Shown: positions 1-43,740 of the stretch, piece by piece
Layout: the number at the start of each line of letters is the position of its first letter
How positions within the stretch are numbered: the first letter of the stretch is position 1
DNA from: a virus
DNA length: 43,740 nucleotides
Virus record (IMG/VR): IMGVR_UViG_3300024988_000005
Reading direction: 5' to 3' (one strand)
The notes under the pieces: model-generated
The model's database searches: none
What the model saw: the letters and a program-made list of their open reading frames with translations, nothing else
What the model was told of the DNA's origin: nothing
Made by a program: the position numbers and the translations under genes

Positions 1-127
1 CTGGAAAAGGGCGGTCTGGTCCATGGGCCGACCGTGTGCGCGGCGGCCCTGCAGGTCAACGGGAAAGCATGCGCTACGCGGCCGCCGTAGCCGGCGCTTC
101 GTCCACGGTGATGCCGCCGAGGTAATC
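1..127. repeat. Terminal overlap: nt 1-127 are identical to nt 43614-43740 (circular closure of the contig)
   Basis: Both ends read base by base and found identical over 127 nt. Genes run through the junction: endolysin start codon region and promoter-like motif copy at 30-72; 3' end of the 283-aa gene. Confidence 0.9.
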
Positions 128-925
128 CGGGCCCTGCATATGCCCGATCGCATCGAACCGCGCCACGCCGAATACTGCCGTGCGCTGGATCTCCGCCGCC
201 GTGTCGAACCGCGGCACTGCCACCAGCCTGTTGCCGGCGCGGATCGCCGCGCGCACCAGCTGCCAGTCCGCGCCATTCGCCAGGCCGCCGCCGCGTACCG
301 CATCGCGCTTCGCAAGCGCAAACGGCACCTGCAGCGTGCGATAGCCGCGCACCTCGGCAGTGAATGGCTGGCTGCCCTTGCTTCGTCGCGTGGTGCTCGG
401 ATCGTTGTCCAGATCCTTCCAGTCCGAAGTGTGCGGGATCTCCACGGTCGGTCCCACCCACGCCTCGCCGATGTCCACCACCGCGCCCGCGGCGATGCTG
501 GCCGAGCCATACACATCGTTGACGATGCGGTACTCCACGCCGATCACCGGGTCCAGCCCGTCATCGAGCACGAACCAGGCGCAGCGTGAGCCGTCGGGCA
601 ACTGCACTATGCGCTGCTGCGGCACATCAGCCAGGTAGGTATAGCCGGCATCGGCCGGACGGCGGAAGGCGAGGCGGATCAGCGTGCCCGCCGGCAGCGT
701 CAGGCCCACCAGGCCCACCACGCGCGGCGCAATGGCCGTGCCCCATGAGCCGCGCAGGGTGAGCACGCTGGCCGTGGTCTGGGCGCCGCTGAGCCATTGC
801 AGGCGGCTCGCGGCAGCCGGGCGCCCATTGATGAGCGCGGCGCCGGCGTCATCACTGAGCCAGGCAGCGCCGGCGCCGATCAGGCTCCAGGCGATGTCAG
901 GGGGGCGGTTGTAGGAGATCAGCAT
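74..925 (-). CDS. Hypothetical protein, last gene of the tail module (283 aa)
   Basis: Long minus-strand ORF. Its ATG at 925 lies 5 nt after the stop of the upstream 1147-aa tail gene. Protein-like composition; no recognisable motif. Confidence 0.6.
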   Translation of the reverse strand: MLISYNRPPDIAWSLIGAGAAWLSDDAGAALINGRPAAASRLQWLSGAQTTASVLTLRGSWGTAIAPRVVGLVGLTLPAGTLIRLAFRRPADAGYTYLADVPQQRIVQLPDGSRCAWFVLDDGLDPVIGVEYRIVNDVYGSASIAAGAVVDIGEAWVGPTVEIPHTSDWKDLDNDPSTTRRSKGSQPFTAEVRGYRTLQVPFALAKRDAVRGGGLANGADWQLVRAAIRAGNRLVAVPRFDTAAEIQRTAVFGVARFDAIGHMQGPDYLGGITVDEAPATAAA

Positions 926-929
926 GGCG

Positions 930-3900
930 TCAGCCCCACAGGATGATGTTGGCAGTGTTGGCGAGCAGGTCCGGCTCGAAGTCGATCACCATCACCGGCT
1001 TGCCGACGGCGAGGCCGTACTTCGGATATTCGAGCGTCCAGACCTGGCCGAGGTCGAGGCCAGGCAGCGCCTCCAGTTCCACGGTGACGGCATAGAACCA
1101 GCGCGGTACGGCGTACAGTGCGGCCACGCGATCGATCTCGGCCTGACCGTCGGCCTGCTGGTCAAAGCAGCTGGCCACGGGCGCGGCATAGAGCGCGTGG
1201 CGATAGGCACCGGCCAGCGGCTGGGCGGTGCTGGCCACCTGCTGATAGTCGCGCAACATCGACTGGCGCACAGCCAGCGGGAAGTTGAGGCTGGCCTCGA
1301 CCAGGTCGCCGTCGCTGAGGCTGGCCCAGTTACGGCGCACGCCCATCTGGGTAGTGAGGCCAGGAGCAGTATCCAGCGCCGGCACCAGGTCGCCGGACAT
1401 GGCGTTGATGTCGATCGTGCCGGCCGGCTCCACGCTGGCCGGTTCGAGCAGGCGCGAGAACCGCAGCTTGCCGCTGCCGTCCGCCCATTTGCAGGCGGTG
1501 TAGCTGGCCAGCGCCATATCCAGCGCCTGCGCGATCGTCTCGCCGCCATCCAGGTAGACACCCAGGCCGGCATAGCCGGTGGCCGTGTCGATCGCTATGG
1601 CGTCGTCCTGCGACCAGATCACGCCGGCCTGCGCGCCGCGCACGTCCAGCACCTCGTGCAGGTAGTCGGCCAGCTTGATCGCCTGCAGCGTGGCCGGCGT
1701 GGTGTCGCGCGGATCCGGGGTGTAGGTGTCGTCGTAGGACATCACCTGCACGCTGCTCACCGTGGGAGGCACCGGCACGATGCTGCCGCCGGCGGAGAGC
1801 GGGATGCTGAGCAGGTAGAGCGGATGCTCGACACCATCGGTGTTCGTGATGGTCACCGAGTAGGTGCCGGCCTTGTTCCAGCTAGCTAGCGCGCTGTCGA
1901 TGGTCTTGCCGGTGGCGAGCGCGATGTAGGTGAATCCGTCGTCTGGCAGCGAGTCGATGGTAATCGCCACCCTATAGGACTTGCCCGCACCTACCTTCAC
2001 CGCCGAAATGCCCGCCCAGCCGAGATAGCTCACCGCCTGGCGCACGTTGGCCGCACGCACCGCCACGATGGCCGTGCTCTCGCCGGGCGGACCTGGCGCA
2101 TGCTCGGCGTAAGCCGCGCCGCTGGGTCCGTTCGGGCCAGCCGGCTGCAGCGACCAGTGATCGCCCAGCGTCCAGCGGTCGGCCATGGTGAAATCGCCGA
2201 GGTCGATCAACGTGCGCTCGCCGCCGGTCGGCTCCAGCACGAAATCCCACTTCACGTCGTCGAATAGCGCGCCATTGCGGTTGCCGTTGCCATTGCCGCT
2301 TTCCAGCTCGATCACCGCATACACGGCGCCGGCCGGCGCGGTGCCGGTGACCGTGCACAGATCGAAATTGCCCTTGTCGCCCTTCGCTATCGATGCGCTG
2401 CGTGCACCGGGGAGGATTTCGTGGTCGCTGGCATCCAGCCAGGTGATGCGCAGCGCACCGTAGGGCATCTGACCACCGTCTCGGGTATCCAGCGAAATGC
2501 GGCAGTTGGCGGAGATGCGCTGTCCCGGTGTCACCGGCGCCACGCCGGCATTGCGAAGGCGGCTTCCAGCCGATCCGTTGTACTTGACGCACTTCGTTCC
2601 GGCCCACGCTTTTTCCGAACCGATCACCCAGTCCGGCGATGACGATGACCAGCCGGTCATGTCGTCTTCGAACGAGGGGTTTGTGAGGCCGATGGCATCG
2701 TGGTCGCCGTAGCGTACGTAGTACGCCTCCAGCGTGCCCACGCGGATGATGCCTCCGGTGTGGTTGTTCGTCGGCGCACGCAGCCGGGCGGTGACGGCAT
2801 TGGCCGGCGCGGTATCTATCAGATCGATGTAGTCCCACGCATGCGTGCCAGTGACCGGCACCGAGGTCATCGAGCCGACGACATTGCCGGCGTCGTCGAT
2901 CCAGTCCAGCTCCAGCGCGATGCTTCCCACTGCTGCGCTGGTATAGACCGGCACGCGCGCATAGATGGTCGGCGCCACCTGCACCAGCGGGAACTCCAAT
3001 GCGCCAGAATTCATGACAGGCGTGGCCTCCGCCACGTCGCCACCCACGTCATCCCATCCGGTCGGCGGCTGCCCGTCATCTCCCGTGAATGGCGCGCCGG
3101 CGCCGTCCAGGATGTCGTCGGTCGGTGTCGGCAGCTGCTGGCCGCCCACACTGCTGGCATCTATGGTCATCACGCCCTGCGGCTGCGCGTGCAGCACGAT
3201 GTTGAGCTTGCCCGGCGCCAGGGTGAAGTCCGGCGGCAGCGCCGCGGGGTCGTAGGGATAGCCACGATCACGGCCGAAGCCGATGCCGAGCACCGGCGCG
3301 TCGGCCACGGCGTAGGTATAAGTGGTGGCATCCAGCAACACGCAGGGCACGTTGCGGCAGGCGCCGAGCAGGATCGGCCGCGGCTGGTTGGCGCTGGCCG
3401 GGTCCGCATCCGGACGGATCAGCCAGCGCTGCAGCGGCACGTCCAACAGCGCCAGCGGATCACGGCAGGTCAGCTGCACCTGCAGGTCATCGACGGCGGA
3501 CACATTGTCGATCACCGCGCTGAACAGGTTCACCCGATCGGCATAGGTCTGGCCGCGGTTGACCTGGCCGATGCGCACCGGGAGGTCGCGGGCGTCGCGG
3601 GCCAGCACTTCGGCGAAGGCGTTGTCGGCGTCCAGCACCGTCAGCACCATGGCCCCGGACTTGATGCCACGCTGCCATGGCCAGAAGTCCAGCGAGCGTA
3701 CCGCGCGCAGTTCGTTGTTGTCGCCAGCCAGCAGTCCGCTGTAGCGCGCGTTCGGCACCTCGTCGGTCGGGTCGCTCAGCCAGTCCTCGTTCGCCAGCTT
3801 GAGGCCGCGGATGGACGGCGAAGGCTCGAACCATCCATCCGTTCCATCAGGCGCATACTCGAACGCTCGCTGTCCGGCATTGAGGAAACAGCGCAACCCG

Positions 3901-4373
3901 TAGGCCTCACTGCCGCCGAGGCTGGCGGCGAGCATCCACGGGCCGGTGCTGTCCAGTGTCTGCGTGTTGACCGGCAGGCCGTTGCGCGTCCAGGTGACCG
4001 TTGGCATGGTCGTCGTGAGGTCGAGCATCACGCCCACAATGTCGCCCTTCGCCGCCGCCGTTACCGTGGCCACGCTGGCGCCACCGTGATGGATTGCGCC
4101 ATCGGCCAGGCGGTAGCCGTAGCCGAGCGCGTCGCCGCCGACGTAGGTTGCGAGAGAGGCGCCGGCCTGCGCGATGCCAAGGCTAGCGAGCAGGTCGCCC
4201 TTGCCGTATACCAGAAATTCGGCGTACCAGCGACCGGATGCCTGTGGCTGGATGGCCAGCGCGGAGCGGTTGATGTCGGCAACGGCGGTGACAGTTAGCA
4301 CAGTGCCGGATTGCTCCAGTTCAAGCGCCGCTCCGATAGTCGATGTAAATATTGCATGCATTAATGTGCCCAT
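930..4373 (-). CDS. Host-specificity / central tail fibre-like protein with N-terminal SPRY-like domain and CBM-like jelly-roll repeats (1147 aa)
   Basis: N-terminus carries SPRY-type motifs (GRWYAEFLV..., GYGY, GDIVGVMLD, TWTRNG). The middle has two NPSFE/carbohydrate-binding-like segments. Size and position after the tape measure fit a gpJ-like protein. Start could be 4373 or the ATG at 4361. Confidence 0.6.
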   Translation of the reverse strand: MGTLMHAIFTSTIGAALELEQSGTVLTVTAVADINRSALAIQPQASGRWYAEFLVYGKGDLLASLGIAQAGASLATYVGGDALGYGYRLADGAIHHGGASVATVTAAAKGDIVGVMLDLTTTMPTVTWTRNGLPVNTQTLDSTGPWMLAASLGGSEAYGLRCFLNAGQRAFEYAPDGTDGWFEPSPSIRGLKLANEDWLSDPTDEVPNARYSGLLAGDNNELRAVRSLDFWPWQRGIKSGAMVLTVLDADNAFAEVLARDARDLPVRIGQVNRGQTYADRVNLFSAVIDNVSAVDDLQVQLTCRDPLALLDVPLQRWLIRPDADPASANQPRPILLGACRNVPCVLLDATTYTYAVADAPVLGIGFGRDRGYPYDPAALPPDFTLAPGKLNIVLHAQPQGVMTIDASSVGGQQLPTPTDDILDGAGAPFTGDDGQPPTGWDDVGGDVAEATPVMNSGALEFPLVQVAPTIYARVPVYTSAAVGSIALELDWIDDAGNVVGSMTSVPVTGTHAWDYIDLIDTAPANAVTARLRAPTNNHTGGIIRVGTLEAYYVRYGDHDAIGLTNPSFEDDMTGWSSSSPDWVIGSEKAWAGTKCVKYNGSAGSRLRNAGVAPVTPGQRISANCRISLDTRDGGQMPYGALRITWLDASDHEILPGARSASIAKGDKGNFDLCTVTGTAPAGAVYAVIELESGNGNGNRNGALFDDVKWDFVLEPTGGERTLIDLGDFTMADRWTLGDHWSLQPAGPNGPSGAAYAEHAPGPPGESTAIVAVRAANVRQAVSYLGWAGISAVKVGAGKSYRVAITIDSLPDDGFTYIALATGKTIDSALASWNKAGTYSVTITNTDGVEHPLYLLSIPLSAGGSIVPVPPTVSSVQVMSYDDTYTPDPRDTTPATLQAIKLADYLHEVLDVRGAQAGVIWSQDDAIAIDTATGYAGLGVYLDGGETIAQALDMALASYTACKWADGSGKLRFSRLLEPASVEPAGTIDINAMSGDLVPALDTAPGLTTQMGVRRNWASLSDGDLVEASLNFPLAVRQSMLRDYQQVASTAQPLAGAYRHALYAAPVASCFDQQADGQAEIDRVAALYAVPRWFYAVTVELEALPGLDLGQVWTLEYPKYGLAVGKPVMVIDFEPDLLANTANIILWG

Positions 4374-5734
4374 GCATGACTCCCAGCAGGGATCGGGTAA
4401 CTGAACTCGGAGGCAAGCTCGCGAAGTGTCGTTGTTTTGCTAAAAGATGAAGAATTTGACCCAGAAACAATCGGGTATAGCACTCCACTCAAGCCTGTAT
4501 ATGTCGGCGATGCATTCGTTGATGGGTCGCCGTTGATCCAGTTTCCATTATACGACCACCATATATTTCCGTCCTTGACACAACAGCCGATGACATCGCC
4601 GACATCCCATGAATTCAATGCTGGCTTACTGGTCCCCGAGTTATAGAACACAAGATTATTAGAGTAACCCCATCCGTTTGCGTTTGATCCAACAAAGCTA
4701 TTTGTTTGCGCAGAGGCATTGCCTACGCCGACGAACATGTATGTGGCTGCATCGACGATCAAAACCTCGAAATAACCATCGGAACTTCCGTCAACACCAA
4801 AGGCAGACTCCCAAGAGGTAGCCGGTGTCGTCACACTCGCTGTTTTGTTCGAATTCGAAAGAACGAAAGACACGCCTTTCTTCGCCGGATCGAAATAATT
4901 AGCCGTCACAGCACTGACCGACACATTCTGCGCACTCGTAGCCGTTTGCCCATCGCTTGAATCAACTGCCGCGGTGAAACTTGACGATGCTACGGTCGTA
5001 GGTGTGCCGCTGAGACGCAGCTTGTCACCGACAACGCTCAGCGAAAGGCCGTCCGGAAGCGTTCCGCTTGTCACACGAGGATTATTGTACGGAGCGACGC
5101 CACCGGTTATGGTGAGATCAGCGCTATAGGCTGATCCAACGTTACCGCTAGGATAGGTTCCGGACAGATTAAGCGCAGGGGCGGCAAAGGTAGCGCCATC
5201 AGCAAGGTCGAATATCTGCTCTCCTGCGTCACTAACGCGCACTGTCCAATTTGCTTCCCCACCTGCAGTAGGCACGCCACTGATCTTGCCGGCTGCCTGG
5301 TCGAACGATAGCCCACTCTGAAGTGCTCCTCCGACGATTGACCATGTATATGGCGGAGTGCCGCCGTTGGCAGCGTAGGTGTAGCTGTAGGCCGTGCCAA
5401 CAGAGCCGTCCGGCGCATGTCCGGTGGCGACCAGTGGCTGCGCGATCACCTGCAGGACAAACGTGCGCGTGGCCGTGGATCCACCGATATCCATCACGGT
5501 AACGACGATGCCGAACGTGCCCGGTGTTGCTACGTCCGATGCGGAGAAGATGCCGGTGGCGCGGTCGAGCGTGAGGCCGTCCGGCAGCAGGCTGCCGGTG
5601 GTGAAGCTGTACGGCGCCGAGCCGCCACGCGCGACAAGCTTCGCGCTATAGCTGCCGTGCAGGGCCACGCTGGGCAGGATGCCGGAGAGTGAGAGGCCCT
5701 CGCCGATGTCCACCAGCACGATGCGTCGGTTCAT
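4361..5734 (-). CDS. Tail protein with about four Ig-like (He_PIG-type) repeats and a C-terminal SPRY domain (457 aa)
   Basis: Repeated G.APY..... LPDGLSL....G.ISG modules. C-terminal GYFEV...VGVG...NGWGY...GDVIGC..D..G..W.S.NG...YP is a SPRY signature. ATGA overlap with the tape-measure stop. Confidence 0.65.
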   Translation of the reverse strand: MNRRIVLVDIGEGLSLSGILPSVALHGSYSAKLVARGGSAPYSFTTGSLLPDGLTLDRATGIFSASDVATPGTFGIVVTVMDIGGSTATRTFVLQVIAQPLVATGHAPDGSVGTAYSYTYAANGGTPPYTWSIVGGALQSGLSFDQAAGKISGVPTAGGEANWTVRVSDAGEQIFDLADGATFAAPALNLSGTYPSGNVGSAYSADLTITGGVAPYNNPRVTSGTLPDGLSLSVVGDKLRLSGTPTTVASSSFTAAVDSSDGQTATSAQNVSVSAVTANYFDPAKKGVSFVLSNSNKTASVTTPATSWESAFGVDGSSDGYFEVLIVDAATYMFVGVGNASAQTNSFVGSNANGWGYSNNLVFYNSGTSKPALNSWDVGDVIGCCVKDGNIWWSYNGNWINGDPSTNASPTYTGLSGVLYPIVSGSNSSSFSKTTTLRELASEFSYPIPAGSHAWAH

Positions 5735-8700
5735 GCGGTGATGCCCCGGCCGGTGAGCGCAAGCTGATCCAGCGCCTGCCGCGTGCTGGCGGCGGCCATG
5801 GTCTTGTTCGTGTTCGCCGTGCTGCTGCTGCTGCCTTCGATGGCAGCAAGCCGCTGGTCGATGCTCTTGAGCAGCGCCAGCTGTTCGGCGCTGGACGTGT
5901 TGTTGTTGGCCGAGACGCCGGTGGCCGTGGTGATCGGGGCGCCGGTGATGGTGGCGATCAGGTCGCGGCCCAGCTTCTGGATCGCATCGACGATGCTGCC
6001 GCTGGCGTCGAGCACGCTGCCGGGCACGTCCTGCAGCTTCAGGCTGTCGAGGTAGCCGGCGATGTTCGTGATGCCGAGGTCTTTGGCGAGGTCGCCGAGG
6101 TTGAAGCCGAGCCCCTTGGCCGCTTCGTTGTAGTCGATGCCGTGCGTGGTGCTGATGTCCGCCACGTACTGCGCCAGCGTCTTCGCATCGGCGAAGCGCG
6201 CCGTGGCGTTGGCCTGCGCCTGCAGCTGGTCGCGCTGGCCAGCGAGGTCGGCATACTGCTTGATGGCGTCCTGCACGCTCAGTTGGCCGCCTGTGCCGGA
6301 CAGGCCAAGGATGTCCTGCACCTTGTTGTACAGGCCGGTGTAGTCCGCGCTGCTGGCGTAGAGCTGGCGGCCCAGGCCCAGCACATCGTCGGCGCTGGTG
6401 AGGCCACTGCGCAGGCCCTGCAGGGCGAGGTCCAGCTTTTCCTTGCCGCTCAGCGGCGACTTGTCGCCGATGGCGAGCTGCAGCGCGCTCTGGGTCTTGG
6501 ACTGCATCGCATCGAGCTGCGCCTGTACCGCCTGCAGGCTGGTGCCGGTGACGTTGTAGAGCTTCGCGGCGAGGTCTTGCGCGGCGCTGCTGAGTTGGGC
6601 GATCGCGTCGGCCGCCTGCTTGGCGGCGAACTGGTGGATGTTCACCAGGTCCTGCTCCGCCGCGCCCTGCATGCCCGCCGCGCGCGCCAGGTCGTTCGCC
6701 TGGTCGATGTTCGCCTGCATCTGCTTGGCGATGGCCTCCAACGAGGCGCCAAAGCCGGTGCTGACCGGTGCGAACTGGCCGACGAACTGCACATAGGCCT
6801 GGCTGGCCTGCATCAGCCGGTTGTAGGTATCCGCCAGCTTTTCGCCATCGGCCTGCAGGCTCTGGGTAAACGCGATTACCTGCGCCAGCGTTGCCTGACT
6901 TCCCAGCGCCACGAGGCTATTGCCATGCAGGATGTCCTGCTGGGCAGCCAGCATGGCGGCGACGCCATCGGCCAACGTATCCACGTTCGACTGCCACTGC
7001 TTGGCGATCTTGTTGGCCACATCGCCAGCGCTGGCCGCGATCACCGACAGAAGCGCCTCGGCGCCGATGCGCTGCGCGGCGGCATCAGCCGTGGCTTCCT
7101 TCCACGTCTGGCCAAGGTAATTGACCATGTAGGTCGTGGCTTTGCTCTTGACGTCGTAGTGCGACTGCAGCGATGCCGAGATCATCTCAGGCACGGCAAC
7201 GCCAAGCTTCTGCGCACCCTGAACCAGCACCTTCTCAACGCTGTCGTACAGCGCGTTAGCGGCGTCGATCATGTCCTGCGTCGGCGCCACCTGTTCGCTT
7301 CGGTGCTTGGTGCCGCCGAACAGCGCCTTCTTGCCGCTCTCGTACACGGTGCTGCTGGCGCTCGCGCCGCCCGCGCCGATCTGCAGGAAGGTATCCGAGC
7401 CAGTTGGCTTGTACCCGGTGCCGAACAGGCCGCCGCCGGTGAGCGCGTCAATGGCTCCAAGCGCGGCGAGGCTCCAACCCGCTACAGGAATCCAGCTGGC
7501 GCCCGCGGCTGCGCCGAACGCGCCACCTGCCGCCGTTCCGAGCGATGCACCACCAGCCACACCGGCCGCCGTACCAGCCAGCCCAGCGCCTAGCGCGCCG
7601 TATCCAGCAGCGCCGAAGAGACCACCGATGCCGCCGCCGGCATGGTTGTACCCGTAATAGGCACCAAGCAGGCCGCCGCCAGCGCTGGCCCACGGCGCCG
7701 CGTAGCCGCCAAGGCCGAAGGATCCACCCAGTGGCGAGTAGCCGCCAGGCACCATGATGCCATTGCTTCCGGCATAAGCGATCTGTCCGTTCGGCAGGTT
7801 GATGCCGAGCGCGTTGCTGCCAGCCTGTGCGGACAGCGAGGACGTTCCGGCGCCGCCCCACAGGCCGCCGGTGCTAGCCCACTGGTAGGCCTTGTATCCC
7901 TGTAGGCCTTGCTGCACGAAGCCCATATAGCCTTGCGAACCGCCGCCACCCGCATTGCCACCGACCGCGCCAGCCGTCGTGCCGATCGTGCCGCCGTTGC
8001 CGTAGTAGTTGGATGACAGCGACAGGCTGCTTCCAGCAAGGCTGCCAGTGACGCCGAGCCAGCCAGCGATGGAGCCCATGGCTCCGGACAGCAATGGGCC
8101 GAGTATCCGCAGGCGCACGAACTGGCTGATCAGGTCGCTCACGAACTGCCGCGCGATCGACTTCAGAGACTTGCCGAAATCCTTCCAGCTCTTCGTCTGG
8201 CCGGTGATCAGGTCGCCAAACGCCTTGCTGATGCTGCCGGCGGCGTTCTCCCAGAAACCGGCATATTCCTGCGCGATCTGGCGCTGCTCATCGGCCATTT
8301 GCTTCATGTCGAACGAAGCTCCGGCCGCAGCTTCCACGCGCTGCTTCTCCGCTTCCAACTGATCCCTAGTCAGCTTCAGGTTCTGGGTGCGGGCATCCTG
8401 TTCATACTCCAGACCTGCCCGTGCAATCGCCTGGTCGCGATCGCTCAACGTTGATAGCCAGGCTTCCTGTTGCAATTGCTCGATCAGTCGACCGGATACG
8501 TCCAACTGGCGCTTGATCTTCGTGTACTCATCATCGCGAGCAGCGCTCGCCGCGGTGATGCCTTCGGCAACGAGCTTCTGCGCGGATGCCTCGACCGCCG
8601 CGGCATCGGCCACGCTCATATGGCCTTTTTTCACCGCGTCCTGGGCCTTGGTGATTTCGTCGCCGGCCTTCTTCGCCAGATCGCGGATGCTGTCGATGTA

Positions 8701-10158
8701 GGCAGCATCGGCCTTGTCGTATGGCGATCCGGCTTCCCCCTTCAGCTTATCGACCATATTGGCCAGGCTGGTCAGGTCGGGGAGCGCCGCCTTGGCGGCC
8801 TCACGCATCTTGCCGATACGTGCGGCCCAATCGGTTCCGGGATTGATATCTCCTTGGAAGAGGCCGAGCTTATGGGCGCCAGCCGTCACCTGGTCCGCGA
8901 GCGCCTTGGTTTGCGCATCCACCGCGGCATTGGCCTTGGCCAGTTCGCTGGGGAACATCTTGTCGGTGAACGTCTTCAGCTCGGACCACAGATCCTTGAT
9001 GTCGCCCACGAATAGCCCGGTGTTCGACTTCATGCGGGCAAAGCCCGACGCTGTATTGGACGCCATGGTGTCGAAGGCCGTGGACCAGGTATCCACGACG
9101 CCTTTCACGTCGAAATGCAGGCTCTGGGCCATCGCGGTTTTCGCCGCGGTGAAGAAAGCCGTGGTGTTCTTGTTGATCGTGGTGAGGCCGGCGGCGAGAT
9201 ATTCCACTGCAGCCGCCACGGCGGTGGCGATCGCCTTAACCGCCACCACCACGGCATCGATGGCCACGGCCAGGCCCTTCATGGCATTCGCCAACACCGT
9301 GGCGATGCCGTTCATTCGATCGGCCTGCTCATTCGCGTCGCCCATGCCGGAGCCGACATCCAGCAACGATGGGAGCAGCTCCTTCAGGAACGTGTTGGCG
9401 GCGCCTGCGGCCAGATTCTTCATGCGTGCCAGGCGGTCGTTCAGTTCGGTGGCCTGCGCCGCCGTGTTCTGATCGATCATCAGGCCAAGCTTTTCGGCCT
9501 CGGCGGCCATGGCCGCCAGACCTTCCTTGCCCTGGTTGAGCATGGGTATCAGCTTGGCGCCTTCGCTTCCGAACAGCTTCACCGCCAGGGCGGCTTTGTT
9601 TGGTCCGTCCTGCACGCGGCGGAAGCGGTCGGCCAAGTCCGGCAGCATGTCAGCCAGCGATCGCAGATTGCCGCTGGCATCCTTCACCGGAACGTTCAGC
9701 GCAGCGAATGCTGCGGCGTATTGCTTCTGGCCGGCGGCAGCCTTGGTTTGGCTGTCCGCCAGCGCCTGCAGGCTGGTGTCCAACACCTGCAGATCGGCGC
9801 CGCTGGACTTCGCGGCATAGCCCATCGAACTGATGAACTCGGTGCTCACGCCGAAGCGCTGCGCCATCTTCCCAGTGGAGTCGGCGACATCCAGCTGGCG
9901 CTTCACCAATGCGGCGAATCCCGCAACCGTGGCGCCAACCGCCAGGCCGATGGCCTTCCCGGCACTGACCGCCGATTTCTCCGCGTCCTTCGCGGCGCTA
10001 TCGATGGCTTTGCCGGCGCCCTTGGCCTTGTCGCTGACCACATCGAAGGATCCACCGAGATCCTTCATCTGCTGCTTGATCACCGCCACCGTGCCTGTCA
10101 GGCCCTTGGCGTCGCCGGTCAGAACAATGGTGATTTCTCGGCGCTTCGAGTCAGCCAT
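5731..10158 (-). CDS. Tail tape measure protein (1475 aa)
   Basis: Very long Ala/Gln/Leu-rich helical ORF with an internal Gly-rich segment, located downstream of the tail tube and chaperone genes. Confidence 0.85.
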   Translation of the reverse strand: MADSKRREITIVLTGDAKGLTGTVAVIKQQMKDLGGSFDVVSDKAKGAGKAIDSAAKDAEKSAVSAGKAIGLAVGATVAGFAALVKRQLDVADSTGKMAQRFGVSTEFISSMGYAAKSSGADLQVLDTSLQALADSQTKAAAGQKQYAAAFAALNVPVKDASGNLRSLADMLPDLADRFRRVQDGPNKAALAVKLFGSEGAKLIPMLNQGKEGLAAMAAEAEKLGLMIDQNTAAQATELNDRLARMKNLAAGAANTFLKELLPSLLDVGSGMGDANEQADRMNGIATVLANAMKGLAVAIDAVVVAVKAIATAVAAAVEYLAAGLTTINKNTTAFFTAAKTAMAQSLHFDVKGVVDTWSTAFDTMASNTASGFARMKSNTGLFVGDIKDLWSELKTFTDKMFPSELAKANAAVDAQTKALADQVTAGAHKLGLFQGDINPGTDWAARIGKMREAAKAALPDLTSLANMVDKLKGEAGSPYDKADAAYIDSIRDLAKKAGDEITKAQDAVKKGHMSVADAAAVEASAQKLVAEGITAASAARDDEYTKIKRQLDVSGRLIEQLQQEAWLSTLSDRDQAIARAGLEYEQDARTQNLKLTRDQLEAEKQRVEAAAGASFDMKQMADEQRQIAQEYAGFWENAAGSISKAFGDLITGQTKSWKDFGKSLKSIARQFVSDLISQFVRLRILGPLLSGAMGSIAGWLGVTGSLAGSSLSLSSNYYGNGGTIGTTAGAVGGNAGGGGSQGYMGFVQQGLQGYKAYQWASTGGLWGGAGTSSLSAQAGSNALGINLPNGQIAYAGSNGIMVPGGYSPLGGSFGLGGYAAPWASAGGGLLGAYYGYNHAGGGIGGLFGAAGYGALGAGLAGTAAGVAGGASLGTAAGGAFGAAAGASWIPVAGWSLAALGAIDALTGGGLFGTGYKPTGSDTFLQIGAGGASASSTVYESGKKALFGGTKHRSEQVAPTQDMIDAANALYDSVEKVLVQGAQKLGVAVPEMISASLQSHYDVKSKATTYMVNYLGQTWKEATADAAAQRIGAEALLSVIAASAGDVANKIAKQWQSNVDTLADGVAAMLAAQQDILHGNSLVALGSQATLAQVIAFTQSLQADGEKLADTYNRLMQASQAYVQFVGQFAPVSTGFGASLEAIAKQMQANIDQANDLARAAGMQGAAEQDLVNIHQFAAKQAADAIAQLSSAAQDLAAKLYNVTGTSLQAVQAQLDAMQSKTQSALQLAIGDKSPLSGKEKLDLALQGLRSGLTSADDVLGLGRQLYASSADYTGLYNKVQDILGLSGTGGQLSVQDAIKQYADLAGQRDQLQAQANATARFADAKTLAQYVADISTTHGIDYNEAAKGLGFNLGDLAKDLGITNIAGYLDSLKLQDVPGSVLDASGSIVDAIQKLGRDLIATITGAPITTATGVSANNNTSSAEQLALLKSIDQRLAAIEGSSSSTANTNKTMAAASTRQALDQLALTGRGITA

Positions 10159-10188
10159 GGTCGCGGCACACGATGGGGAGCATGCCCA

Positions 10189-10231
10189 GACCGTGTGCCG
10201 CGATCAGTGGTGGGTCAACGGGAAAGCATGC
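10189..10231 (-). promoter_or_regulatory. Conserved late promoter-like element, copy B (upstream of tape measure)
   Basis: Minus strand reads GCATGCTTTCCCGTTGACC-N15-CACACGGTC. The same 43-nt architecture occurs at 18510-18552, 23764-23806 and 43643-43685. Confidence 0.55.
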
Positions 10232-10234
10232 TCG

Positions 10235-10441
10235 TCAGCCGGCCAGCGCGGAGCGCAGGTCCTGCAGCCGGTTTTCCAGCGACGTGGCGAACGGCCGCAT
10301 CAGGCTCACCGCGCCAAAGGCATCGTCATCGCCGTGGGTTTCCAGGTAGTCGAGCGCGCTGTTGAAGCGGTGCAGGTCCTCTTCCATCTGCTGAATCGGC
10401 ATGGAAGTGGTCGCGGTGCAGTCTTGCGTGGCGGTGGCCAT
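10235..10441 (-). CDS. Hypothetical small protein (68 aa)
   Basis: ATG at 10441 is preceded by GAGGAAATCCACC (SD-like). The ORF ends just before promoter-like copy B. Confidence 0.5.
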   Translation of the reverse strand: MATATQDCTATTSMPIQQMEEDLHRFNSALDYLETHGDDDAFGAVSLMRPFATSLENRLQDLRSALAG

Positions 10442-10715
10442 GGTGGATTTCCTCGTTGTCGTTGAAGTAGCCCCTGTTGAGGGGGCGGCCGGGTACTTCA
10501 ACACCGCAACGAGACGGCCCGCAGTTTTCCCCCGTCACCGGGGTCTTGTATGGCTGCGCGCTACCCGACCATGGGGGAACCATAGTCGCAAAAAATCCGC
10601 GATGACGCTCGCGGATGACGCTCGTTGTCAGTGTGTTGAGCACCTTGAGGCGGAGCCTACTGCCGGCATATGTCTGTGGTCAACTGCGTCATTGTATTGC
10701 GCTAATGTATTTCCC

Positions 10716-11075
10716 ATGCCACGGCCAACCGCCATCACCGAATGTTCAAGGTGCCATTCCATCTACATGGCTTCTTCCCATGACGAATGCCCGGCTTGCA
10801 TGGCAAGAAGCATGGCGGAGATAGCTGAAAATCAGAGATGGATGCTCGTTGGGCTTTCCGATTGCGAAGAGATCGCCGGAATCATCACAGCCCGATCACC
10901 CGCTTGCGAGAGCGACGGTTGCAAGCATGTTCCACGGATCACATCCCTCAAGGCAGCCCTGGCCGTCAGCCCGCTTCCATGCAGGGCCGGGCGCCGCTGC
11001 TACGGATACATGCAGCCGGTATTCAAAGATGAGCTGACGCCAGAGCAGTTCGCGCTGCTGAGCAAGGATTTCTAG
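10716..11075 (+). CDS. Hypothetical Cys-rich protein, plus-strand moron gene (119 aa)
   Basis: One of only two credible plus-strand genes. AT-richer codon usage than the surrounding DNA, with several CxxC/CxxxC pairs. Start chosen at the ATG 8 nt after a TAATGT box. Confidence 0.45.
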   Translation: MPRPTAITECSRCHSIYMASSHDECPACMARSMAEIAENQRWMLVGLSDCEEIAGIITARSPACESDGCKHVPRITSLKAALAVSPLPCRAGRRCYGYMQPVFKDELTPEQFALLSKDF

Positions 11076-11765
11076 TCAACCGCCACGCGCGAATTGCTTC
11101 TCATCGAATCCGTGCACGTCAAAGGTGAACACCTGGTTACCTTGCTGGAAAAAGGTGGTCTCGATCCTCACCGTCTTGGCGGCAAGCATTCGCTGGTAGA
11201 ACCGTGAGTGCTGAACGATGAACACGCTGGTCGTACTGCGGTCGCTGGGTTCGCTGGCGGTATAACGCTCTGGAGCCCCATCATCGAAACGCACTAGCAA
11301 TTGGCATCCGTCGATGCTGCAGCCGAACTGGCCGCGTTCGATTGAGAAGACAACATCGCTGCCATAGCGAGGATGCTTGCGCACCATCAGGGTCGCGTGC
11401 TGGTCACCGGCATAGGGGAAAGAGAAATCGACGGTGTTCTGGCTTTCTACCCTGGCGACCTGCACCGGTTTGCCGGTCATGTCGTCGGTTGTCGCCCGAT
11501 ACAGCCAGCTCCGAAGCACGGAGTCGTCATGGTTTTCAGGCTCTGGATGTGCCTGCGATGCCACCGCGGGCGGTGTGGTTGGCGCGGCCCCTGATGTCTC
11601 GCTTCCGCCCTTCCAGATCGCCCAGATGATGAAGGCGCCGAACAGCACGACGATCCATGCGCATCCCGTCCTGGCGGCCGAAGGGCGCTGTTTCCCGCAA
11701 TGCGGGCACACCTTCGCGCTGGAACTCATCTGCTGTCCGCACTCGCTGCACTTGATCAGCGCCAT
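11076..11765 (-). CDS. Zinc-ribbon / single-pass membrane protein, moron gene (229 aa)
   Basis: N-terminus MALIKCSECGQQMSSSAKVCPHCG (zinc ribbon) is followed by a hydrophobic helix (AWIVVLFGAFIIWAIW). GGAGG lies upstream of the ATG at 11765. AT-richer than neighbouring DNA. Confidence 0.6.
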   Translation of the reverse strand: MALIKCSECGQQMSSSAKVCPHCGKQRPSAARTGCAWIVVLFGAFIIWAIWKGGSETSGAAPTTPPAVASQAHPEPENHDDSVLRSWLYRATTDDMTGKPVQVARVESQNTVDFSFPYAGDQHATLMVRKHPRYGSDVVFSIERGQFGCSIDGCQLLVRFDDGAPERYTASEPSDRSTTSVFIVQHSRFYQRMLAAKTVRIETTFFQQGNQVFTFDVHGFDEKQFARGG

Positions 11766-11797
11766 CCCCTGTTCCTCCCTGTGGCAGTCGCAACATC

Positions 11798-12229
11798 CTA
11801 CAACCGCTGCAACTCCGGCAACACCGCGCCCACCATCAGCCGCACGTCGTCCAGCAGCTGCGGCCACGCCTCGCGCGGCACGCCCATCAGCTCGGCCGCG
11901 TCGCGGATCTCGCCGGCAGCGATGCCGGTGGGCAGCAGCCGGCCGTCCGGCAGGCTGGCGTACTGCCAGGCGCAACGGATGAATACGCCGAAGGCGGCGG
12001 CGTTCTCGGGCCACACCGTCACGGTGTCGTCGGGGTCGTCATCCTCCCGCTGCTGGTCGGCCCAGTCGTCGACATCAGGCACGCCCATGGCCGACAGTTC
12101 GTCGGCCATGGAATCCAGCTCGGTGTCGTGGTCCTGCGGGCCGTTGCTGCGCCGCAGGGCCAGCCAGGTCAGCGCCGCTTCTTCGAGGTTTTCTCGGCGC
12201 CATTGTCCTGACGCATAGCCTCGAAAAAA
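11798..12229 (-). CDS. -1 frameshift extension of the tail assembly chaperone (G-T-like fusion, about 246 aa in total)
   Basis: The -1 frame is open from the slippery site at 12223-12229 through to the stop at 11798, by my own translation. This is the canonical G/GT arrangement. Confidence 0.6.
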   Translation of the reverse strand, partial: FFRGYASGQWRRENLEEAALTWLALRRSNGPQDHDTELDSMADELSAMGVPDVDDWADQQREDDDPDDTVTVWPENAAAFGVFIRCAWQYASLPDGRLLPTGIAAGEIRDAAELMGVPREAWPQLLDDVRLMVGAVLPELQRL

Positions 12230-12537
12230 TCACGGAACGCCGCGTTGCAGCACTCGATGCTGTTGCGAACCCATTTCAGTTGGTCGGCGGGCGGCAGCTC
12301 CTCGATCTTGCCGTCCTCGCCTTTCTGGCCGATGCCGCTGACGCCGGTCAGCACTTCGTCCAGCACTTCGCTCTGGGTGTAGCCGGCTTCGTCGTCCAGG
12401 AACTCGTCCAACCGCTCCTTGGTGATGCGGCGGAAGCTGGCCTTGAAGTCGCCCTCGCGGAAGCCACCGCTTTCGGTGGCAAAGCGCACCTTTACGGTGC
12501 GGGTGAAGGTGTCGCTGGTGGTGTCGGTGGTAAGCAT
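12169..12537 (-). CDS. Tail assembly chaperone, G-like (122 aa)
   Basis: Sits between the tail tube and tape measure. GAGG lies 6 nt upstream of the ATG at 12537. Contains the slippery heptamer near its 3' end. Confidence 0.65.
   Translation of the reverse strand: MLTTDTTSDTFTRTVKVRFATESGGFREGDFKASFRRITKERLDEFLDDEAGYTQSEVLDEVLTGVSGIGQKGEDGKIEELPPADQLKWVRNSIECCNAAFRDFFEAMRQDNGAEKTSKKRR
12223..12229 (-). promoter_or_regulatory. Programmed -1 ribosomal frameshift slippery heptamer T_TTT_TTC
   Basis: Zero frame reads GAT TTT TTC (D-F-F) in the chaperone gene, which matches the X_XXY_YYZ pattern. Confidence 0.6.
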
Positions 12538-12567
12538 GCGTGCCTCGATGTCGGCGTGGTGGTGGAA

Positions 12568-12596
12568 CCCCGCACCGGCCATGCGCCGGTGCGGGG
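12568..12596 (-). terminator. Perfect 12-bp GC-rich hairpin after the tail tube gene (attenuator or terminator candidate)
   Basis: CCCCGCACCGGC-(5 nt)-GCCGGTGCGGGG, followed on the minus strand by TT. Lies between the tube stop (12609) and the chaperone start (12537). Confidence 0.5.
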
Positions 12597-12608
12597 CTGT
12601 GGGGTGGG

Positions 12609-13565
12609 TTACCGGGCGACGATGGTGTAGTCCGGGTCGGGGGCGATGGCGCCCAGCGGGCCGGTCACCTGCAGGGCGCTCACGCCCTGCTCGTCGGCGC
12701 GCTTCACGCTCTGCGCCTGGCTGTTGGCGGCGTTGATCTCCACGATGTTGCCGGCCACGGTGCCGTGCTTGTAGAGCAGTGCGCCGGCGGCTTCGCTGTT
12801 CACGTCGGCGAAGAAGTCGTGGGTAGGGATGTCGGTCTCTTCGAAGCTGCTGTCGAAGGTGGCCCGGCGGTCGGTGATCTGGATCGACTCCTCTTCGGAG
12901 TGCTCGTAGAACTCCACCTTCTGGCCGAAGTCCAGGTTCAGGCTGTGCAGGCCCACCAACTGACCGAACAGCGTGCAGTCCACCGTGCTGGCGCGGAACG
13001 GCACCGGCTTCTTCCAGCTCGAGTACACCGCGCCCAGGCTGGTGCCGAGGTTGGTGGGGGCGTTGTACAGGCCCATGAAGCTGAACTCGAACCAGGCGTA
13101 GTCGCGCTTCGCGCTCACCAGCTTCAGGCTGCCGCGGGCGCCGGTGATGGTATGCAGGGTCTTGTCCTGCAGGAACTTGAAGGTCAGCGAGTCCATGTCC
13201 GAATCGACCGGCGTGTACACGGCGCTGGCCACCACCACGGGCGGGCCGGCGTCATCGGCCAGCAGCTCCTCTTTGTGGCCGCAGCCCTTCATCAGCACGC
13301 CCCAGGCGGGCGCGGTGCCGGCGGTGCCGCTGCCGGCCACCGGCACGCGGAACGTGCACAGCACATGCTTGCCCACCAGGGTGCCAAGGTTGGCGCCGTA
13401 GGTGGGCTTGTCCAGGTTGAGCTCGATCGCGTCGCCTTCCAGCGGGCTGATCGTGAGCTGGCTGGTCTGGATCGCGTTCACCGCGCCGTCGAGGGCGGCC
13501 GGCACGCCGTAGGTGGTTTCCACCGCCGCCAGCAGGGTCTTTTTGCGGGAGTAGATCTTGCTCAT
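12609..13565 (-). CDS. Major tail tube protein (318 aa)
   Basis: Call rests on position (before chaperone and tape measure), size, a GGAGAACCACG SD, and the strong hairpin downstream. No motif-level proof. Confidence 0.5.
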   Translation of the reverse strand: MSKIYSRKKTLLAAVETTYGVPAALDGAVNAIQTSQLTISPLEGDAIELNLDKPTYGANLGTLVGKHVLCTFRVPVAGSGTAGTAPAWGVLMKGCGHKEELLADDAGPPVVVASAVYTPVDSDMDSLTFKFLQDKTLHTITGARGSLKLVSAKRDYAWFEFSFMGLYNAPTNLGTSLGAVYSSWKKPVPFRASTVDCTLFGQLVGLHSLNLDFGQKVEFYEHSEEESIQITDRRATFDSSFEETDIPTHDFFADVNSEAAGALLYKHGTVAGNIVEINAANSQAQSVKRADEQGVSALQVTGPLGAIAPDPDYTIVAR

Positions 13566-13617
13566 CGTGGTTCTCCGTAGGCCGGGCGCGTGGCCGTGGC
13601 GCGGGTTGGGTCAGGGT

Positions 13618-13812
13618 TCAGCGGTGGTGACCGAGTTGCCGGGCGCGCTCGCGCTTCCAGGCTTCGCGGTCGGCGGGGTCGCGGTCGCGGGTGTGCACGG
13701 GCGCGGCCGGTGCGGTGTCAACGGGAACGGGCTCGGCGTCAACCGCAACGGCGGTTTCGTCCACCGCAGCGGGCGCGGGATCGGGAAGGCGGGGCGTCTT
13801 CGCGCGGGCCAT
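13618..13812 (-). CDS. Hypothetical small Pro/Ala-rich protein (64 aa)
   Basis: ATG at 13812 is preceded by GGAGGAATGAA, directly after the upstream stop. Confidence 0.4.
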   Translation of the reverse strand: MARAKTPRLPDPAPAAVDETAVAVDAEPVPVDTAPAAPVHTRDRDPADREAWKRERARQLGHHR

Positions 13813-13813
13813 T

Positions 13814-14269
13814 TCATTCCTCCAGCAGTGGCAGCAGCCACTCGGTGTGGATCCAGCCGTAAGGCGCATCGAGCTGGGCGCTCTGCCGCGCATTCAGCAG
13901 ACGCAGTGTCACCAGCTTGTCGTCGCCGATGGCTGCGTTGGCGAACGCTTCCAGGTCGGCCAGCATGTCGAACTCGGCGGCCTCCACCTGGGCGCCTTCG
14001 GTGCCCTCGGCCAGCTTGATCTGGCCGGTCACGATCAGCCGCAGCGCGCCCAGCTCGGTCTGCGCCGGCGCATCCAGGCCCGGGCCGTAGTCGCTGTGCT
14101 CGTAGGGGTAGTCGGCCACGCCATTGCCCAGCACGGTGAACAGGCCGGGTTCCAGCTCGCTGTCCGGCCGCTCGGTGTGCATGCGGAACGTGCGCGTCAC
14201 GCTACGCGCCGGGAACTGCGCGGACAGCGCGGCGGCCAGGTAGTCGATGCGGGCGGACTTGGTGCTCAT
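13814..14269 (-). CDS. Hypothetical head-tail joining / tail completion protein (151 aa)
   Basis: ATGA overlap with the upstream gene. Located in the connector module. Confidence 0.45.
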   Translation of the reverse strand: MSTKSARIDYLAAALSAQFPARSVTRTFRMHTERPDSELEPGLFTVLGNGVADYPYEHSDYGPGLDAPAQTELGALRLIVTGQIKLAEGTEGAQVEAAEFDMLADLEAFANAAIGDDKLVTLRLLNARQSAQLDAPYGWIHTEWLLPLLEE

Positions 14270-14769
14270 GCCCGCGCCACCGTGGCCAGCGCCTTGTCGG
14301 CGGCCTGCTCGATCAGCTCGTCCAGCCGCGGCAGCATGGCCTCCAGGCTGCGGTCGGCGAACGGATTTGGCTTGATGCCGTGCTTCACGATGTCGTGGCG
14401 GATCAGCCATGCCAGGCCGCGCTGTGTAAGGCCGGGCTTGCGCGGGGTGATGCCCTTCTTCTGGATCCAGTTGAGGATCTCGGGGAACGGCACCAGGCCG
14501 CCTTCGCCGGTGCCGTCGTTGACGTAGGCGCCGTACTGCTTGCCGCGGGCGCGCACCATGTGCAGCAGCAGGCCCACGCGCTCGTAGCCGATGCTGTTGG
14601 TCAGCTCGCTGCGGTACTTCGGCGCCTCGGTGCGCATGGTGCGCGACAGCTCGATGCCGCCGCGGCCCAGCGCCTGGTCGATCGCGTCCACCGCCGCATC
14701 CGGCGCCAGCGCCAGCGCACGGCCGACCTTCTCGGTGTCATGCACCAGATTGAACGTGCCGGCCATCAT
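14266..14769 (-). CDS. Head-tail connector protein, possibly HK97 gp10-like (167 aa)
   Basis: ATGA overlap with the upstream gene. Call rests on position and loose similarity remembered from the gp10 family. Confidence 0.35.
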   Translation of the reverse strand: MMAGTFNLVHDTEKVGRALALAPDAAVDAIDQALGRGGIELSRTMRTEAPKYRSELTNSIGYERVGLLLHMVRARGKQYGAYVNDGTGEGGLVPFPEILNWIQKKGITPRKPGLTQRGLAWLIRHDIVKHGIKPNPFADRSLEAMLPRLDELIEQAADKALATVARA

Positions 14770-15413
14770 GCGGCCGCCTTGTATTCGGCCAGCAGCATGG
14801 CGTGCCAGCTCGCCGGCGTCTGGTTGCTGGGGTAGCTGCCGCTGCCGGGGCTGAGCGCGATGGGCTTGTGCAGGTTGCGGTTCACCAGCTCGCGCGCCGC
14901 TTCCACCATGGCGCGCAGTATCACCAGGTCGCGGTCGCCGTCGCGCAGCGTGCTGCCGCTGTCGGTGAGCACCGGCGTGGCGAGGTAGTAGTAGCGGTAG
15001 TCCGCGCCGAAGGTGCTGATCTGCGCGGCGCTGGGCGCCGGGGTCAGCACCAGCACGGGGGCGCCGTCCTGGTCGCTCAGCCGCACCACCGGCAGCGCGC
15101 CGGCGGGCTGCTGCCACACCGGTACCGCGCCAATGCCCCAGTCGCTGGCCTTGGGGGTCAGCAGGTCCTCGGGCACGTCGGTGTACAGGCTCTGCCCGGC
15201 CACCAGGGTGAGCGCGCCAAGCCGCGTGCAGCTGCGCTTGCCGTCGATGCCGATCGCGCGCGCGGCAATGCCCAGGTGCCGCTTGAAGTCGGCATCCGGG
15301 TCGGCCGGCTGGGTCGCGGGGTCGGCGCCGGCCGGCGTGCCCTTGAACACGCTGGCCGCGTCATGCAACGCGGCCTTGTAGTCGGGCAGCAGGCTGGCAA
15401 GGCTGAGCGCCAT
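14766..15413 (-). CDS. Hypothetical head completion / adaptor protein (215 aa)
   Basis: Coupled ORF in the connector module. Confidence 0.4.
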   Translation of the reverse strand: MALSLASLLPDYKAALHDAASVFKGTPAGADPATQPADPDADFKRHLGIAARAIGIDGKRSCTRLGALTLVAGQSLYTDVPEDLLTPKASDWGIGAVPVWQQPAGALPVVRLSDQDGAPVLVLTPAPSAAQISTFGADYRYYYLATPVLTDSGSTLRDGDRDLVILRAMVEAARELVNRNLHKPIALSPGSGSYPSNQTPASWHAMLLAEYKAAA

Positions 15414-15416
15414 GGC

Positions 15417-15752
15417 TTACTGGGCGCCCTCGCTGGCGCGGCGCAGGTGCTCGGCGGTGATCGCCTCCAGCACGCTTTTGCGCGGCTTGTTCGCCGAGGC
15501 TTCCAGCGCTTCGAGCTGGTGCAGCGAGTCGATGTCCAGCGTGGGCAGTGCGGCCACCACGTCGGCGGCCTTGGCGGCATGCAGGGCCAGCACGGGGTCT
15601 TCCGGCGGCTCGTCGTTCGCCTGCGCGCTGAGCTCGCCCATGCCGGGCGGCACCAGGTGGGCCGGCACGTGCAGCGTCTCGCCGGGGCGGATCACGGCGC
15701 CGCCGACGTGCAGGTTGTCGGTGCCGTGGTTGGTGACGGGGATCTTGTCCAT
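15417..15752 (-). CDS. Hypothetical protein following the capsid gene (111 aa)
   Basis: Minus-strand ORF with protein-like composition. Function unknown. Confidence 0.45.
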   Translation of the reverse strand: MDKIPVTNHGTDNLHVGGAVIRPGETLHVPAHLVPPGMGELSAQANDEPPEDPVLALHAAKAADVVAALPTLDIDSLHQLEALEASANKPRKSVLEAITAEHLRRASEGAQ

Positions 15753-15779
15753 GGTTCAGCCCTTGTCTGGGGGAAAGGC

Positions 15780-15810
15780 GGAAGGGGCGCCCTTGCGGAC
15801 GCGCCCTTCC
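15780..15810 (-). terminator. GC-rich stem-loop directly after the capsid ORF
   Basis: GGAAGGGCGC / GCGCCCCTTCC arms with one bulge and a 10-nt loop, followed on the minus strand by GCCTTTCC. Confidence 0.4.
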
Positions 15811-15823
15811 TTCCCGGCGGCTA

Positions 15824-18505
15824 TCAGGTACCGCGGGCGTTGGTGAAGCTGTACGCCAGGATCGACGTGAAGCGGCCACGCAGCGGCTTCGGGATGTGCA
15901 GCGAGCTGTACTCCTCGCCGTACGCGCCCTTCTTGCCCAGTGCCAGGCCGTTGCTGTCGAACAACTCATACGGCACGCCGGTCTGGAACGTCTTGGCGAT
16001 CGTGTAGAAGAAGTTCGCGCGCTGGCCGAGCAGCATGCGCTCGTCGCCCAGGTCGATGCCGGGGGCGTCCGTGGCCCAGCCCGGGATGCCCTTCACCGGC
16101 TGCAGCGTGCCCTGCGCGGTGATGCTGCTGTCCGCGCGGGAGTTCGCCTCGGTGAACTGCTCCGCATCCGTGATCATGTTGGTGAGCACGTCGCTGGCCA
16201 GGAAGAAGTCCGGCTGCACATAGCGCTGCTGGCTCATCGTGGCCTTGCGCGCACCCACCGCCTGCAGCAGCTTGTTCATCTGCTTTTCGTAGGTGCTTCC
16301 GGCGGCGATGTCGGTGTCCACCTTCAGCACGTTGGTGGTGTAGCTGTAGCCGGCGGTGACGGTGCCGGCCGGTGCGCTGGGGGCGCCGGTCTGGTCCACG
16401 ATCTGGAACGTGCCCAGGTTGTAGCTCAGCCAGCGGTAGTACTTGCCGGCCGACTGCGTGCCGCTGCCGTCGAACTCCACCAGTGCGGTGGCGCCATCCT
16501 TGATCGACACCGGCTGCTCGGCGCTGCCCACGGCGTTGCCCTTCAGGTCGCGCGCCTGGTACGGCCGTACTACCGGGAAGTTCGCCACCTTGTAGCCGTT
16601 GGTGGCACCGCTGTACGCGGTGACGGCAGTGCCGGCGGCCACGTCCACCACGCTGAAGCTGTCGCTGTCGCGCAGCATGCGGTTGGCGATGGCCGCGGCC
16701 ACCAGCTCGCGCATCACCTGCGCGTTGCTGACGATGTTGCGGGCCCAGGCGTCGAAGTTGATGATCGAGCTGTTGCGGCTGAAGTACGCCGCCTCGTTGG
16801 TCAGCTCCATCGCCAGCTTGCGCGGCTCGATGTAGGCGTAGTCCATCGCCTGAGCGATGCCGGCGCGGTGGATCGGCTGGCCCTCGTACACGATGCCGCC
16901 ATTGCGCACGGCGCTGGTGTCGCGGGTCTCGTACGGCACCGAGTGGGTCGGACCGGTGGTCGGGTCCACGGCGGCGTTCACCAGCTGCAGCACGTCCAGC
17001 CGCTGGTAGACCTGCTCGATCACCGCGCGCTGCACGCTGGCGGGGATGTTCATGTCGCCGGTGTTCACCGGGCCACCCGCCAGCATCTTGGCTTCCTGAT
17101 GCAGCTGCTGGGCATGTTCGCGGTCGAACTCGGCCAGCATGCGCTTCACGAACGGGCTCTGCTTGTCCGGCTCGGCGAACACCAGCTTGCCGTTGAACGC
17201 CTCGTTGGTCTGCTGCAAGCCCTTGCGCACGTCCTCGCTCAGCTTGCGGATGGCGTTGCCGTCGTCCACGGTGATGTGGGTGACGCCGGAGCGGATCGGG
17301 AAACCCTGCTCGGCCAGCTTGCGCGAGGCCTCGATCTGGTTGCCCAGGGCGATCTGGTTGGCGGCCAGCGCGGTCACCTGCGCATCGGTCATGTCGCCGG
17401 TGATCAGGCCGTCGACGTTCTCGCCCAGCGTCTTGCGGGTGTCTTCGGACAGGCCTGCGGCGGCGGCGATCGCGTCGCTGAACAGCTTGACCTTGGCGGC
17501 CTTGTCGGTGGCCAGCTTGGTCGCGGCGGCAACGCGGGCGGCTTCGCGCTCATCGAGCAGCTTGGTGATGTCGGCCTCGCTCAGCATCTTGCCGGCCGGG
17601 GCCGTGATGTTCAGCGTGACCGGGCCGTTGTGGCCAGCCTCGGCCAGCGTCTTGCCGGTGGCGGTGAGCTGGTCGACCAGGCCCTTGTGGGCCTCGGCAT
17701 CCTCGCCCAGGTTCTTGGCGGCCGCCTCGTAGGCGGCGCAGATGGACTTGATGGTTTCTTCGCTGAGCTTCATGGCGCGCAGGTTGGCGCGCAGGGTTTC
17801 GAGCCAGTTCATGGTGGTCTGCTCCAGGGATTCGGACAGTTGTCGGATCAGTTCCGGGTGCAAGAACACCGGGGTATTGGCGGTGCCCTCGGCGAGGGTC
17901 ACCGGGTCCATGCGCTTGATGACGGGGCGCGTGGTGAGCCCGGCGCCAAGAAGCGTCGGGCCGTGGGGCTGTTTGGTTTCGTTGTCGACGAAGTTGTCGA
18001 CGAACTCGGCGCTGAGGTACACGAAGCCGCGATCCTTCACCGCGGCCACACCGTACGGGGTGAACTCCACGTCCGCGCGCAGGCGGTTGCCGTCCACCTT
18101 CAGGCTGAGGATCTTCGCGGCGGCGCCGTCATTCGGCGCATGCGCCACGTCGATGAAGATGTCCTGGCCGTAGGCGTGCGAGTCGAAGTTGCGAACCATG
18201 CTCAGCAGCATGTCGCGGGTGATCTCGAACGTGCCGTAGCGCGGATCGCTGAACGTGCCAGTGCGGATGATGGTGACCGTGGCGCGTGGCGAGCCTTCCG
18301 CCAGCTTCACGCCGTCCAGGCCGCACATGAAGCGCTTGGCGCCGGGTGGCGGGTCATTGTTGTCCAGCCGGAAGACGCGCGGCGCGGCCGGCGGCGTGGC
18401 CAGCCCTGCCAGTGCAATCGCCATCAGTCGTTTCAGCATCGCCGTCTCCGCAAAATCGTCCCGCCGCGCCACTGCCATGGTCGCGGCGGGACCTCCCGCT
18501 GCCAT
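15824..18505 (-). CDS. Fused prohead protease (Mu gpI-like) - scaffold - major capsid protein (893 aa)
   Basis: The N-terminal third resembles Mu-like prophage protease I (IIRTGTF..., IDVAHAP). The middle is an Ala/Glu/Lys coiled coil. The C-terminal ~450 aa is capsid-like. No stop interrupts the ORF. Start is 18505 or the ATG at 18478. Confidence 0.6.
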   Translation of the reverse strand: MAAGGPAATMAVARRDDFAETAMLKRLMAIALAGLATPPAAPRVFRLDNNDPPPGAKRFMCGLDGVKLAEGSPRATVTIIRTGTFSDPRYGTFEITRDMLLSMVRNFDSHAYGQDIFIDVAHAPNDGAAAKILSLKVDGNRLRADVEFTPYGVAAVKDRGFVYLSAEFVDNFVDNETKQPHGPTLLGAGLTTRPVIKRMDPVTLAEGTANTPVFLHPELIRQLSESLEQTTMNWLETLRANLRAMKLSEETIKSICAAYEAAAKNLGEDAEAHKGLVDQLTATGKTLAEAGHNGPVTLNITAPAGKMLSEADITKLLDEREAARVAAATKLATDKAAKVKLFSDAIAAAAGLSEDTRKTLGENVDGLITGDMTDAQVTALAANQIALGNQIEASRKLAEQGFPIRSGVTHITVDDGNAIRKLSEDVRKGLQQTNEAFNGKLVFAEPDKQSPFVKRMLAEFDREHAQQLHQEAKMLAGGPVNTGDMNIPASVQRAVIEQVYQRLDVLQLVNAAVDPTTGPTHSVPYETRDTSAVRNGGIVYEGQPIHRAGIAQAMDYAYIEPRKLAMELTNEAAYFSRNSSIINFDAWARNIVSNAQVMRELVAAAIANRMLRDSDSFSVVDVAAGTAVTAYSGATNGYKVANFPVVRPYQARDLKGNAVGSAEQPVSIKDGATALVEFDGSGTQSAGKYYRWLSYNLGTFQIVDQTGAPSAPAGTVTAGYSYTTNVLKVDTDIAAGSTYEKQMNKLLQAVGARKATMSQQRYVQPDFFLASDVLTNMITDAEQFTEANSRADSSITAQGTLQPVKGIPGWATDAPGIDLGDERMLLGQRANFFYTIAKTFQTGVPYELFDSNGLALGKKGAYGEEYSSLHIPKPLRGRFTSILAYSFTNARGT

Positions 18506-18509
18506 GAAT

Positions 18510-18552
18510 GACCGTGTGCGGCGGGTTTCGGGATGTCAACGGGAAAGCGTGC
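18510..18552 (-). promoter_or_regulatory. Conserved late promoter-like element, copy C (upstream of capsid ORF)
   Basis: Minus strand reads GCACGCTTTCCCGTTGACA-N15-CACACGGTC. An ATG follows 4 nt later. Confidence 0.55.
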
Positions 18553-18712
18553 GCACCGGCGCCAACACCACCGGCACGGTGATCCAGCGCTTGCAGCGGT
18601 TGCAGCGGGCCTTGCTCTCGGTGGTGCCCAGACGAACCACGCGGGCGGTGAGCACGTTGTCCACCAGCAGCTTCTTGCCGCAGCCGGGGCAGCACAGGCC
18701 GTCGGTCTTCAC
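18536..18712 (-). CDS. Com-like zinc-ribbon protein (58 aa, GTG start; not in the supplied ORF track)
   Basis: My translation is VKTDGLCCPGCGKKLLV...ARCNRCKRWITV. The two CxxC pairs have spacing and flanks like Mu Com (CKNCNKLL...RCPRCKRHI). GTGA overlap with the upstream stop. Its own stop lies inside the TTGAC box of copy C. Confidence 0.5.
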   Translation of the reverse strand: MKTDGLCCPGCGKKLLVDNVLTARVVRLGTTESKARCNRCKRWITVPVVLAPVRTLSR

Positions 18713-19773
18713 GGCTGCGCTCCCAGCCGGTCGGCGATCTGGTACCAGGGTGCCAGCAGCTCGCTGTCGTGCAGCTGCCCGGCGCGGAACGCGTCCGCTT
18801 TCTTCTGGCCGCCGAGCACGGCGGTCTGGGTGCCGGCATCCTGCTTGCCCAGCCAGTCGAAGGCGCTCTGCTTGCCGGCACGGTCGGCGTCGGTCACCTC
18901 ATCGGCAAACACCGGCTGCAGGTAGCTGAGCGTGTTCGGGTGGGCCGGGTAGGGATGGTCGCCGGGCGGGTACACGCCAGGGCCCAGGCCATGCAGGTTG
19001 GCGGCAGCGTACAGGTCGCAAATGTCGTGCTTCGGGTGCATCGGGCTTAGCGTGAACTTCACGCCGATCACGTCCGGATGCTGCGCCACGCTGGCCACGT
19101 AGCTCTCGGTGTAGGCGCGGTTCGTCTCGGTGCGGATCACCCGCTGCGCGGCGTAGAGCACGTCGGCGGACGGGTTCACCAGCAGCTGCTCGGCGCGCGC
19201 GGCCAGCGTCGCGGCCTGCCGCGCGGCCATGCCCATGTTCAGCTCGGACGGCACCGGCGCGCCTCGGTCGATGAACTCCTGCGCCGCCTGGTAGCTGGAT
19301 TGCCCGCGCACGATGCCGTTCTCGATCGCCGCGCCCAGCTCGGTCTTCGCAGTGCTGGCCACTCGCCACAGCCGGTCGCTCAGCTGCAGGCCATCGGACG
19401 CGCGGAAGCTGGTGATCCAGGCCATGGTCTGGTTCACCAGCACATCCACGCTCAGCCCGGAGCCGCTCAGTGGCAGCACGCTGGCTCCGATGCGGGCGCT
19501 CTCCGGCAGCGCGCGGTACACGATGGCACGGTAGCGCTGCAGCAGCTCGTCGGTCTGGCCGCCCAGGAAGGCCCGCAGGCTGGGGATGTCGCCCGGCAGC
19601 ACGTCGCGGCCGCCGTCCTGCAGGCTGAGAAGCTCCAGCTTGATCGCGTTGGCGATGCGCTGCAGCAGGTCCTGCGCTGCCTTGGCCTCCTGCTCGCGGT
19701 AGGCGATCTGCCGCTGCCGCGCGGCGCGGCTGGCCTTGTCGATCAGCGCTTTCTGGGCGGCTCCGCTGGCCAT
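18709..19773 (-). CDS. Head morphogenesis protein, Mu gpF / SPP1 gp7 family (354 aa)
   Basis: VIRTETNRAY...HPKHDICD...PAHPNTLSYLQPV resembles the Phage_Mu_F signature. TGATG overlap with the portal stop. Confidence 0.65.
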   Translation of the reverse strand: MASGAAQKALIDKASRAARQRQIAYREQEAKAAQDLLQRIANAIKLELLSLQDGGRDVLPGDIPSLRAFLGGQTDELLQRYRAIVYRALPESARIGASVLPLSGSGLSVDVLVNQTMAWITSFRASDGLQLSDRLWRVASTAKTELGAAIENGIVRGQSSYQAAQEFIDRGAPVPSELNMGMAARQAATLAARAEQLLVNPSADVLYAAQRVIRTETNRAYTESYVASVAQHPDVIGVKFTLSPMHPKHDICDLYAAANLHGLGPGVYPPGDHPYPAHPNTLSYLQPVFADEVTDADRAGKQSAFDWLGKQDAGTQTAVLGGQKKADAFRAGQLHDSELLAPWYQIADRLGAQP

Positions 19774-21215
19774 CAGGGCGTGCTGGTGGTGGTGCTGATG
19801 TTGGTGGCGCTCTCGCCGGTGCGCCCGTTGCCGGGGGTCACCTTGACGATGGGCGCGCGGTTCGCGTGCGCCGGGTTCGGCGGGTTGGTGCCGTCGCTTG
19901 GCGGCGTGCCGCTGTCGCCGTTCGGGTATGGGTCGCCGGCGGCCTTTTCCTGCGCCTGGGCGCGCTCGGCGGCGGCGATGTCGATGCCGGCCGCCTCCCA
20001 TACCACCTGTTTTGGAAGGCCCAGCGCCTGCAGCTTCAGGGCGTGGTCGGCGCGCTGGTTCGGGGTGTCAGTGCGGCGCTCGGCGAACTCCACGCTGAAC
20101 TCGTAGGCGTCCGGGTTGCGGCCGCGCAGCAGCAGGTGCAGGCGGAAACCCTGCTGGTAGGTCCAGGCGGTGTTGTCCTGCAGCGCGTCGAGCTCGTCGA
20201 AGAAGTCGTTCTTCAGGTCGGCCAGCACGTCGCGGGCCAGCCCCTTGGTGTAGCCGAACAAGCCCTTCGGCGCGGGCGCGCCGGCAAAGAACGTGTCCAG
20301 CAGCATGTCCACGTCGGCGATCTGGTCCAGGTTGGCGTCGCCCTGCAGCGCGGTCACCGTGCCCTTGCGGTTCATGAAGTAGTCGCGGAAGTTGCCGGCG
20401 GCCTGGTCGCGCTCCACCTCCAGCTTGTAGTTGGCCAGATCTTCCGCGGCGGCGCCTTCCATCACATGCGACATGCGCAGCGGGGCGCGCATGCGGCGAC
20501 GTATCACCAGGTCTTCCTCGGTGCTGGTCAGCTTCTTCCACACCGCGCGGGTGGCATCGAGGTAGGGGCGGCCCATGCTGCCGAAGTCGTCGTAGTTGTT
20601 CGGCGTGAGCCGCGCATGGCTGATCTGCCACAGGGCGAAATGCACCGTGTCCTGCTCGGTGTAGATGTCGCGCTGGGTGAACGCCTTCTCCGGGTGCTCG
20701 AAGATGCCGGACTTGCCCACGTTCGGCACCATGGTCTCGGCGGGCATGCGCGCGCAGCTGATCACCTGCGACTGGCCGGCATCGAGCACCCACTGCATGC
20801 ACAGGTTGCCTTCCATCATCAGGCCGCGGATGTCGCTCTCCAGCTTGTCGCGACGGTCCAGGTGCAGGCGGCGGCAATAGCTGTCGAACTCGGTGGCCAG
20901 CCACTTGGGTTGGCCGGGCGCCACCAGCTTGATGCCGCCCTTGGCCGCGGCGCGGCTGGTGCGGCGGTGGATGGACTTCACGCGGCTGTCGAGCTGGTCC
21001 ATGTTGCGAATGTCCAGGATCACCGCGCGCAGCTCGTAATCCACCCAGAACTGGCGGTACAGGCGCTTCAGCGCATCCTCCGGCGTGCTGCGCCAGCCCT
21101 GTTCGCTGCTGCTGCGCGGCACCTCGCCGGTCAGCAACTGCTCGGCCGGCGTGTTGCCGGCGCTGGCGACGCTGGCGGTGGGTTTGCTGCCGAAGAGGCG
21201 GTCGATGATGCCCAT
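19773..21215 (-). CDS. Portal protein (480 aa)
   Basis: Call rests on size and position directly after the large terminase, and on the acidic/Pro-rich C-terminal tail. Confidence 0.6.
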   Translation of the reverse strand: MGIIDRLFGSKPTASVASAGNTPAEQLLTGEVPRSSSEQGWRSTPEDALKRLYRQFWVDYELRAVILDIRNMDQLDSRVKSIHRRTSRAAAKGGIKLVAPGQPKWLATEFDSYCRRLHLDRRDKLESDIRGLMMEGNLCMQWVLDAGQSQVISCARMPAETMVPNVGKSGIFEHPEKAFTQRDIYTEQDTVHFALWQISHARLTPNNYDDFGSMGRPYLDATRAVWKKLTSTEEDLVIRRRMRAPLRMSHVMEGAAAEDLANYKLEVERDQAAGNFRDYFMNRKGTVTALQGDANLDQIADVDMLLDTFFAGAPAPKGLFGYTKGLARDVLADLKNDFFDELDALQDNTAWTYQQGFRLHLLLRGRNPDAYEFSVEFAERRTDTPNQRADHALKLQALGLPKQVVWEAAGIDIAAAERAQAQEKAAGDPYPNGDSGTPPSDGTNPPNPAHANRAPIVKVTPGNGRTGESATNISTTTSTP

Positions 21216-21226
21216 GGCGATGGCTC

Positions 21227-22798
21227 CTATGCCGCGTGCGCGAGGAGCTTCTCGCGGCTGTGGCTCGTGGAAAGGATGATGGTGGGCGCGTGCGCGGTGC
21301 CGCGCGTGGCCAGCCCCCATACCGCGGCCATGGCGGCGTCGAAGCCGTCGTCGCCCAGTTTCGGGTTGGCCATCTTGTAGCTGCTATAGCTGGTCTTCGT
21401 GGGCTTGGCCACGATGTTCGGCAACTGCCGGGCGAACGCGCGCAGGTCGGCGGTTTCGCGGCAGGCCATGTCCTGGTCGTCGAAGTACGGCAGCACCGCG
21501 GCGTCGTTGTGGAACACCGTGCGCAGCGCGTGCGCCATCTGGTGCTTGGTCATGCCCTCGAAGCGCATCGGGCTGAACGCCCACTCCGGCCAGGTGCTGG
21601 CGGTGCTCTCGCCGTCGCCAATGGCGCGGCGGTCGATGTCGGTCAGGCCCTCGCGGAACAGCTCGTCGTTCAGCGCGGTGAGCATACCCACGCCGAAGGC
21701 GTCGCCGATGGCGTAGTCCGGGCGGAAGTACCGCCAGAACGCCACCAGGTCCTTCTGCACCTCCGGCTCACCGGTACCGGCCGGCCAGAACTTCACGAAC
21801 GGGAAGAAGATGAAGTTGCCGATCTGCTCGGCCACCACCAGCGCATGCTTCGAGCTGGCCGGGTTCTCGCCGTGGCCGGCGGCGTCGTAGCCGAAGCTGA
21901 GCACGCCGCGGCGCGGGTACTTCGCGCCGGGGAACGGCTCGGCCAGCTCCAGCCCGCTGCGCAGGCCAAGCTGCATGGCCGCGCGCACCTTGTTCTCCCA
22001 GATCAGGTTGCGGCTGCTGATGTTCTTGCACAGCAGCTGGCGGATGTATTCGTCGGGATCCAGCTCGGCCCGCATCTGCTCCATGAACTTGGCGTTGAGG
22101 ATGCCCAGCTCGATGCCAAGGTGCACGTCCACCGTGGGCAGCACGTGGTACTGCTCGCCGGCGATCATCTCGCTCAGCGTGTCGGCGCCCTTGAACACGC
22201 CGGTGATGCGGATCTCCGGCGTGTTCTCGCTGTCGGTGCTGGCGCCAAGGCGGCGCGTGGAGCCCATCATCAGCAGGAAGCGACCGTACAGCCGGTCGCG
22301 CGGCATGTCGTCCACCTCTTCCAGGCTGGCCATGGTGAGGTCGCCGCCGTCGACGTTCGCCATGATGCCGTAGGCACGCGCCATCGATCGGTTGGCGTAC
22401 TGGAAGTAGGTGTCGGCCATCTGCTGGCGGCCGCTGCGGTAGTTCAGCCAGGCGGTGAGGATGGGGCTGCGGCGGATCGCATCCAGGTGATAGTTCAGGT
22501 TCACCAGCGACTGCGCCTCACGCGGCGCCACGATGCCAAGCTCCTGGTCCGCCTTGGTGGCCAGCTTCATGTTGTTGTACATCTCCTTCACCGCCGTCTT
22601 TCCAGTGCGGCGGCTGCTGAAGTCGATGGTGTTGGGGTGCCGGTCCATCTCGATGCACTTGAGCACCTGCATCGGGTCCAGCGTCACGTTGTGCACGTGC
22701 TTGTGCCACAGCGCATGGTCATGGGCGTAACGCATCACCTCGCGCTCGGCCACGCTTTGCAACCGGTAGCGCTCGGCGCGGGAGATCCGCTCAGCCAT
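21227..22798 (-). CDS. terL: Terminase large subunit (523 aa)
   Basis: Walker A-like SSRRTGKT, Walker B-like LTMASLEEVDD, and a C-terminal nuclease-like acidic motif (GYDAAG, IGDAFG). Confidence 0.8.
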   Translation of the reverse strand: MAERISRAERYRLQSVAEREVMRYAHDHALWHKHVHNVTLDPMQVLKCIEMDRHPNTIDFSSRRTGKTAVKEMYNNMKLATKADQELGIVAPREAQSLVNLNYHLDAIRRSPILTAWLNYRSGRQQMADTYFQYANRSMARAYGIMANVDGGDLTMASLEEVDDMPRDRLYGRFLLMMGSTRRLGASTDSENTPEIRITGVFKGADTLSEMIAGEQYHVLPTVDVHLGIELGILNAKFMEQMRAELDPDEYIRQLLCKNISSRNLIWENKVRAAMQLGLRSGLELAEPFPGAKYPRRGVLSFGYDAAGHGENPASSKHALVVAEQIGNFIFFPFVKFWPAGTGEPEVQKDLVAFWRYFRPDYAIGDAFGVGMLTALNDELFREGLTDIDRRAIGDGESTASTWPEWAFSPMRFEGMTKHQMAHALRTVFHNDAAVLPYFDDQDMACRETADLRAFARQLPNIVAKPTKTSYSSYKMANPKLGDDGFDAAMAAVWGLATRGTAHAPTIILSTSHSREKLLAHAA

Positions 22799-23756
22799 TT
22801 TCGCCAGCCTGCTGCTTGTGCTCGATCAGCACCGGGTCGCGCACGGTGTTCTCGCGGCTGCGGGCGATCAGGTTGCTGAGGTCTTCCAGCGCCAGCGTGG
22901 TGCGCTTCTGGTACTCCAGCTGGCTCTCCTGCCGCTGCTGCTGGCCGGCCAGGTAGCCCACGGCATCCTCGGTGGCCTCCTTCGCCTTCGGCGTCATGCC
23001 CATGTCGCTCAGCGACAGGCCGATCTTCGCCACCCACTCGCCGATGCGCTTCAGCATCGGGTGCTCGGTCAGCACCATAATGGTTTCGCGCTCATGCGGA
23101 AGCAGCTTTCCGCTGTCATCGTCGCGACCACCTATCTGAGCCACATGGAAGCCGCCATCCTTGTCGTAGTACCAGGCTGGCGTCCTGATCGTGCTGCCGT
23201 CGCGGATCACGTCCAGGATCATCAGGTTGACGATGCTGCGCAGGTTGGCGTGCAGGTCCGCGTTCAGGTCGTTCAGCAGCTTCGGGTCGCCGGCGGTGAA
23301 CGCCAGATGGTGGGCGAAGTACAGGTCGACGCGCTTCTGGCAAGCCGTGGCGGTGAAGCAGCTGCTGAAGTATTCGCAGCCATCGCAGTCCGGGTATTTG
23401 CCCGGCCGCGCCGGCCAGTACGTGGCGGTGCGGGCGTTCAGCCCGTGCTTCAGGCCGTTGAAGCGCGTGCGTCGAGCCTCTTCCGGGGTGGGGTGGCCTT
23501 CCAGGTTCTTCGCCGTGCTGGCCAGCCCCTCGGCGGTCTTCGGCCCGGTGGCGTGTGCCCAGGCCTTCAGCAGGCCGCGCTGCTGGCGTTCCTGCTCGCA
23601 CTCCCGGCCACACTCGGGGCAGGTGCCCACGTAGCGCCAAGGATGCCATTCGTCTTCCGGCGCATCCTCCACGCGGACGGGCTTGGCCTCGAAGCGGTAG
23701 TCGCAGTCGAGGCAGTGGAACCGGACATCATCGAGGCGTGGCCGCAGCTTTCCCAT
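22791..23756 (-). CDS. Cys-rich protein in the small-terminase position (321 aa)
   Basis: N-terminal zinc-ribbon pairs (CLDCDY...CPECGREC). Overlaps the terL start by 8 nt. Assigned by position only. Confidence 0.3.
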   Translation of the reverse strand: MGKLRPRLDDVRFHCLDCDYRFEAKPVRVEDAPEDEWHPWRYVGTCPECGRECEQERQQRGLLKAWAHATGPKTAEGLASTAKNLEGHPTPEEARRTRFNGLKHGLNARTATYWPARPGKYPDCDGCEYFSSCFTATACQKRVDLYFAHHLAFTAGDPKLLNDLNADLHANLRSIVNLMILDVIRDGSTIRTPAWYYDKDGGFHVAQIGGRDDDSGKLLPHERETIMVLTEHPMLKRIGEWVAKIGLSLSDMGMTPKAKEATEDAVGYLAGQQQRQESQLEYQKRTTLALEDLSNLIARSRENTVRDPVLIEHKQQAGENG

Positions 23757-25122
23757 GCTGCATGACCGTGTGCGGGCTGGCGCCGCGGGTCAACGGGAAA
23801 GCGTGCGGGTGGTGTTCCAGCCGCGGGGCGAACCGGCGGCGCCGGGTGGCCGAATGCAGCCACGGGAACCTCTGGTGCAATGACTGCCGCAGCCGGAAGC
23901 TGCTGGCATGGCGCAGGTGGCCGGCATAGCTGGCCAGCGTGGACTGGACGCACCGAAGTTCGGCCGGCGTAGCCCGGATGAAACCGGCGCCGACGTGCCG
24001 TTGCTCCCAGCTAGCCAACGCCGATCGCAGGTGGACGGCAACGCGGCGGCGAACCAGCGTATGGGTGGGCCGCACCACGTAGCCGAGGAAGTCGATGCCA
24101 TCGGCCAGCGGGCGCAGGCGGATGTCGTCCTTCAGCACCAGGTGCAGCTCGCGCTGAAGGAAGTCGGCGATCCTGCGCTGCCAGTCGGCCAGCACCGCAC
24201 GGTCGTGGTGGACCAGCACGAAGTCGTCGACGTAGCGCACGTACCGCTTCGCGCGCAGGACGTGCTTCACGAACTGGTCCAGGCGATCGAGGTAGATGTT
24301 GGCGAACAGCTGCGAGCTGAGGTTGCCGATCGGCAGCCCGCAGCCCGGGGCAGCGTTGGCCAACCGTTTGTGTGCCGGCACCAGGGCGAACTCCGCTGGT
24401 GTGCCGCGCATCTTCACCCCGGCGGCCAGCGGCGGCCGGCGCAGCAGTGCATGGGTGGCGCGCTGCATGGGCAGCGGCACTGCATGCCGTTCCAGCACCG
24501 GCTTCAGGATGCGCCACAGCGTGGGCCGGTGGATCGAGTTGAAGAAGTTGCGGATATCGAGCTGCAGGTAGTAGCCGCCGCCCTGGCCGCTGTGCACCTG
24601 GCGGACGAACTGCTGCACGCGCCGCACGGCCGCATGGCTGCCCTTGCCGCGGCGGTTGGCATAGCTGTCGGCGATGAACCGCGGCTCCCAGATGGTTTCC
24701 AGGCGCGGAACCAGCCAGTGGTGTACCACGCGGTCGGCGAAGTCCGGCGCGTGGATCTCGCGCGCCTTGGGCCGCGTGGCCACGAAGCACACGCTGGGCC
24801 GTGGCCGCCACGTGCCGGCCTGCAACTCGCGCTGCAGCTGCAGCAGACCATCCGTCCAGCGGGCATCGAACGCGAGCTGGTTGCGGCTCGGCTGCTTTCC
24901 CCGGCGCGCCATGCGCCAGGCGTCATGGAGCGCGCGAAGCGAAACTGCCCCGGCGCCCGCCCCCTGATACTCACCGGCCGACACGACACGCACCGCCCGC
25001 ACGCAGGCCTTGTTGTTGCGGTCGTTGTTGTTGGCATTGCCGTTGTTGAAGTTGACGATCCACGCGCAGGACGGCGCCCACGCTTCCCCGCGAACTTGCG
25101 ACCTGGGCGAACAGTCCGGCAT
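23728..25122 (-). CDS. DGR reverse transcriptase (ORF as tracked is 464 aa; true start uncertain, possibly ATG at 24912)
   Basis: RT motifs: PKAREIHAPDFADRVVHH, ANRRGKGSHAA, LDIRNFFNSI, GLPIGNLSSQLFANIYL (the DGR-type IGxxxSQ) and RYVDDFVL (YxDD). The TR lies in the 5' extension of the ORF. Confidence 0.85.
   Translation of the reverse strand: MPDCSPRSQVRGEAWAPSCAWIVNFNNGNANNNDRNNKACVRAVRVVSAGEYQGAGAGAVSLRALHDAWRMARRGKQPSRNQLAFDARWTDGLLQLQRELQAGTWRPRPSVCFVATRPKAREIHAPDFADRVVHHWLVPRLETIWEPRFIADSYANRRGKGSHAAVRRVQQFVRQVHSGQGGGYYLQLDIRNFFNSIHRPTLWRILKPVLERHAVPLPMQRATHALLRRPPLAAGVKMRGTPAEFALVPAHKRLANAAPGCGLPIGNLSSQLFANIYLDRLDQFVKHVLRAKRYVRYVDDFVLVHHDRAVLADWQRRIADFLQRELHLVLKDDIRLRPLADGIDFLGYVVRPTHTLVRRRVAVHLRSALASWEQRHVGAGFIRATPAELRCVQSTLASYAGHLRHASSFRLRQSLHQRFPWLHSATRRRRFAPRLEHHPHAFPLTRGASPHTVMQHGKAAATPR
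23764..23806 (-). promoter_or_regulatory. Conserved late promoter-like element, copy D (upstream of packaging genes, inside the 3' end of the RT ORF)
   Basis: Minus strand reads GCACGCTTTCCCGTTGACC-N15-CACACGGTC. The ATG of the 321-aa gene begins 7 nt later. Confidence 0.55.
24973..25083 (-). repeat. DGR template repeat (TR)
   Basis: About 111 nt homologous to VR1 and VR2. The coding strand is AAC/A-rich (translates NFNNGNANNNDRNN). All mismatches to the VRs fall at TR adenines. Confidence 0.85.
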
Positions 25123-25140
25123 TGGAGTTGCGCGCCTTCG

Positions 25141-25578
25141 TCATGGATTGGCCCCTGCGAAAGAGGCGTCGCGGGTACTCAGTATCTGGGCACGCTCCGG
25201 CGAGGCATCGCACGCCGGATTCTGGCCCTTGGGGACTTGCAGTTGCCGCCACCAGCCGCCGGCCTGGCGGCCGAGATCCTCGGCCAACCGGATCAGCATC
25301 TCGAACTGGCGGAAGCTGGTGAACGCCCGGAGCTGGCTACCCATCTGCAGGCTCAGCTTGATCTCGTCGATCGCCCAGCGCAGCTGGTCGACCCAATGGG
25401 CCTGCCGCGGCCGGTCCCGCCATGCCCGGTGACACACGCGCACCACCGTCATGGCCTGCTGCCGCAGGTCCGTGCCGAGGGTGTACTTGTGATATCGGGC
25501 GAAGCCCCGAACCGCCTGCTCGATCTCGCGGAGCAGGCGTTCGGCGGTTCTCACGATGGGTGGCAGCGGATGGTTCAT
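25141..25578 (-). CDS. avd: Accessory variability determinant (Avd-like four-helix-bundle protein, 145 aa)
   Basis: Lies between the target genes and TR/RT, as in the Bordetella phage BPP-1 layout. Helical and basic, with an FARYHKYTLG...LRQQA motif typical of the Avd / 23S-IVS protein family. Confidence 0.7.
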   Translation of the reverse strand: MNHPLPPIVRTAERLLREIEQAVRGFARYHKYTLGTDLRQQAMTVVRVCHRAWRDRPRQAHWVDQLRWAIDEIKLSLQMGSQLRAFTSFRQFEMLIRLAEDLGRQAGGWWRQLQVPKGQNPACDASPERAQILSTRDASFAGANP

Positions 25579-25596
25579 GGGTTCAAAGAGGCAGAG

Positions 25597-25983
25597 TTAC
25601 TGACCGGCCGACACGACACGCACCGCCCGCACGCAGGCCTTGTAGTTGCGGCCGCCGCTGGAGGCACTGCCGCCGCTGAAGCTGACGATCCACGCGCAGG
25701 ACGGCGCCCACGCGCTATCCGTGCTGGTCCAGTACCAGTCGTTCTGGGTATCGGGGAATGCCTCCACGTCGATCGCCGGGCGGATGCGCGAGCGGTCGGC
25801 CAGCAGGAACAGCTCCTCGACGGTAGGCATCCGCCAATCCTTGTGCCCCGCCACATCGAGCTTCTTCGCCGCGGCGATGGCCTGCTTGTGGGTCTTGCCC
25901 GTGGCGACGGTGGCCTTGGTCCACATCAGGCCGGTCAGGGTATCGGTTACGGTGCCGTCGCCGTTGTCGGTGAATCGCTTCAT
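25597..25983 (-). CDS. DGR target protein 1, DUF1566 / C-type-lectin-fold (128 aa)
   Basis: TGLMW..., DWRMPTVEEL, WYWTST and ...ACVRAVRVV are DUF1566 hallmarks. AGGAGCACACC SD precedes the ATG at 25983. The C-terminus is VR1. Confidence 0.8.
   Translation of the reverse strand: MKRFTDNGDGTVTDTLTGLMWTKATVATGKTHKQAIAAAKKLDVAGHKDWRMPTVEELFLLADRSRIRPAIDVEAFPDTQNDWYWTSTDSAWAPSCAWIVSFSGGSASSGGRNYKACVRAVRVVSAGQ
25603..25713 (-). repeat. DGR variable repeat VR1
   Basis: Collinear with the TR (offset 630 nt). By manual alignment there are 12 substitutions, all opposite TR adenines. Confidence 0.85.
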
Positions 25984-26015
25984 GGTGTGCTCCTGGTAGA
26001 GATCAAAGAGGCCAA

Positions 26016-26444
26016 TTACTGACCGGCCGACACGACACGCACCGCCCGCACGCAGGCCTTGCCGTAGCGGTCGTTGTGGCCGGCATCGCCGCGGTCGAAG
26101 GAGACGATCCACGCGCAGGACGGCGCCCACGAACACGGCGTGCTGGTCCAGTACCAGTCGCTCTTCGTGTCGGGGAACCGCACGGTGTCGATGGCCGGGT
26201 TGTGGCGTGTGAGGTCGAGGATCGATTCCAGCTCCATGCGCGTCGGCAGGCGCCAGCCTTCGCCGAGCGCGGCGCAAGCCTTTTCGGCGGCGGCGTAGTC
26301 CACGGACTTGCCATCACAGAGGGTGGCGCTCCATTCCAGCTTCGGAGGGAGCAGCGGCGCGGGCGCGGACACGGTGATGCCAGCGGCCGGGCTATCGATG
26401 CCGATGTCGACGGTTCCTTCGGGATGGATTTTCAGGGTGAGCAT
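26016..26444 (-). CDS. DGR target protein 2, DUF1566 / C-type-lectin-fold (142 aa)
   Basis: GWRLPTRMELE, WYWTST and ...ACVRAVRVVSAGQ. AGGAGAACCCC SD. The C-terminus is VR2. Paralogue of target 1. Confidence 0.8.
   Translation of the reverse strand: MLTLKIHPEGTVDIGIDSPAAGITVSAPAPLLPPKLEWSATLCDGKSVDYAAAEKACAALGEGWRLPTRMELESILDLTRHNPAIDTVRFPDTKSDWYWTSTPCSWAPSCAWIVSFDRGDAGHNDRYGKACVRAVRVVSAGQ
26022..26131 (-). repeat. DGR variable repeat VR2
   Basis: Collinear with the TR (offset 1049 nt). By manual alignment there are 12 substitutions, all opposite TR adenines and at a different set of positions and bases from VR1. Confidence 0.85.
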
Positions 26445-26453
26445 GGGGTTCTC

Positions 26454-26774
26454 CTATGGGGTATCGGGACGGCGCACGCGGGCGCCCTGTTTCAGTTCAT
26501 CGGTGCGCATCACGCTGACCACCTTGCAATCCAGCACCACCAGGGTGGCGCCGTCGGGCAGGTGCAGGTGGCCGGTGCCGATGCTGCGGATCAGCTCGGC
26601 GCGACCGTCGCTGATCAGCATGTCGCGCAGGCGCTCCACGTCGATCCGCATCACCCGCTCCATGTACCGGACCAGTGCGTGGTCGCTGATCAGGTGCTTC
26701 TCAGGTGACCGGAGCTTCTTCGGCGTCCAGGGCTTCGGGTAATCCTTCTTCGGCCAGGATTTGTGGTGGCTCAT
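26454..26774 (-). CDS. Hypothetical protein (106 aa)
   Basis: ATGA overlap with the upstream gene. Basic N-terminus. Function unknown. Confidence 0.5.
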   Translation of the reverse strand: MSHHKSWPKKDYPKPWTPKKLRSPEKHLISDHALVRYMERVMRIDVERLRDMLISDGRAELIRSIGTGHLHLPDGATLVVLDCKVVSVMRTDELKQGARVRRPDTP

Positions 26775-26980
26775 GCATCCACCTGTTGGCCGCGCCGCCG
26801 CTCGTCGAAGTGCCACCGTTCCTTGCCGTCGGCGTCGAGGATCTTCCAGGCGGTGGTGCTGGCGAGGATTCGGGCCATCGGCATGGCGGCCGCCTTCACC
26901 TCTTCGAACCGTGCTGCGTCGAAGACCATGGCCTTGCGCCAGCTGCCGGCCTGGTTGATGTGCAGGGTCAGGTCAGCCAT
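26771..26980 (-). CDS. Hypothetical protein (69 aa)
   Basis: Coupled small ORF that overlaps the upstream stop by 8 nt. Confidence 0.45.
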   Translation of the reverse strand: MADLTLHINQAGSWRKAMVFDAARFEEVKAAAMPMARILASTTAWKILDADGKERWHFDERRRGQQVDA

Positions 26981-27266
26981 GGGCCACCTCCCGCGCCGCC
27001 GGCAGCAGGCGGTCGGTGCGCAGGAAGATGCCTTGCTCGTCCAGTAGCGAGCGGGTGGCTTCGATGAAGGCCGGGAGATCGCCGCGAACGGCGGCCATGC
27101 GGATCTGCTCCACCACCGGCGTTTCGTTGCCGAAGCCAGGAGGGGCTTCGTCGGCGATTTTCTGGCCGCTTTTCACTCGGACCAGGCCGAGTTCCTTCAG
27201 GTCGGCATCGTCGAGATCTTCAACGACCTCTTCCAAGTCGACATCTACATAGATCGAGCGATACAT
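26973..27266 (-). CDS. Hypothetical acidic protein (97 aa)
   Basis: TAGGAGCACTGCC precedes the ATG directly after the primase stop. Confidence 0.5.
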   Translation of the reverse strand: MYRSIYVDVDLEEVVEDLDDADLKELGLVRVKSGQKIADEAPPGFGNETPVVEQIRMAAVRGDLPAFIEATRSLLDEQGIFLRTDRLLPAAREVAHG

Positions 27267-27276
27267 GGCAGTGCTC

Positions 27277-30027
27277 CTACTCGTTGGCGGCGCGGGCCCA
27301 CTCCGGCATCTGCGTGCCGGTGGGCTCGTCGGGTTGGCTGATGTACAGGCCGTACTCGGCCAGCTTGCGCAGGCTGAGGGCGGTGAGGTGGGCGTGGCGG
27401 CGATGGCCGATGCGGCGGTCGAGCTCGTCCTTCTCGATCACGCCGGCGTGGTCCAACTGGCGCTTGAAGATGCGGCCGCTCTTCACCGGCAGGCCGTTCC
27501 ACATATCGCGCAGGCGGTTGGTGGTGCTGATGTGATCCATCACATGCTGCGGGCGCAGGATGATCACTTCCTCGCCGCTGTCGAGCACGTCAAAGGCGTA
27601 CGGGTGCAGGAACTGGTGGCTCTCGATCTCGCTGAAGGCGGTTTCGAGGATCCACACCCATGGCTCGCGGTCGCCGCTGGTCTCGGCGATGTGCTTGTTC
27701 ATCTCGGCGCGTAGGTCGCGCAGGAAGTCGCCGGTCTCGCGGGCCATGCCGGCGAACTCGCACAGCAGCGCCCAGGCCAGGGCGATGGAGCCGTAGTTGC
27801 GCACCATGCGGCTGGCGCCGGTGTCGCCGGGTCGCGCGCGGCAGCCGTCCCAGCACCACTGCTCCCATTCGGCCAGGCGCGACTGCACCTGCTCGCGGGT
27901 CAGGCTGGCGAGGAACTGCAGCCACTGCCGCACCGGGAAGCGCGGGATGCCTTCCGGCATCAGCGGGCCCTTGCGGCCGGTGAGGTCGGCGCGGATCACC
28001 TTGCCGGTGAGGCTGCGCACCGGCACGTCCTCGCCGGCCAGCAGCACCGGCGCGCTGATCAGGAACTCGGTGAGGTCGCTGCCGCGGCGGGTCAGGGTGA
28101 ACTGGTAGCTTTCCTGCAGCATCGCCACGGCCACGTTGATCACGTCCTGCCGGCGGGCCGAGATTTCCTCCCAGCCCACCGGGTGGCTGGTGTGGCACGC
28201 GCTGGTGAGCAGGCGGAACTCGGTCTGCAGGCTCTGGCCGCCGAACATCGTCATGCCGATGCTGCGTTCCAGGCGCTTGATCAGGGTGCTCTTGCCGCTG
28301 CCCTTGTCGGCCTGCACGATCATGTGCGGCCAGAAGCCGAGGAAGGCCTTCAGGTGGCCTCCCAGCGACCAGGTGAGCAACTGGGCGGCGGCGTTCTCGC
28401 GGAAGGTGGCCTGGTAGGCCTCGATCACGCGCCGGGCGTCGCGGGCCTGCCCGCTGGGGAAGCTGAGCGCGCTGTACGGGCACTGCTTCTCCGGCTCGGT
28501 GAAGTAGCAGTCCGGCCCCTCGTTCACCACTGGCTTGCCCTGGCGCCAGGCGAGGCCCACGAAGTTCAGCGCATCGCGGGCGCCGCACTCGGCGCTGCGC
28601 TCCAGCACGGTGATCATGCGGGCGAAGCGGTTGGGGTTGAACACCGGGCCGAACTTCTTCCAGTAGTCGATGTTGTACAGGCGCTCGTCGTTGAGCACGC
28701 GGCGCATCAGCTGGGCGCCGTGGCGCGCCGTCTGCACGCTCACCGCGAACACGGTGTTGGGCTGGGCGTCTTCCTCGCCGCTCATGGTGGCGGTGGCGCT
28801 CTGGATGGTCACGCGGCTCAGCGAGGCCACGCGGAAGCCGGCCAGGTCGTCGATCACCGGCAGGTCTTCGCCGCCATCCTCGTTCTTCTCCAGCTTGCTG
28901 ACGAAGCTGGTGAAGTCGAGCTTGGCGCGGAACCGCCAGTACACGGCAAAGTCGTGGCCGGGCAGGTAGACGCGCTGGATGCCCTTCGGGCCGTCGCGAC
29001 CGGCCAGGCCGGGTATCACCCAGGGTTCATGGGTTTCCAGCATGGTGCGCAGCTGGTCCAGGCCGGCGCGTTCGGCGATGTCGGCCGCGTCGTTGTAGCC
29101 CAGCTCGTACCATTCCTTCTGGTCCACCATGATCGCGCCGATGTTCAGCGCGGTCAGCGCGTCGTACAGCGCCCAGGCCGCCTTCGCGCCCGGGCGCACG
29201 CCCTTGTCGTCGGGCTCGTCGGCGTCCATGCAGATCACCACCTGCTTGCCGACCAGGAAGCGCCAGTCGATGTTGCTGGCGTTGCCGGTGCCGCGCAGCG
29301 CGATCGCCGCGCTCATCTTCAGGCCGCAGGATTCGGTGACCAGCGCGTTGATGGCGCTCTCGAAGATGTACACGCGGCGGGCGCGCTGCACGTGCTGGCG
29401 GTCCACGAACCAGGGCTGGCCATCCTTCTGGCCCAGGCTCTTGGTCTTCACCCCGCCGTTGAGCGAAGGGTCCAGGTAGCGGAAGTCCACCGCCTGCACC
29501 TGCATGTTCGCGTAGTCGCGGCACACGAATGCCACCGCCGGGCCACCATGGCCCACCACGCCCTCGGCGATGCTGTTGCTGGTCCAGGTGTTGAAGCCCA
29601 CCGCGCCGCGCTTGAGCGCCCACTCCACGGTTTCCTGCTTCACGCCGCGCTTAACCAGGTATGGCACGGCTAGCTGCGCCTGCACCTTGCACTGGTCAGC
29701 CAGGTATTCCTCGCGGCTGCGCTCGGGGCGCGGCTGGGTGTTGTCCGGCTTGTCGAAGGGGATGCTGTAGAGCTCATGCAGCCGGCGCATGGCGTCCGGC
29801 ACGTTGTCGATTTCCTCCACGAAGCGGACCAGGCTGATGCAGTCGCCGCCGTTCTCGCTGCTGAAATCCTTCCAGGCCTTGCCCGCGTCGAAGATCGAGA
29901 TGCTGGGGTTCTTGTCCGCGTGGTGCGGGCTCTTGTAATTGCCGGTTCCGCCCGGCCGTTCCAGGCCGAGTTTCTCAGCCAGATCGTGCAGGTCGATCCG
30001 CTGTTTGAGTTCGCGTATGGATGCCAT
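27277..30027 (-). CDS. Bifunctional DNA primase / P-loop helicase-like replication protein (916 aa)
   Basis: N-terminal primase-finger-like segment (KSPHHADKNPSISIF...GGDCISLV). Toprim motifs (IFESAINAL; ICMDADEPD). Walker A (DKGSGKST) in the C-terminal half. Confidence 0.7.
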   Translation of the reverse strand: MASIRELKQRIDLHDLAEKLGLERPGGTGNYKSPHHADKNPSISIFDAGKAWKDFSSENGGDCISLVRFVEEIDNVPDAMRRLHELYSIPFDKPDNTQPRPERSREEYLADQCKVQAQLAVPYLVKRGVKQETVEWALKRGAVGFNTWTSNSIAEGVVGHGGPAVAFVCRDYANMQVQAVDFRYLDPSLNGGVKTKSLGQKDGQPWFVDRQHVQRARRVYIFESAINALVTESCGLKMSAAIALRGTGNASNIDWRFLVGKQVVICMDADEPDDKGVRPGAKAAWALYDALTALNIGAIMVDQKEWYELGYNDAADIAERAGLDQLRTMLETHEPWVIPGLAGRDGPKGIQRVYLPGHDFAVYWRFRAKLDFTSFVSKLEKNEDGGEDLPVIDDLAGFRVASLSRVTIQSATATMSGEEDAQPNTVFAVSVQTARHGAQLMRRVLNDERLYNIDYWKKFGPVFNPNRFARMITVLERSAECGARDALNFVGLAWRQGKPVVNEGPDCYFTEPEKQCPYSALSFPSGQARDARRVIEAYQATFRENAAAQLLTWSLGGHLKAFLGFWPHMIVQADKGSGKSTLIKRLERSIGMTMFGGQSLQTEFRLLTSACHTSHPVGWEEISARRQDVINVAVAMLQESYQFTLTRRGSDLTEFLISAPVLLAGEDVPVRSLTGKVIRADLTGRKGPLMPEGIPRFPVRQWLQFLASLTREQVQSRLAEWEQWCWDGCRARPGDTGASRMVRNYGSIALAWALLCEFAGMARETGDFLRDLRAEMNKHIAETSGDREPWVWILETAFSEIESHQFLHPYAFDVLDSGEEVIILRPQHVMDHISTTNRLRDMWNGLPVKSGRIFKRQLDHAGVIEKDELDRRIGHRRHAHLTALSLRKLAEYGLYISQPDEPTGTQMPEWARAANE

Positions 30028-30099
30028 GGTTCCTGCTATGCGGGTGAAGATGGTCGAGGCCGCACAACGGTGCGCAGCCGGCGAAGAGGTTGGATCTGG

Positions 30100-30357
30100 T
30101 TACCGCGGGTGTTCGGTGACGCTGTCGGCGGGAGCCCACCGCTTTCCGGCTGGGCCGCACAGCTCGCCCATGCGGCGGGCGGCGTCGCAGTCCCAGCCTA
30201 GGAATTCGCCGCCGCGCTCATCGCGCTCGCGTTCGTCTTCTGGATCGTGCTTACACGCGTAATAGAGCGTGCACAGGTGGATACCCCGGCCGATCAGCGA
30301 TGCACCACGTTCCAGGTGATGGAAGCGGCAGTCGGTGCAGGCGCGCATTTCAGTCAT
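30100..30357 (-). CDS. Hypothetical Cys-rich protein (85 aa)
   Basis: Coupled ORF that overlaps the upstream stop by 8 nt. Confidence 0.45.
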   Translation of the reverse strand: MTEMRACTDCRFHHLERGASLIGRGIHLCTLYYACKHDPEDERERDERGGEFLGWDCDAARRMGELCGPAGKRWAPADSVTEHPR

Positions 30358-30730
30358 GGCCAGCCACCGTTTTCTCGCTCTCGGCCATCTCCTCGACTTC
30401 GAGGTACTCAGCCGACATGTCGGGAATTTCGTGGTCGAGGATCTCGATGCCGAGCTTTTCGGTCGGGATGCACCAGCCTTCCTGCTTGTGCAGTTCCTGC
30501 ACTGCCCAGTCGGCATTCCAGCCGTCCAGCAGTGTTTCCCAAAGCCGCGGCGCGGCATAGCGGGCAACCGCCTGGTATTCGTCCCCATCGGAAGCGTCCA
30601 GCACTTCATCTTTTGAAGCCCAGAACCGGCTGATCTCTCCAGCCCATTTCGGCGTGAGGATGTCTGTGTCGATGGATAGAAGAATCGACAGGTCCATGCC
30701 TGCGGACAGGGAAAAAATGCGCTTAGCCAT
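30350..30730 (-). CDS. Hypothetical acidic protein (126 aa)
   Basis: GGAG lies 9 nt upstream of the ATG at 30730. Confidence 0.5.
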   Translation of the reverse strand: MAKRIFSLSAGMDLSILLSIDTDILTPKWAGEISRFWASKDEVLDASDGDEYQAVARYAAPRLWETLLDGWNADWAVQELHKQEGWCIPTEKLGIEILDHEIPDMSAEYLEVEEMAESEKTVAGHD

Positions 30731-30744
30731 GGGTTTTCTCCGTT

Positions 30745-31071
30745 TCAATCGACATCGCAATTTCCCCGGATCGTGGTCACCTGCGGAATGCCGCGCTGCC
30801 ACTTCGCGCAGGCCGGTGAGCGCAACACCACGTCGGTGGCGCGGCCGGCGGTCCATTGGCCGACCAGCAACTGGCACTTGTAGTAGCGGCGGTCGGCACG
30901 GCTCACGCGCAGCCGGCAGTGCGCGCAGGTGTTGCAGGTTTCGCCCGCCGGTCCGGTGCCCGGCTTGGCGGCGTAGCCCTGGGCGGCACCGCCGCGCGAG
31001 CGCCGTTCCACCTTGGCGCGCTCCGGCTTGCCGCTGAACAGTCCGGACTGCTGGATGGCGGCCATGGTCAT
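30745..31071 (-). CDS. Hypothetical Cys-containing protein (108 aa)
   Basis: ATGA overlap with the upstream gene. Contains a CNTCAHC...C cluster. Confidence 0.5.
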   Translation of the reverse strand: MTMAAIQQSGLFSGKPERAKVERRSRGGAAQGYAAKPGTGPAGETCNTCAHCRLRVSRADRRYYKCQLLVGQWTAGRATDVVLRSPACAKWQRGIPQVTTIRGNCDVD

Positions 31072-31748
31072 GCCTCCAGCGCCTGCAAGGCGGCATCGAC
31101 GGCGAGCTTCGCCTGCTGCAGGGCAGTGCGGACGGCGCCGAGGTTGGTGGAGAGGGGCAGGTTGATGGATGCGGCGGCCGCCGGCGAGGCAGGCGCGACC
31201 GCCGGCGTCGGCGCGCCCTGATCCACCCGCTGCCAGCCAGCGTTCGAGGTGGTGCCGCTGCGCACCACGTCGCCCTTCTTGCGCAGCGCCTGCAACGCCA
31301 TCACCACCTGGGTAGTGGTCAGCGGCGGCGAGATGCGCGACTCGATCACGGTGCGGCGCACCGGCGGCGCGCCGGGCACCAGGGCGGCCAGCACGCGGGC
31401 GGATACGCCGGTTTCATAGCGGTGGGCGGCGCGGGCAACGTTCGGGGCGGTTTTCGGCGCTACCACGGTGCCTGGTGCAAACGTCCCCACCGCCGGCTGT
31501 TGCATGGCGGTTGGTGCCGATGCCTTGGGCCCCGCAAGTGGCGTCAGCGGCGAGTAGCGCAGCACGCCATCGCCGTGGTGCACGCGCTTCACCTGCTGGT
31601 GGCGCACCATGCCGGTGAGCGTGCTGCGCAGGCGGTCCGGCACCACATCGCCGGGTTCGAGCATGCCCAGGGCATGGGCCAGCTCCACCACGGTGCAGGG
31701 TTCGTTGCAGTTGTACAGGTGTCGAAGGATCGGCCCTTGGAGTTCCAT
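31068..31748 (-). CDS. Hypothetical protein with two winged-helix-like segments (226 aa)
   Basis: GGAGGACTGAGC precedes the ATG at 31748. Possibly DNA-binding or a replication accessory protein, assigned by position only. Confidence 0.4.
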   Translation of the reverse strand: MELQGPILRHLYNCNEPCTVVELAHALGMLEPGDVVPDRLRSTLTGMVRHQQVKRVHHGDGVLRYSPLTPLAGPKASAPTAMQQPAVGTFAPGTVVAPKTAPNVARAAHRYETGVSARVLAALVPGAPPVRRTVIESRISPPLTTTQVVMALQALRKKGDVVRSGTTSNAGWQRVDQGAPTPAVAPASPAAAASINLPLSTNLGAVRTALQQAKLAVDAALQALEA

Positions 31749-31750
31749 GC

Positions 31751-32380
31751 TCAGTCCTCCCCCACGCCGTCCGGCACGCCCAGGTATTCCCGCCAGTGCA
31801 CCTTGCGGCGCCCTACCAGGAAGCCCCAGTGCTGCACCTTCGGCCCCGTGCAGAACAGCGTCCACGCGGTCTGTCCTTCCGGCAGTTCCAGCCGATGCCA
31901 GCTGCCGGCGCGGCGCAGCAACACGCTGCCCGGGCCATGCCAGCGGCGCCGCTCATAGCTCACCACCTGATCGATGAACACCGGGCGCACTTCCCAGTAG
32001 CCGCCGCGCAGGATGACGGTGAGGTAAGGCCACGGGTGGTCGTGGAAGTGCCTGTCGTCGTCGCTGCGCAGGATGTGGTGCACCCGCGCGCCGACCAGTG
32101 GGTATGTACCGCTCTGGCCACCGCCGCGGCGCCCGATGCGGATGAACCAGTAGCGCTCCATGTAGCCAGCCAGGTGCACATACGGCGTGCGCATGGCGCG
32201 GCGGATGATCCAGCCTGGCATGTTGTCTATCGCCGCATTCGTGGCATCGGCCAGCAGGATCAGGCAGAGCAGCAGCACGAAGCAGAACAGGGTCGCCAAC
32301 GTCTCGAACCCGTGCCTGTACAGCAGGTCGACATCGTGGATGCAGATCACGACCAGCACGAAAAAGAAGAGGATGCGCAC
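31751..32380 (-). CDS. Membrane-anchored hypothetical protein (209 aa, GTG start)
   Basis: GGAGG lies 8-10 nt upstream of the GTG at 32380. Two N-terminal hydrophobic helices and a His-rich HFHDHPW segment. Confidence 0.45.
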   Translation of the reverse strand: MRILFFFVLVVICIHDVDLLYRHGFETLATLFCFVLLLCLILLADATNAAIDNMPGWIIRRAMRTPYVHLAGYMERYWFIRIGRRGGGQSGTYPLVGARVHHILRSDDDRHFHDHPWPYLTVILRGGYWEVRPVFIDQVVSYERRRWHGPGSVLLRRAGSWHRLELPEGQTAWTLFCTGPKVQHWGFLVGRRKVHWREYLGVPDGVGED

Positions 32381-32384
32381 GGCT

Positions 32385-32849
32385 TCAACCTCCGAACGTG
32401 AGCAGCGGCACGTTGCCGCCGGTGGCATAGGCCTCGCGCACGCGCGGCAGCGCCTGCTCGCCCACGGTCTGGCCGTTGGGCAGCACGATGTGCGCGAGGA
32501 ACTCGTCTTCGAACGTGGTGATGCCGGACTCCACCGCCTCCAGCTTCGCCTTCACCACCAGCGACAGCGCGCGCCACTTCTGGCGGCAGGCCTGCTCCCA
32601 GGCCTCATAGGCCTGCGCAGGCGTGCGCTTCTGGTTGCGGGCCGGCGTATGGGTGAACTCGCGGCTGGCCGGGTCGGGCATCGGCAGGTGGAAGCGCACC
32701 GTCCAGCCGTTGCAGCTGAAGCCGAGCACGGCCGCCTCGCGGCTGGTGGTGTAGCCGAAGCGGTCGGCGCCGTAGCGCTGCAAGGTGCGTTCGATCTCGG
32801 CGCGCGAGCGCTCGCTGCTCACGTCGGTGTTGCTGGCGTAGCGGATCAT
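32385..32849 (-). CDS. Hypothetical protein (154 aa)
   Basis: ATGA overlap with the upstream gene. Confidence 0.5.
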   Translation of the reverse strand: MIRYASNTDVSSERSRAEIERTLQRYGADRFGYTTSREAAVLGFSCNGWTVRFHLPMPDPASREFTHTPARNQKRTPAQAYEAWEQACRQKWRALSLVVKAKLEAVESGITTFEDEFLAHIVLPNGQTVGEQALPRVREAYATGGNVPLLTFGG

Positions 32850-33124
32850 CCGATCGCCCTCTTGATGTAGTCCAGCGACACCGATGGGCGAACCGGGCCG
32901 AACACGGCTTCGAGCTCGCGCACGTCCGGGTTGGTCCTCAGGCCCTGCAGGTACTCGGCGGTGGCGGGATCGTTGGCCTGCATCCACGTCCACAGCGCGC
33001 GCTTGCGCTCCGGCTTCAGGTCAGCCAGCGCCACCATCTCCGGCGGCGGCACGGGCCGCTCGATCACCTGGCCGGGTTTCAGGTAGCTGCGATAGCCGCG
33101 GGTCTCTTCCTGCTTGGCGGCCAT
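32846..33124 (-). CDS. Hypothetical protein (92 aa)
   Basis: TGATG overlap with the upstream small ORF. Confidence 0.5.
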   Translation of the reverse strand: MAAKQEETRGYRSYLKPGQVIERPVPPPEMVALADLKPERKRALWTWMQANDPATAEYLQGLRTNPDVRELEAVFGPVRPSVSLDYIKRAIG

Positions 33125-33294
33125 CAGCGCACCGCCTTCGCCGGCTTGGCGCAGCATGGTCCGGTGTAGATCGCGCCACCCACCGGTGTGCGCTTCACCT
33201 TCATCTGCGCCACCGGCCAGCGGCGGCCGCATTTGTAGCAGCAGCGCTTGGGCTGGGGAGTGGCGGCGGGGATGTCGCGGGCGACGGCATTCAT
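33124..33294 (-). CDS. Small zinc-ribbon-like protein (56 aa; not in the supplied ORF track)
   Basis: My translation is MNAVARDIPAATPQPKRCCYKCGRRWPVAQMKVKRTPVGGAIYTGPCCAKPAKAVR. ATGA overlap upstream and TGATG overlap downstream. Confidence 0.45.
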   Translation of the reverse strand: MNAVARDIPAATPQPKRCCYKCGRRWPVAQMKVKRTPVGGAIYTGPCCAKPAKAVR

Positions 33295-33557
33295 GCGGCA
33301 CCGCCTACACGTGCGACGGCCATCACCACGCGATCGCGCATGGCATTGCGCGGATCATCGATGCGGAACTCGACGTGCTGCAGGAGCTGCTCCGTAGCCT
33401 CGGTCAGCTCGTCCACGGCGGTGGCCACGTCACGCACGGATTGAGCGCGCTTTTCCATGAGGATCGCGAACTCAGAGTTGGTGCAGCCATCGGCGATGCC
33501 CTGCAAGCCATCGGCGATTTGCGACAGCACCGCCTTGACGTCGATGCACCCGCTCAT
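33291..33557 (-). CDS. Hypothetical helical protein (88 aa)
   Basis: ATGA overlap with the recombinase stop. Confidence 0.5.
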   Translation of the reverse strand: MSGCIDVKAVLSQIADGLQGIADGCTNSEFAILMEKRAQSVRDVATAVDELTEATEQLLQHVEFRIDDPRNAMRDRVVMAVARVGGAA

Positions 33558-34171
33558 CGCGCCAGCTCCAGCGCATCCTCGACCGTCTCGCGGTCGGGCA
33601 GCGTGTAGATCACCGTGCTCTCGCGGCTGCGCTGGCCCAGCACCACCTGCACGATGCCCTGCGGGTCGCGCGCCTCGCTGCGAGCCATTACGCGCTTGGC
33701 CAGGGTATGGCGCAGCCAGTGCGGGCTGGCAGACACCTGAAGGCCGGCCTCGGCCACCCACATGGCCATGCGCGCCTGGTAGCTGCGCACGGACATGCCA
33801 CGGTGGTTGCGGCTCATTACCAGCGGCTGGTCGGGGTGGGCGCCATAGCCCATGTCGGCGCGGATCTTCACCAGGGCTTTCAGGCTGGCCATGGCGCGGG
33901 TATTCAGCGGCACTTCGTAGCCGCGGCGGCCCTTGGCGTGCTCGTCGACCAGGTGCAGACGCTTGCGGCGCAGCGCGGCCTGGGCATGGCCCAGCGTGAC
34001 GCCGGCCATGCTGCCAATGCGGATGCCGGTCTGCCGCAGCAGATCCATCCATTCCGCGTCGCGGCGCGCCAGCACGTCGGCGAACTGCCGCACGTGCTTC
34101 ATCAGCTGCTTTTCTTCTGCCTCGGTGAGGTAGCGCTCGAACACGGCGCGCTGGGTGATGGCGTTCAGCAT
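33554..34171 (-). CDS. Mini tyrosine recombinase, catalytic domain only (205 aa)
   Basis: TGIRIGS (Arg I), HWLRHT (H-x-x-R) and ...STVIYT (Tyr) in the correct order. GGAGGTGGCGAA precedes the ATG at 34171. Confidence 0.65.
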   Translation of the reverse strand: MLNAITQRAVFERYLTEAEEKQLMKHVRQFADVLARRDAEWMDLLRQTGIRIGSMAGVTLGHAQAALRRKRLHLVDEHAKGRRGYEVPLNTRAMASLKALVKIRADMGYGAHPDQPLVMSRNHRGMSVRSYQARMAMWVAEAGLQVSASPHWLRHTLAKRVMARSEARDPQGIVQVVLGQRSRESTVIYTLPDRETVEDALELAR

Positions 34172-34590
34172 TTCGCCACCTCCGCGCCGGCTGCGTTGAG
34201 CAACTGGGTGCGCTGCCACTGGCGGGCCTCGCACAGCGCGGCGACCAGCAGGCTGGCCGTGCCGATGTGCACGCGCAGGTGGGCGGCACCGCTGATGATC
34301 CACAACAGGCTGTCGGTGACCAGGTTGCCGCGGTCACGCAGCTCCTGCAGGTTGATCTGCAGTTCCTCGCCGCTGTCCAGGTGCAGCGGCGGACGCACGC
34401 GATCGCCGCCGTCTGACAACGTCATGACGCGGGCGATCTCCTCGATCACCTGGTCGCGGTCGACGTTCTCCACCTGCCACACGAACGGGCCGGTGCTGAT
34501 GCACGTCATCGGCTGGCCCGGGTGCACGATCACCTCGATGTTGCCGTCGACGCTGTCGATCTGGCGCAGGAACAGTTCTTCGATGCTCAC
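34165..34590 (-). CDS. Hypothetical protein (141 aa, GTG start)
   Basis: GTGA overlap with the upstream stop. Confidence 0.45.
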   Translation of the reverse strand: MSIEELFLRQIDSVDGNIEVIVHPGQPMTCISTGPFVWQVENVDRDQVIEEIARVMTLSDGGDRVRPPLHLDSGEELQINLQELRDRGNLVTDSLLWIISGAAHLRVHIGTASLLVAALCEARQWQRTQLLNAAGAEVAKC

Positions 34591-34874
34591 GGTGTGACCT
34601 CGCTGGCAGGCGATGACGCGGGGAAGGTGTCGGGCGTGGACAGCCGCAGGTCGACCATCTGCAGCAGCTGCTCCACCTCGTTTTCCGGGGTGACCAGGCG
34701 ACGCGCGGCGGAGCGCTTCTTGGCGTCGATGCGGGCGCGCAGGATGGCGAACTGCAGGTCGGTGACCAACTGGTCCGCCGCCCCGATGTCGAGCGTGTGG
34801 GTGTTGCTGCCGACGCAGATCGCCGGCGCACCCATGCCCGGGATGTATTCCACGGTGATCGGAAGCGTGCTCAT
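34587..34874 (-). CDS. Hypothetical protein (95 aa)
   Basis: ATGA overlap with the upstream stop. Confidence 0.45.
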   Translation of the reverse strand: MSTLPITVEYIPGMGAPAICVGSNTHTLDIGAADQLVTDLQFAILRARIDAKKRSAARRLVTPENEVEQLLQMVDLRLSTPDTFPASSPASEVTP

Positions 34875-35146
34875 GCAGACACTGCCGCATCGGTGACATC
34901 CGCCACGGGATGCTTGATGGTCAGCGCGTGCTCGCCGTCGCCGGGGCGGGTGAACATCACGATGCCGCCGGGCGCGAGCTCCGCCAGGTTGATCACCTTG
35001 CAGCCCTTCCACAGCCAGCCCTGGTACGGGCGCACGTCGAGCACCACGCCATCGGCGGCCACGTCCCATGCCAGGAAGTCCTGGCCGTGGTCGGCGAAGT
35101 GGATGGTCTTGGCCGCGGTGGGCGGCACCATGCCGGGCCGGTTCAT
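34871..35146 (-). CDS. Hypothetical protein (91 aa)
   Basis: ATGA overlap with the upstream stop. Confidence 0.5.
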   Translation of the reverse strand: MNRPGMVPPTAAKTIHFADHGQDFLAWDVAADGVVLDVRPYQGWLWKGCKVINLAELAPGGIVMFTRPGDGEHALTIKHPVADVTDAAVSA

Positions 35147-35496
35147 GCCGCACGCTCAACGCGGGCGCGCGGTTCGCAGTCCACGCCCTCGACCTCCACC
35201 AGCACCGCGATGGGCTGGTCGGCATGCAGGGCCACGGCACGGATCACCACGCGCTGGCCGCAGTCGCTGACCAGGCTCACCGGCTCGTAGCAGGTGAGCG
35301 CGCCCATGCGGTTGGCGCCGAAGTGCCAGTGCATGCGCAGGTCGAGGCCGGCGAGGCCACGGTGCAATTCCACGCGGCCGCACAGGCCGCTGGCGAAGCG
35401 CAACTGTTCTCCGACGCGCACCCAGCTACGGCGGCGCGCATCGGCGGACGGTACCGGCACGTGCCGGTTGATCATCTGGAACGTCACATCACACAC
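35143..35496 (-). CDS. Hypothetical protein (117 aa)
   Basis: Minus-strand ORF in the early operon. Confidence 0.45.
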   Translation of the reverse strand: MCDVTFQMINRHVPVPSADARRRSWVRVGEQLRFASGLCGRVELHRGLAGLDLRMHWHFGANRMGALTCYEPVSLVSDCGQRVVIRAVALHADQPIAVLVEVEGVDCEPRARVERAA

Positions 35497-35707
35497 GGGA
35501 CACCTCCCTGGCAGGGGCAGTGGCGGATGCGATCTGCCGTTGGCGCAGCGCCATCAGCTCGTCGCGGAAGAGAAGGAAGAGGCGCTGGCCGGCGCCGTCG
35601 ACATGCGCATGCGGGCCGATCGAGCGGGGGGACTCGACGACCTGCAGCCTGCCCGCCCGTACAGGGGGGGAGACCGACTGGCAGGTGCTGCGCTTATCGC
35701 CGGACAT
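35489..35707 (-). CDS. Hypothetical protein (72 aa)
   Basis: The only minus-strand ORF filling 35497-35693. Overlaps both neighbours. Confidence 0.35.
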   Translation of the reverse strand: MSGDKRSTCQSVSPPVRAGRLQVVESPRSIGPHAHVDGAGQRLFLLFRDELMALRQRQIASATAPAREVSRV

Positions 35708-36175
35708 CGGCCAGCGCCTCTAGGCGGACGAGCAGGCCGAGACCGGCACGGGCGGCGTCATCGAACGCCGCACGGATGGTCTCGACTTCCTCAGTGGTGA
35801 TGCGGCCGTCGCGCAGCGAATCGCGCACGGCCGACGCCATGCGGCCGATGTCGGCATGCATGGCGGCGTACTGGTCAAGAAGCTCCACGTCACTGGCGTC
35901 CGGCGAGCCGGCAATTGATAGGCGACGTGGTGCAGCGTCTGGGCGTAGGCGTGCAGGATCTGGAAGTCGTTGGCGACCAGCTGCACGGGAATGGACTCGC
36001 GCAGGGTCAGCTGGTGATCCTGCAGAGGGTTGGCCTTGTTGCTGAGCGTGGCCGGAAGCATGCCGACCTGCGGCGCCAGCGCCACGGCACCGCGGCGGCG
36101 CGTGGCGGGATCCACGTAACCGTTGACGGTCTGGTAGATCGCGTTCTCGACGGAGCCGTAGAGCTCGTCCTGCAT
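35694..36175 (-). pseudogene. CII-like (phage 186 CII / CP76 family) regulator split into two frames
   Basis: The N-terminal part (frame of 36175) has ...LSNKANPLQDHQLTLRE...ILHAYAQTL, resembling 186 CII. The family-like C-terminus (VELLDQYAAMHADIG...DGRITTEEVE...) is in the -1 frame and ends at 35694. The frames overlap openly around 35889-35925. Confidence 0.5.
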
Positions 36176-36304
36176 GTTGTGAACCCCCGATCCGTTCTCA
36201 CTTGGAGCGATCGAGGAACCCGGCTATGTTTCCGCCCGAAGCGTGCGTACAGCTACACTCCGCTTCGAGGGTCTCCCGCATGCCAATTGCCGAGCTCCTC
36301 ACCC

Positions 36305-36334
36305 GACCCCGGGCGGCTGCTACCGCCCGGGGTC
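36305..36334. terminator. Perfect 12-bp stem-loop in the 240-bp untranslated gap between the cro-like and cII-like genes
   Basis: GACCCCGGGCGG-ctgcta-CCGCCCGGGGTC. There is no clear U-run on the minus strand, so the function (terminator, nut-like or sRNA) is open. Confidence 0.4.
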
Positions 36335-36417
36335 ACTTCATTTCCAGCTGCTGCTACAGCTGCACAGCCTGTGGCGACAGCGTTCCCCATTACTGGGGAA
36401 ACCATCGCCTGATTCGA

Positions 36418-36615
36418 TCAAGCCGCCCTGAACAACGCCTCTTCCACGTAGCGCGCCAGCTGGAGTTCGCACTGGGCGCTCAGCGTGCGCTTCTCGGCCC
36501 GGGCCAGCTGTTCGAGCTTGGCCTTGAGCCCAACGTCCTCAAAACGTAAGGAAATACGTCGATCACGTTCCAGAGCGGAGCTCTTTTTCGCTGTTACGCT
36601 ATTCCGCTGTGACAT
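36418..36615 (-). CDS. Ribbon-helix-helix (Arc/CopG-like) Cro-type regulator (65 aa)
   Basis: ISLRFEDVGLKAKLEQLARAEKRTLSAQCELQLARYVEE fits a beta-strand plus two helices. Divergent from the CI-like gene. Confidence 0.55.
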   Translation of the reverse strand: MSQRNSVTAKKSSALERDRRISLRFEDVGLKAKLEQLARAEKRTLSAQCELQLARYVEEALFRAA

Positions 36616-36637
36616 AACCGCGCACCCTGTAATACAT

Positions 36638-36679
36638 CCCCACATATGGGGCTATGTCAGGATACTGCCCCACATCTGG
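36638..36679. promoter_or_regulatory. Putative operator pair in the divergent switch region (CCCCACATATGGGG and CCCCACATCTGG)
   Basis: A near-palindromic 14-mer at 36638-36651 and a half-site repeat at 36668-36679. The palindrome sits in the spacer of a CTGACA-N18-TGTATT minus-strand promoter candidate. Confidence 0.35.
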
Positions 36680-36684
36680 AACAA

Positions 36685-37446
36685 ATGCAAGTGGCGCCCA
36701 GGAAACCACCCGAAAACCCCATCGCACAGCGGCTTCTGTCCGTTTTGAATGGCCGGACTCCGTCTGCCTGGGGCGCTTCGGTTGGCCTGAGCAAGGGCAC
36801 CATGTCGCGGCTTTGGCAGGGAAGTGCCCCAGATCCGGGGAAACTGGTACCGGCGATCCGCATGGAACGCCTCTCGCTCAGCTGGCTGATTGATGGCCAG
36901 GGATCGCCGTTCTATGTGGCGGTACCGGTCGACGATGCCGACGCATCAAAGATGCTGCTGGAGATCGTCGGCGACGAGCCCAACACCAACATCTACGTCT
37001 GCTACTGCCGCCACGGCTTCGCCATCGTGCTGACCACGCCGGCCACCATGGAGCGGCCTGACGCCGGCAGCATCTACTACATCGCCACCACCGTCCTGGG
37101 CGGGCACGCCGTCGGCGTGGAGACGATCCACTGGGTGAAGACGTACATCCCACAGACCCCTGTGGCCATATTCGAGATGCCCGTGGGCGACTGGGTGCGG
37201 CTCGCTACCGGCAGGATGGGCAACCATGAACTCTTCGTCGAGCCCGGCAACATCAAGTCAGCCATCACTCTCCACGAAGGCGACGAAGAGAAGCTCGACC
37301 AGATCGTGCTGAGCGCCGACGGCGTCAAGGAGAAGGGTGCCGACTACCGCATCACCACCGCTCTCGACACCCTGCTGCATGCTGCCCCCGCCGACCGCGA
37401 AGCCATGTTGCGCGTGATCAGCTGGCTCGCCGCGAAAACACCCTGA
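36685..37446 (+). CDS. CI-like repressor with N-terminal HTH (253 aa)
   Basis: Divergent from the RHH gene. IAQRLLSVLNGRTPSAWGASVGLSKGTMSRLWQG is HTH-like. No S24 peptidase motif seen in the C-terminal domain. Confidence 0.55.
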   Translation: MQVAPRKPPENPIAQRLLSVLNGRTPSAWGASVGLSKGTMSRLWQGSAPDPGKLVPAIRMERLSLSWLIDGQGSPFYVAVPVDDADASKMLLEIVGDEPNTNIYVCYCRHGFAIVLTTPATMERPDAGSIYYIATTVLGGHAVGVETIHWVKTYIPQTPVAIFEMPVGDWVRLATGRMGNHELFVEPGNIKSAITLHEGDEEKLDQIVLSADGVKEKGADYRITTALDTLLHAAPADREAMLRVISWLAAKTP

Positions 37447-37501
37447 TCCAACCACCACGTAATGCTCGAAGTTCGCGTCCATAGCCCGGACTCGAATCGC
37501 C

Positions 37502-39163
37502 TCAATGCGCCCGCACCTCCCGCGGACATCCACGAACCAGCGCCAGCTCGCTAGGCAGCGGAACCCGGATTGCCATGGTGCGCAGTAAGCCAAGCTCGGG
37601 GCGCCATTTCCGCTTACTGCGCACCACCTCTTTCGGTGGTGCCAGCAAGCGATTCGGGTTGTAGCTGACTAGCAGCTCTTCCCCGTCCAGCGTGATGCTG
37701 TCGACGAAGCTGTTATAGAACGATCGGGTCCGCGCCGCGTTCTGATCATCCTTGACCAGGTTGTGCAGGAATCCCGTGAGCTCGTCGATTTCGACGCTGG
37801 TCATGCTGCTGGCCGGCGGCCGCTCGGCATCGATGGCCGCCAGGGCCGCCTCGGCATCCTTCTGCTTCGCATTGTTCTGGCGCAGCCTGGTGGTCATGTC
37901 GCCCAGGTTGGGGGCATCCTTTCCGTAGAGCTCCAACACCGAATAGAGCTTGTCGTTGGCCTCCTGCAGGCGGCCGATGGTGGCCAGCACCGCGGCACGC
38001 CGCTTGCGATGTTCGGCAGCCCAATTTCCGGCCTCGGCCTCCATCAGCTCAACGATGCTGGCGACGTTTCGGCGCGACAGCACGCGCTTCAGGATGACGT
38101 TCGACAGCCAGTCGTCGACCAGGTCAGCCCGGATGCGGCGCGGATCGCACTCCCGGTTCTGCATCGATCGTCGGCAGCGGTAGTAGAAGTACAGCTTTCC
38201 GCCGCGGCCGCGGCTGGTCTCGATCTGCATGCTGGAGCCGCATTTCCCGCAGCGCAGGATGCCCGTGAATGCATGGGTAGACTTCGGCGAGCCGTCGGCC
38301 TTGGTGATGTCCGCGGCTTCATCCATCAGGGCCTGCACCTGGTCCCACAGCGGCCGCTCGATGATGGCTTCATGGCTGGGCACCACGATCCAGTTGTTTC
38401 GGTCGCGCACACCGCGTGAGTTCCTTCCGCGGCGGCCGAAGACAATGTTCCCGATCATGACCTCATTGCGCAGTTCGTTGATCACGGTCTGCTTTGACCA
38501 TTTGGCACCGCGGCGCAGGATGCCGCGGCTGTTGAGCCAGGCGGCTATCTGGAAGGCGCCCTGGCCGTGGGCGCGCATGGCGAAGATCTCGCGCACCAGG
38601 TCGACCTCTGCCGGCACTGGCACCAGCTTGCGACGCTTCGGATTGTCCGGCGCGGGCAGCGATATATAGCCGAATGGTGCACGGCCGCCAACCCAGTAGC
38701 CCAGCCTGGCATTGCGCATCATTGATCGGCGTGTATCGGCGCTGATCCTGCGGCTCTGCAGTTCATTGAAGATCTCCATCACGCCATCCATCGCCCAGCC
38801 CATGTCGGTGGCGCGGTCGATCGGCGACGAGATGTAGACCAGTTGCACGCCCGCGTCGTCCAGCAGGCGCTTGTTCACCATGGCCTCGTATTTGTTGCGG
38901 GCGAAGCGGGCTGAATCCCAGCAGATGAAGTAGGTGGCCTCCATCGCGCAGGCCATGTCGATCGCGGCATCAAAGGCTGGCCGGTTCTTTTCCCGCCAGG
39001 CGCTCTTTGCATCGTCGGTGAACACGCGCAGCACGCGCGCGCCGAGCTCCGCGGCGCGACGCTCGCCGACCTCGATCTGGGTGGGTATGGAGACGTCCTG
39101 CTCCGATTGCTTGCGGTCGCTGACGCGGGCGTAGTTGACGCTGGTGATCTCTTTTTCGGCCAT
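37502..39163 (-). CDS. Large serine recombinase (553 aa)
   Basis: The N-terminal resolvase catalytic motif is YARVSDRKQ. Followed by a recombinase domain (GRAPFGY), a Cys4 zinc ribbon (CGKCGS...YYRC) and a coiled coil. Confidence 0.8.
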   Translation of the reverse strand: MAEKEITSVNYARVSDRKQSEQDVSIPTQIEVGERRAAELGARVLRVFTDDAKSAWREKNRPAFDAAIDMACAMEATYFICWDSARFARNKYEAMVNKRLLDDAGVQLVYISSPIDRATDMGWAMDGVMEIFNELQSRRISADTRRSMMRNARLGYWVGGRAPFGYISLPAPDNPKRRKLVPVPAEVDLVREIFAMRAHGQGAFQIAAWLNSRGILRRGAKWSKQTVINELRNEVMIGNIVFGRRGRNSRGVRDRNNWIVVPSHEAIIERPLWDQVQALMDEAADITKADGSPKSTHAFTGILRCGKCGSSMQIETSRGRGGKLYFYYRCRRSMQNRECDPRRIRADLVDDWLSNVILKRVLSRRNVASIVELMEAEAGNWAAEHRKRRAAVLATIGRLQEANDKLYSVLELYGKDAPNLGDMTTRLRQNNAKQKDAEAALAAIDAERPPASSMTSVEIDELTGFLHNLVKDDQNAARTRSFYNSFVDSITLDGEELLVSYNPNRLLAPPKEVVRSKRKWRPELGLLRTMAIRVPLPSELALVRGCPREVRAH

Positions 39164-39172
39164 GCTGGCAGT

Positions 39173-39610
39173 CTAGGCTTCGTCGAGGATGCGGCGAATG
39201 TGAGACGTGCTCGGCACGTCACTGGTGATAGAGGTGAGGTGCTGGCGGATTTGTTCCAGGTCCAGGCCTTCGGCGGCAAGCGAGCGCATCAGTTGGTTCC
39301 GCTGGTATCGCATGTACGTCGACAGCTTCGGAAGCACGATGCGATCGCGAGTGCCCGCTGCATCGACGGTGGCCAGCGCATGCCACAGCGCCATGAAGGC
39401 ATCGAAGCCGATGATGGCGGCCACCCGCGGCCACGGCTGCGGCAGCCCGATGCGCCGCAATTCGGCAAGCCGTGGATCCGCGGGCGGCGTCGGCGCCGAC
39501 GCGCCAAGGCGCGCCCCGTTTTTCGTGCAGACATCCTGGTACCCACCCCCGCGAGCTGGGGCGCGGGGCAAGGCTGCCGACCCCCCGGGTGCCGTGCCGG
39601 AGCGGCTCAT
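39173..39610 (-). CDS. Mor/C-family-like transcriptional activator (145 aa)
   Basis: The C-terminal IVLPKLSTYMRYQRNQLMRSLAAEGLDLEQIRQHL...IRRIL resembles Mu Mor (VYIPRG...RDLRIWNDFNGRNVSELTTRYGV...VYKAIRR). Recalled from memory, not searched. Confidence 0.4.
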   Translation of the reverse strand: MSRSGTAPGGSAALPRAPARGGGYQDVCTKNGARLGASAPTPPADPRLAELRRIGLPQPWPRVAAIIGFDAFMALWHALATVDAAGTRDRIVLPKLSTYMRYQRNQLMRSLAAEGLDLEQIRQHLTSITSDVPSTSHIRRILDEA

Positions 39611-39857
39611 GCTTGCCCCCTTACTACTATGCAGTAGCGGGTCCGCGCTGCGAGCTGCGTCTTTGTCGAATGAGGCGGCGTGGCGCTGGGCGTGGTTGCT
39701 GGATTTGCCCGGTCTACATCCACCACGAACTGCGCCTTATACGGGAGTGCGCAGTTAACACGACCAGTGCACTTAGCCCGCTCTCTTAACGAGCTAGTAA
39801 CAACTGCGCAGGCCCCGCCATATCTCACGGTAAGGTCTGGAACTGCCCCGGCGTCTT

Positions 39858-40961
39858 TCATTTATCAGGCCCAGTATGGGTGCGAGGAACGCGTGGATGG
39901 CGCTCTGCGGCGTCGATGCGGCGCAGATCCTCCAGCACCGGCGTTCGCAGCTTGCCCAGCGGGTTGGCCTTGTCGACGGTGCGTCGCAGCTTGCGCATCG
40001 CCAGGTGTGCGTAGATCTCCGTACTCTTCGGATCGTTATGCCCCATCAGTGCCTGGTTGGCGAAGAGGCTGGCGTCTTCCTCAGCCAGCTCGGTGCCATA
40101 GAGGTGTCGCAGCGCGTGCGGGTTGAGCTGGTCTGCTGGGATCTTCGCGGCAGCGCCATGCTTGGCCAGCAGGTCACGCACGGCATATTCGCTGATGCGC
40201 CGCGCCTCGCCGCGGTAATCGCACGCCGGCACCATGTGATTGGCCACCGTCACGAACAGCACGCGATCGCCATCCTCCAGCGTCCGGTCGATCTCGGCCA
40301 GCTCGGGGTGGCCAAGGTAGGCACGCAACAGCAGCGCCACCTCGCGTGGCGCCGGCATGTGGCGCTCCTTCGAGCCCTTCTCCACGACGCGGATCACCAG
40401 ATCCTCTCGGCCTTCGAACTCGGTCCAGATCATCGCCGACTCGTTCAGCGCGCAAATGCCGCTGATGCGCAGGCCGAGGCCCATCAGCACGGCCATGATG
40501 GCTGTATCGCGCAGGCCGAGAAACGTGGCCAGGTCGGGCTGGCGTAGCAGCAAGTCGGCATTGCTCAGCGTGATCGCTCGCGGCAACGGGCGCCCCGCCT
40601 TCGGATAGGGCAGGTGCTCAGCGACGTTCACCGGCAGCTTGCCCTGCGCATGCGCCCAGGCATAGAAGCCGCGCACGGCCGACACAAATACGCGGCGCGA
40701 GCGCGCGCCGATGCCCTGGCTGTGGCACACCATGCCGCTGAAGCGCTCCAGATCCGCCAGGGTCATGGCCAGCAGGTCAGACGTGCCGCAGCGCAGATGT
40801 TCGGCAGGCGGCGGCTCGATGCACCACTTCGCCAGGCGTTCAAGGACTGACTGGTACAGGTCGATCGTCTTCGGCGAACGGCCCTTGTTGAACTGCAGCC
40901 AGATCAGCCAATCGTTCACCAGGGCGTTGTAATGGTCGAGCTCGGCGGGGGGGACAGGCAT
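39858..40961 (-). CDS. int: Tyrosine integrase / XerC-D-like recombinase (367 aa)
   Basis: N-terminal SAM-like core-binding region. Catalytic GLRISG, HALRHLYGT and LMGHNDPKSTEIYAHL in order. Adjacent to a repeat-rich non-coding region. Confidence 0.8.
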   Translation of the reverse strand: MPVPPAELDHYNALVNDWLIWLQFNKGRSPKTIDLYQSVLERLAKWCIEPPPAEHLRCGTSDLLAMTLADLERFSGMVCHSQGIGARSRRVFVSAVRGFYAWAHAQGKLPVNVAEHLPYPKAGRPLPRAITLSNADLLLRQPDLATFLGLRDTAIMAVLMGLGLRISGICALNESAMIWTEFEGREDLVIRVVEKGSKERHMPAPREVALLLRAYLGHPELAEIDRTLEDGDRVLFVTVANHMVPACDYRGEARRISEYAVRDLLAKHGAAAKIPADQLNPHALRHLYGTELAEEDASLFANQALMGHNDPKSTEIYAHLAMRKLRRTVDKANPLGKLRTPVLEDLRRIDAAERHPRVPRTHTGPDK

Positions 40962-40989
40962 CGCACACCGGTTTCCGTGGAACTGATAT

Positions 40990-41020
40990 GACCGTGTGCT
41001 GCAACTTCCATTTAGTCAAT
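40990..41020 (-). promoter_or_regulatory. Core-only copy E of the promoter-like element (TTGACT-N15-CACACGGTCAT) upstream of int
   Basis: Same spacing and CACACGGTC box as copies A-D, but lacks the upstream GCAYGCTTTCCCG half. Confidence 0.45.
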
Positions 41021-41212
41021 CAGTTACGGTCCCACGCCGTTCCACGTTTTCCGTTCATCTTCCGTGGAAACCGTGGAACCCGATTTCAAACGGTTGTTTC
41101 AACCCGTGGAGCCGGCCTTCCTTCCTGCCTGCCCTTTCTTCTTCTTTCTATTCAATGACATGAGAGAGATAAAAGAGGTGTGACGTAGCGAAACGCAAGT
41201 GGAAGGAATGGA

Positions 41213-41275
41213 GCAAACCGTGGAACTTCCATCGCAAACCGTGGAATTGAAGTCGCGAATCGTGGATTGGTTGCT
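41213..41275 (+). repeat. Three tandem 21-bp direct repeats (GCAAACCGTGGAAnnnnnnnn)
   Basis: gcaaaccgtggaacttccatc / gcaaaccgtggaattgaagtc / gcgaatcgtggattggttgct. The 21-bp phasing equals two helical turns. Confidence 0.7.
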
Positions 41276-41635
41276 CTTAGAGAATCAATAGCTTACGCCA
41301 ATAGCCGAAGCCTATCACACGGCTCGTGGTGCTGCCCCCGCTTCCCTTCTAGCTGCGCGCGGCCCGGTTTCCACTCGTTGGGGGCGCGGGGGAAACAACG
41401 GGCAGCGCGGCGTGGCGCCGAAGTGGGCGCCGGCTGGCGATGGCAGGAAGTGGTGCCAGCAGTGCGCATGGCGGCGTACGCGCGGTTCTGGCGCACTCGC
41501 GGTAGCTGAGTGCGCAGAACTGCCCTGCAGCCGCCGTCATGTCGTGCTGACCGCGCTGGCGATATGAGATGCCGCAGTAGAAAAGCGCAGCGCAGGGTCG
41601 CAAGCCTTCGCGCGTGCGGCGCGGGGGAGGCTGAC

Positions 41636-41959
41636 CTAGCGGATGACGCCCTTGGCGCGCAGTTCAGCGCTGCAGGCGTGCTCGGCGCGCTGGGTGGTCA
41701 CCAGGGCGGTGTACTTCGCGATGGCCACGCGGATCCACGCATCCACCGCCGGCAGGCTGGCGGCGCTCAGAAGCGGCGGCACGTGCGTCAGTAGCGGCGC
41801 CGGCGGCGTGAGGTCACAGGTGAACGTCGGAGGCGGCTGCGGCGTTGGCGGCGTCGACGGCCTGGTCGAGCTCTGCTTGCACGCCTGCAGGGCGAGCACA
41901 CTGATCAGCAGGCACAGGACGGTCGCGGTAGATCGTGCGGATGCTTTCCACGGATGCAT
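41636..41959 (-). CDS. o-spanin (outer-membrane lipoprotein, 107 aa)
   Basis: Signal-like N-terminus ending in the lipobox LALQAC, followed by a Pro-rich segment. Starts inside the i-spanin gene in another frame. Confidence 0.6.
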   Translation of the reverse strand: MHPWKASARSTATVLCLLISVLALQACKQSSTRPSTPPTPQPPPTFTCDLTPPAPLLTHVPPLLSAASLPAVDAWIRVAIAKYTALVTTQRAEHACSAELRAKGVIR

Positions 41960-42224
41960 GGCTCTGTGCCTCGATGGCCGGCAATTGCTTGCCGAGGAAG
42001 GAATGCAGCGCCGTGCCGGCGACGGCGCTGAACTGGTCAAGCTGGGCGCGCTGCTGCTGCAACTGCGCCGCGGCGCGCGCATCGTCCGCCAGCACGGCAT
42101 CGCGGCCTGCCATCTCGCCGGCCGCGTAGCGGGTCGCGCCGTAGTGGGCGCGTTCGATCACGGCCCCGGCGATCAGCAGGGCCATCACCAGCGCGATCGC
42201 GGCGTACAGGTACAGGCGAGTCAT
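41814..42224 (-). CDS. i-spanin (136 aa)
   Basis: N-terminal TM helix (LYLYAAIALVMALLIAGAVI) plus an Ala/Gln-rich coiled coil. Overlaps the o-spanin gene. Confidence 0.6.
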   Translation of the reverse strand: MTRLYLYAAIALVMALLIAGAVIERAHYGATRYAAGEMAGRDAVLADDARAAAQLQQQRAQLDQFSAVAGTALHSFLGKQLPAIEAQSHASVESIRTIYRDRPVPADQCARPAGVQAELDQAVDAANAAAASDVHL

Positions 42225-42679
42225 GGGTGGTCCCCAGTGGGCGTGGTGTTGATGACGGATCGCGCGGTGGCGTTGTTCTTCTCCAACTGGTCCAGGCGTT
42301 GCTTCACCTGGGCATCGCGCACGCGGCGGCCGGCCAGCTCGTTATGCAGTCCAAGCAGCGCATGGGCATCCATCCTGCGAAGGCGGTCGAGCCGGTTGAT
42401 CGCGCGCTCCTGGCGGAGGATCCGCTCCCGTTGCTGCTTCAGCTTCTTGTCCTGGCTGGAGCTCTTCTGCTCCTGCAACTGCAGCTTCTCGTTATGGCGT
42501 GCGTTCTCCCGTTCCTGCTGGGTCACGCGCGAGTCGAGGTATACCGCCGTCTTATGGATTCGATAGCGATCGATCTCGCTGTTGATCGCCAACGCCATCA
42601 GCACCAGCACCGCCACGATCAGCCCATAGCCGACGTGCAGCAGGTGGTGTTTCTTGCCGATCTCAGGTTGCGGTGCCAT
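42221..42679 (-). CDS. Membrane-anchored coiled-coil protein in the lysis cassette (152 aa)
   Basis: One TM helix (VGYGLIVAVLVLMALAI) followed by a charged Gln/Arg/Lys coiled coil. Start chosen at the ATG at 42679. Confidence 0.45.
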   Translation of the reverse strand: MAPQPEIGKKHHLLHVGYGLIVAVLVLMALAINSEIDRYRIHKTAVYLDSRVTQQERENARHNEKLQLQEQKSSSQDKKLKQQRERILRQERAINRLDRLRRMDAHALLGLHNELAGRRVRDAQVKQRLDQLEKNNATARSVINTTPTGDHP

Positions 42680-43016
42680 CGCCGGGATCTCCTGCAATGC
42701 CCATCCACTTCCGCACCCACTTTTCCAGCATGCGGATCGATACCGTCGCACCAAGCCAGCCGCATACCCCCACCACCACGCCCGTGATCTGCGGCGACGT
42801 GCCCAGCGCCTGGCACAGCAACATCACCAGGCAGCCCACGAATCCCGCGGCCAATGATTCCAGCAGCGTTCGCCACAGCGAGACGTGCTTGCCGGCATCC
42901 AGCGTGCGCAGCACGTGGCCGAGCGCGCCGCCGATCGAGGCGAGCGCCGGAAACAGCACCATCTGCAACCAGGTGTAGTTGCTGGGCGGCTGATCCATGT
43001 CATCGGCCCCATGCAT
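42663..43016 (-). CDS. Holin (117 aa, about three TM segments)
   Basis: Small protein with three hydrophobic stretches and a charged C-terminus, directly after the endolysin. Confidence 0.6.
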   Translation of the reverse strand: MHGADDMDQPPSNYTWLQMVLFPALASIGGALGHVLRTLDAGKHVSLWRTLLESLAAGFVGCLVMLLCQALGTSPQITGVVVGVCGWLGATVSIRMLEKWVRKWMGIAGDPGDGTAT

Positions 43017-43025
43017 GGCGGATGC

Positions 43026-43637
43026 TCATTCCGGCACCAGCGCGGCTTTGGCCACGGCCCAGCGCCGGCGCCGATCGTCGACGCCGTTGGCCTTGCCGAT
43101 ATCCGCGTTGGGCGAACCCAGGTTGATCGCGCACGTGATGCGGTCGAATTCTCCTGCATTGGCCAGCGCGCTCAGGCCATGCGTATGCCACCACCAGGCC
43201 GACATGGCGCAGCCGATATCGATCGAATCCAGCAGCTCGGGGTGGGCCACCAGATCGAGACCTAGCGCAATGCCGGCGGCGCGGTGGTTGGCCTTGCCCG
43301 TCAGCTGGATCGGGCCATGCCCGCGGAATCGACGCCCATCGCCCTGCTGATCGTTGCCGAGCTCGTACGCCTTGCGGTTGCGGTTATCGGCGGACGTCGG
43401 CGGCCATGCCGCATCGAAATTACGCTCGTAGCGCACCTGAGCGGGCGTCGGTCCCCACAGCTCGGCCGAATAGCGGAAGCCCATCGACTCATGCCCGCAC
43501 TGCGCGAGAAAGGCCGCCTGGTCGTCCGGCGTGTCGATGTGCCATTCCGCCATGGCGTCGAACATCGGGGGCGCCCACGCCGCCGCGATCGATGCGGTAC
43601 AGCCCGTGGCGCGCTGGAAAAGGGCGGTCTGGTCCAT
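43026..43637 (-). CDS. Endolysin, glycoside hydrolase family 19 (chitinase-like, 203 aa)
   Basis: FLAQCGHESMGF and RGHGPIQLTGKANH are the GH19 catalytic-region signatures. Confidence 0.8.
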   Translation of the reverse strand: MDQTALFQRATGCTASIAAAWAPPMFDAMAEWHIDTPDDQAAFLAQCGHESMGFRYSAELWGPTPAQVRYERNFDAAWPPTSADNRNRKAYELGNDQQGDGRRFRGHGPIQLTGKANHRAAGIALGLDLVAHPELLDSIDIGCAMSAWWWHTHGLSALANAGEFDRITCAINLGSPNADIGKANGVDDRRRRWAVAKAALVPE

Positions 43638-43740
43638 GGGCCGACCGTGTGCGCGGCGGCCCTGCAGGTCAACGGGAAAGCATGCGCTACGCGGCCGCCG
43701 TAGCCGGCGCTTCGTCCACGGTGATGCCGCCGAGGTAATC
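43614..43740. repeat. Second copy of the 127-nt end overlap
   Basis: Identical to nt 1-127. Confidence 0.9.
43643..43685 (-). promoter_or_regulatory. Conserved late promoter-like element, copy A (upstream of the lysis cassette; duplicated at 30-72 by the end overlap)
   Basis: Minus strand reads GCATGCTTTCCCGTTGACC-N15-CACACGGTC. The endolysin ATG begins 5 nt later. Confidence 0.55.

Follow-up and report, generated by a model that had tools for sequence, protein, structure and literature searches.

A 43-nt element stands at the head of the lysis, packaging, capsid and tape-measure modules in a phage that is most likely a temperate siphovirus of Rhodanobacter-like (Xanthomonadales) hosts. On the minus strand the element reads GCAYGCTTTCCCG-TTGACN-N14-GCACACGGTC. 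The window, by which we mean the whole 43,740-base stretch of DNA analyzed here, contains four full copies, together with a copy of the core that precedes a tyrosine recombinase gene. We consider it probable that these elements are promoters, whether or not they depend on an activator, and we favor, with less assurance, the reading that they form a set of activator-dependent late promoters. The comparisons below directly establish the copies, where they lie, how they are conserved, how they diverge and that they lack RNA structure; from these we infer that they act as promoters, where transcripts begin, that an activator is needed and which protein it might be.

Genome and module heads

The window is a complete phage genome of approximately 43.6 kb, with a G+C content of 66% and nearly all of its genes on the minus strand. 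Its ends overlap by 127 bp, bases 1-127 being identical to 43614-43740. In order of transcription, the map starts with a repressor-like gene on the plus strand (36646-37446) and a CII/CP76-like gene, followed by early genes that include a second tyrosine recombinase and a primase, and then by a diversity-generating retroelement (DGR). The packaging module comprises p321, a 523-aa protein, the portal and a MuF-like protein, after which comes a 58-aa zinc ribbon. The 523-aa protein has no Pfam or PHROG match; its homolog in phage vB_MaeS-yong1 (yong1 hereafter) carries the annotation 'DNA packaging protein'. The head and tail region runs from a Mu-I-protease/capsid fusion through head and tail genes, the tail tube and the tape measure to the distal tail genes. 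The last segments of the map hold a GH19 endolysin and a holin, and then a tyrosine recombinase, a 145-aa HTH protein (HTH-145) and a large serine recombinase. By this annotation, the assignment of the five sites to the lysis, packaging, capsid, tape-measure and int modules, made earlier in a sequence-only reading of the window, holds.

An identical copy of the phage is integrated in a 482-kb metagenomic contig, where the junction with host DNA falls at 37598/37599 of the window. Integration is by the serine recombinase and not by transposition. A related prophage is present in Rhodanobacter sp. FW102-FHT14D07, and the sole cultured relative is 'Microcystis' phage vB_MaeS-yong1. An Rfam scan of the window gave a single match, sRNA-Xcc1 at 10479-10570, outside the motif; the moron-like insert with this match is located upstream of the tape-measure head.

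We searched for the pattern TTGAC-N15-GCACACGGTC, permitting up to two mismatches, and compared the result with 100 shuffles. There were six exact matches on the minus strand (43643-43672, 23764-23793, 18510-18539, 10189-10218, 40990-41019 and 30-59) against 0.33 expected, and none of the 100 shuffles reached six. Because of the terminal overlap, the match at 30-59 is a repeat of the 43643 copy. Directly upstream of the core, GCAYGCTTTCCCG is found in the four late copies and is missing from the copy at 40990, which bears out the claim that an additional 13 nt are conserved at the late heads only. The sequence-only reading had described a spacer of 15 unrelated nucleotides between its two boxes. 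The spacers are indeed unrelated, but the base preceding CACACGGTC is G in every copy in the window; the 3' box is therefore 10 nt long (GCACACGGTC) and the free spacer 14 nt. Its alternative notation, TTGACN-N17-CACGGT, is arithmetically correct.

We also scanned the window with a sequence-only profile built from 21 copies. The four full copies score 45-49 bits (E about 1e-13), and the next-best match, at 13702-13727, scores 12 bits (E 0.01) and consists of a partial 5' box and -35 inside a small ORF. For the core-only copy the score is 6 bits, to which only the 3' box contributes. The profile found no further full copy in the window, and these scores thus give a copy number of four full and one core-only, the same set of four late heads and one int-proximal core that had been read from the letters.

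Each full copy stands before the first gene of its module and takes up nearly all of the space between this gene and its co-directional upstream neighbor (Table 1). At the lysis head, the stop codon of a 283-aa tail gene lies 1 nt from the motif. The TGA within TTGAC serves as the stop codon of the 58-aa zinc-ribbon gene at the capsid head; the last codons and stop of this gene are encoded by the 5' box and the -35. The motif at the packaging head is read through by the DGR reverse-transcriptase ORF, whose overlapping 3' tail is not conserved. The DGR cassette upstream of this head is present in the window and in L081, a sister lineage described below, and absent from L080, L085 and L091. Inverted copies of the 3' box occur downstream of the tape-measure and int heads, and are perfect (GACCGTGTGC) in L081.

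Table 1. Copies of the element, parts of the capsid-head copy, and associated genes in the 43,740-base window
Feature	Position	Strand	Remarks
Capsid-head copy	18510..18552	-	Pattern match; profile score 46.5 bits
Capsid-head 5' box	18552-18540	-	GCACGCTTTCCCG
Capsid-head -35	18539-18534	-	TTGACA
Capsid-head 17-bp spacer	18533-18517	-	Final 3 nt, GCA, conserved
Capsid-head -10-like hexamer	18516-18511	-	CACGGT; conserved C at 18510
Lysis-head copy	43643..43685	-	
Duplicate of lysis-head copy	30..72	-	Via terminal overlap; not independent
Packaging-head copy	23764..23806	-	
Tape-measure/tail-head copy	10189..10231	-	
Core-only copy	40990..41019	-	TTGACT-N14-GCACACGGTC, without 5' box
TTCCACGG repeats	40975..41246		Seven, in a cluster around the core-only copy
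GH19 endolysin	43026..43637	-	First gene of lysis module
p321	22791..23756	-	First gene of packaging module
Mu-I-protease/scaffold/capsid fusion	15824..18478	-	
Tape measure protein	5731..10158	-	First gene of distal tail module
Tyrosine recombinase	39858..40961	-	Downstream of core-only copy
HTH-145, orphan 145-aa HTH protein	39173..39610	-	Downstream of core-only copy
58-aa zinc-ribbon protein	18536..18712	-	CxxC-X25-CxxC

Conservation in related phages

Copies in relatives were recovered by exact-pattern and protein-guided searches. The element stands at the same four heads in IMG/VR contigs 3300038412_000093, 2708743159_000001, 3300013102_000067 and 3300013102_000477 and in the Rhodanobacter prophage. 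At least six related genomes, one being the prophage, contribute 18 distinct full copies, in which both boxes are invariant and the 14 spacer positions differ freely even between orthologous copies; for example, the lysis-head spacers of relatives read ggcggtgcatggcg, tgcagggccgccgc, cgcggggcttgccg and tgcgcgcccgaccc. Invariant boxes with free spacers therefore point to selection on two words at a fixed distance, and not on a contiguous repeat. A scan of genome contigs gave one match only, in Rhodanobacter.

The search of related genomes thus found the motif conserved in at least six of them and, in diverged form, in two sister lineages, where the boxes have drifted and TTCCC-n-TTG, the exact spacing and the terminal C are retained. 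The first of these, L081 (contig 3300012942_000073), has a portal 68% identical to that of the window and follows the pattern CCTTCCCC/GTTTCCCC/GCTTCCCA + TTGACC/TTGACT/TTGAAA + N14 + (G/A)CACACGGTC. Its packaging head reads CATGCCTTCCCC-TTGACC-N14-ACACACGGTC, its capsid head GTTTCCCC-TTGACT-N14-GCACACGGTC and its tape-measure head GCTTCCCA-TTGAAA-N14-GCACACGGTC. The second, 3300021415 (three contigs from one sample), has a capsid 58% and an HTH-145 protein 46% identical, and follows TTCCCG + TTGCAN + N14 + GCA + GACAGT/CACCGT/TAACGT + C. Here the lysis head is GCTTTCCCG-TTGCAT-N14-GCA-GACAGT-C, the packaging head CATTCCCG-TTGCAG-N14-GCA-CACCGT-C and the capsid head CCTTTCCCG-TTGCAG-N14-GCA-TAACGT-C, and a core-only TTGTTA-N14-GCA-TAACGT-C precedes the tyrosine recombinase.

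Over the 21 aligned late-head copies of the three lineages, the length of the element is constant, and the columns without any variation are TTCCC, the -35 TTG, CA, A-11 and G-8/T-7/C-6. The statement that boxes and spacing are invariant accordingly holds for the 18 copies of the window's own lineage, and for the spacing everywhere, but the invariant CACACGGTC is specific to that lineage and not universal. In the more distant yong1, just CTTCCCGT is kept of the motif, at three module heads, and the full profile gives no significant match in its genome. When the TTCCC box was sought in distant loci bearing HTH-145, matches fell mostly within coding sequence, and in about 60 related loci chance matches overwhelmed a de novo search for bipartite repeats (7+7 nt).

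Evidence for promoters

The -35 hexamer is close to TTGACA in all copies in the window (TTGACC, TTGACA and TTGACT), and its TTG is retained also in the int-head cores TTGACT and TTGTTA. The spacer between the hexamers is exactly 17 bp in every copy of every lineage. CACGGT matches TATAAT at two of six positions, and the two concerned, A2 and T6 of the hexamer, are retained across CACGGT, CACCGT, GACAGT and TAACGT, the last of which would make a fair -10. In promoters of the primary sigma factor, the TTG, the 17-bp spacer, A-11 and T-7 are the most important positions. The pattern of divergence is the one expected of promoters; neither an RNA signal nor a generic protein word would predict it. 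The promoter interpretation offered by the sequence-only reading is to this extent supported by the comparative data, in which boxes, spacing and sigma-70-critical positions are kept; the 'Mor-like' regulator that went with it is not, as discussed below. A simple sigma-70 consensus scan calls none of these sites because CACGGT has only its two matches to TATAAT, a miss that fits a promoter built to need help.

We propose the following mechanism. Host RNA polymerase with its primary sigma factor would read the four elements as late promoters. In each, a consensus -35 (TTGACN) would be set at the optimal distance of 17 bp from a -10 that is weak by design (CACGGT, with A-11 and T-7 the only consensus bases left). 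With this -10 alone, the promoter should open poorly. The asymmetric 13-bp GCAYGCTTTCCCG abuts the -35 and covers about -48 to -36, with its center at about -42; class II activators bind in the -48 to -36 region. The box would bind a phage-encoded activator that contacts polymerase in class II manner, and binding would switch on the lysis, packaging, head and tail operons together. Two observations count against parts of this proposal. The strict invariance of the 10-nt GCACACGGTC within this lineage exceeds what a generic -10 needs, so that another factor may read it, and whereas most activator sites are dyads, the 5' box is not symmetric.

The ATG of the tyrosine recombinase, at 40961, follows the core-only copy by 28 nt. 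This copy would drive the operon of tyrosine recombinase, HTH-145 and serine recombinase independently of the late activator. The TTCCACGG repeats around it are likely sites for another regulator or a recombinase, and this putative promoter is probably controlled through them.

Other promoter classes fit poorly. An ECF promoter would be expected to have a GGAAC-like -35 and a CGT-like -10 at 16-17 bp, and the motif has no AAC at -35. Compared by eye, the ECF, sigma-54, sigma-28 and sigma-32 consensuses match it in neither sequence nor spacing. The kind of element is familiar, and its consensus is undescribed in the searchable literature: a literature search for the motif words returned unrelated primer matches only, and no paper on yong1 regulation was found.

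Start codons and leaderless mRNAs

The start codons at two of the heads lie very close to the predicted transcript start. In all copies of the window's lineage, the endolysin ATG (43637 in the window) is exactly 5 nt past GGTC, and the five intervening nucleotides vary (ggccc, aggcc, ggcgt and tgtcc). With T-7 at 43644, the A of this ATG is the predicted +1. The p321 ATG, at 23756, is 7 nt past the motif, and the protein start MGK lies 6-7 nt past the box in three lineages. Both genes lack a Shine-Dalgarno sequence. With both ATGs no more than about 2 nt from the predicted start, the endolysin and p321 mRNAs are probably leaderless or near-leaderless, and expression of the two genes would require transcripts that begin at the adjacent promoter.

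Relatives of the phage either lack the proximal ATGs that the window has at the capsid and tape-measure heads or carry them frame-shifted. The capsid start is probably the second ATG, at 18478, because the proximal one at 18505 is unconserved, and the true tape-measure ATG is at 10158, about 25 nt past the predicted transcript start. The lack of conservation of the proximal ATGs therefore places the starts of both genes about 25-27 nt past the predicted start. A leaderless reading at all four heads was dropped for these two and kept for lysis and packaging.

Candidate activators

Our best candidate for the activator that binds the 5' box, put forward tentatively, is HTH-145, which is 40% identical to a yong1 protein annotated as 'middle operon regulator'. 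The sequence-only reading had spoken of a Mor-like gene. The Pfam model of Mor/C (PF08765) matches neither HTH-145 nor any of 28 homologs, even at E<=5, a PDB profile search with HTH-145 found nothing, and NCBIfam has nothing for it. In PDB, Foldseek ranks the Pax6 paired domain first (E 0.41) and returns no Mor; in BFVD the yong1 homolog is the sole match, and neither database gives a Mor/C match better than E 2. Alignment of HTH-145 to the Mu C/Mor alignment by hhalign gives a probability of 0.45% and E 0.13. No other scanned ORF matches Mor. None of these searches supports a Mor/C identity or links HTH-145 to another characterized activator, and we do not retain the label.

The AlphaFold model of HTH-145 (pLDDT 79) has a disordered N-terminus followed by two three-helix units. 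From the model we would only infer that a monomer with two HTH units would fit an asymmetric site of 13 bp well. HTH-145 is found in every lineage with the TTCCCG box, and more than 50 IMG/VR contigs encode it, against a single cultured phage record. Because it always adjoins the serine recombinase at the prophage end, a role in recombination directionality is equally possible.

The 58-aa zinc ribbon is a second candidate regulator. BLASTP aligns 11 of its residues with Mu Com (pairwise E 0.004), and it has an RCxRCKRxI motif like that of Com. No HMM matches it and it has no family assignment. A Com identity was not adopted on an 11-residue match without HMM support, and is kept as a lead.

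Alternative readings

The sites might be promoters of a different kind, at which a phage-directed or alternative specificity factor (a sigma-like protein or a sigma appropriator) reads GCACACGGTC as a substitute for the -10, perhaps with co-recognition of the 5' box. All 10 nt of the 3' box, non-consensus bases included, are identical in the 18 late copies and the core-only copy, and bases outside the hexamer are also kept, namely GCA at -15 to -13 (CA in all 21 copies) and C-6. In further support, many phage ORFs belong to no recognizable family. Against this reading, no scanned ORF of the phage has a sigma-70 region 2 or 4, ECF or polymerase-related domain, and the -35 is a sigma-70 consensus at optimal spacing. 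In 3300021415, moreover, the hexamer varies by promoter and A-11 and T-7 are kept, as in an ordinary sigma-70 -10. We judge this reading unlikely. We see a rather small chance that GCACACGGTC, with GCA (-15 to -13) and C-6, is more than a weak -10 and forms a word recognized by a phage factor of an undescribed kind, which would retarget host polymerase to the late promoters, coupled to leaderless translation of the first late genes; such a factor could be HTH-145 or another unassigned ORF.

The sites could also be operators or roadblocks resembling stoperators, through which a lysogen repressor would silence the late modules and the recombinase operon. They are asymmetric, all point the same way relative to transcription and occupy intergenic gaps where modules begin, and the inverted copies of the 3' box past the tape-measure and int heads are what a dimeric binder might use. 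However, the immunity region (36600-36720) has repeats unlike the motif (ATGTGGGG), and scanning 36300-36750 with the profile reveals no copy of it. There are only five sites, each at the start of an operon, and the positions kept in the diverged lineages are sigma-70 contacts and not a protein-specific word. Nor would a roadblock require the conserved spacing of 5-7 nt to the start codon. This explanation seems to us quite improbable.

A signal acting at the RNA level in polycistronic transcripts, either a processing site or a translation-initiation signal such as the target of a Com-like zinc ribbon, has less to recommend it still. It would account for a 3' box placed 5-7 nt before the endolysin and p321 start codons, neither of which has a Shine-Dalgarno sequence, and a small zinc ribbon with a Com-like RCxRCKRxI is encoded beside the capsid head. 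Yet the box has no anti-Shine-Dalgarno complementarity, the likeness to Com has no HMM support, and 23-30 nt separate the motif from the real start codon at the capsid, tape-measure and int heads. Two-part words whose spacer is fixed in length but free in sequence are typical of DNA recognition. RNAalifold, given 12 copies with their flanks, found four invariant pairs at -2.6 kcal/mol and zero compensatory changes, and Rfam has no match at the motif. With no conserved fold, covariation or Rfam family, a hairpin or riboswitch was discarded, and for RNA-level signals as a whole we see very little probability.

Finally, it is scarcely credible that the elements are homology patches at module boundaries, serving recombinational module exchange without a regulatory role: the stretch immediately before the packaging head varies (DGR present or absent) and a moron-like insert lies upstream of the tape-measure head, but a homology patch would keep its spacer too, and spacers differ even among orthologous copies; the sigma-70-like conservation would be left unexplained, although such a function could coexist with that of a promoter.

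Comparison with known systems

[quoted passage not shown] In both phages, four co-regulated promoters head lysis, head and tail operons, one late copy lies directly before a Mu-I-type protease gene, and host sigma-70 polymerase is used in Mu and would be used here. The Mu C site is a 16-bp imperfect dyad centered at -43.5 that overlaps the -35 (PMC2582627), and the conserved box here likewise lies against the -35, near -43. The quality of the hexamers is reversed, however: Mu late promoters have a recognizable -10 and no -35, and in the elements here it is the -35 that matches the consensus and the -10 that is weak. The Mu C site is a dyad, whereas GCAYGCTTTCCCG is asymmetric and without dyad symmetry; Mu uses the Mor/C activators, whereas the candidate regulator here has no Mor/C signal; and Mu transposes, whereas the phage here integrates by serine recombinase. 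Because of the reversed hexamers, the lack of a dyad and the lack of a detectable Mor/C protein, the element is not a member of the Mu C-dependent family.

The late promoters PP, PO, PV and PF of the P2/186/P4 group are activated by the zinc-finger proteins Ogr, B and Delta at an element, TGT-N12-ACA, that is a dyad centered near -55. As here, a temperate phage has four late promoters with a common upstream element and encodes a small Cys4 zinc protein. No TGT-N12-ACA dyad is present in our case, however; sequences upstream of -48 are unrelated between copies, and the zinc ribbon has a Cys spacing (CxxC-X25-CxxC) different from that of the Ogr/Delta proteins.

T4 middle promoters combine a MotA box at -30, which replaces the -35, with sigma appropriation by AsiA and an excellent -10. 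They share with the present elements a phage-specific word at the -35 joined to recognition of the -10 region by host sigma-70, but here it is the -35 that is intact and the -10 that is deviant, and no MotA or AsiA homolog was detected. The stoperators and start-associated sequences of mycobacteriophages are single words of 13-17 bp in a dozen or more copies, the stoperator being a repressor operator. Like our elements, these repeats are short, asymmetric, oriented and intergenic, lie just upstream of gene starts and belong to temperate siphoviruses; in contrast, we find five bipartite sites with sigma-70 geometry, none of them in the immunity region.

Significance

If confirmed, these results would provide a compact, portable late-promoter consensus and an orphan regulator for a widespread group of uncultured phages. 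The architecture, in which a perfect -35 is paired with an invariant non-canonical -10 and an asymmetric box abuts the -35, is unusual, and the probable leaderless late mRNAs in a gammaproteobacterial host would be a further unusual trait. The motif would aid the annotation of operons in these prophages, and could supply parts for orthogonal switches in high-GC proteobacteria. It would also offer a simple test case for the rescue by an activator of promoters that are defective in the -10 rather than in the -35. Should a dedicated specificity factor instead prove to read the 3' box, the elements would represent a new promoter-specificity system in temperate phages of Xanthomonadales.

Inverted and partial copies of the motif

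The 3' box of the late-promoter-like motif recurs in inverted orientation 15-19 nt downstream of two of its copies, the one at the head of the tape-measure module and the core-only copy before int, the tyrosine recombinase gene. At the tape-measure head of L081, a contig of a diverged lineage, the inverted arrangement is perfect (GCACACGGTC-N15-GACCGTGTGC). These inverted copies are unaccounted for by a model of sigma-70-type late promoters with an activator-binding 5' box. An inverted repeat also surrounds the core promoter of the packaging head (23745-23802, minus strand), because the start of p321 (CATGGGAAAGC), the first gene of that module, matches the 5' box (GCTTTCCCG/ATG) in reverse complement. 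The latter may be a coincidence, since the MGK start of the protein is kept in distant relatives for coding reasons.

A small ORF contains a partial copy of the motif (12 bits, E 0.01), which precedes the tail tube gene by approximately 140 nt and may represent either a chance match or an additional promoter that is weak or decayed. A consensus scan of 8000-43740 called no canonical sigma-70 promoter. Repeats of the ATGTGGGG type occur in the immunity region (36600-36720), where a better -10 element, in TTGCAT-N17-CAGTAT, faces the repressor-like gene on the opposite strand.

Features of the window discussed in this part, with positions and strands as reported
Feature	Position	Strand	Remarks
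Inverted 3'-box copies	10163-10198 and 40964-40999	-	CGTGTGC; ACCGGTGTGC
sRNA-Xcc1 match	10479-10570	-	Rfam, 68 bits (gathering score 53)
Partial motif copy CCGTTCCCGTTGACA	13702-13730	-	5' box and -35; no in-register 3' box
Zinc-ribbon protein, 58 aa	18536-18712	-	CxxC-X25-CxxC; conserved in relatives
DGR reverse transcriptase	23728-25122
DGR bAvd	25141-25578
DGR template repeat (TR)	24968-25083
DGR variable repeats (VR), two	25598-25713, 26017-26132
Prophage-host junction	37598/37599; 11862/11863 in L012; also in L014		Inside 3' end of large serine recombinase gene
Large serine recombinase gene	37502-39163
TTCCACGG repeats (n = 7)	40975-41246		Flank core-only promoter

Surroundings of the module heads

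At the capsid head, the 5' box and -35 of the promoter encode the C-terminal TLSR and stop codon of a small zinc-ribbon protein that was recognised by no HMM library; its RCNRCKRWI resembles RCPRCKRHI of Mu Com (pairwise E 0.004). In the 5' UTR that follows (18479-18509, minus strand), a small hairpin (GCGGGA-nn-TCCCGC) overlies an SD-like GGGAGG. Its stem is preserved in the window and in the orthologues of L004, L005 and L006, with a loop of GG, GT or a 1-nt deletion, and the hairpin may serve translational control.

The sRNA-Xcc1 match, preceded by a terminator-like hairpin (10616-10595), lies within a moron-like insert, which separates the tail chaperone genes from the tape-measure-head promoter.

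We also observed that 23728-26444 is a complete diversity-generating retroelement (DGR). Each VR lies at the 3' end of a target gene; the two target genes are paralogous and Lcl_C/C-type-lectin-like. Of the differences from the TR, 12 of 13 in one VR and 12 of 14 in the other are at adenines of the template. L081 carries the cassette as well, and the closest relatives (L080, L085 and L091) lack it.

Relationship to vB_MaeS-yong1

The 'Microcystis' phage vB_MaeS-yong1 (MT855965; 66.7% G+C) shows synteny with a Rhodanobacter-type prophage lineage and, in parts, 72-75% DNA identity to it. Microcystis is a low-GC host, at about 42%, with which this G+C content and kinship sit oddly. Several annotations of the phage, among them gas vesicle protein, apolipoprotein and glutamine amidotransferase, look spurious.

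Recombinases and integration

The TTCCACGG repeats occupy an AT-richer non-coding region of approximately 650 nt upstream of the tyrosine recombinase. The pairs immediately preceding the ATG are direct, and those farther upstream are inverted. Distant relatives have analogous repeats, (A/T)TCCACGG or TCCACC, in the same arrangement. The tyrosine and serine recombinases are adjacent in the phage, a pairing kept in more than 50 contigs. The prophage-host junction falls approximately 97 nt before the serine recombinase stop codon, the same point at which the prophage-derived IMG/VR contigs of relatives stop. Because the junction is inside this gene, integration should alter the C-terminus of the recombinase.

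Follow-up and report, generated by a model that had tools for sequence, protein, structure and literature searches.

The 2.7-kb cassette at positions 23728–26444 of the window (the whole 43,740-nt viral stretch that was analysed, IMGVR_UViG_3300024988_000005) is very probably a structurally complete diversity-generating retroelement (DGR) with two targets, carried by a siphovirus-like Rhodanobacter prophage. On the minus strand, the order is target 2, target 1, avd, the template repeat (TR), and the reverse transcriptase (RT), and a single transcript probably covers the cassette in that order. The span proposed in an earlier note on this DNA coincides exactly with the stretch between the RT stop and the target 2 start. 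The note's broader claim, a complete DGR showing adenine-specific mutagenic retrohoming, is supported by the RT, by Avd, by the folds of the targets, and by the flow of information from TR to VR that is recorded in sister cassettes.

The evidence that carries this reading lies in three collinear repeats on the minus strand. The TR (24973–25083) is 111 nt long and invariant, with 22 adenines and 89 other bases. VR1 (25603–25713) forms the C terminus of target 1, and VR2 (26022–26131) forms the C terminus of target 2. The earlier note, which proposed a computational alignment, had placed all three by eye; gapless alignment of the minus strand reproduces them to the base, and a repeat search independently recovered the same three-copy family. 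Each VR differs from the TR at 12 positions, all of them nonsynonymous, with nine A>G, two A>T, and one A>C in VR1 and seven A>G, three A>C, and two A>T in VR2. As had been claimed, every difference is opposite a TR adenine (24/24), and across both VRs none of the 178 comparisons at non-adenine positions, 89 in each VR, shows a mismatch. With 22 adenines in 111 positions, the hypergeometric probability that all 12 mismatches would hit adenines is ~1.6e-10 for each VR. All 22 adenines fall at codon position 1 or 2, in codons that comprise nine AAY, ATC, GAC, and AAG, and the encoded TR peptide, NFNNGNANNNDRNN, is as first read. In the sequence that immediately precedes the VRs, identity between the target genes is only 79% (over 202 nt). 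A seed scan of both strands found no further VR in the whole window.

The 3' ends of the repeats have the form expected of a DGR. A 39-nt GC-rich block, already recognized in the earlier note, is identical across the TR, VR1, and VR2, and is followed by CAGTAA in the VRs versus GAGTAT in the TR. The first non-adenine difference, G>C, stands directly 3' of this block (24972, 25602, and 26021) and, judged from sequence, is the IMH/IMH* boundary. A GC-rich IMH closes each VR, and a nonidentical IMH* closes the TR. The IMH*-like boundary motif CGGTGAGTATCAGGG (24962–24976, minus strand) lies directly 3' of the TR/VR homology; in its place the VRs have GGTCAGTAA, which contains the stop codon, and both VRs end 6 nt short of the target stop codon. 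Across 30 loci with RTs 59–75% identical, the motif C.GTGAGT..CA does not vary, and the difference between G in the TR and C in the VRs is kept in three of three sister cassettes. Beyond the VRs, a search for GC-rich hairpins or terminators gave nothing significant: VR1 has no candidate, the sole one at VR2 is a weak 7-bp stem that includes G-T pairs, and folding z-scores downstream of the VRs were no better than those of shuffles. Only ~34% of DGRs have such a feature, a GC-rich inverted repeat (hairpin/cruciform) that follows the IMH (PMC5758913).

Sequence and, for target 1, a structural model assign both targets to the C-type-lectin-like Lcl_C fold, and the VR makes up the C terminus of each. 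The VRs sit at the 3' ends of C-type-lectin-fold genes, a placement that, with Ig-like proteins as the other option, is characteristic of DGRs. Target 1 (25597–25983, minus strand; 128 amino acids; Pfam Lcl_C, 2e-31) is an Lcl_C/DUF1566 domain and nothing else. Its AlphaFold model (pLDDT 94.6) best matches the Legionella Lcl C-terminal domain among PDB structures (8q4e_A, E 3e-6), followed by C-type-lectin-like proteins. Target 2 (26016–26444, minus strand; 142 amino acids; Pfam Lcl_C, 5e-23) is also a free-standing Lcl_C/DUF1566 domain, with an N-terminal extension of ~35 amino acids and no signal peptide. The identical protein is found in Rhodanobacter sp. 68-29, where it is annotated as DUF1566. 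Neither target has a recognizable signal peptide or lipobox.

The accessory variability determinant gene, avd (25141–25578, minus strand), encodes 145 amino acids and matches PHROG 3206, "Avd protein of DGR," at 5e-19. Its sequence scores are 33 bits for Pfam bAvd and 39 bits for NCBIfam DivGenRetAVD, both under the curated cut-offs. The structural model shows a four-helix bundle at residues 7–114 followed by a disordered tail, and superimposes on the Avd chains of 8ub7 and on 4dwl with a TM of 0.81–0.85 and an rmsd of ~2 Å. By its model, the protein has the Avd fold of the Bordetella phage protein, bearing out the four-helix Avd-like assignment made earlier, and this bundle adjoins both TR and RT, as in other DGRs. 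An Avd variant that is 99% identical (P0128) was also seen. Between avd and the TR is a spacer (25084–25140, minus strand), in which alignment of 25 related loci identifies a family-conserved block, GGTCGCAAGTTCGCGGGGA (25103–25085). By analogy with BPP-1, where the avd 3' region is required (bioRxiv 10.1101/2023.10.23.563531), the spacer may be part of the DGR RNA or an RT leader. RNAalifold, run for 30 loci on the TR 3' end and the next 220 nt, detected no conserved RNA structure like the BPP-1 spacer; its consensus held three trivial pairs and no covariation.

The RT open reading frame (23728–25122, minus strand) is 464 amino acids as called and matches Pfam RVT_1 at 2e-14 and PHROG 1423 at 2e-98. 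It carries the IGNLSSQ and YVDD motifs that the earlier note had read. The DGR signature is [I/V/L]GxxxSQ, which is contrasted with the alternative RT motif QGxxxSP (PMC7826257). The residues aligned to R74 and I181 of bRT are conserved, and among PDB structures the RT of the Bordetella phage DGR matches best (8ub7_A, E 2e-35), with the best group II RT at 1e-13. These features place the enzyme in the DGR clade as far as sequence can assign it. The RT domain begins at about residue 58 (24951). The preceding 57 codons pass through the TR in the VR frame, and the TR is in frame inside the called open reading frame, 25122–23728.

Two sister cassettes in Mu-like phages (L001/L082 and L002/L083) provide evidence of homing. 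They are 88% identical overall to the window cassette, and the homology extends from exactly the target 2 start codon (26444) to a point inside the RT 3' end (23882). Their TR is identical to the window TR at 110 of 111 positions. The one difference, T versus C at a non-adenine position, is found in both VRs of each element. The private T of the window TR lies in an AAT codon and is common to both of its VRs, which implies that both were rewritten after that lineage-specific change. The two sisters, L001 and L002, differ from one another at 42 positions in 5.3 kb; 32 of these are at adenine-templated VR positions and none is at a non-adenine VR position. This near restriction to templated sites indicates that the DGR was recently active in this lineage. 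Together these comparisons show, at the level of sequence, TR-to-VR information flow on an evolutionary timescale within the lineage.

The same pattern extends to ~45 related cassettes in Xanthomonadales and relatives. The layout target-avd-TR-RT is found throughout, with one to four VRs per locus and two or more in most. TR adenines account for at least ~85% of the mismatches in every locus but two, and for 100% in many. The phage genes that flank the window cassette were considered as part of the system and ruled out, being absent from 78 of 78 related loci (0/78 share them). The cassette has no megablast match among GenBank phages. Searched by exact pattern, the JGI metagenome contigs gave no match to an avd-specific 39-mer, and a TR 39-mer found only the two sister phages and one short, probably chimeric contig.

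By homology with the BPP-1 system, an RT–Avd complex would reverse-transcribe the TR RNA, adding a random base wherever it met one of the 22 adenines of the template. The resulting cDNA would then take the place of the final ~111 nt of target 1 or target 2, guided by the GC-rich 3' block that they have in common (IMH), which ends in GGCCGGT. Up to 12 codons in the C-terminal hairpin region would be recoded, giving ~8e12 peptide variants for each target. The mechanism of homing, the cis-priming of cDNA synthesis, present-day activity of the window copy, and the ligand or function of the targets are matters that we infer. Several observations count against the main reading: the absence of VR variants among the contigs that carry the element, the absence of a convincing hairpin after either VR, the Avd scores under the curated cut-offs, the displaced RT start, and the absence of a conserved spacer-like RNA structure.

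Two explanations that dispense with a DGR have almost nothing to recommend them. Paralogous lectin C-terminal copies could be shaped by gene conversion and positive selection on surface residues with no retroelement involved, and the targets are indeed paralogues, as their similarity upstream of the VRs attests. However, selection does not explain why every difference is opposite an adenine of a third, nontarget copy (P ~1e-10 per VR), and neither paralogy nor selection explains why that copy lies between avd and a DGR-type RT or why the identical adenine pattern recurs in the ~45 related loci. The TR also does not vary like the VRs among close relatives. The adenine-only pattern effectively refutes this explanation, which we regard as wildly improbable. 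The same low standing applies to an RT derived from a group II intron, a retron, or a defence-type (DRT/Abi) system that happens to lie next to the repeats. Weak NCBIfam matches do point that way, to the group II RT/maturase family TIGR04416 and to retron St85 (NF038233), but they score far under the curated thresholds (92.5 bits versus 300, and 47 bits versus 235). Rfam searches matched no family in the cassette, with no group II intron in the window and no retron RNA. The closest solved relative of the RT is a DGR enzyme, its motif is IGNLSSQ and not QGxxxSP (PMC7826257), and the gene adjoins Avd and the TR.

A more serious alternative accepts the DGR as structurally intact and holds that it is now silent, with the adenine-specific pattern left by past homing, for example because the translationally coupled RT start was lost. 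The ancestral ATGA start (25144–25142) overlaps the avd stop, and this coupled start is kept in 31 of 43 relatives. In the window a 1-nt insertion relative to the sister cassettes has put it out of frame with the RT, so RT translation must start at the ATG at 25122 or at an internal GTG, and RT expression could be lower as a result. The exact target 1, target 2, Avd, and RT proteins recur in ~52–53 contigs, including two independent assemblies, and no VR variants of the window phage appear among the ~53 contigs. Two near-identical variants of target 2 (P0122 and P0123) share the same VR2 and differ only outside adenine-templated residues, and so give no evidence of turnover. Since the element is identical in ~53 assemblies, present-day activity of the window copy is unproven from sequence. 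Against silence, the RT open reading frame is unbroken, keeps every catalytic motif, and has an ATG in frame, and no non-adenine difference has accumulated at the 178 VR positions despite 12% divergence of the cassette from its sisters. The private T of the TR in both VRs likewise places their rewriting after a lineage-specific change. Minority variants are invisible in consensus assemblies, and a single enrichment community is the probable source of the contigs. On balance, a silent element seems unlikely.

The structurally complete DGR adds a clean, well-bounded two-target example of the DUF1566 class from a soil or bioreactor Rhodanobacter prophage. General understanding of DGRs is unchanged by it; this is a real but ordinary example of a well-known system. 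In practice the gain is modest. It corrects public records that describe the components as "reverse transcriptase," "four helix bundle protein," and "DUF1566/hypothetical," and the compact size of the cassette leaves it open to testing or engineering. The two sister cassettes amount to a natural before-and-after record of mutagenic homing. The cassette may travel as a unit of its own among unrelated temperate phages (Mu-like, RecT-type, and primase-type), in whose early or accessory regions it lies. It also raises the questions of what ligand a free-standing, phage-borne lectin-fold target binds and whether the TR is translated within the RT. In most members of the Xanthomonadales family an ATG overlapping the avd stop codon would allow the TR to be read. 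We offer, as a tentative possibility, that in this family the TR is not a silent noncoding template and is instead read as an RT N terminus that copies the C-terminal segment of the target lectin, and that the cassette is a mobile module with a role beyond classical tropism switching. If so, targets that are lectin folds without signals, and are not tail fibres, would point to some other role, for example as a soluble or docking binder in phage–host or phage–phage conflict.

Compared with known systems, the cassette closely resembles that of the Bordetella phage BPP-1 (mtd-avd-TR-brt), and the order target(VR), avd, TR, RT that the earlier note had likened to BPP-1 is confirmed. The two share adenine-specific TR/VR differences (with 22 TR adenines in each, by chance), the RT motifs [I/V/L]GxxxSQ and YxDD with equivalents of R74 and I181 and 8ub7_A as closest PDB relative, the Avd fold, a C-type-lectin-fold protein that ends in the VR, and an IMH-like, GC-rich block that closes the VR on its 3' side. 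While BPP-1 diversifies one target, the tail-fibre protein Mtd, encoded in the tail module, the Rhodanobacter cassette has two tandem targets that are free-standing Lcl_C domains of 128–142 amino acids and lies between the replication and packaging modules. BPP-1 has a 140-nt noncoding spacer; here RT-homologous coding begins ~20 nt after the TR, which is inside the RT open reading frame, and there is no clear GC-rich hairpin after the VRs.

In target class, DUF1566/Lcl_C, the cassette resembles the Legionella pneumophila LdtA DGR and category d/CLec2 of Wu et al. 2018, who report that about half of the category d targets are short proteins with no domain other than DUF1566 (PMC5758913). As a surface lipoprotein, LdtA carries an export signal, whereas the Rhodanobacter targets are phage-borne and have no recognizable signal peptide or lipobox. 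Also close are the multi-target Xanthomonadales DGRs, among them the ~45 related loci and a Stenotrophomonas sp. DGR with eight tandem targets (Wu et al. 2018, PMC5758913). Their RTs are 59–75% identical, and they share the layout, recurring tandem small Lcl_C targets, a TR that is in frame with the RT, and the boundary motif GTGAGT; the window copy differs in having lost in-frame ATGA coupling to avd, and none of these loci has the phage genes that flank it. Transfer of a core DGR cassette between phages has been described for Vibrio phage kappa and V. cholerae HE-09 (DiGReF, PMC3521204), which likewise involves a discrete cassette common to otherwise unrelated phage genomes, in another cassette lineage and host clade. 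The architecture therefore belongs to a described class (category d/CLec2 and the two-target cassettes of Wu et al. 2018, PMC5758913; DiGReF group 3, PMC3521204), and its short DUF1566 targets, two-target cassettes, TR/RT open reading frame overlap, and whole-cassette transfer are all already in the literature.

The diversity-generating retroelement (DGR) is encoded entirely on the minus strand, in the order target2 (26444-26016, 142 aa), target1 (25983-25597, 128 aa), the accessory gene avd (25578-25141, 145 aa), a 57-nt spacer, the template repeat (TR) and the reverse transcriptase (RT) open reading frame (25122-23728). There is little doubt that the element is a structurally complete DGR. 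The TR (25083-24973, 111 nt) and the variable repeats VR1 in target1 (25713-25603) and VR2 in target2 (26131-26022) are collinear on this strand in a gapless alignment, and an independent repeat search of the sequence recovered the same repeat family. Scanning both strands of the entire window with a seed search turned up no further VR. Each VR differs from the TR at 12 positions (nine A>G, two A>T and one A>C in VR1; seven A>G, three A>C and two A>T in VR2), every one of them opposite one of the 22 TR adenines, and the non-adenine positions are identical in both VRs (89/89). For each VR, the probability that all 12 mismatches fall within 22 of 111 positions is 1.6e-10. The alignment therefore bears out, for both VRs, the adenine-only differences that the earlier note had claimed, and the TR peptide that it gave, NFNNGNANNNDRNN, is confirmed.

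The 22 TR adenines all fall at the first or second position of a codon, in nine AAY codons and in ATC, GAC and AAG, so that each of the 17 altered codons is a non-synonymous change. In theory, each target could take on 4^22 (1.8e13) DNA sequences, equivalent to about 8e12 different peptides. TR/VR identity includes a 39-nt GC-rich block with GGCCGGT as its last bases, beyond which the sequence is CAGTAA in the VRs and GAGTAT in the TR, as expected for the arrangement of IMH and IMH*, the VR-side and TR-side 3' boundaries of the homology. The stop codon of each target lies 6 nt beyond the VR end (...VVSAGQ*). No convincing hairpin was found 3' of the VRs, a feature present in only about one-third of DGRs (PMC5758913).

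The proteins fit the same assignment. The RT matches Pfam RVT_1 and PHROG 1423 (2e-98), and its closest solved structure is 8ub7 chain A (E 2e-35), which the fold search labels the reverse transcriptase of the Bordetella phage DGR ribonucleoprotein; the top score among group II intron RTs was 1e-13. It carries IGNLSSQ, an instance of the signature [I/V/L]GxxxSQ that in DGR RTs takes the place of the QGxxxSP found in retroviral and group II RTs (PMC7826257). Residues aligned to R74 and I181 of bRT, the RT of the Bordetella phage BPP-1 DGR, are also conserved, and in bRT both promote adenine mutagenesis (PMC7826257). Assignment to a group II, retron or DRT type was rejected, with NCBIfam model matches all far below cut-offs, and a search of Rfam gave no intron or retron RNA. 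Avd scores under the curated Pfam and NCBIfam thresholds and matches PHROG 3206 ('Avd protein of DGR'). In its model, residues 7-114 form a four-helix bundle (pLDDT above 94) and the tail is disordered; the model aligns with the Avd chains of 8ub7 and with 4dwl at TM 0.81-0.85. The RT motifs that had been reported are present in the RT ORF, and the earlier description, of a complete DGR at 23728-26444, proved right in each particular checked; its interpretation is supported.

Both targets match Lcl_C/DUF1566 (target1, 2e-31; target2, 5e-23). For the target1 model (pLDDT 94.6), the first match is the C-terminal domain of Legionella Lcl (8q4e_A, E 3e-6), and further matches include many C-type-lectin-like proteins. 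Read directly from their sequences, target1 and target2 contain neither a signal peptide nor a domain other than the lectin fold.

The RT aligns with bRT and all relatives from ORF residue 58-64 onward. Upstream of this point the only in-frame starts are GTGs inside the TR (25002, 24993 and 24984) or ATG 25122, so the RT reading frame and the TR overlap. In 41 of 43 related loci the entire TR can be read through in the RT frame, compared with 25 and 1 for the other two frames, and in 31 an RT-frame ATG shares bases with the avd stop codon in an ATGA, suggesting translational coupling. This overlapping ATG is the ancestral RT start. Relative to L001 and L002, sister cassettes in Mu-like phages, the window has a 1-nt insertion (CTCCAATGCCGG versus CTCCAG-GCTGG) that shifts the ATGA (25144-25142) out of the RT frame and creates the in-frame ATG 25122. 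The frame opened by the displaced ATGA (25144-24971, minus strand) stops at the TGA of an invariant GGTGAGT. DGRs in which the TR overlaps the annotated RT ORF have been described as a structural class, DiGReF group 3 (PMC3521204), yet according to Wu et al. the TR is not translated (PMC5758913).

Two blocks directly flanking the TR are candidate DGR RNA elements, judging from their conservation. The first, C.GTGAGT..CA (24976-24965, minus strand), is invariant in the family and lies directly 3' of the TR; the second, GGTCGCAAGT.CGCGGGGA (25103-25085, minus strand), sits immediately on its 5' side. The nucleotide sequence of the two blocks is conserved in about 25-30 loci with RT identities of only 59-75%. 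No conserved RNA structure was found in the first 220 nt 3' of the TR. Cis-priming in BPP-1 needs a 140-nt non-coding spacer (bioRxiv 10.1101/2023.10.23.563531); unlike BPP-1, the element in the window is without a non-coding spacer.

Using the RT as a query against one genome per species returned 76 loci. About 45 of these share the target-avd-TR-RT layout, with one to four VRs (at least two in most) and mismatches that fall overwhelmingly, and in many loci wholly, on TR adenines. They come mostly from Xanthomonadales (Lysobacter, Stenotrophomonas, Xanthomonas, Rhodanobacter, Dyella and Luteimonas), with some from other Gamma- and Betaproteobacteria, and the flanking genes of the window occur in none of the related loci. 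In unrelated temperate phages, related cassettes occupy early or accessory parts of the genome, neighboring MuA/MuB-type transposition genes (L001, 1659-4725), RecT and an integrase (contig L016, 2186-3109 and 8213-9367) or a DNA methyltransferase (contig L018, 1966-4071). Cassette homology to the window starts exactly at the target2 start codon. A further contig, L081 (Ga0066255_1013227, 2986 nt), is 99.6% identical to window 28259-25788 and diverges mid-target1 into sequence missing from the window; the target1 that it encodes, P0076, is truncated or chimeric, and the contig itself represents a rearranged variant or else a chimera of assembly.

The sister cassettes offer a view of how the repeats change. 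L001 and L002 are IMG/VR contigs (the same phages as L082 and L083) that carry the cassette at 88% nucleotide identity, between flanks that are unrelated to the window and encode Mu-type transposition proteins. Homology begins at 26444 and stops at 23882, inside the RT 3' end. The TR is identical at 110 of 111 positions, compared with 91% for avd and 80% for the RT. At the sole TR difference the window has T and L001/L002 have C, with the same base in both VRs of the respective element, a pattern that marks copying from the TR into the VRs later than the separation of the lineages. L001 and L002 are themselves nearly identical (avd, 438/438; RT, 1255/1257). Their 42 differences in 5.3 kb include 32 at adenine-templated positions of VR1 and VR2 and none at non-adenine VR positions. 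Another six cluster 11-78 nt upstream of VR1 (L001 6930-6997), inside target1 and beyond the TR homology, for which selection on neighboring residues or conversion from the paralogue are possible causes. Taken with the TR polymorphism copied to the VRs, the adenine-confined differences between L001 and L002 indicate that mutagenic homing has operated recently within the cassette lineage.

For the window's own copy, proteins identical to its target1, target2, Avd and RT are recorded in about 52-53 contigs. No VR variants appear in 90%-identity clusters, where target1 is a singleton and two target2 variants differ solely outside A-templated residues. These are consensus assemblies, probably from one enrichment community, that cannot reveal minority variants, so the lack of VR variants is weak evidence either way. 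Both VRs carry the private T of the TR, and there are no non-adenine VR differences although the cassette is 12% diverged from its sisters; these two points would speak for recent activity.

The window is a siphovirus-like prophage, 100% identical to contigs of the Rhodanobacter sp. 68-29 MAG (GCA_001899565.1) and to one JGI metagenome contig. It encodes a DNA primase (27277-30027), a likely terminase large subunit (21227-22798, putative from position only, with no family match), portal and head genes, a tape measure (5731-10158) and a tail-fibre-like gene (930-4373). The DGR lies between the replication and packaging modules and is not adjacent to the tail genes. Three recombinases in the 33.5-41 kb region, in the last quarter of the window (33554-34303, 37502-39163 and 39858-40961, minus strand), comprise two tyrosine-integrase-like proteins and one large serine recombinase and suggest stacked mobile elements or the prophage end. 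A match to Rfam sRNA-Xcc1 (RF02221; 10479-10570, minus strand; 68.4 bits, gathering score 53, E 2e-10) falls among the tail genes and lies upstream of the tape-measure gene by about 320 nt.

By homology, the element would work as the BPP-1 DGR does, and it passed each of the defining tests that were run. Its targets belong to category d/CLec2 (DUF1566) of Wu et al., exemplified by Legionella LdtA, about half of which are short DUF1566-only proteins (PMC5758913). Cassettes with two targets account for 13% of DGRs, and a DGR from Stenotrophomonas carries eight targets in tandem (PMC5758913). Movement of a core cassette from one phage to another is also documented (PMC3521204). Given this known target class, the known two-target cassettes and the known cassette transfer, the element belongs to a known kind. 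Three departures from the paradigm are worth recording: its targets are small, free-standing and signal-less, it is located outside the tail module, and its TR lies inside the RT frame. Each of these is already represented in surveys of DGRs.

Follow-up and report, generated by a model that had tools for sequence, protein, structure and literature searches.

Diversity-generating retroelements (DGRs) are, to our knowledge, the only natural systems of targeted protein hypermutation in prokaryotes. A reverse transcriptase (RT) and an accessory protein (Avd) copy the RNA of a template repeat (TR) into cDNA with errors at adenines, and the mutated cDNA replaces the variable repeat (VR) at the 3′ end of a target gene, a process termed mutagenic retrohoming. 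Phage DGRs are interpreted almost without exception as switches of tail-fibre tropism. In BPP-1 (mtd–avd–TR–brt) the target is Mtd, a 381-aa protein encoded at the end of the tail module, whose N-terminal β-prism and β-sandwich trimerise and attach it to tail fibres; receptor binding by Mtd is the sole role of a phage DGR that we know to have been proven by experiment. Likewise, every experimentally characterised DGR variable protein known to us—Mtd, LdtA, TvpA and the Bacteroides pilus tips—acts outside the cytoplasm.

Surveys have extended this picture. Target category 'd' (CLec2) of Wu et al. 2018 (PMC5758913) comprises DUF1566 together with DUF823 and Fib_succ_major, and about half of its DUF1566-class targets are short domain-only proteins; two targets occur in ~13% of DGRs, and up to eight lie in tandem in the DGR of Stenotrophomonas sp. 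SKA14 (PMC5758913). DUF1566 proteins account for five of the six ORFs holding VRs in a Stenotrophomonas DGR (PMC6642488). Two-target DGRs are also present in the gut phages nd4 and nd12, which encode tentaclins and single-domain 'target2' proteins whose role was called unclear (PMC10743442), and in the Bacuni phages of Bacteroides uniformis, where VR differences track host range (PMC8143477).

The locus analysed here, in a 43,740-nt stretch of viral DNA (IMG/VR record IMGVR_UViG_3300024988_000005; hereafter the window), has the gene order of BPP-1 and, like it, adenine-specific mutagenesis; in both, the VR forms the C-terminal end of a C-type lectin fold and the carrier is a temperate phage. 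Unlike Mtd, its two targets (T1 and T2) measure only 128 and 142 aa, lack such attachment domains and are encoded 12–20 kb from the tail genes. As in category 'd', the VR overlaps a C-terminal DUF1566 domain, and the host belongs to the same order as that of the Stenotrophomonas DGR (Xanthomonadales/Lysobacterales). The two-target, short-DUF1566 layout has already been described in DGR surveys, and the window is a further example of it. The rarity implied by an earlier reading of the sequence alone was overstated: both short DUF1566-only targets and two-target cassettes had been reported (PMC5758913, PMC6642488), and they proved common in the present analysis. In contrast to the present analysis, the same two surveys do not cover the genome position of short targets, the pairing of T2-type with T1-type genes or the mobility of the cassette between backbones.

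As in nd4 and nd12, one TR serves two targets, and the target2 proteins of those phages, too, are single globular C-lec domains without Mtd attachment domains; however, the nd4/nd12 targets are DUF6273 proteins of 234–294 aa in which target2 is paired with an Ig-containing tentaclin, whereas T1 and T2, encoded by a gammaproteobacterial prophage, are both minimal paralogues of the Lcl_C/DUF1566 type. The Bacuni phages likewise possess a DGR in which one TR goes with two targets of the DUF1566 class, but at least 60% of the length of these targets resembles fimbrial tip proteins, and one of the two is remote (PMC8143477). The best match in both sequence and structure is the C-terminal domain of Legionella pneumophila Lcl (Lcl_C; 8q4e), and the DGR target that serves as reference for the VR class of T1 and T2 is Legionella LdtA (Wu et al. 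2018, PMC5758913). Lcl is a secreted collagen-like adhesin, and LdtA carries an export signal and is an outer-membrane lipoprotein; T1 and T2, by comparison, have neither collagen stalk nor signal peptide nor lipobox.

A complete DGR between replication and packaging genes

The window carries a complete DGR in a ~2.6-kb accessory cassette, whose five components are all encoded on the minus strand in the order T2, T1, Avd, TR and RT. T2 (26016–26444, 142 aa) runs from an ATG at 26444 to a TAA at 26016 and T1 (25597–25983, 128 aa) from an ATG at 25983 to a TAA at 25597, each with an AGGAG-like ribosome-binding site in front; re-derivation of the ORFs returned exactly the coordinates, sizes and tandem arrangement given by the sequence-only reading. 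Avd (25141–25578, 145 aa) occupies the canonical site for a DGR accessory protein, between T1 and the TR, and matches Pfam bAvd (9e-8) and NCBIfam DivGenRetAVD (6e-10) over its full length, yet below the curated cut-offs. The RT ORF (23728–25122, 464 aa as an ORF; RVT_1, 2e-14) reads through the TR in frame, and the true RT start probably lies within or just after it. DGR-type RTs are recognised by an RT domain, a YxDD active site and an [ILV]GxxxSQ motif, and in this one IGNLSSQ begins at residue 265, with YVDD at residue 297. When it was compared with models of group II introns, retrons and DRTs, all of these scored far below their cut-offs.

A repeat finder returned a 116-nt unit in three copies on the minus strand, namely the TR (24968–25083), VR1 at the 3′ end of T1 (25598–25713; 89% identical to the TR) and VR2 at the 3′ end of T2 (26017–26132; 88% identical, with an invariant, IMH-like GC-rich 3′ segment). 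In each VR the ~110-nt core shows 12 differences from the TR, and 24 of these 24 fall on TR adenines, a pattern with a chance value of ~4e-17 given that A makes up 21% of the TR. Six altered adenines are common to both VRs (mostly changed to different bases), and each VR has a further six of its own, which bears out the earlier view that the two were diversified independently. The TR contains 24 adenines and nine AAY codons in the target reading frame; these nine together with one ATC, one GAC and one AAG codon form the variable sites, all within the last 38 codons of the target (~37 had been proposed), corresponding to a theoretical diversity of ~1e13 protein variants per target. Scanning both strands of the whole window revealed no third or remote VR, tail genes included, and a single TR serving two VRs, as originally read, is what the locus contains.

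Downstream of the variable core, the VRs and the TR share an invariant GC-rich stretch of ~40 nt and then part (...GGCCGGTCAGTAA in the VRs vs. ...GGCCGGTGAGTAT in the TR), a divergence that fits a putative IMH/IMH* pair; in DGRs, the IMH ends the VR on its 3′ side and its difference from the IMH* of the TR sets the direction of transfer. A BPP-1-like cruciform or hairpin was considered and rejected: only VR2 is followed by a 7-bp stem, which is not conserved at VR1, folding energies were no better than those of shuffles, and no significant conserved hairpin was present downstream.

The carrier of the cassette is a temperate siphovirus-like prophage of Rhodanobacter, the element being found in chromosomal contigs of up to 963 kb. 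Upstream of the targets lies a primase gene (30027–27277), and downstream follow a 321-aa ORF, a 523-aa terminase-like ORF and the portal gene; the tail tube starts 12 kb from the targets, and the 457-aa and 1147-aa tail proteins, which carry Ig (He_PIG) and SPRY domains, are encoded ~20 kb away. The placement between replication and packaging genes, more than 10 kb from the tail, is therefore as first described. In the window, the genes from primase to terminase form one unbroken co-directional array that includes the cassette, and no promoter or terminator was predicted around the cassette beyond chance.

The predicted lectin-fold targets

T1 and T2 belong to the Lcl_C family (PF07603, formerly DUF1566; gathering score 34.9), with scores of 109 bits (E 2e-31, residues 10–122) for T1 and 82 bits (E 5e-23) for T2, and have confident C-type-lectin-fold models (AlphaFold2 pLDDT 95.5 and 84.7, respectively). 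For both models, the best Foldseek match was 8q4e (probability 1.00; TM 0.65 for T1 and 0.56 for T2; E=6e-6 for T1), with snake-venom C-type lectins and Bd2740 ranking next. Pfam, AlphaFold2 and Foldseek thus agree on the single-domain DUF1566/C-type-lectin fold that had been read from the sequence, and structure prediction of each target alone yielded a confident lectin-fold model. The exact T1 sequence is deposited as BGP10_12355 of Rhodanobacter sp. 68-29.

The same reading had seen no N-terminal fibre, signal peptide or anchor in either protein. This holds for both, with one refinement: while T1 is a bare lectin domain without an attachment module, residues 1–34 of T2 are predicted to form a short β-hairpin (16 residues, pLDDT 64–72) followed, before the lectin domain begins, by a Pro/Ala linker modelled with low confidence. 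The hairpin matched no Pfam family even at E≤10. A heuristic scan found neither a hydrophobic N-terminal segment nor a lipobox in T1 or T2 (highest hydropathy of any 12-residue stretch within the N-terminal 45 aa, 0.83 and 1.38), i.e. neither mark of an LdtA/TvpA-like surface lipoprotein, and among 240 homologues a lipobox in none and a hydrophobic segment, marginal, in one. Mtd-like attachment domains were absent from both proteins as well; T1 and T2 have neither the β-prism and β-sandwich of an Mtd-like receptor-binding protein nor a place in the tail module. Family alignments, inspected for conserved disulfide pairs as a possible sign of an extracellular protein, revealed C104 of T2 as the only nearly invariant cysteine. 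Known anti-phage defence models (PADLOC) matched neither T1 nor T2 nor Avd.

Two further possibilities were examined and set aside. An upstream extension or fusion onto T2 was considered, as the TAG of a 120-aa ORF lies in frame with the T2 ATG, 9 nt away; the upstream neighbour is, however, this 120-aa ORF in the window, Gam in a Mu-like copy of the cassette and the primase in a sister phage. Since it differs in all three phages, a read-through fusion is not conserved, and the earlier statement that no upstream extension joins the targets to a larger structural gene stands. Charge complementarity as a hint of a T1/T2 heterodimer found no support, both partners being acidic in 13 pairs.

Relatives, cassette mobility and VR turnover

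A survey of relatives, in which RT ORFs were recognised by position and protein search, found two or more small targets in 24 of 37 clearly DGR-served loci, so that the dual-target layout sought among related phages is common. Prophages of Lysobacter, Haliea, Rheinheimera and other Gammaproteobacteria repeat the arrangement T2-type, T1-type, Avd, RT, and this conserved T2-type to T1-type order suggests that the two proteins may work as a pair. At 30 DGR-served loci, the annotatable flanking genes encoded primase, DnaB, MuA/B, RdgC, CII, integrases and serine recombinases, as well as DNA methylases and ParB-like proteins; at 13 loci without a detected DGR, they encoded YqaJ, ERF, RecT, Lar, RusA and a methylase. 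No flanking ORF in these 43 loci matched a tail family, but as most of them lacked any Pfam match, unrecognised structural genes may be among them. In two loci (L087 and L088) the small DUF1566 gene belongs to an operon leading from the cI/cro switch towards recombination and integrase genes; in L088, it lies downstream of and co-directional with a cI-like repressor gene.

Some relatives depart from the single-domain form. Large phage proteins of tail-fibre-like type can likewise end in a DUF1566 domain (phrog_4245; BFVD matches), and an in-frame AlpA-HTH::DUF1566 fusion exists. This fusion, the lack of a signal peptide or lipobox and the lack of Mtd-like attachment domains are hints at a cytoplasmic location. 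A Tad2-like::DUF1566 fusion, considered as a link to anti-defence, was dismissed as a singleton on a 924-nt contig, with no Tad2-like ORF adjoining any surveyed cassette. Among 50,697 GenBank phage records there were no homologues (one match of 29% identity, E=7e-3), and plasmid matches were weak; with no characterised relatives in these phage records, there is no virion proteomics to borrow. In a representative-library search, giant DUF1566 proteins with many repeats made up most of the matches, which were uninformative on the small family.

The cassette itself recurs on an unrelated backbone. Its portable extent (23882–26444, minus strand) is the part shared by blastn with a Mu-like prophage, as a single 2568-nt alignment of 88% identity that begins exactly at the T2 ATG and stops near the RT 3′ end, with no similarity beyond. 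The Mu-like copy is located between gam and gemA/mor and is present in one of 66 related Mu-like contigs; no structural proteins common to the two phages were detectable. Conversely, the nearest deposited phage, Microcystis phage vB_MaeS-yong1, which has the window's own backbone, lacks window positions 23725–27336. These comparisons show the cassette moving as a unit between phages with unrelated virions, a portability that is new here.

The best-conserved segment of the cassette is the TR, identical to that of the Mu-like copy at 115 of 116 positions, while the remainder is 83–91% identical. The one base that differs between the TRs of the window and of L005, a Mu-like locus, is not an adenine, and both VRs of each cassette carry the base of their own TR. 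L005 and L011 represent the same Mu-like prophage from two metagenomes; outside the VRs they differ at 32 of 7263 positions (0.44%), and inside at 13 in VR2 and 19 in VR1, all at TR-A sites. Both targets of this near-identical sister cassette have thus been re-diversified recently. The window VRs, by comparison, do not vary across more than 50 assemblies, and the variants in the T2 cluster have their differences outside the VR only. However, three examined 20-kb loci were 100% identical to the window, which marks the assemblies as clonal and makes the constancy of their VRs uninformative.

Possible roles of the targets

We infer that T1 and T2 are acidic binders, soluble and not exported, that function independently of a dedicated virion anchor. 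Our favoured explanation as a whole, to which we give a chance not far short of even, is a complete DGR with a portable cassette in which T1 and T2 are most likely free, evolvable binders that work inside the cell and independently of the virion. Retrohoming would here rewrite ~12 codons on one face of two paralogous lectin-fold proteins; within an infected cell or a lysogen, these would be evolvable proteins that bind variable partners of host or competitor origin, e.g. host-range or defence determinants, and DGR variation would adapt the phage population to intracellular rather than surface diversity. A narrower form of this proposal, rather unlikely in our estimate, is that of a portable DGR module of gammaproteobacterial temperate phages hypermutating a conserved cytoplasmic lectin pair, whose early-expressed 'intrabodies' would bind and neutralise (or sense) variable host defence or takeover targets, so that DGRs would tune intracellular host range as well as adsorption. 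Counting against an intracellular role, the characterised DGR variable proteins known to us all act outside the cytoplasm, DUF1566 domains terminate large tail-fibre-like phage proteins, T1 and T2 match no PADLOC model, and the cassette could be co-transcribed with late genes, because it is part of an unbroken co-directional array without a predicted promoter or terminator.

Somewhat unlikely, though a possibility with several points in its favour, is that both targets serve as accessory proteins for receptor binding or decoration, held non-covalently on the virion (tail tip, fibres or capsid) by a conserved face with the VR face turned to the host. This would place them beside BPP-1 Mtd, whose job they would do without its N-terminal attachment domains, in the one role of a phage DGR known to us to be proven by experiment. 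The Ig (He_PIG) and SPRY domains of the window tail proteins could be docking sites and the T2 hairpin and linker could serve as a tether, but T1 lacks any attachment module, and the 88%-identical cassette resides in two phages without a detectable common structural protein, so that a specific docking partner is not conserved. DUF1566 domains do end large tail-fibre-like phage proteins, yet one is also fused in frame to a DNA-binding HTH, and none of the flanking ORFs in 43 loci matches a tail family. Further points for the virion are the host-range tracking of VR differences in DUF1566 targets of the Bacuni phages (PMC8143477) and the same proposal for the single-domain C-lec 'target2' of gut phages (PMC10743442). 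That the proteins instead serve the lysogen, as hypervariable intracellular sensors or neutralisers of competitor phages and mobile elements in superinfection exclusion or a defence-like function, appears improbable: no effector domain or partner gene is conserved beside the targets, T1 and T2 match no PADLOC model, the cassette of the Mu-like phage sits in a would-be lytic early transcript, and no promoter of its own is predicted in the window. Arguing for such a function are the prophage state of the element and the L088 gene downstream of and co-directional with a cI-like repressor; lambdoid phages keep lysogen-expressed genes such as rexAB downstream of the repressor. DGR-diversified lectin-fold sensors have also been proposed in cellular conflict systems (PMC7159879, PMC10053308).

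Release at lysis as free extracellular lectins that are not virion parts, e.g. masking receptors on debris or infected cells or binding exopolysaccharide, would agree with the extracellular ligands of all characterised lectin-fold DGR targets known to us, with the missing export signal and with a function portable between phages. It has no precedent known to us and no supporting sequence feature was found; moreover, DGR diversification needs selection to tie the product to its genotype, which is hard to achieve for a diffusible public good. This reading is very unlikely. We give the least credence to the window cassette being a dormant or decaying DGR whose targets no longer have a selected function. 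More than half of the candidate DGRs of Wu et al. were discarded as defective (PMC5758913), and more than 50 assemblies show the VRs unchanged, although this constancy carries no information given the three loci 100% identical over 20 kb. Against dormancy, all five components are intact and free of stops and frameshifts, every single mismatch is adenine-specific, conservation of the TR reaches 99% while that of the rest of the cassette is 83–91%, and turnover in both VRs of the sister cassettes was very recent.

Minimal exportless lectin-fold targets away from tail genes constitute a large class that has been catalogued and never explained. The window locus offers a clean, intact example in a cultivable-type host genus, Rhodanobacter, and, with an active-looking sister cassette in an unrelated phage, a practical model for the role of free DGR-diversified binders. 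Were the targets virion decorations, they would be an ordinary variant of the BPP-1 paradigm. If they do act inside the cell, phage hypermutation would reach into intracellular arms races, and binder engineering would gain a natural scaffold of minimal size (~120 aa, ~1e13 variants).

Two small DUF1566 targets served by one template repeat

A repeat search returned exactly three copies of a 116-nt unit, all on the minus strand: the template repeat (TR; 25083–24968) and two variable repeats, VR1 (25598–25713) and VR2 (26017–26132), located at the 3′ ends of the tandem target genes T1 (25983–25597; minus strand; 128 aa) and T2 (26444–26016; minus strand; 142 aa). One TR thus serves both targets, as the sequence-only reading had proposed. 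Aligned in register, the core of each VR shows 12 differences from the TR, and these 24 changes hit TR adenines without exception (chance expectation ~4e-17). Six of the changed sites are common to both repeats and six are private to each, bearing out the claim of independent diversification. The mutable sites (nine AAY codons, ATC, GAC and AAG) allow ~1e13 protein variants per target, with a single codon able to turn into a stop. No further VR was found anywhere in the window, and the tail genes are therefore not targets of this diversity-generating retroelement (DGR).

Both T1 and T2 scored above the Pfam gathering threshold for Lcl_C (formerly DUF1566). AlphaFold2 models, computed from alignments of 66–68 homologues, reached pLDDT values of 95.5 (T1) and 84.7 (T2), and Foldseek placed the C-terminal domain of Legionella Lcl (8q4e, also returned by a PDB sequence search) at the top for both, ahead of snake-venom C-type lectins and Bdellovibrio Bd2740, in line with the presumed DUF1566/C-type-lectin fold. 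The description of both proteins as essentially one domain held for T1, a bare domain, and needs refining for T2, whose model begins with a 16-residue β-hairpin and a low-confidence Pro/Ala linker; by eye, this hairpin looks like the initial hairpin of a canonical DUF1566 domain, set apart by an insertion. Signal-peptide-like segments (again as claimed) and lipoboxes were absent from both targets and essentially absent among 240 homologues. Across 13 cassettes from different phages, the non-VR bodies of T1 and T2 are acidic (pI 4.1–6.7, net charge to −11). The 120-aa ORF upstream of T2 (phrog_8252) ends in a TAG that lies in frame with the T2 ATG, 9 nt apart, and overlaps the T2 ribosome-binding site (TAGGAG; 26444–26456, minus strand); stop read-through would join its product to T2. 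The gene directly upstream of T2 differs among relatives.

The reverse transcriptase (RT) ORF as called (23728–25122; minus strand; 464 aa) carries the motifs IGNLSSQ and YVDD, and none of the group II intron, retron or DRT families reached its curated cut-off. Because the TR is read in frame as part of this ORF, the N-terminal ~50 residues form a DUF1566-like peptide (…AWAPSCAWIVNFNNGNANNNDRNNKACVRAVRVVSAGE…); the called RT, like those of nearly all related cassettes, is flagged as a DUF1566 match in profile searches, and the true start is probably a GTG within or just past the TR. The 145-aa ORF matches Avd, the DGR accessory protein, over its full length, yet under the curated cut-off. Since repeats, Lcl_C scores, fold models, RT motifs and the Avd match agree, both the observation and its structural interpretation are confirmed. 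In one cassette lineage (loci L029–L032, L036 and L045), an AlpA-like HTH ORF follows or overlaps the RT 3′ end, about 1 kb downstream of the RT start.

Genomic setting and recurrence of the layout

The window (43.7 kb, 66% GC, almost every gene on the minus strand) represents a temperate, siphovirus-like phage. T1 is identical in sequence to BGP10_12355 from the Rhodanobacter sp. 68-29 MAG and occurs on contigs of up to 963 kb, identifying the window as a prophage. Along the direction of transcription, integrases and a serine recombinase are followed by a CII-like regulator, a 916-aa primase (30027–27277, minus strand) and three small ORFs; then come T2, T1, the Avd-like protein, the TR and the RT ORF, succeeded by a 321-aa ORF (22791–23756), a 523-aa terminase-like ORF (21227–22798), the portal (19773–21320; all three minus strand) and head genes, and finally the tail tube, a 1475-aa tape measure, a 457-aa protein with three He_PIG Ig domains and SPRY, and distal tail proteins of 1147 and 283 aa. 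The targets hence do lie between replication and packaging genes, outside the tail module. The terminase-like ORF had zero matches in Pfam, PHROG or NCBIfam, and the 515-aa portal, likewise missed by Pfam, had weak PHROG matches only. Searches with the Cys-rich 321-aa ORF gave no match, lending no support to the label 'putative glutamine amidotransferase' borne by its homologue in phage yong1. Three recombinases are encoded at 33554–34303, 37502–39163 and 39858–40961 (minus strand): one is a large serine recombinase of 553 aa, and the other two, of 249 and 367 aa, belong to the tyrosine integrase family. An 893-aa head protein (15824–18505, minus strand) starts with a Mu-like prophage protease I domain (Mu-like_Pro, 5e-9) and is long enough for a protease-scaffold-capsid fusion.

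This layout is not unusual, representing an intact DGR of an already catalogued class. According to Wu et al. 2018 (PMC5758913), DUF1566/CLec2 targets (category 'd') account for 14% of DGRs, roughly half of these targets being short and domain-only; two targets occur in ~13% of DGRs, and a tandem array of up to eight was described for a Stenotrophomonas DGR. Further cases of one TR with two DUF1566 targets were shown by Yan et al. 2019 (PMC6642488), and among the two-target gut-phage DGRs of Baykov et al. 2023 (PMC10743442), one target consists of a C-lec domain alone and lacks attachment domains of the Mtd type; the authors call the role of this target unclear. In our survey of 80 related loci (77 from IMG/VR and three metagenome contigs), 37 had at least one small DUF1566 target in a strict ungapped test, 24 of these having two to four. 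Among species-representative genomes, the order T2-type, T1-type, Avd, RT is repeated in Lysobacter, Lysobacterales, Haliea and Rheinheimera prophages, with variant arrangements in Marinobacter, Arenimonas and Pseudoxanthomonas; T2 and T1 are thus conserved paralogous lineages in fixed order rather than a recent duplication. Deposited, cultured phages yielded no close homologue.

A mobile cassette whose sister copy shows recent turnover in both targets

Among deposited phages, the closest is 'Microcystis phage' vB_MaeS-yong1 (MT855965.1; 66.7% GC); it shares the primase, packaging and head genes, being collinear with window 15842–23724 and 27337–30019 over much of its genome (~65–76% nucleotide identity), and lacks window 23725–27336. 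Its assignment to a cyanobacterial host seems questionable, and the more likely host is a heterotroph that came from the Microcystis culture; the yong1 primase also has matches in Burkholderia and Ralstonia phages. In a sister phage (L007), the cassette directly follows the primase.

A Mu-like prophage holds the same five-part cassette between gam and gemA/mor, at 88% nucleotide identity and with identical T2, T1 and Avd ORF lengths. The alignment begins exactly at the T2 ATG and stops near the RT 3′ end, with no nucleotide similarity to the window beyond it. The Mu-like virion module, which includes ORFs of baseplate size and one of sheath size (501 aa), has no detectable protein in common with the window, and the cassette is present in only one of 66 related Mu-like contigs. 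Between the two cassettes, the TR (115/116) and the Avd–TR spacer (96%) are best conserved, the remainder reaching 83–91%. The sole TR difference is a non-adenine base at which each cassette's VRs match their own TR, indicating that, once the lineages had separated, both VRs were rewritten from the TR of their own cassette.

Window VRs were constant across >50 assemblies, which is uninformative on activity because three 20-kb loci were 100% identical to the window. Two copies of the Mu-like prophage from different metagenomes (L005 and L011) are identical in T2 body, avd and TR, and show 32 mismatches across the 7263 positions outside the VRs (99.6% identity). Within the VRs (locus positions 9852–9967 and 10271–10386), we counted 13 differences in VR2 and 19 in VR1, all 32 at TR-adenine sites. 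Both targets of this cassette type have therefore been diversified in nature, and the pair offers a ready natural demonstration of DGR activity on two targets.

Possible roles of the free targets

The proposed diversification mechanism follows from established DGR biology together with the sequence evidence; the use of its products is inferred. We tentatively favor, at somewhat under even odds, that T1 and T2 are free, soluble, acidic intracellular binders, evolvable against variable host or competitor proteins. The classical alternative, that they decorate the virion non-covalently or bind a receptor, draws on DUF1566 domains capping tail-fibre-like proteins and on all characterised DGR targets, to our knowledge, acting extracellularly; we consider it rather unlikely. 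Four observations speak against a dedicated virion anchor and jointly favor the intracellular reading. The cassette can move between phages whose virions are unrelated, and an export or attachment module is absent. Genes for replication, recombination, lysogeny and methylases are its consistent neighbours: the annotatable flanks of 30 non-redundant viral loci served by a DGR are primase, DnaB, IstB, RdgC, MuA/B and CII, as well as tyrosine and serine integrases, DNA methylases, ParB-like and HerA-like proteins, and those of 13 small-DUF1566 loci without a detected DGR are YqaJ, ERF, RecT, Lar, RusA, a methylase and ParB. No tail, baseplate or fibre family was among the flank matches, bearing in mind that most flanking ORFs match nothing and that Pfam missed even the window's terminase and portal. 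Two lambdoid examples have the gene within the operon that leads from the cI/cro switch toward recombination and integrase genes. Finally, one of these is an in-frame AlpA-type HTH::DUF1566 fusion of 206 aa (P0042, L087:10001–10621), with a DNA-binding domain; its operon leads toward ERF and the integrase, and no RT is nearby. A 197-aa fusion of a Tad2-like domain (Thoeris anti-defence 2, PF11195) to a T2-type DUF1566 (P0134), found once, on a 924-nt Logan contig, may be an assembly or stop-loss artefact.

Beside intracellular binding and virion decoration, less likely readings are that T1 and T2 serve lysogen-protective sensing, which appears improbable, that they are extracellular soluble lectins, which is more improbable by about half, or that the cassette is a dormant remnant, the least probable of all. 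The value of the cassette is in exemplifying the question of what such free targets do, to which the comparisons here add a mobile cassette, recent turnover in both targets of its sister and, along with a conserved T2/T1 pairing, consistent placement outside the tail module.
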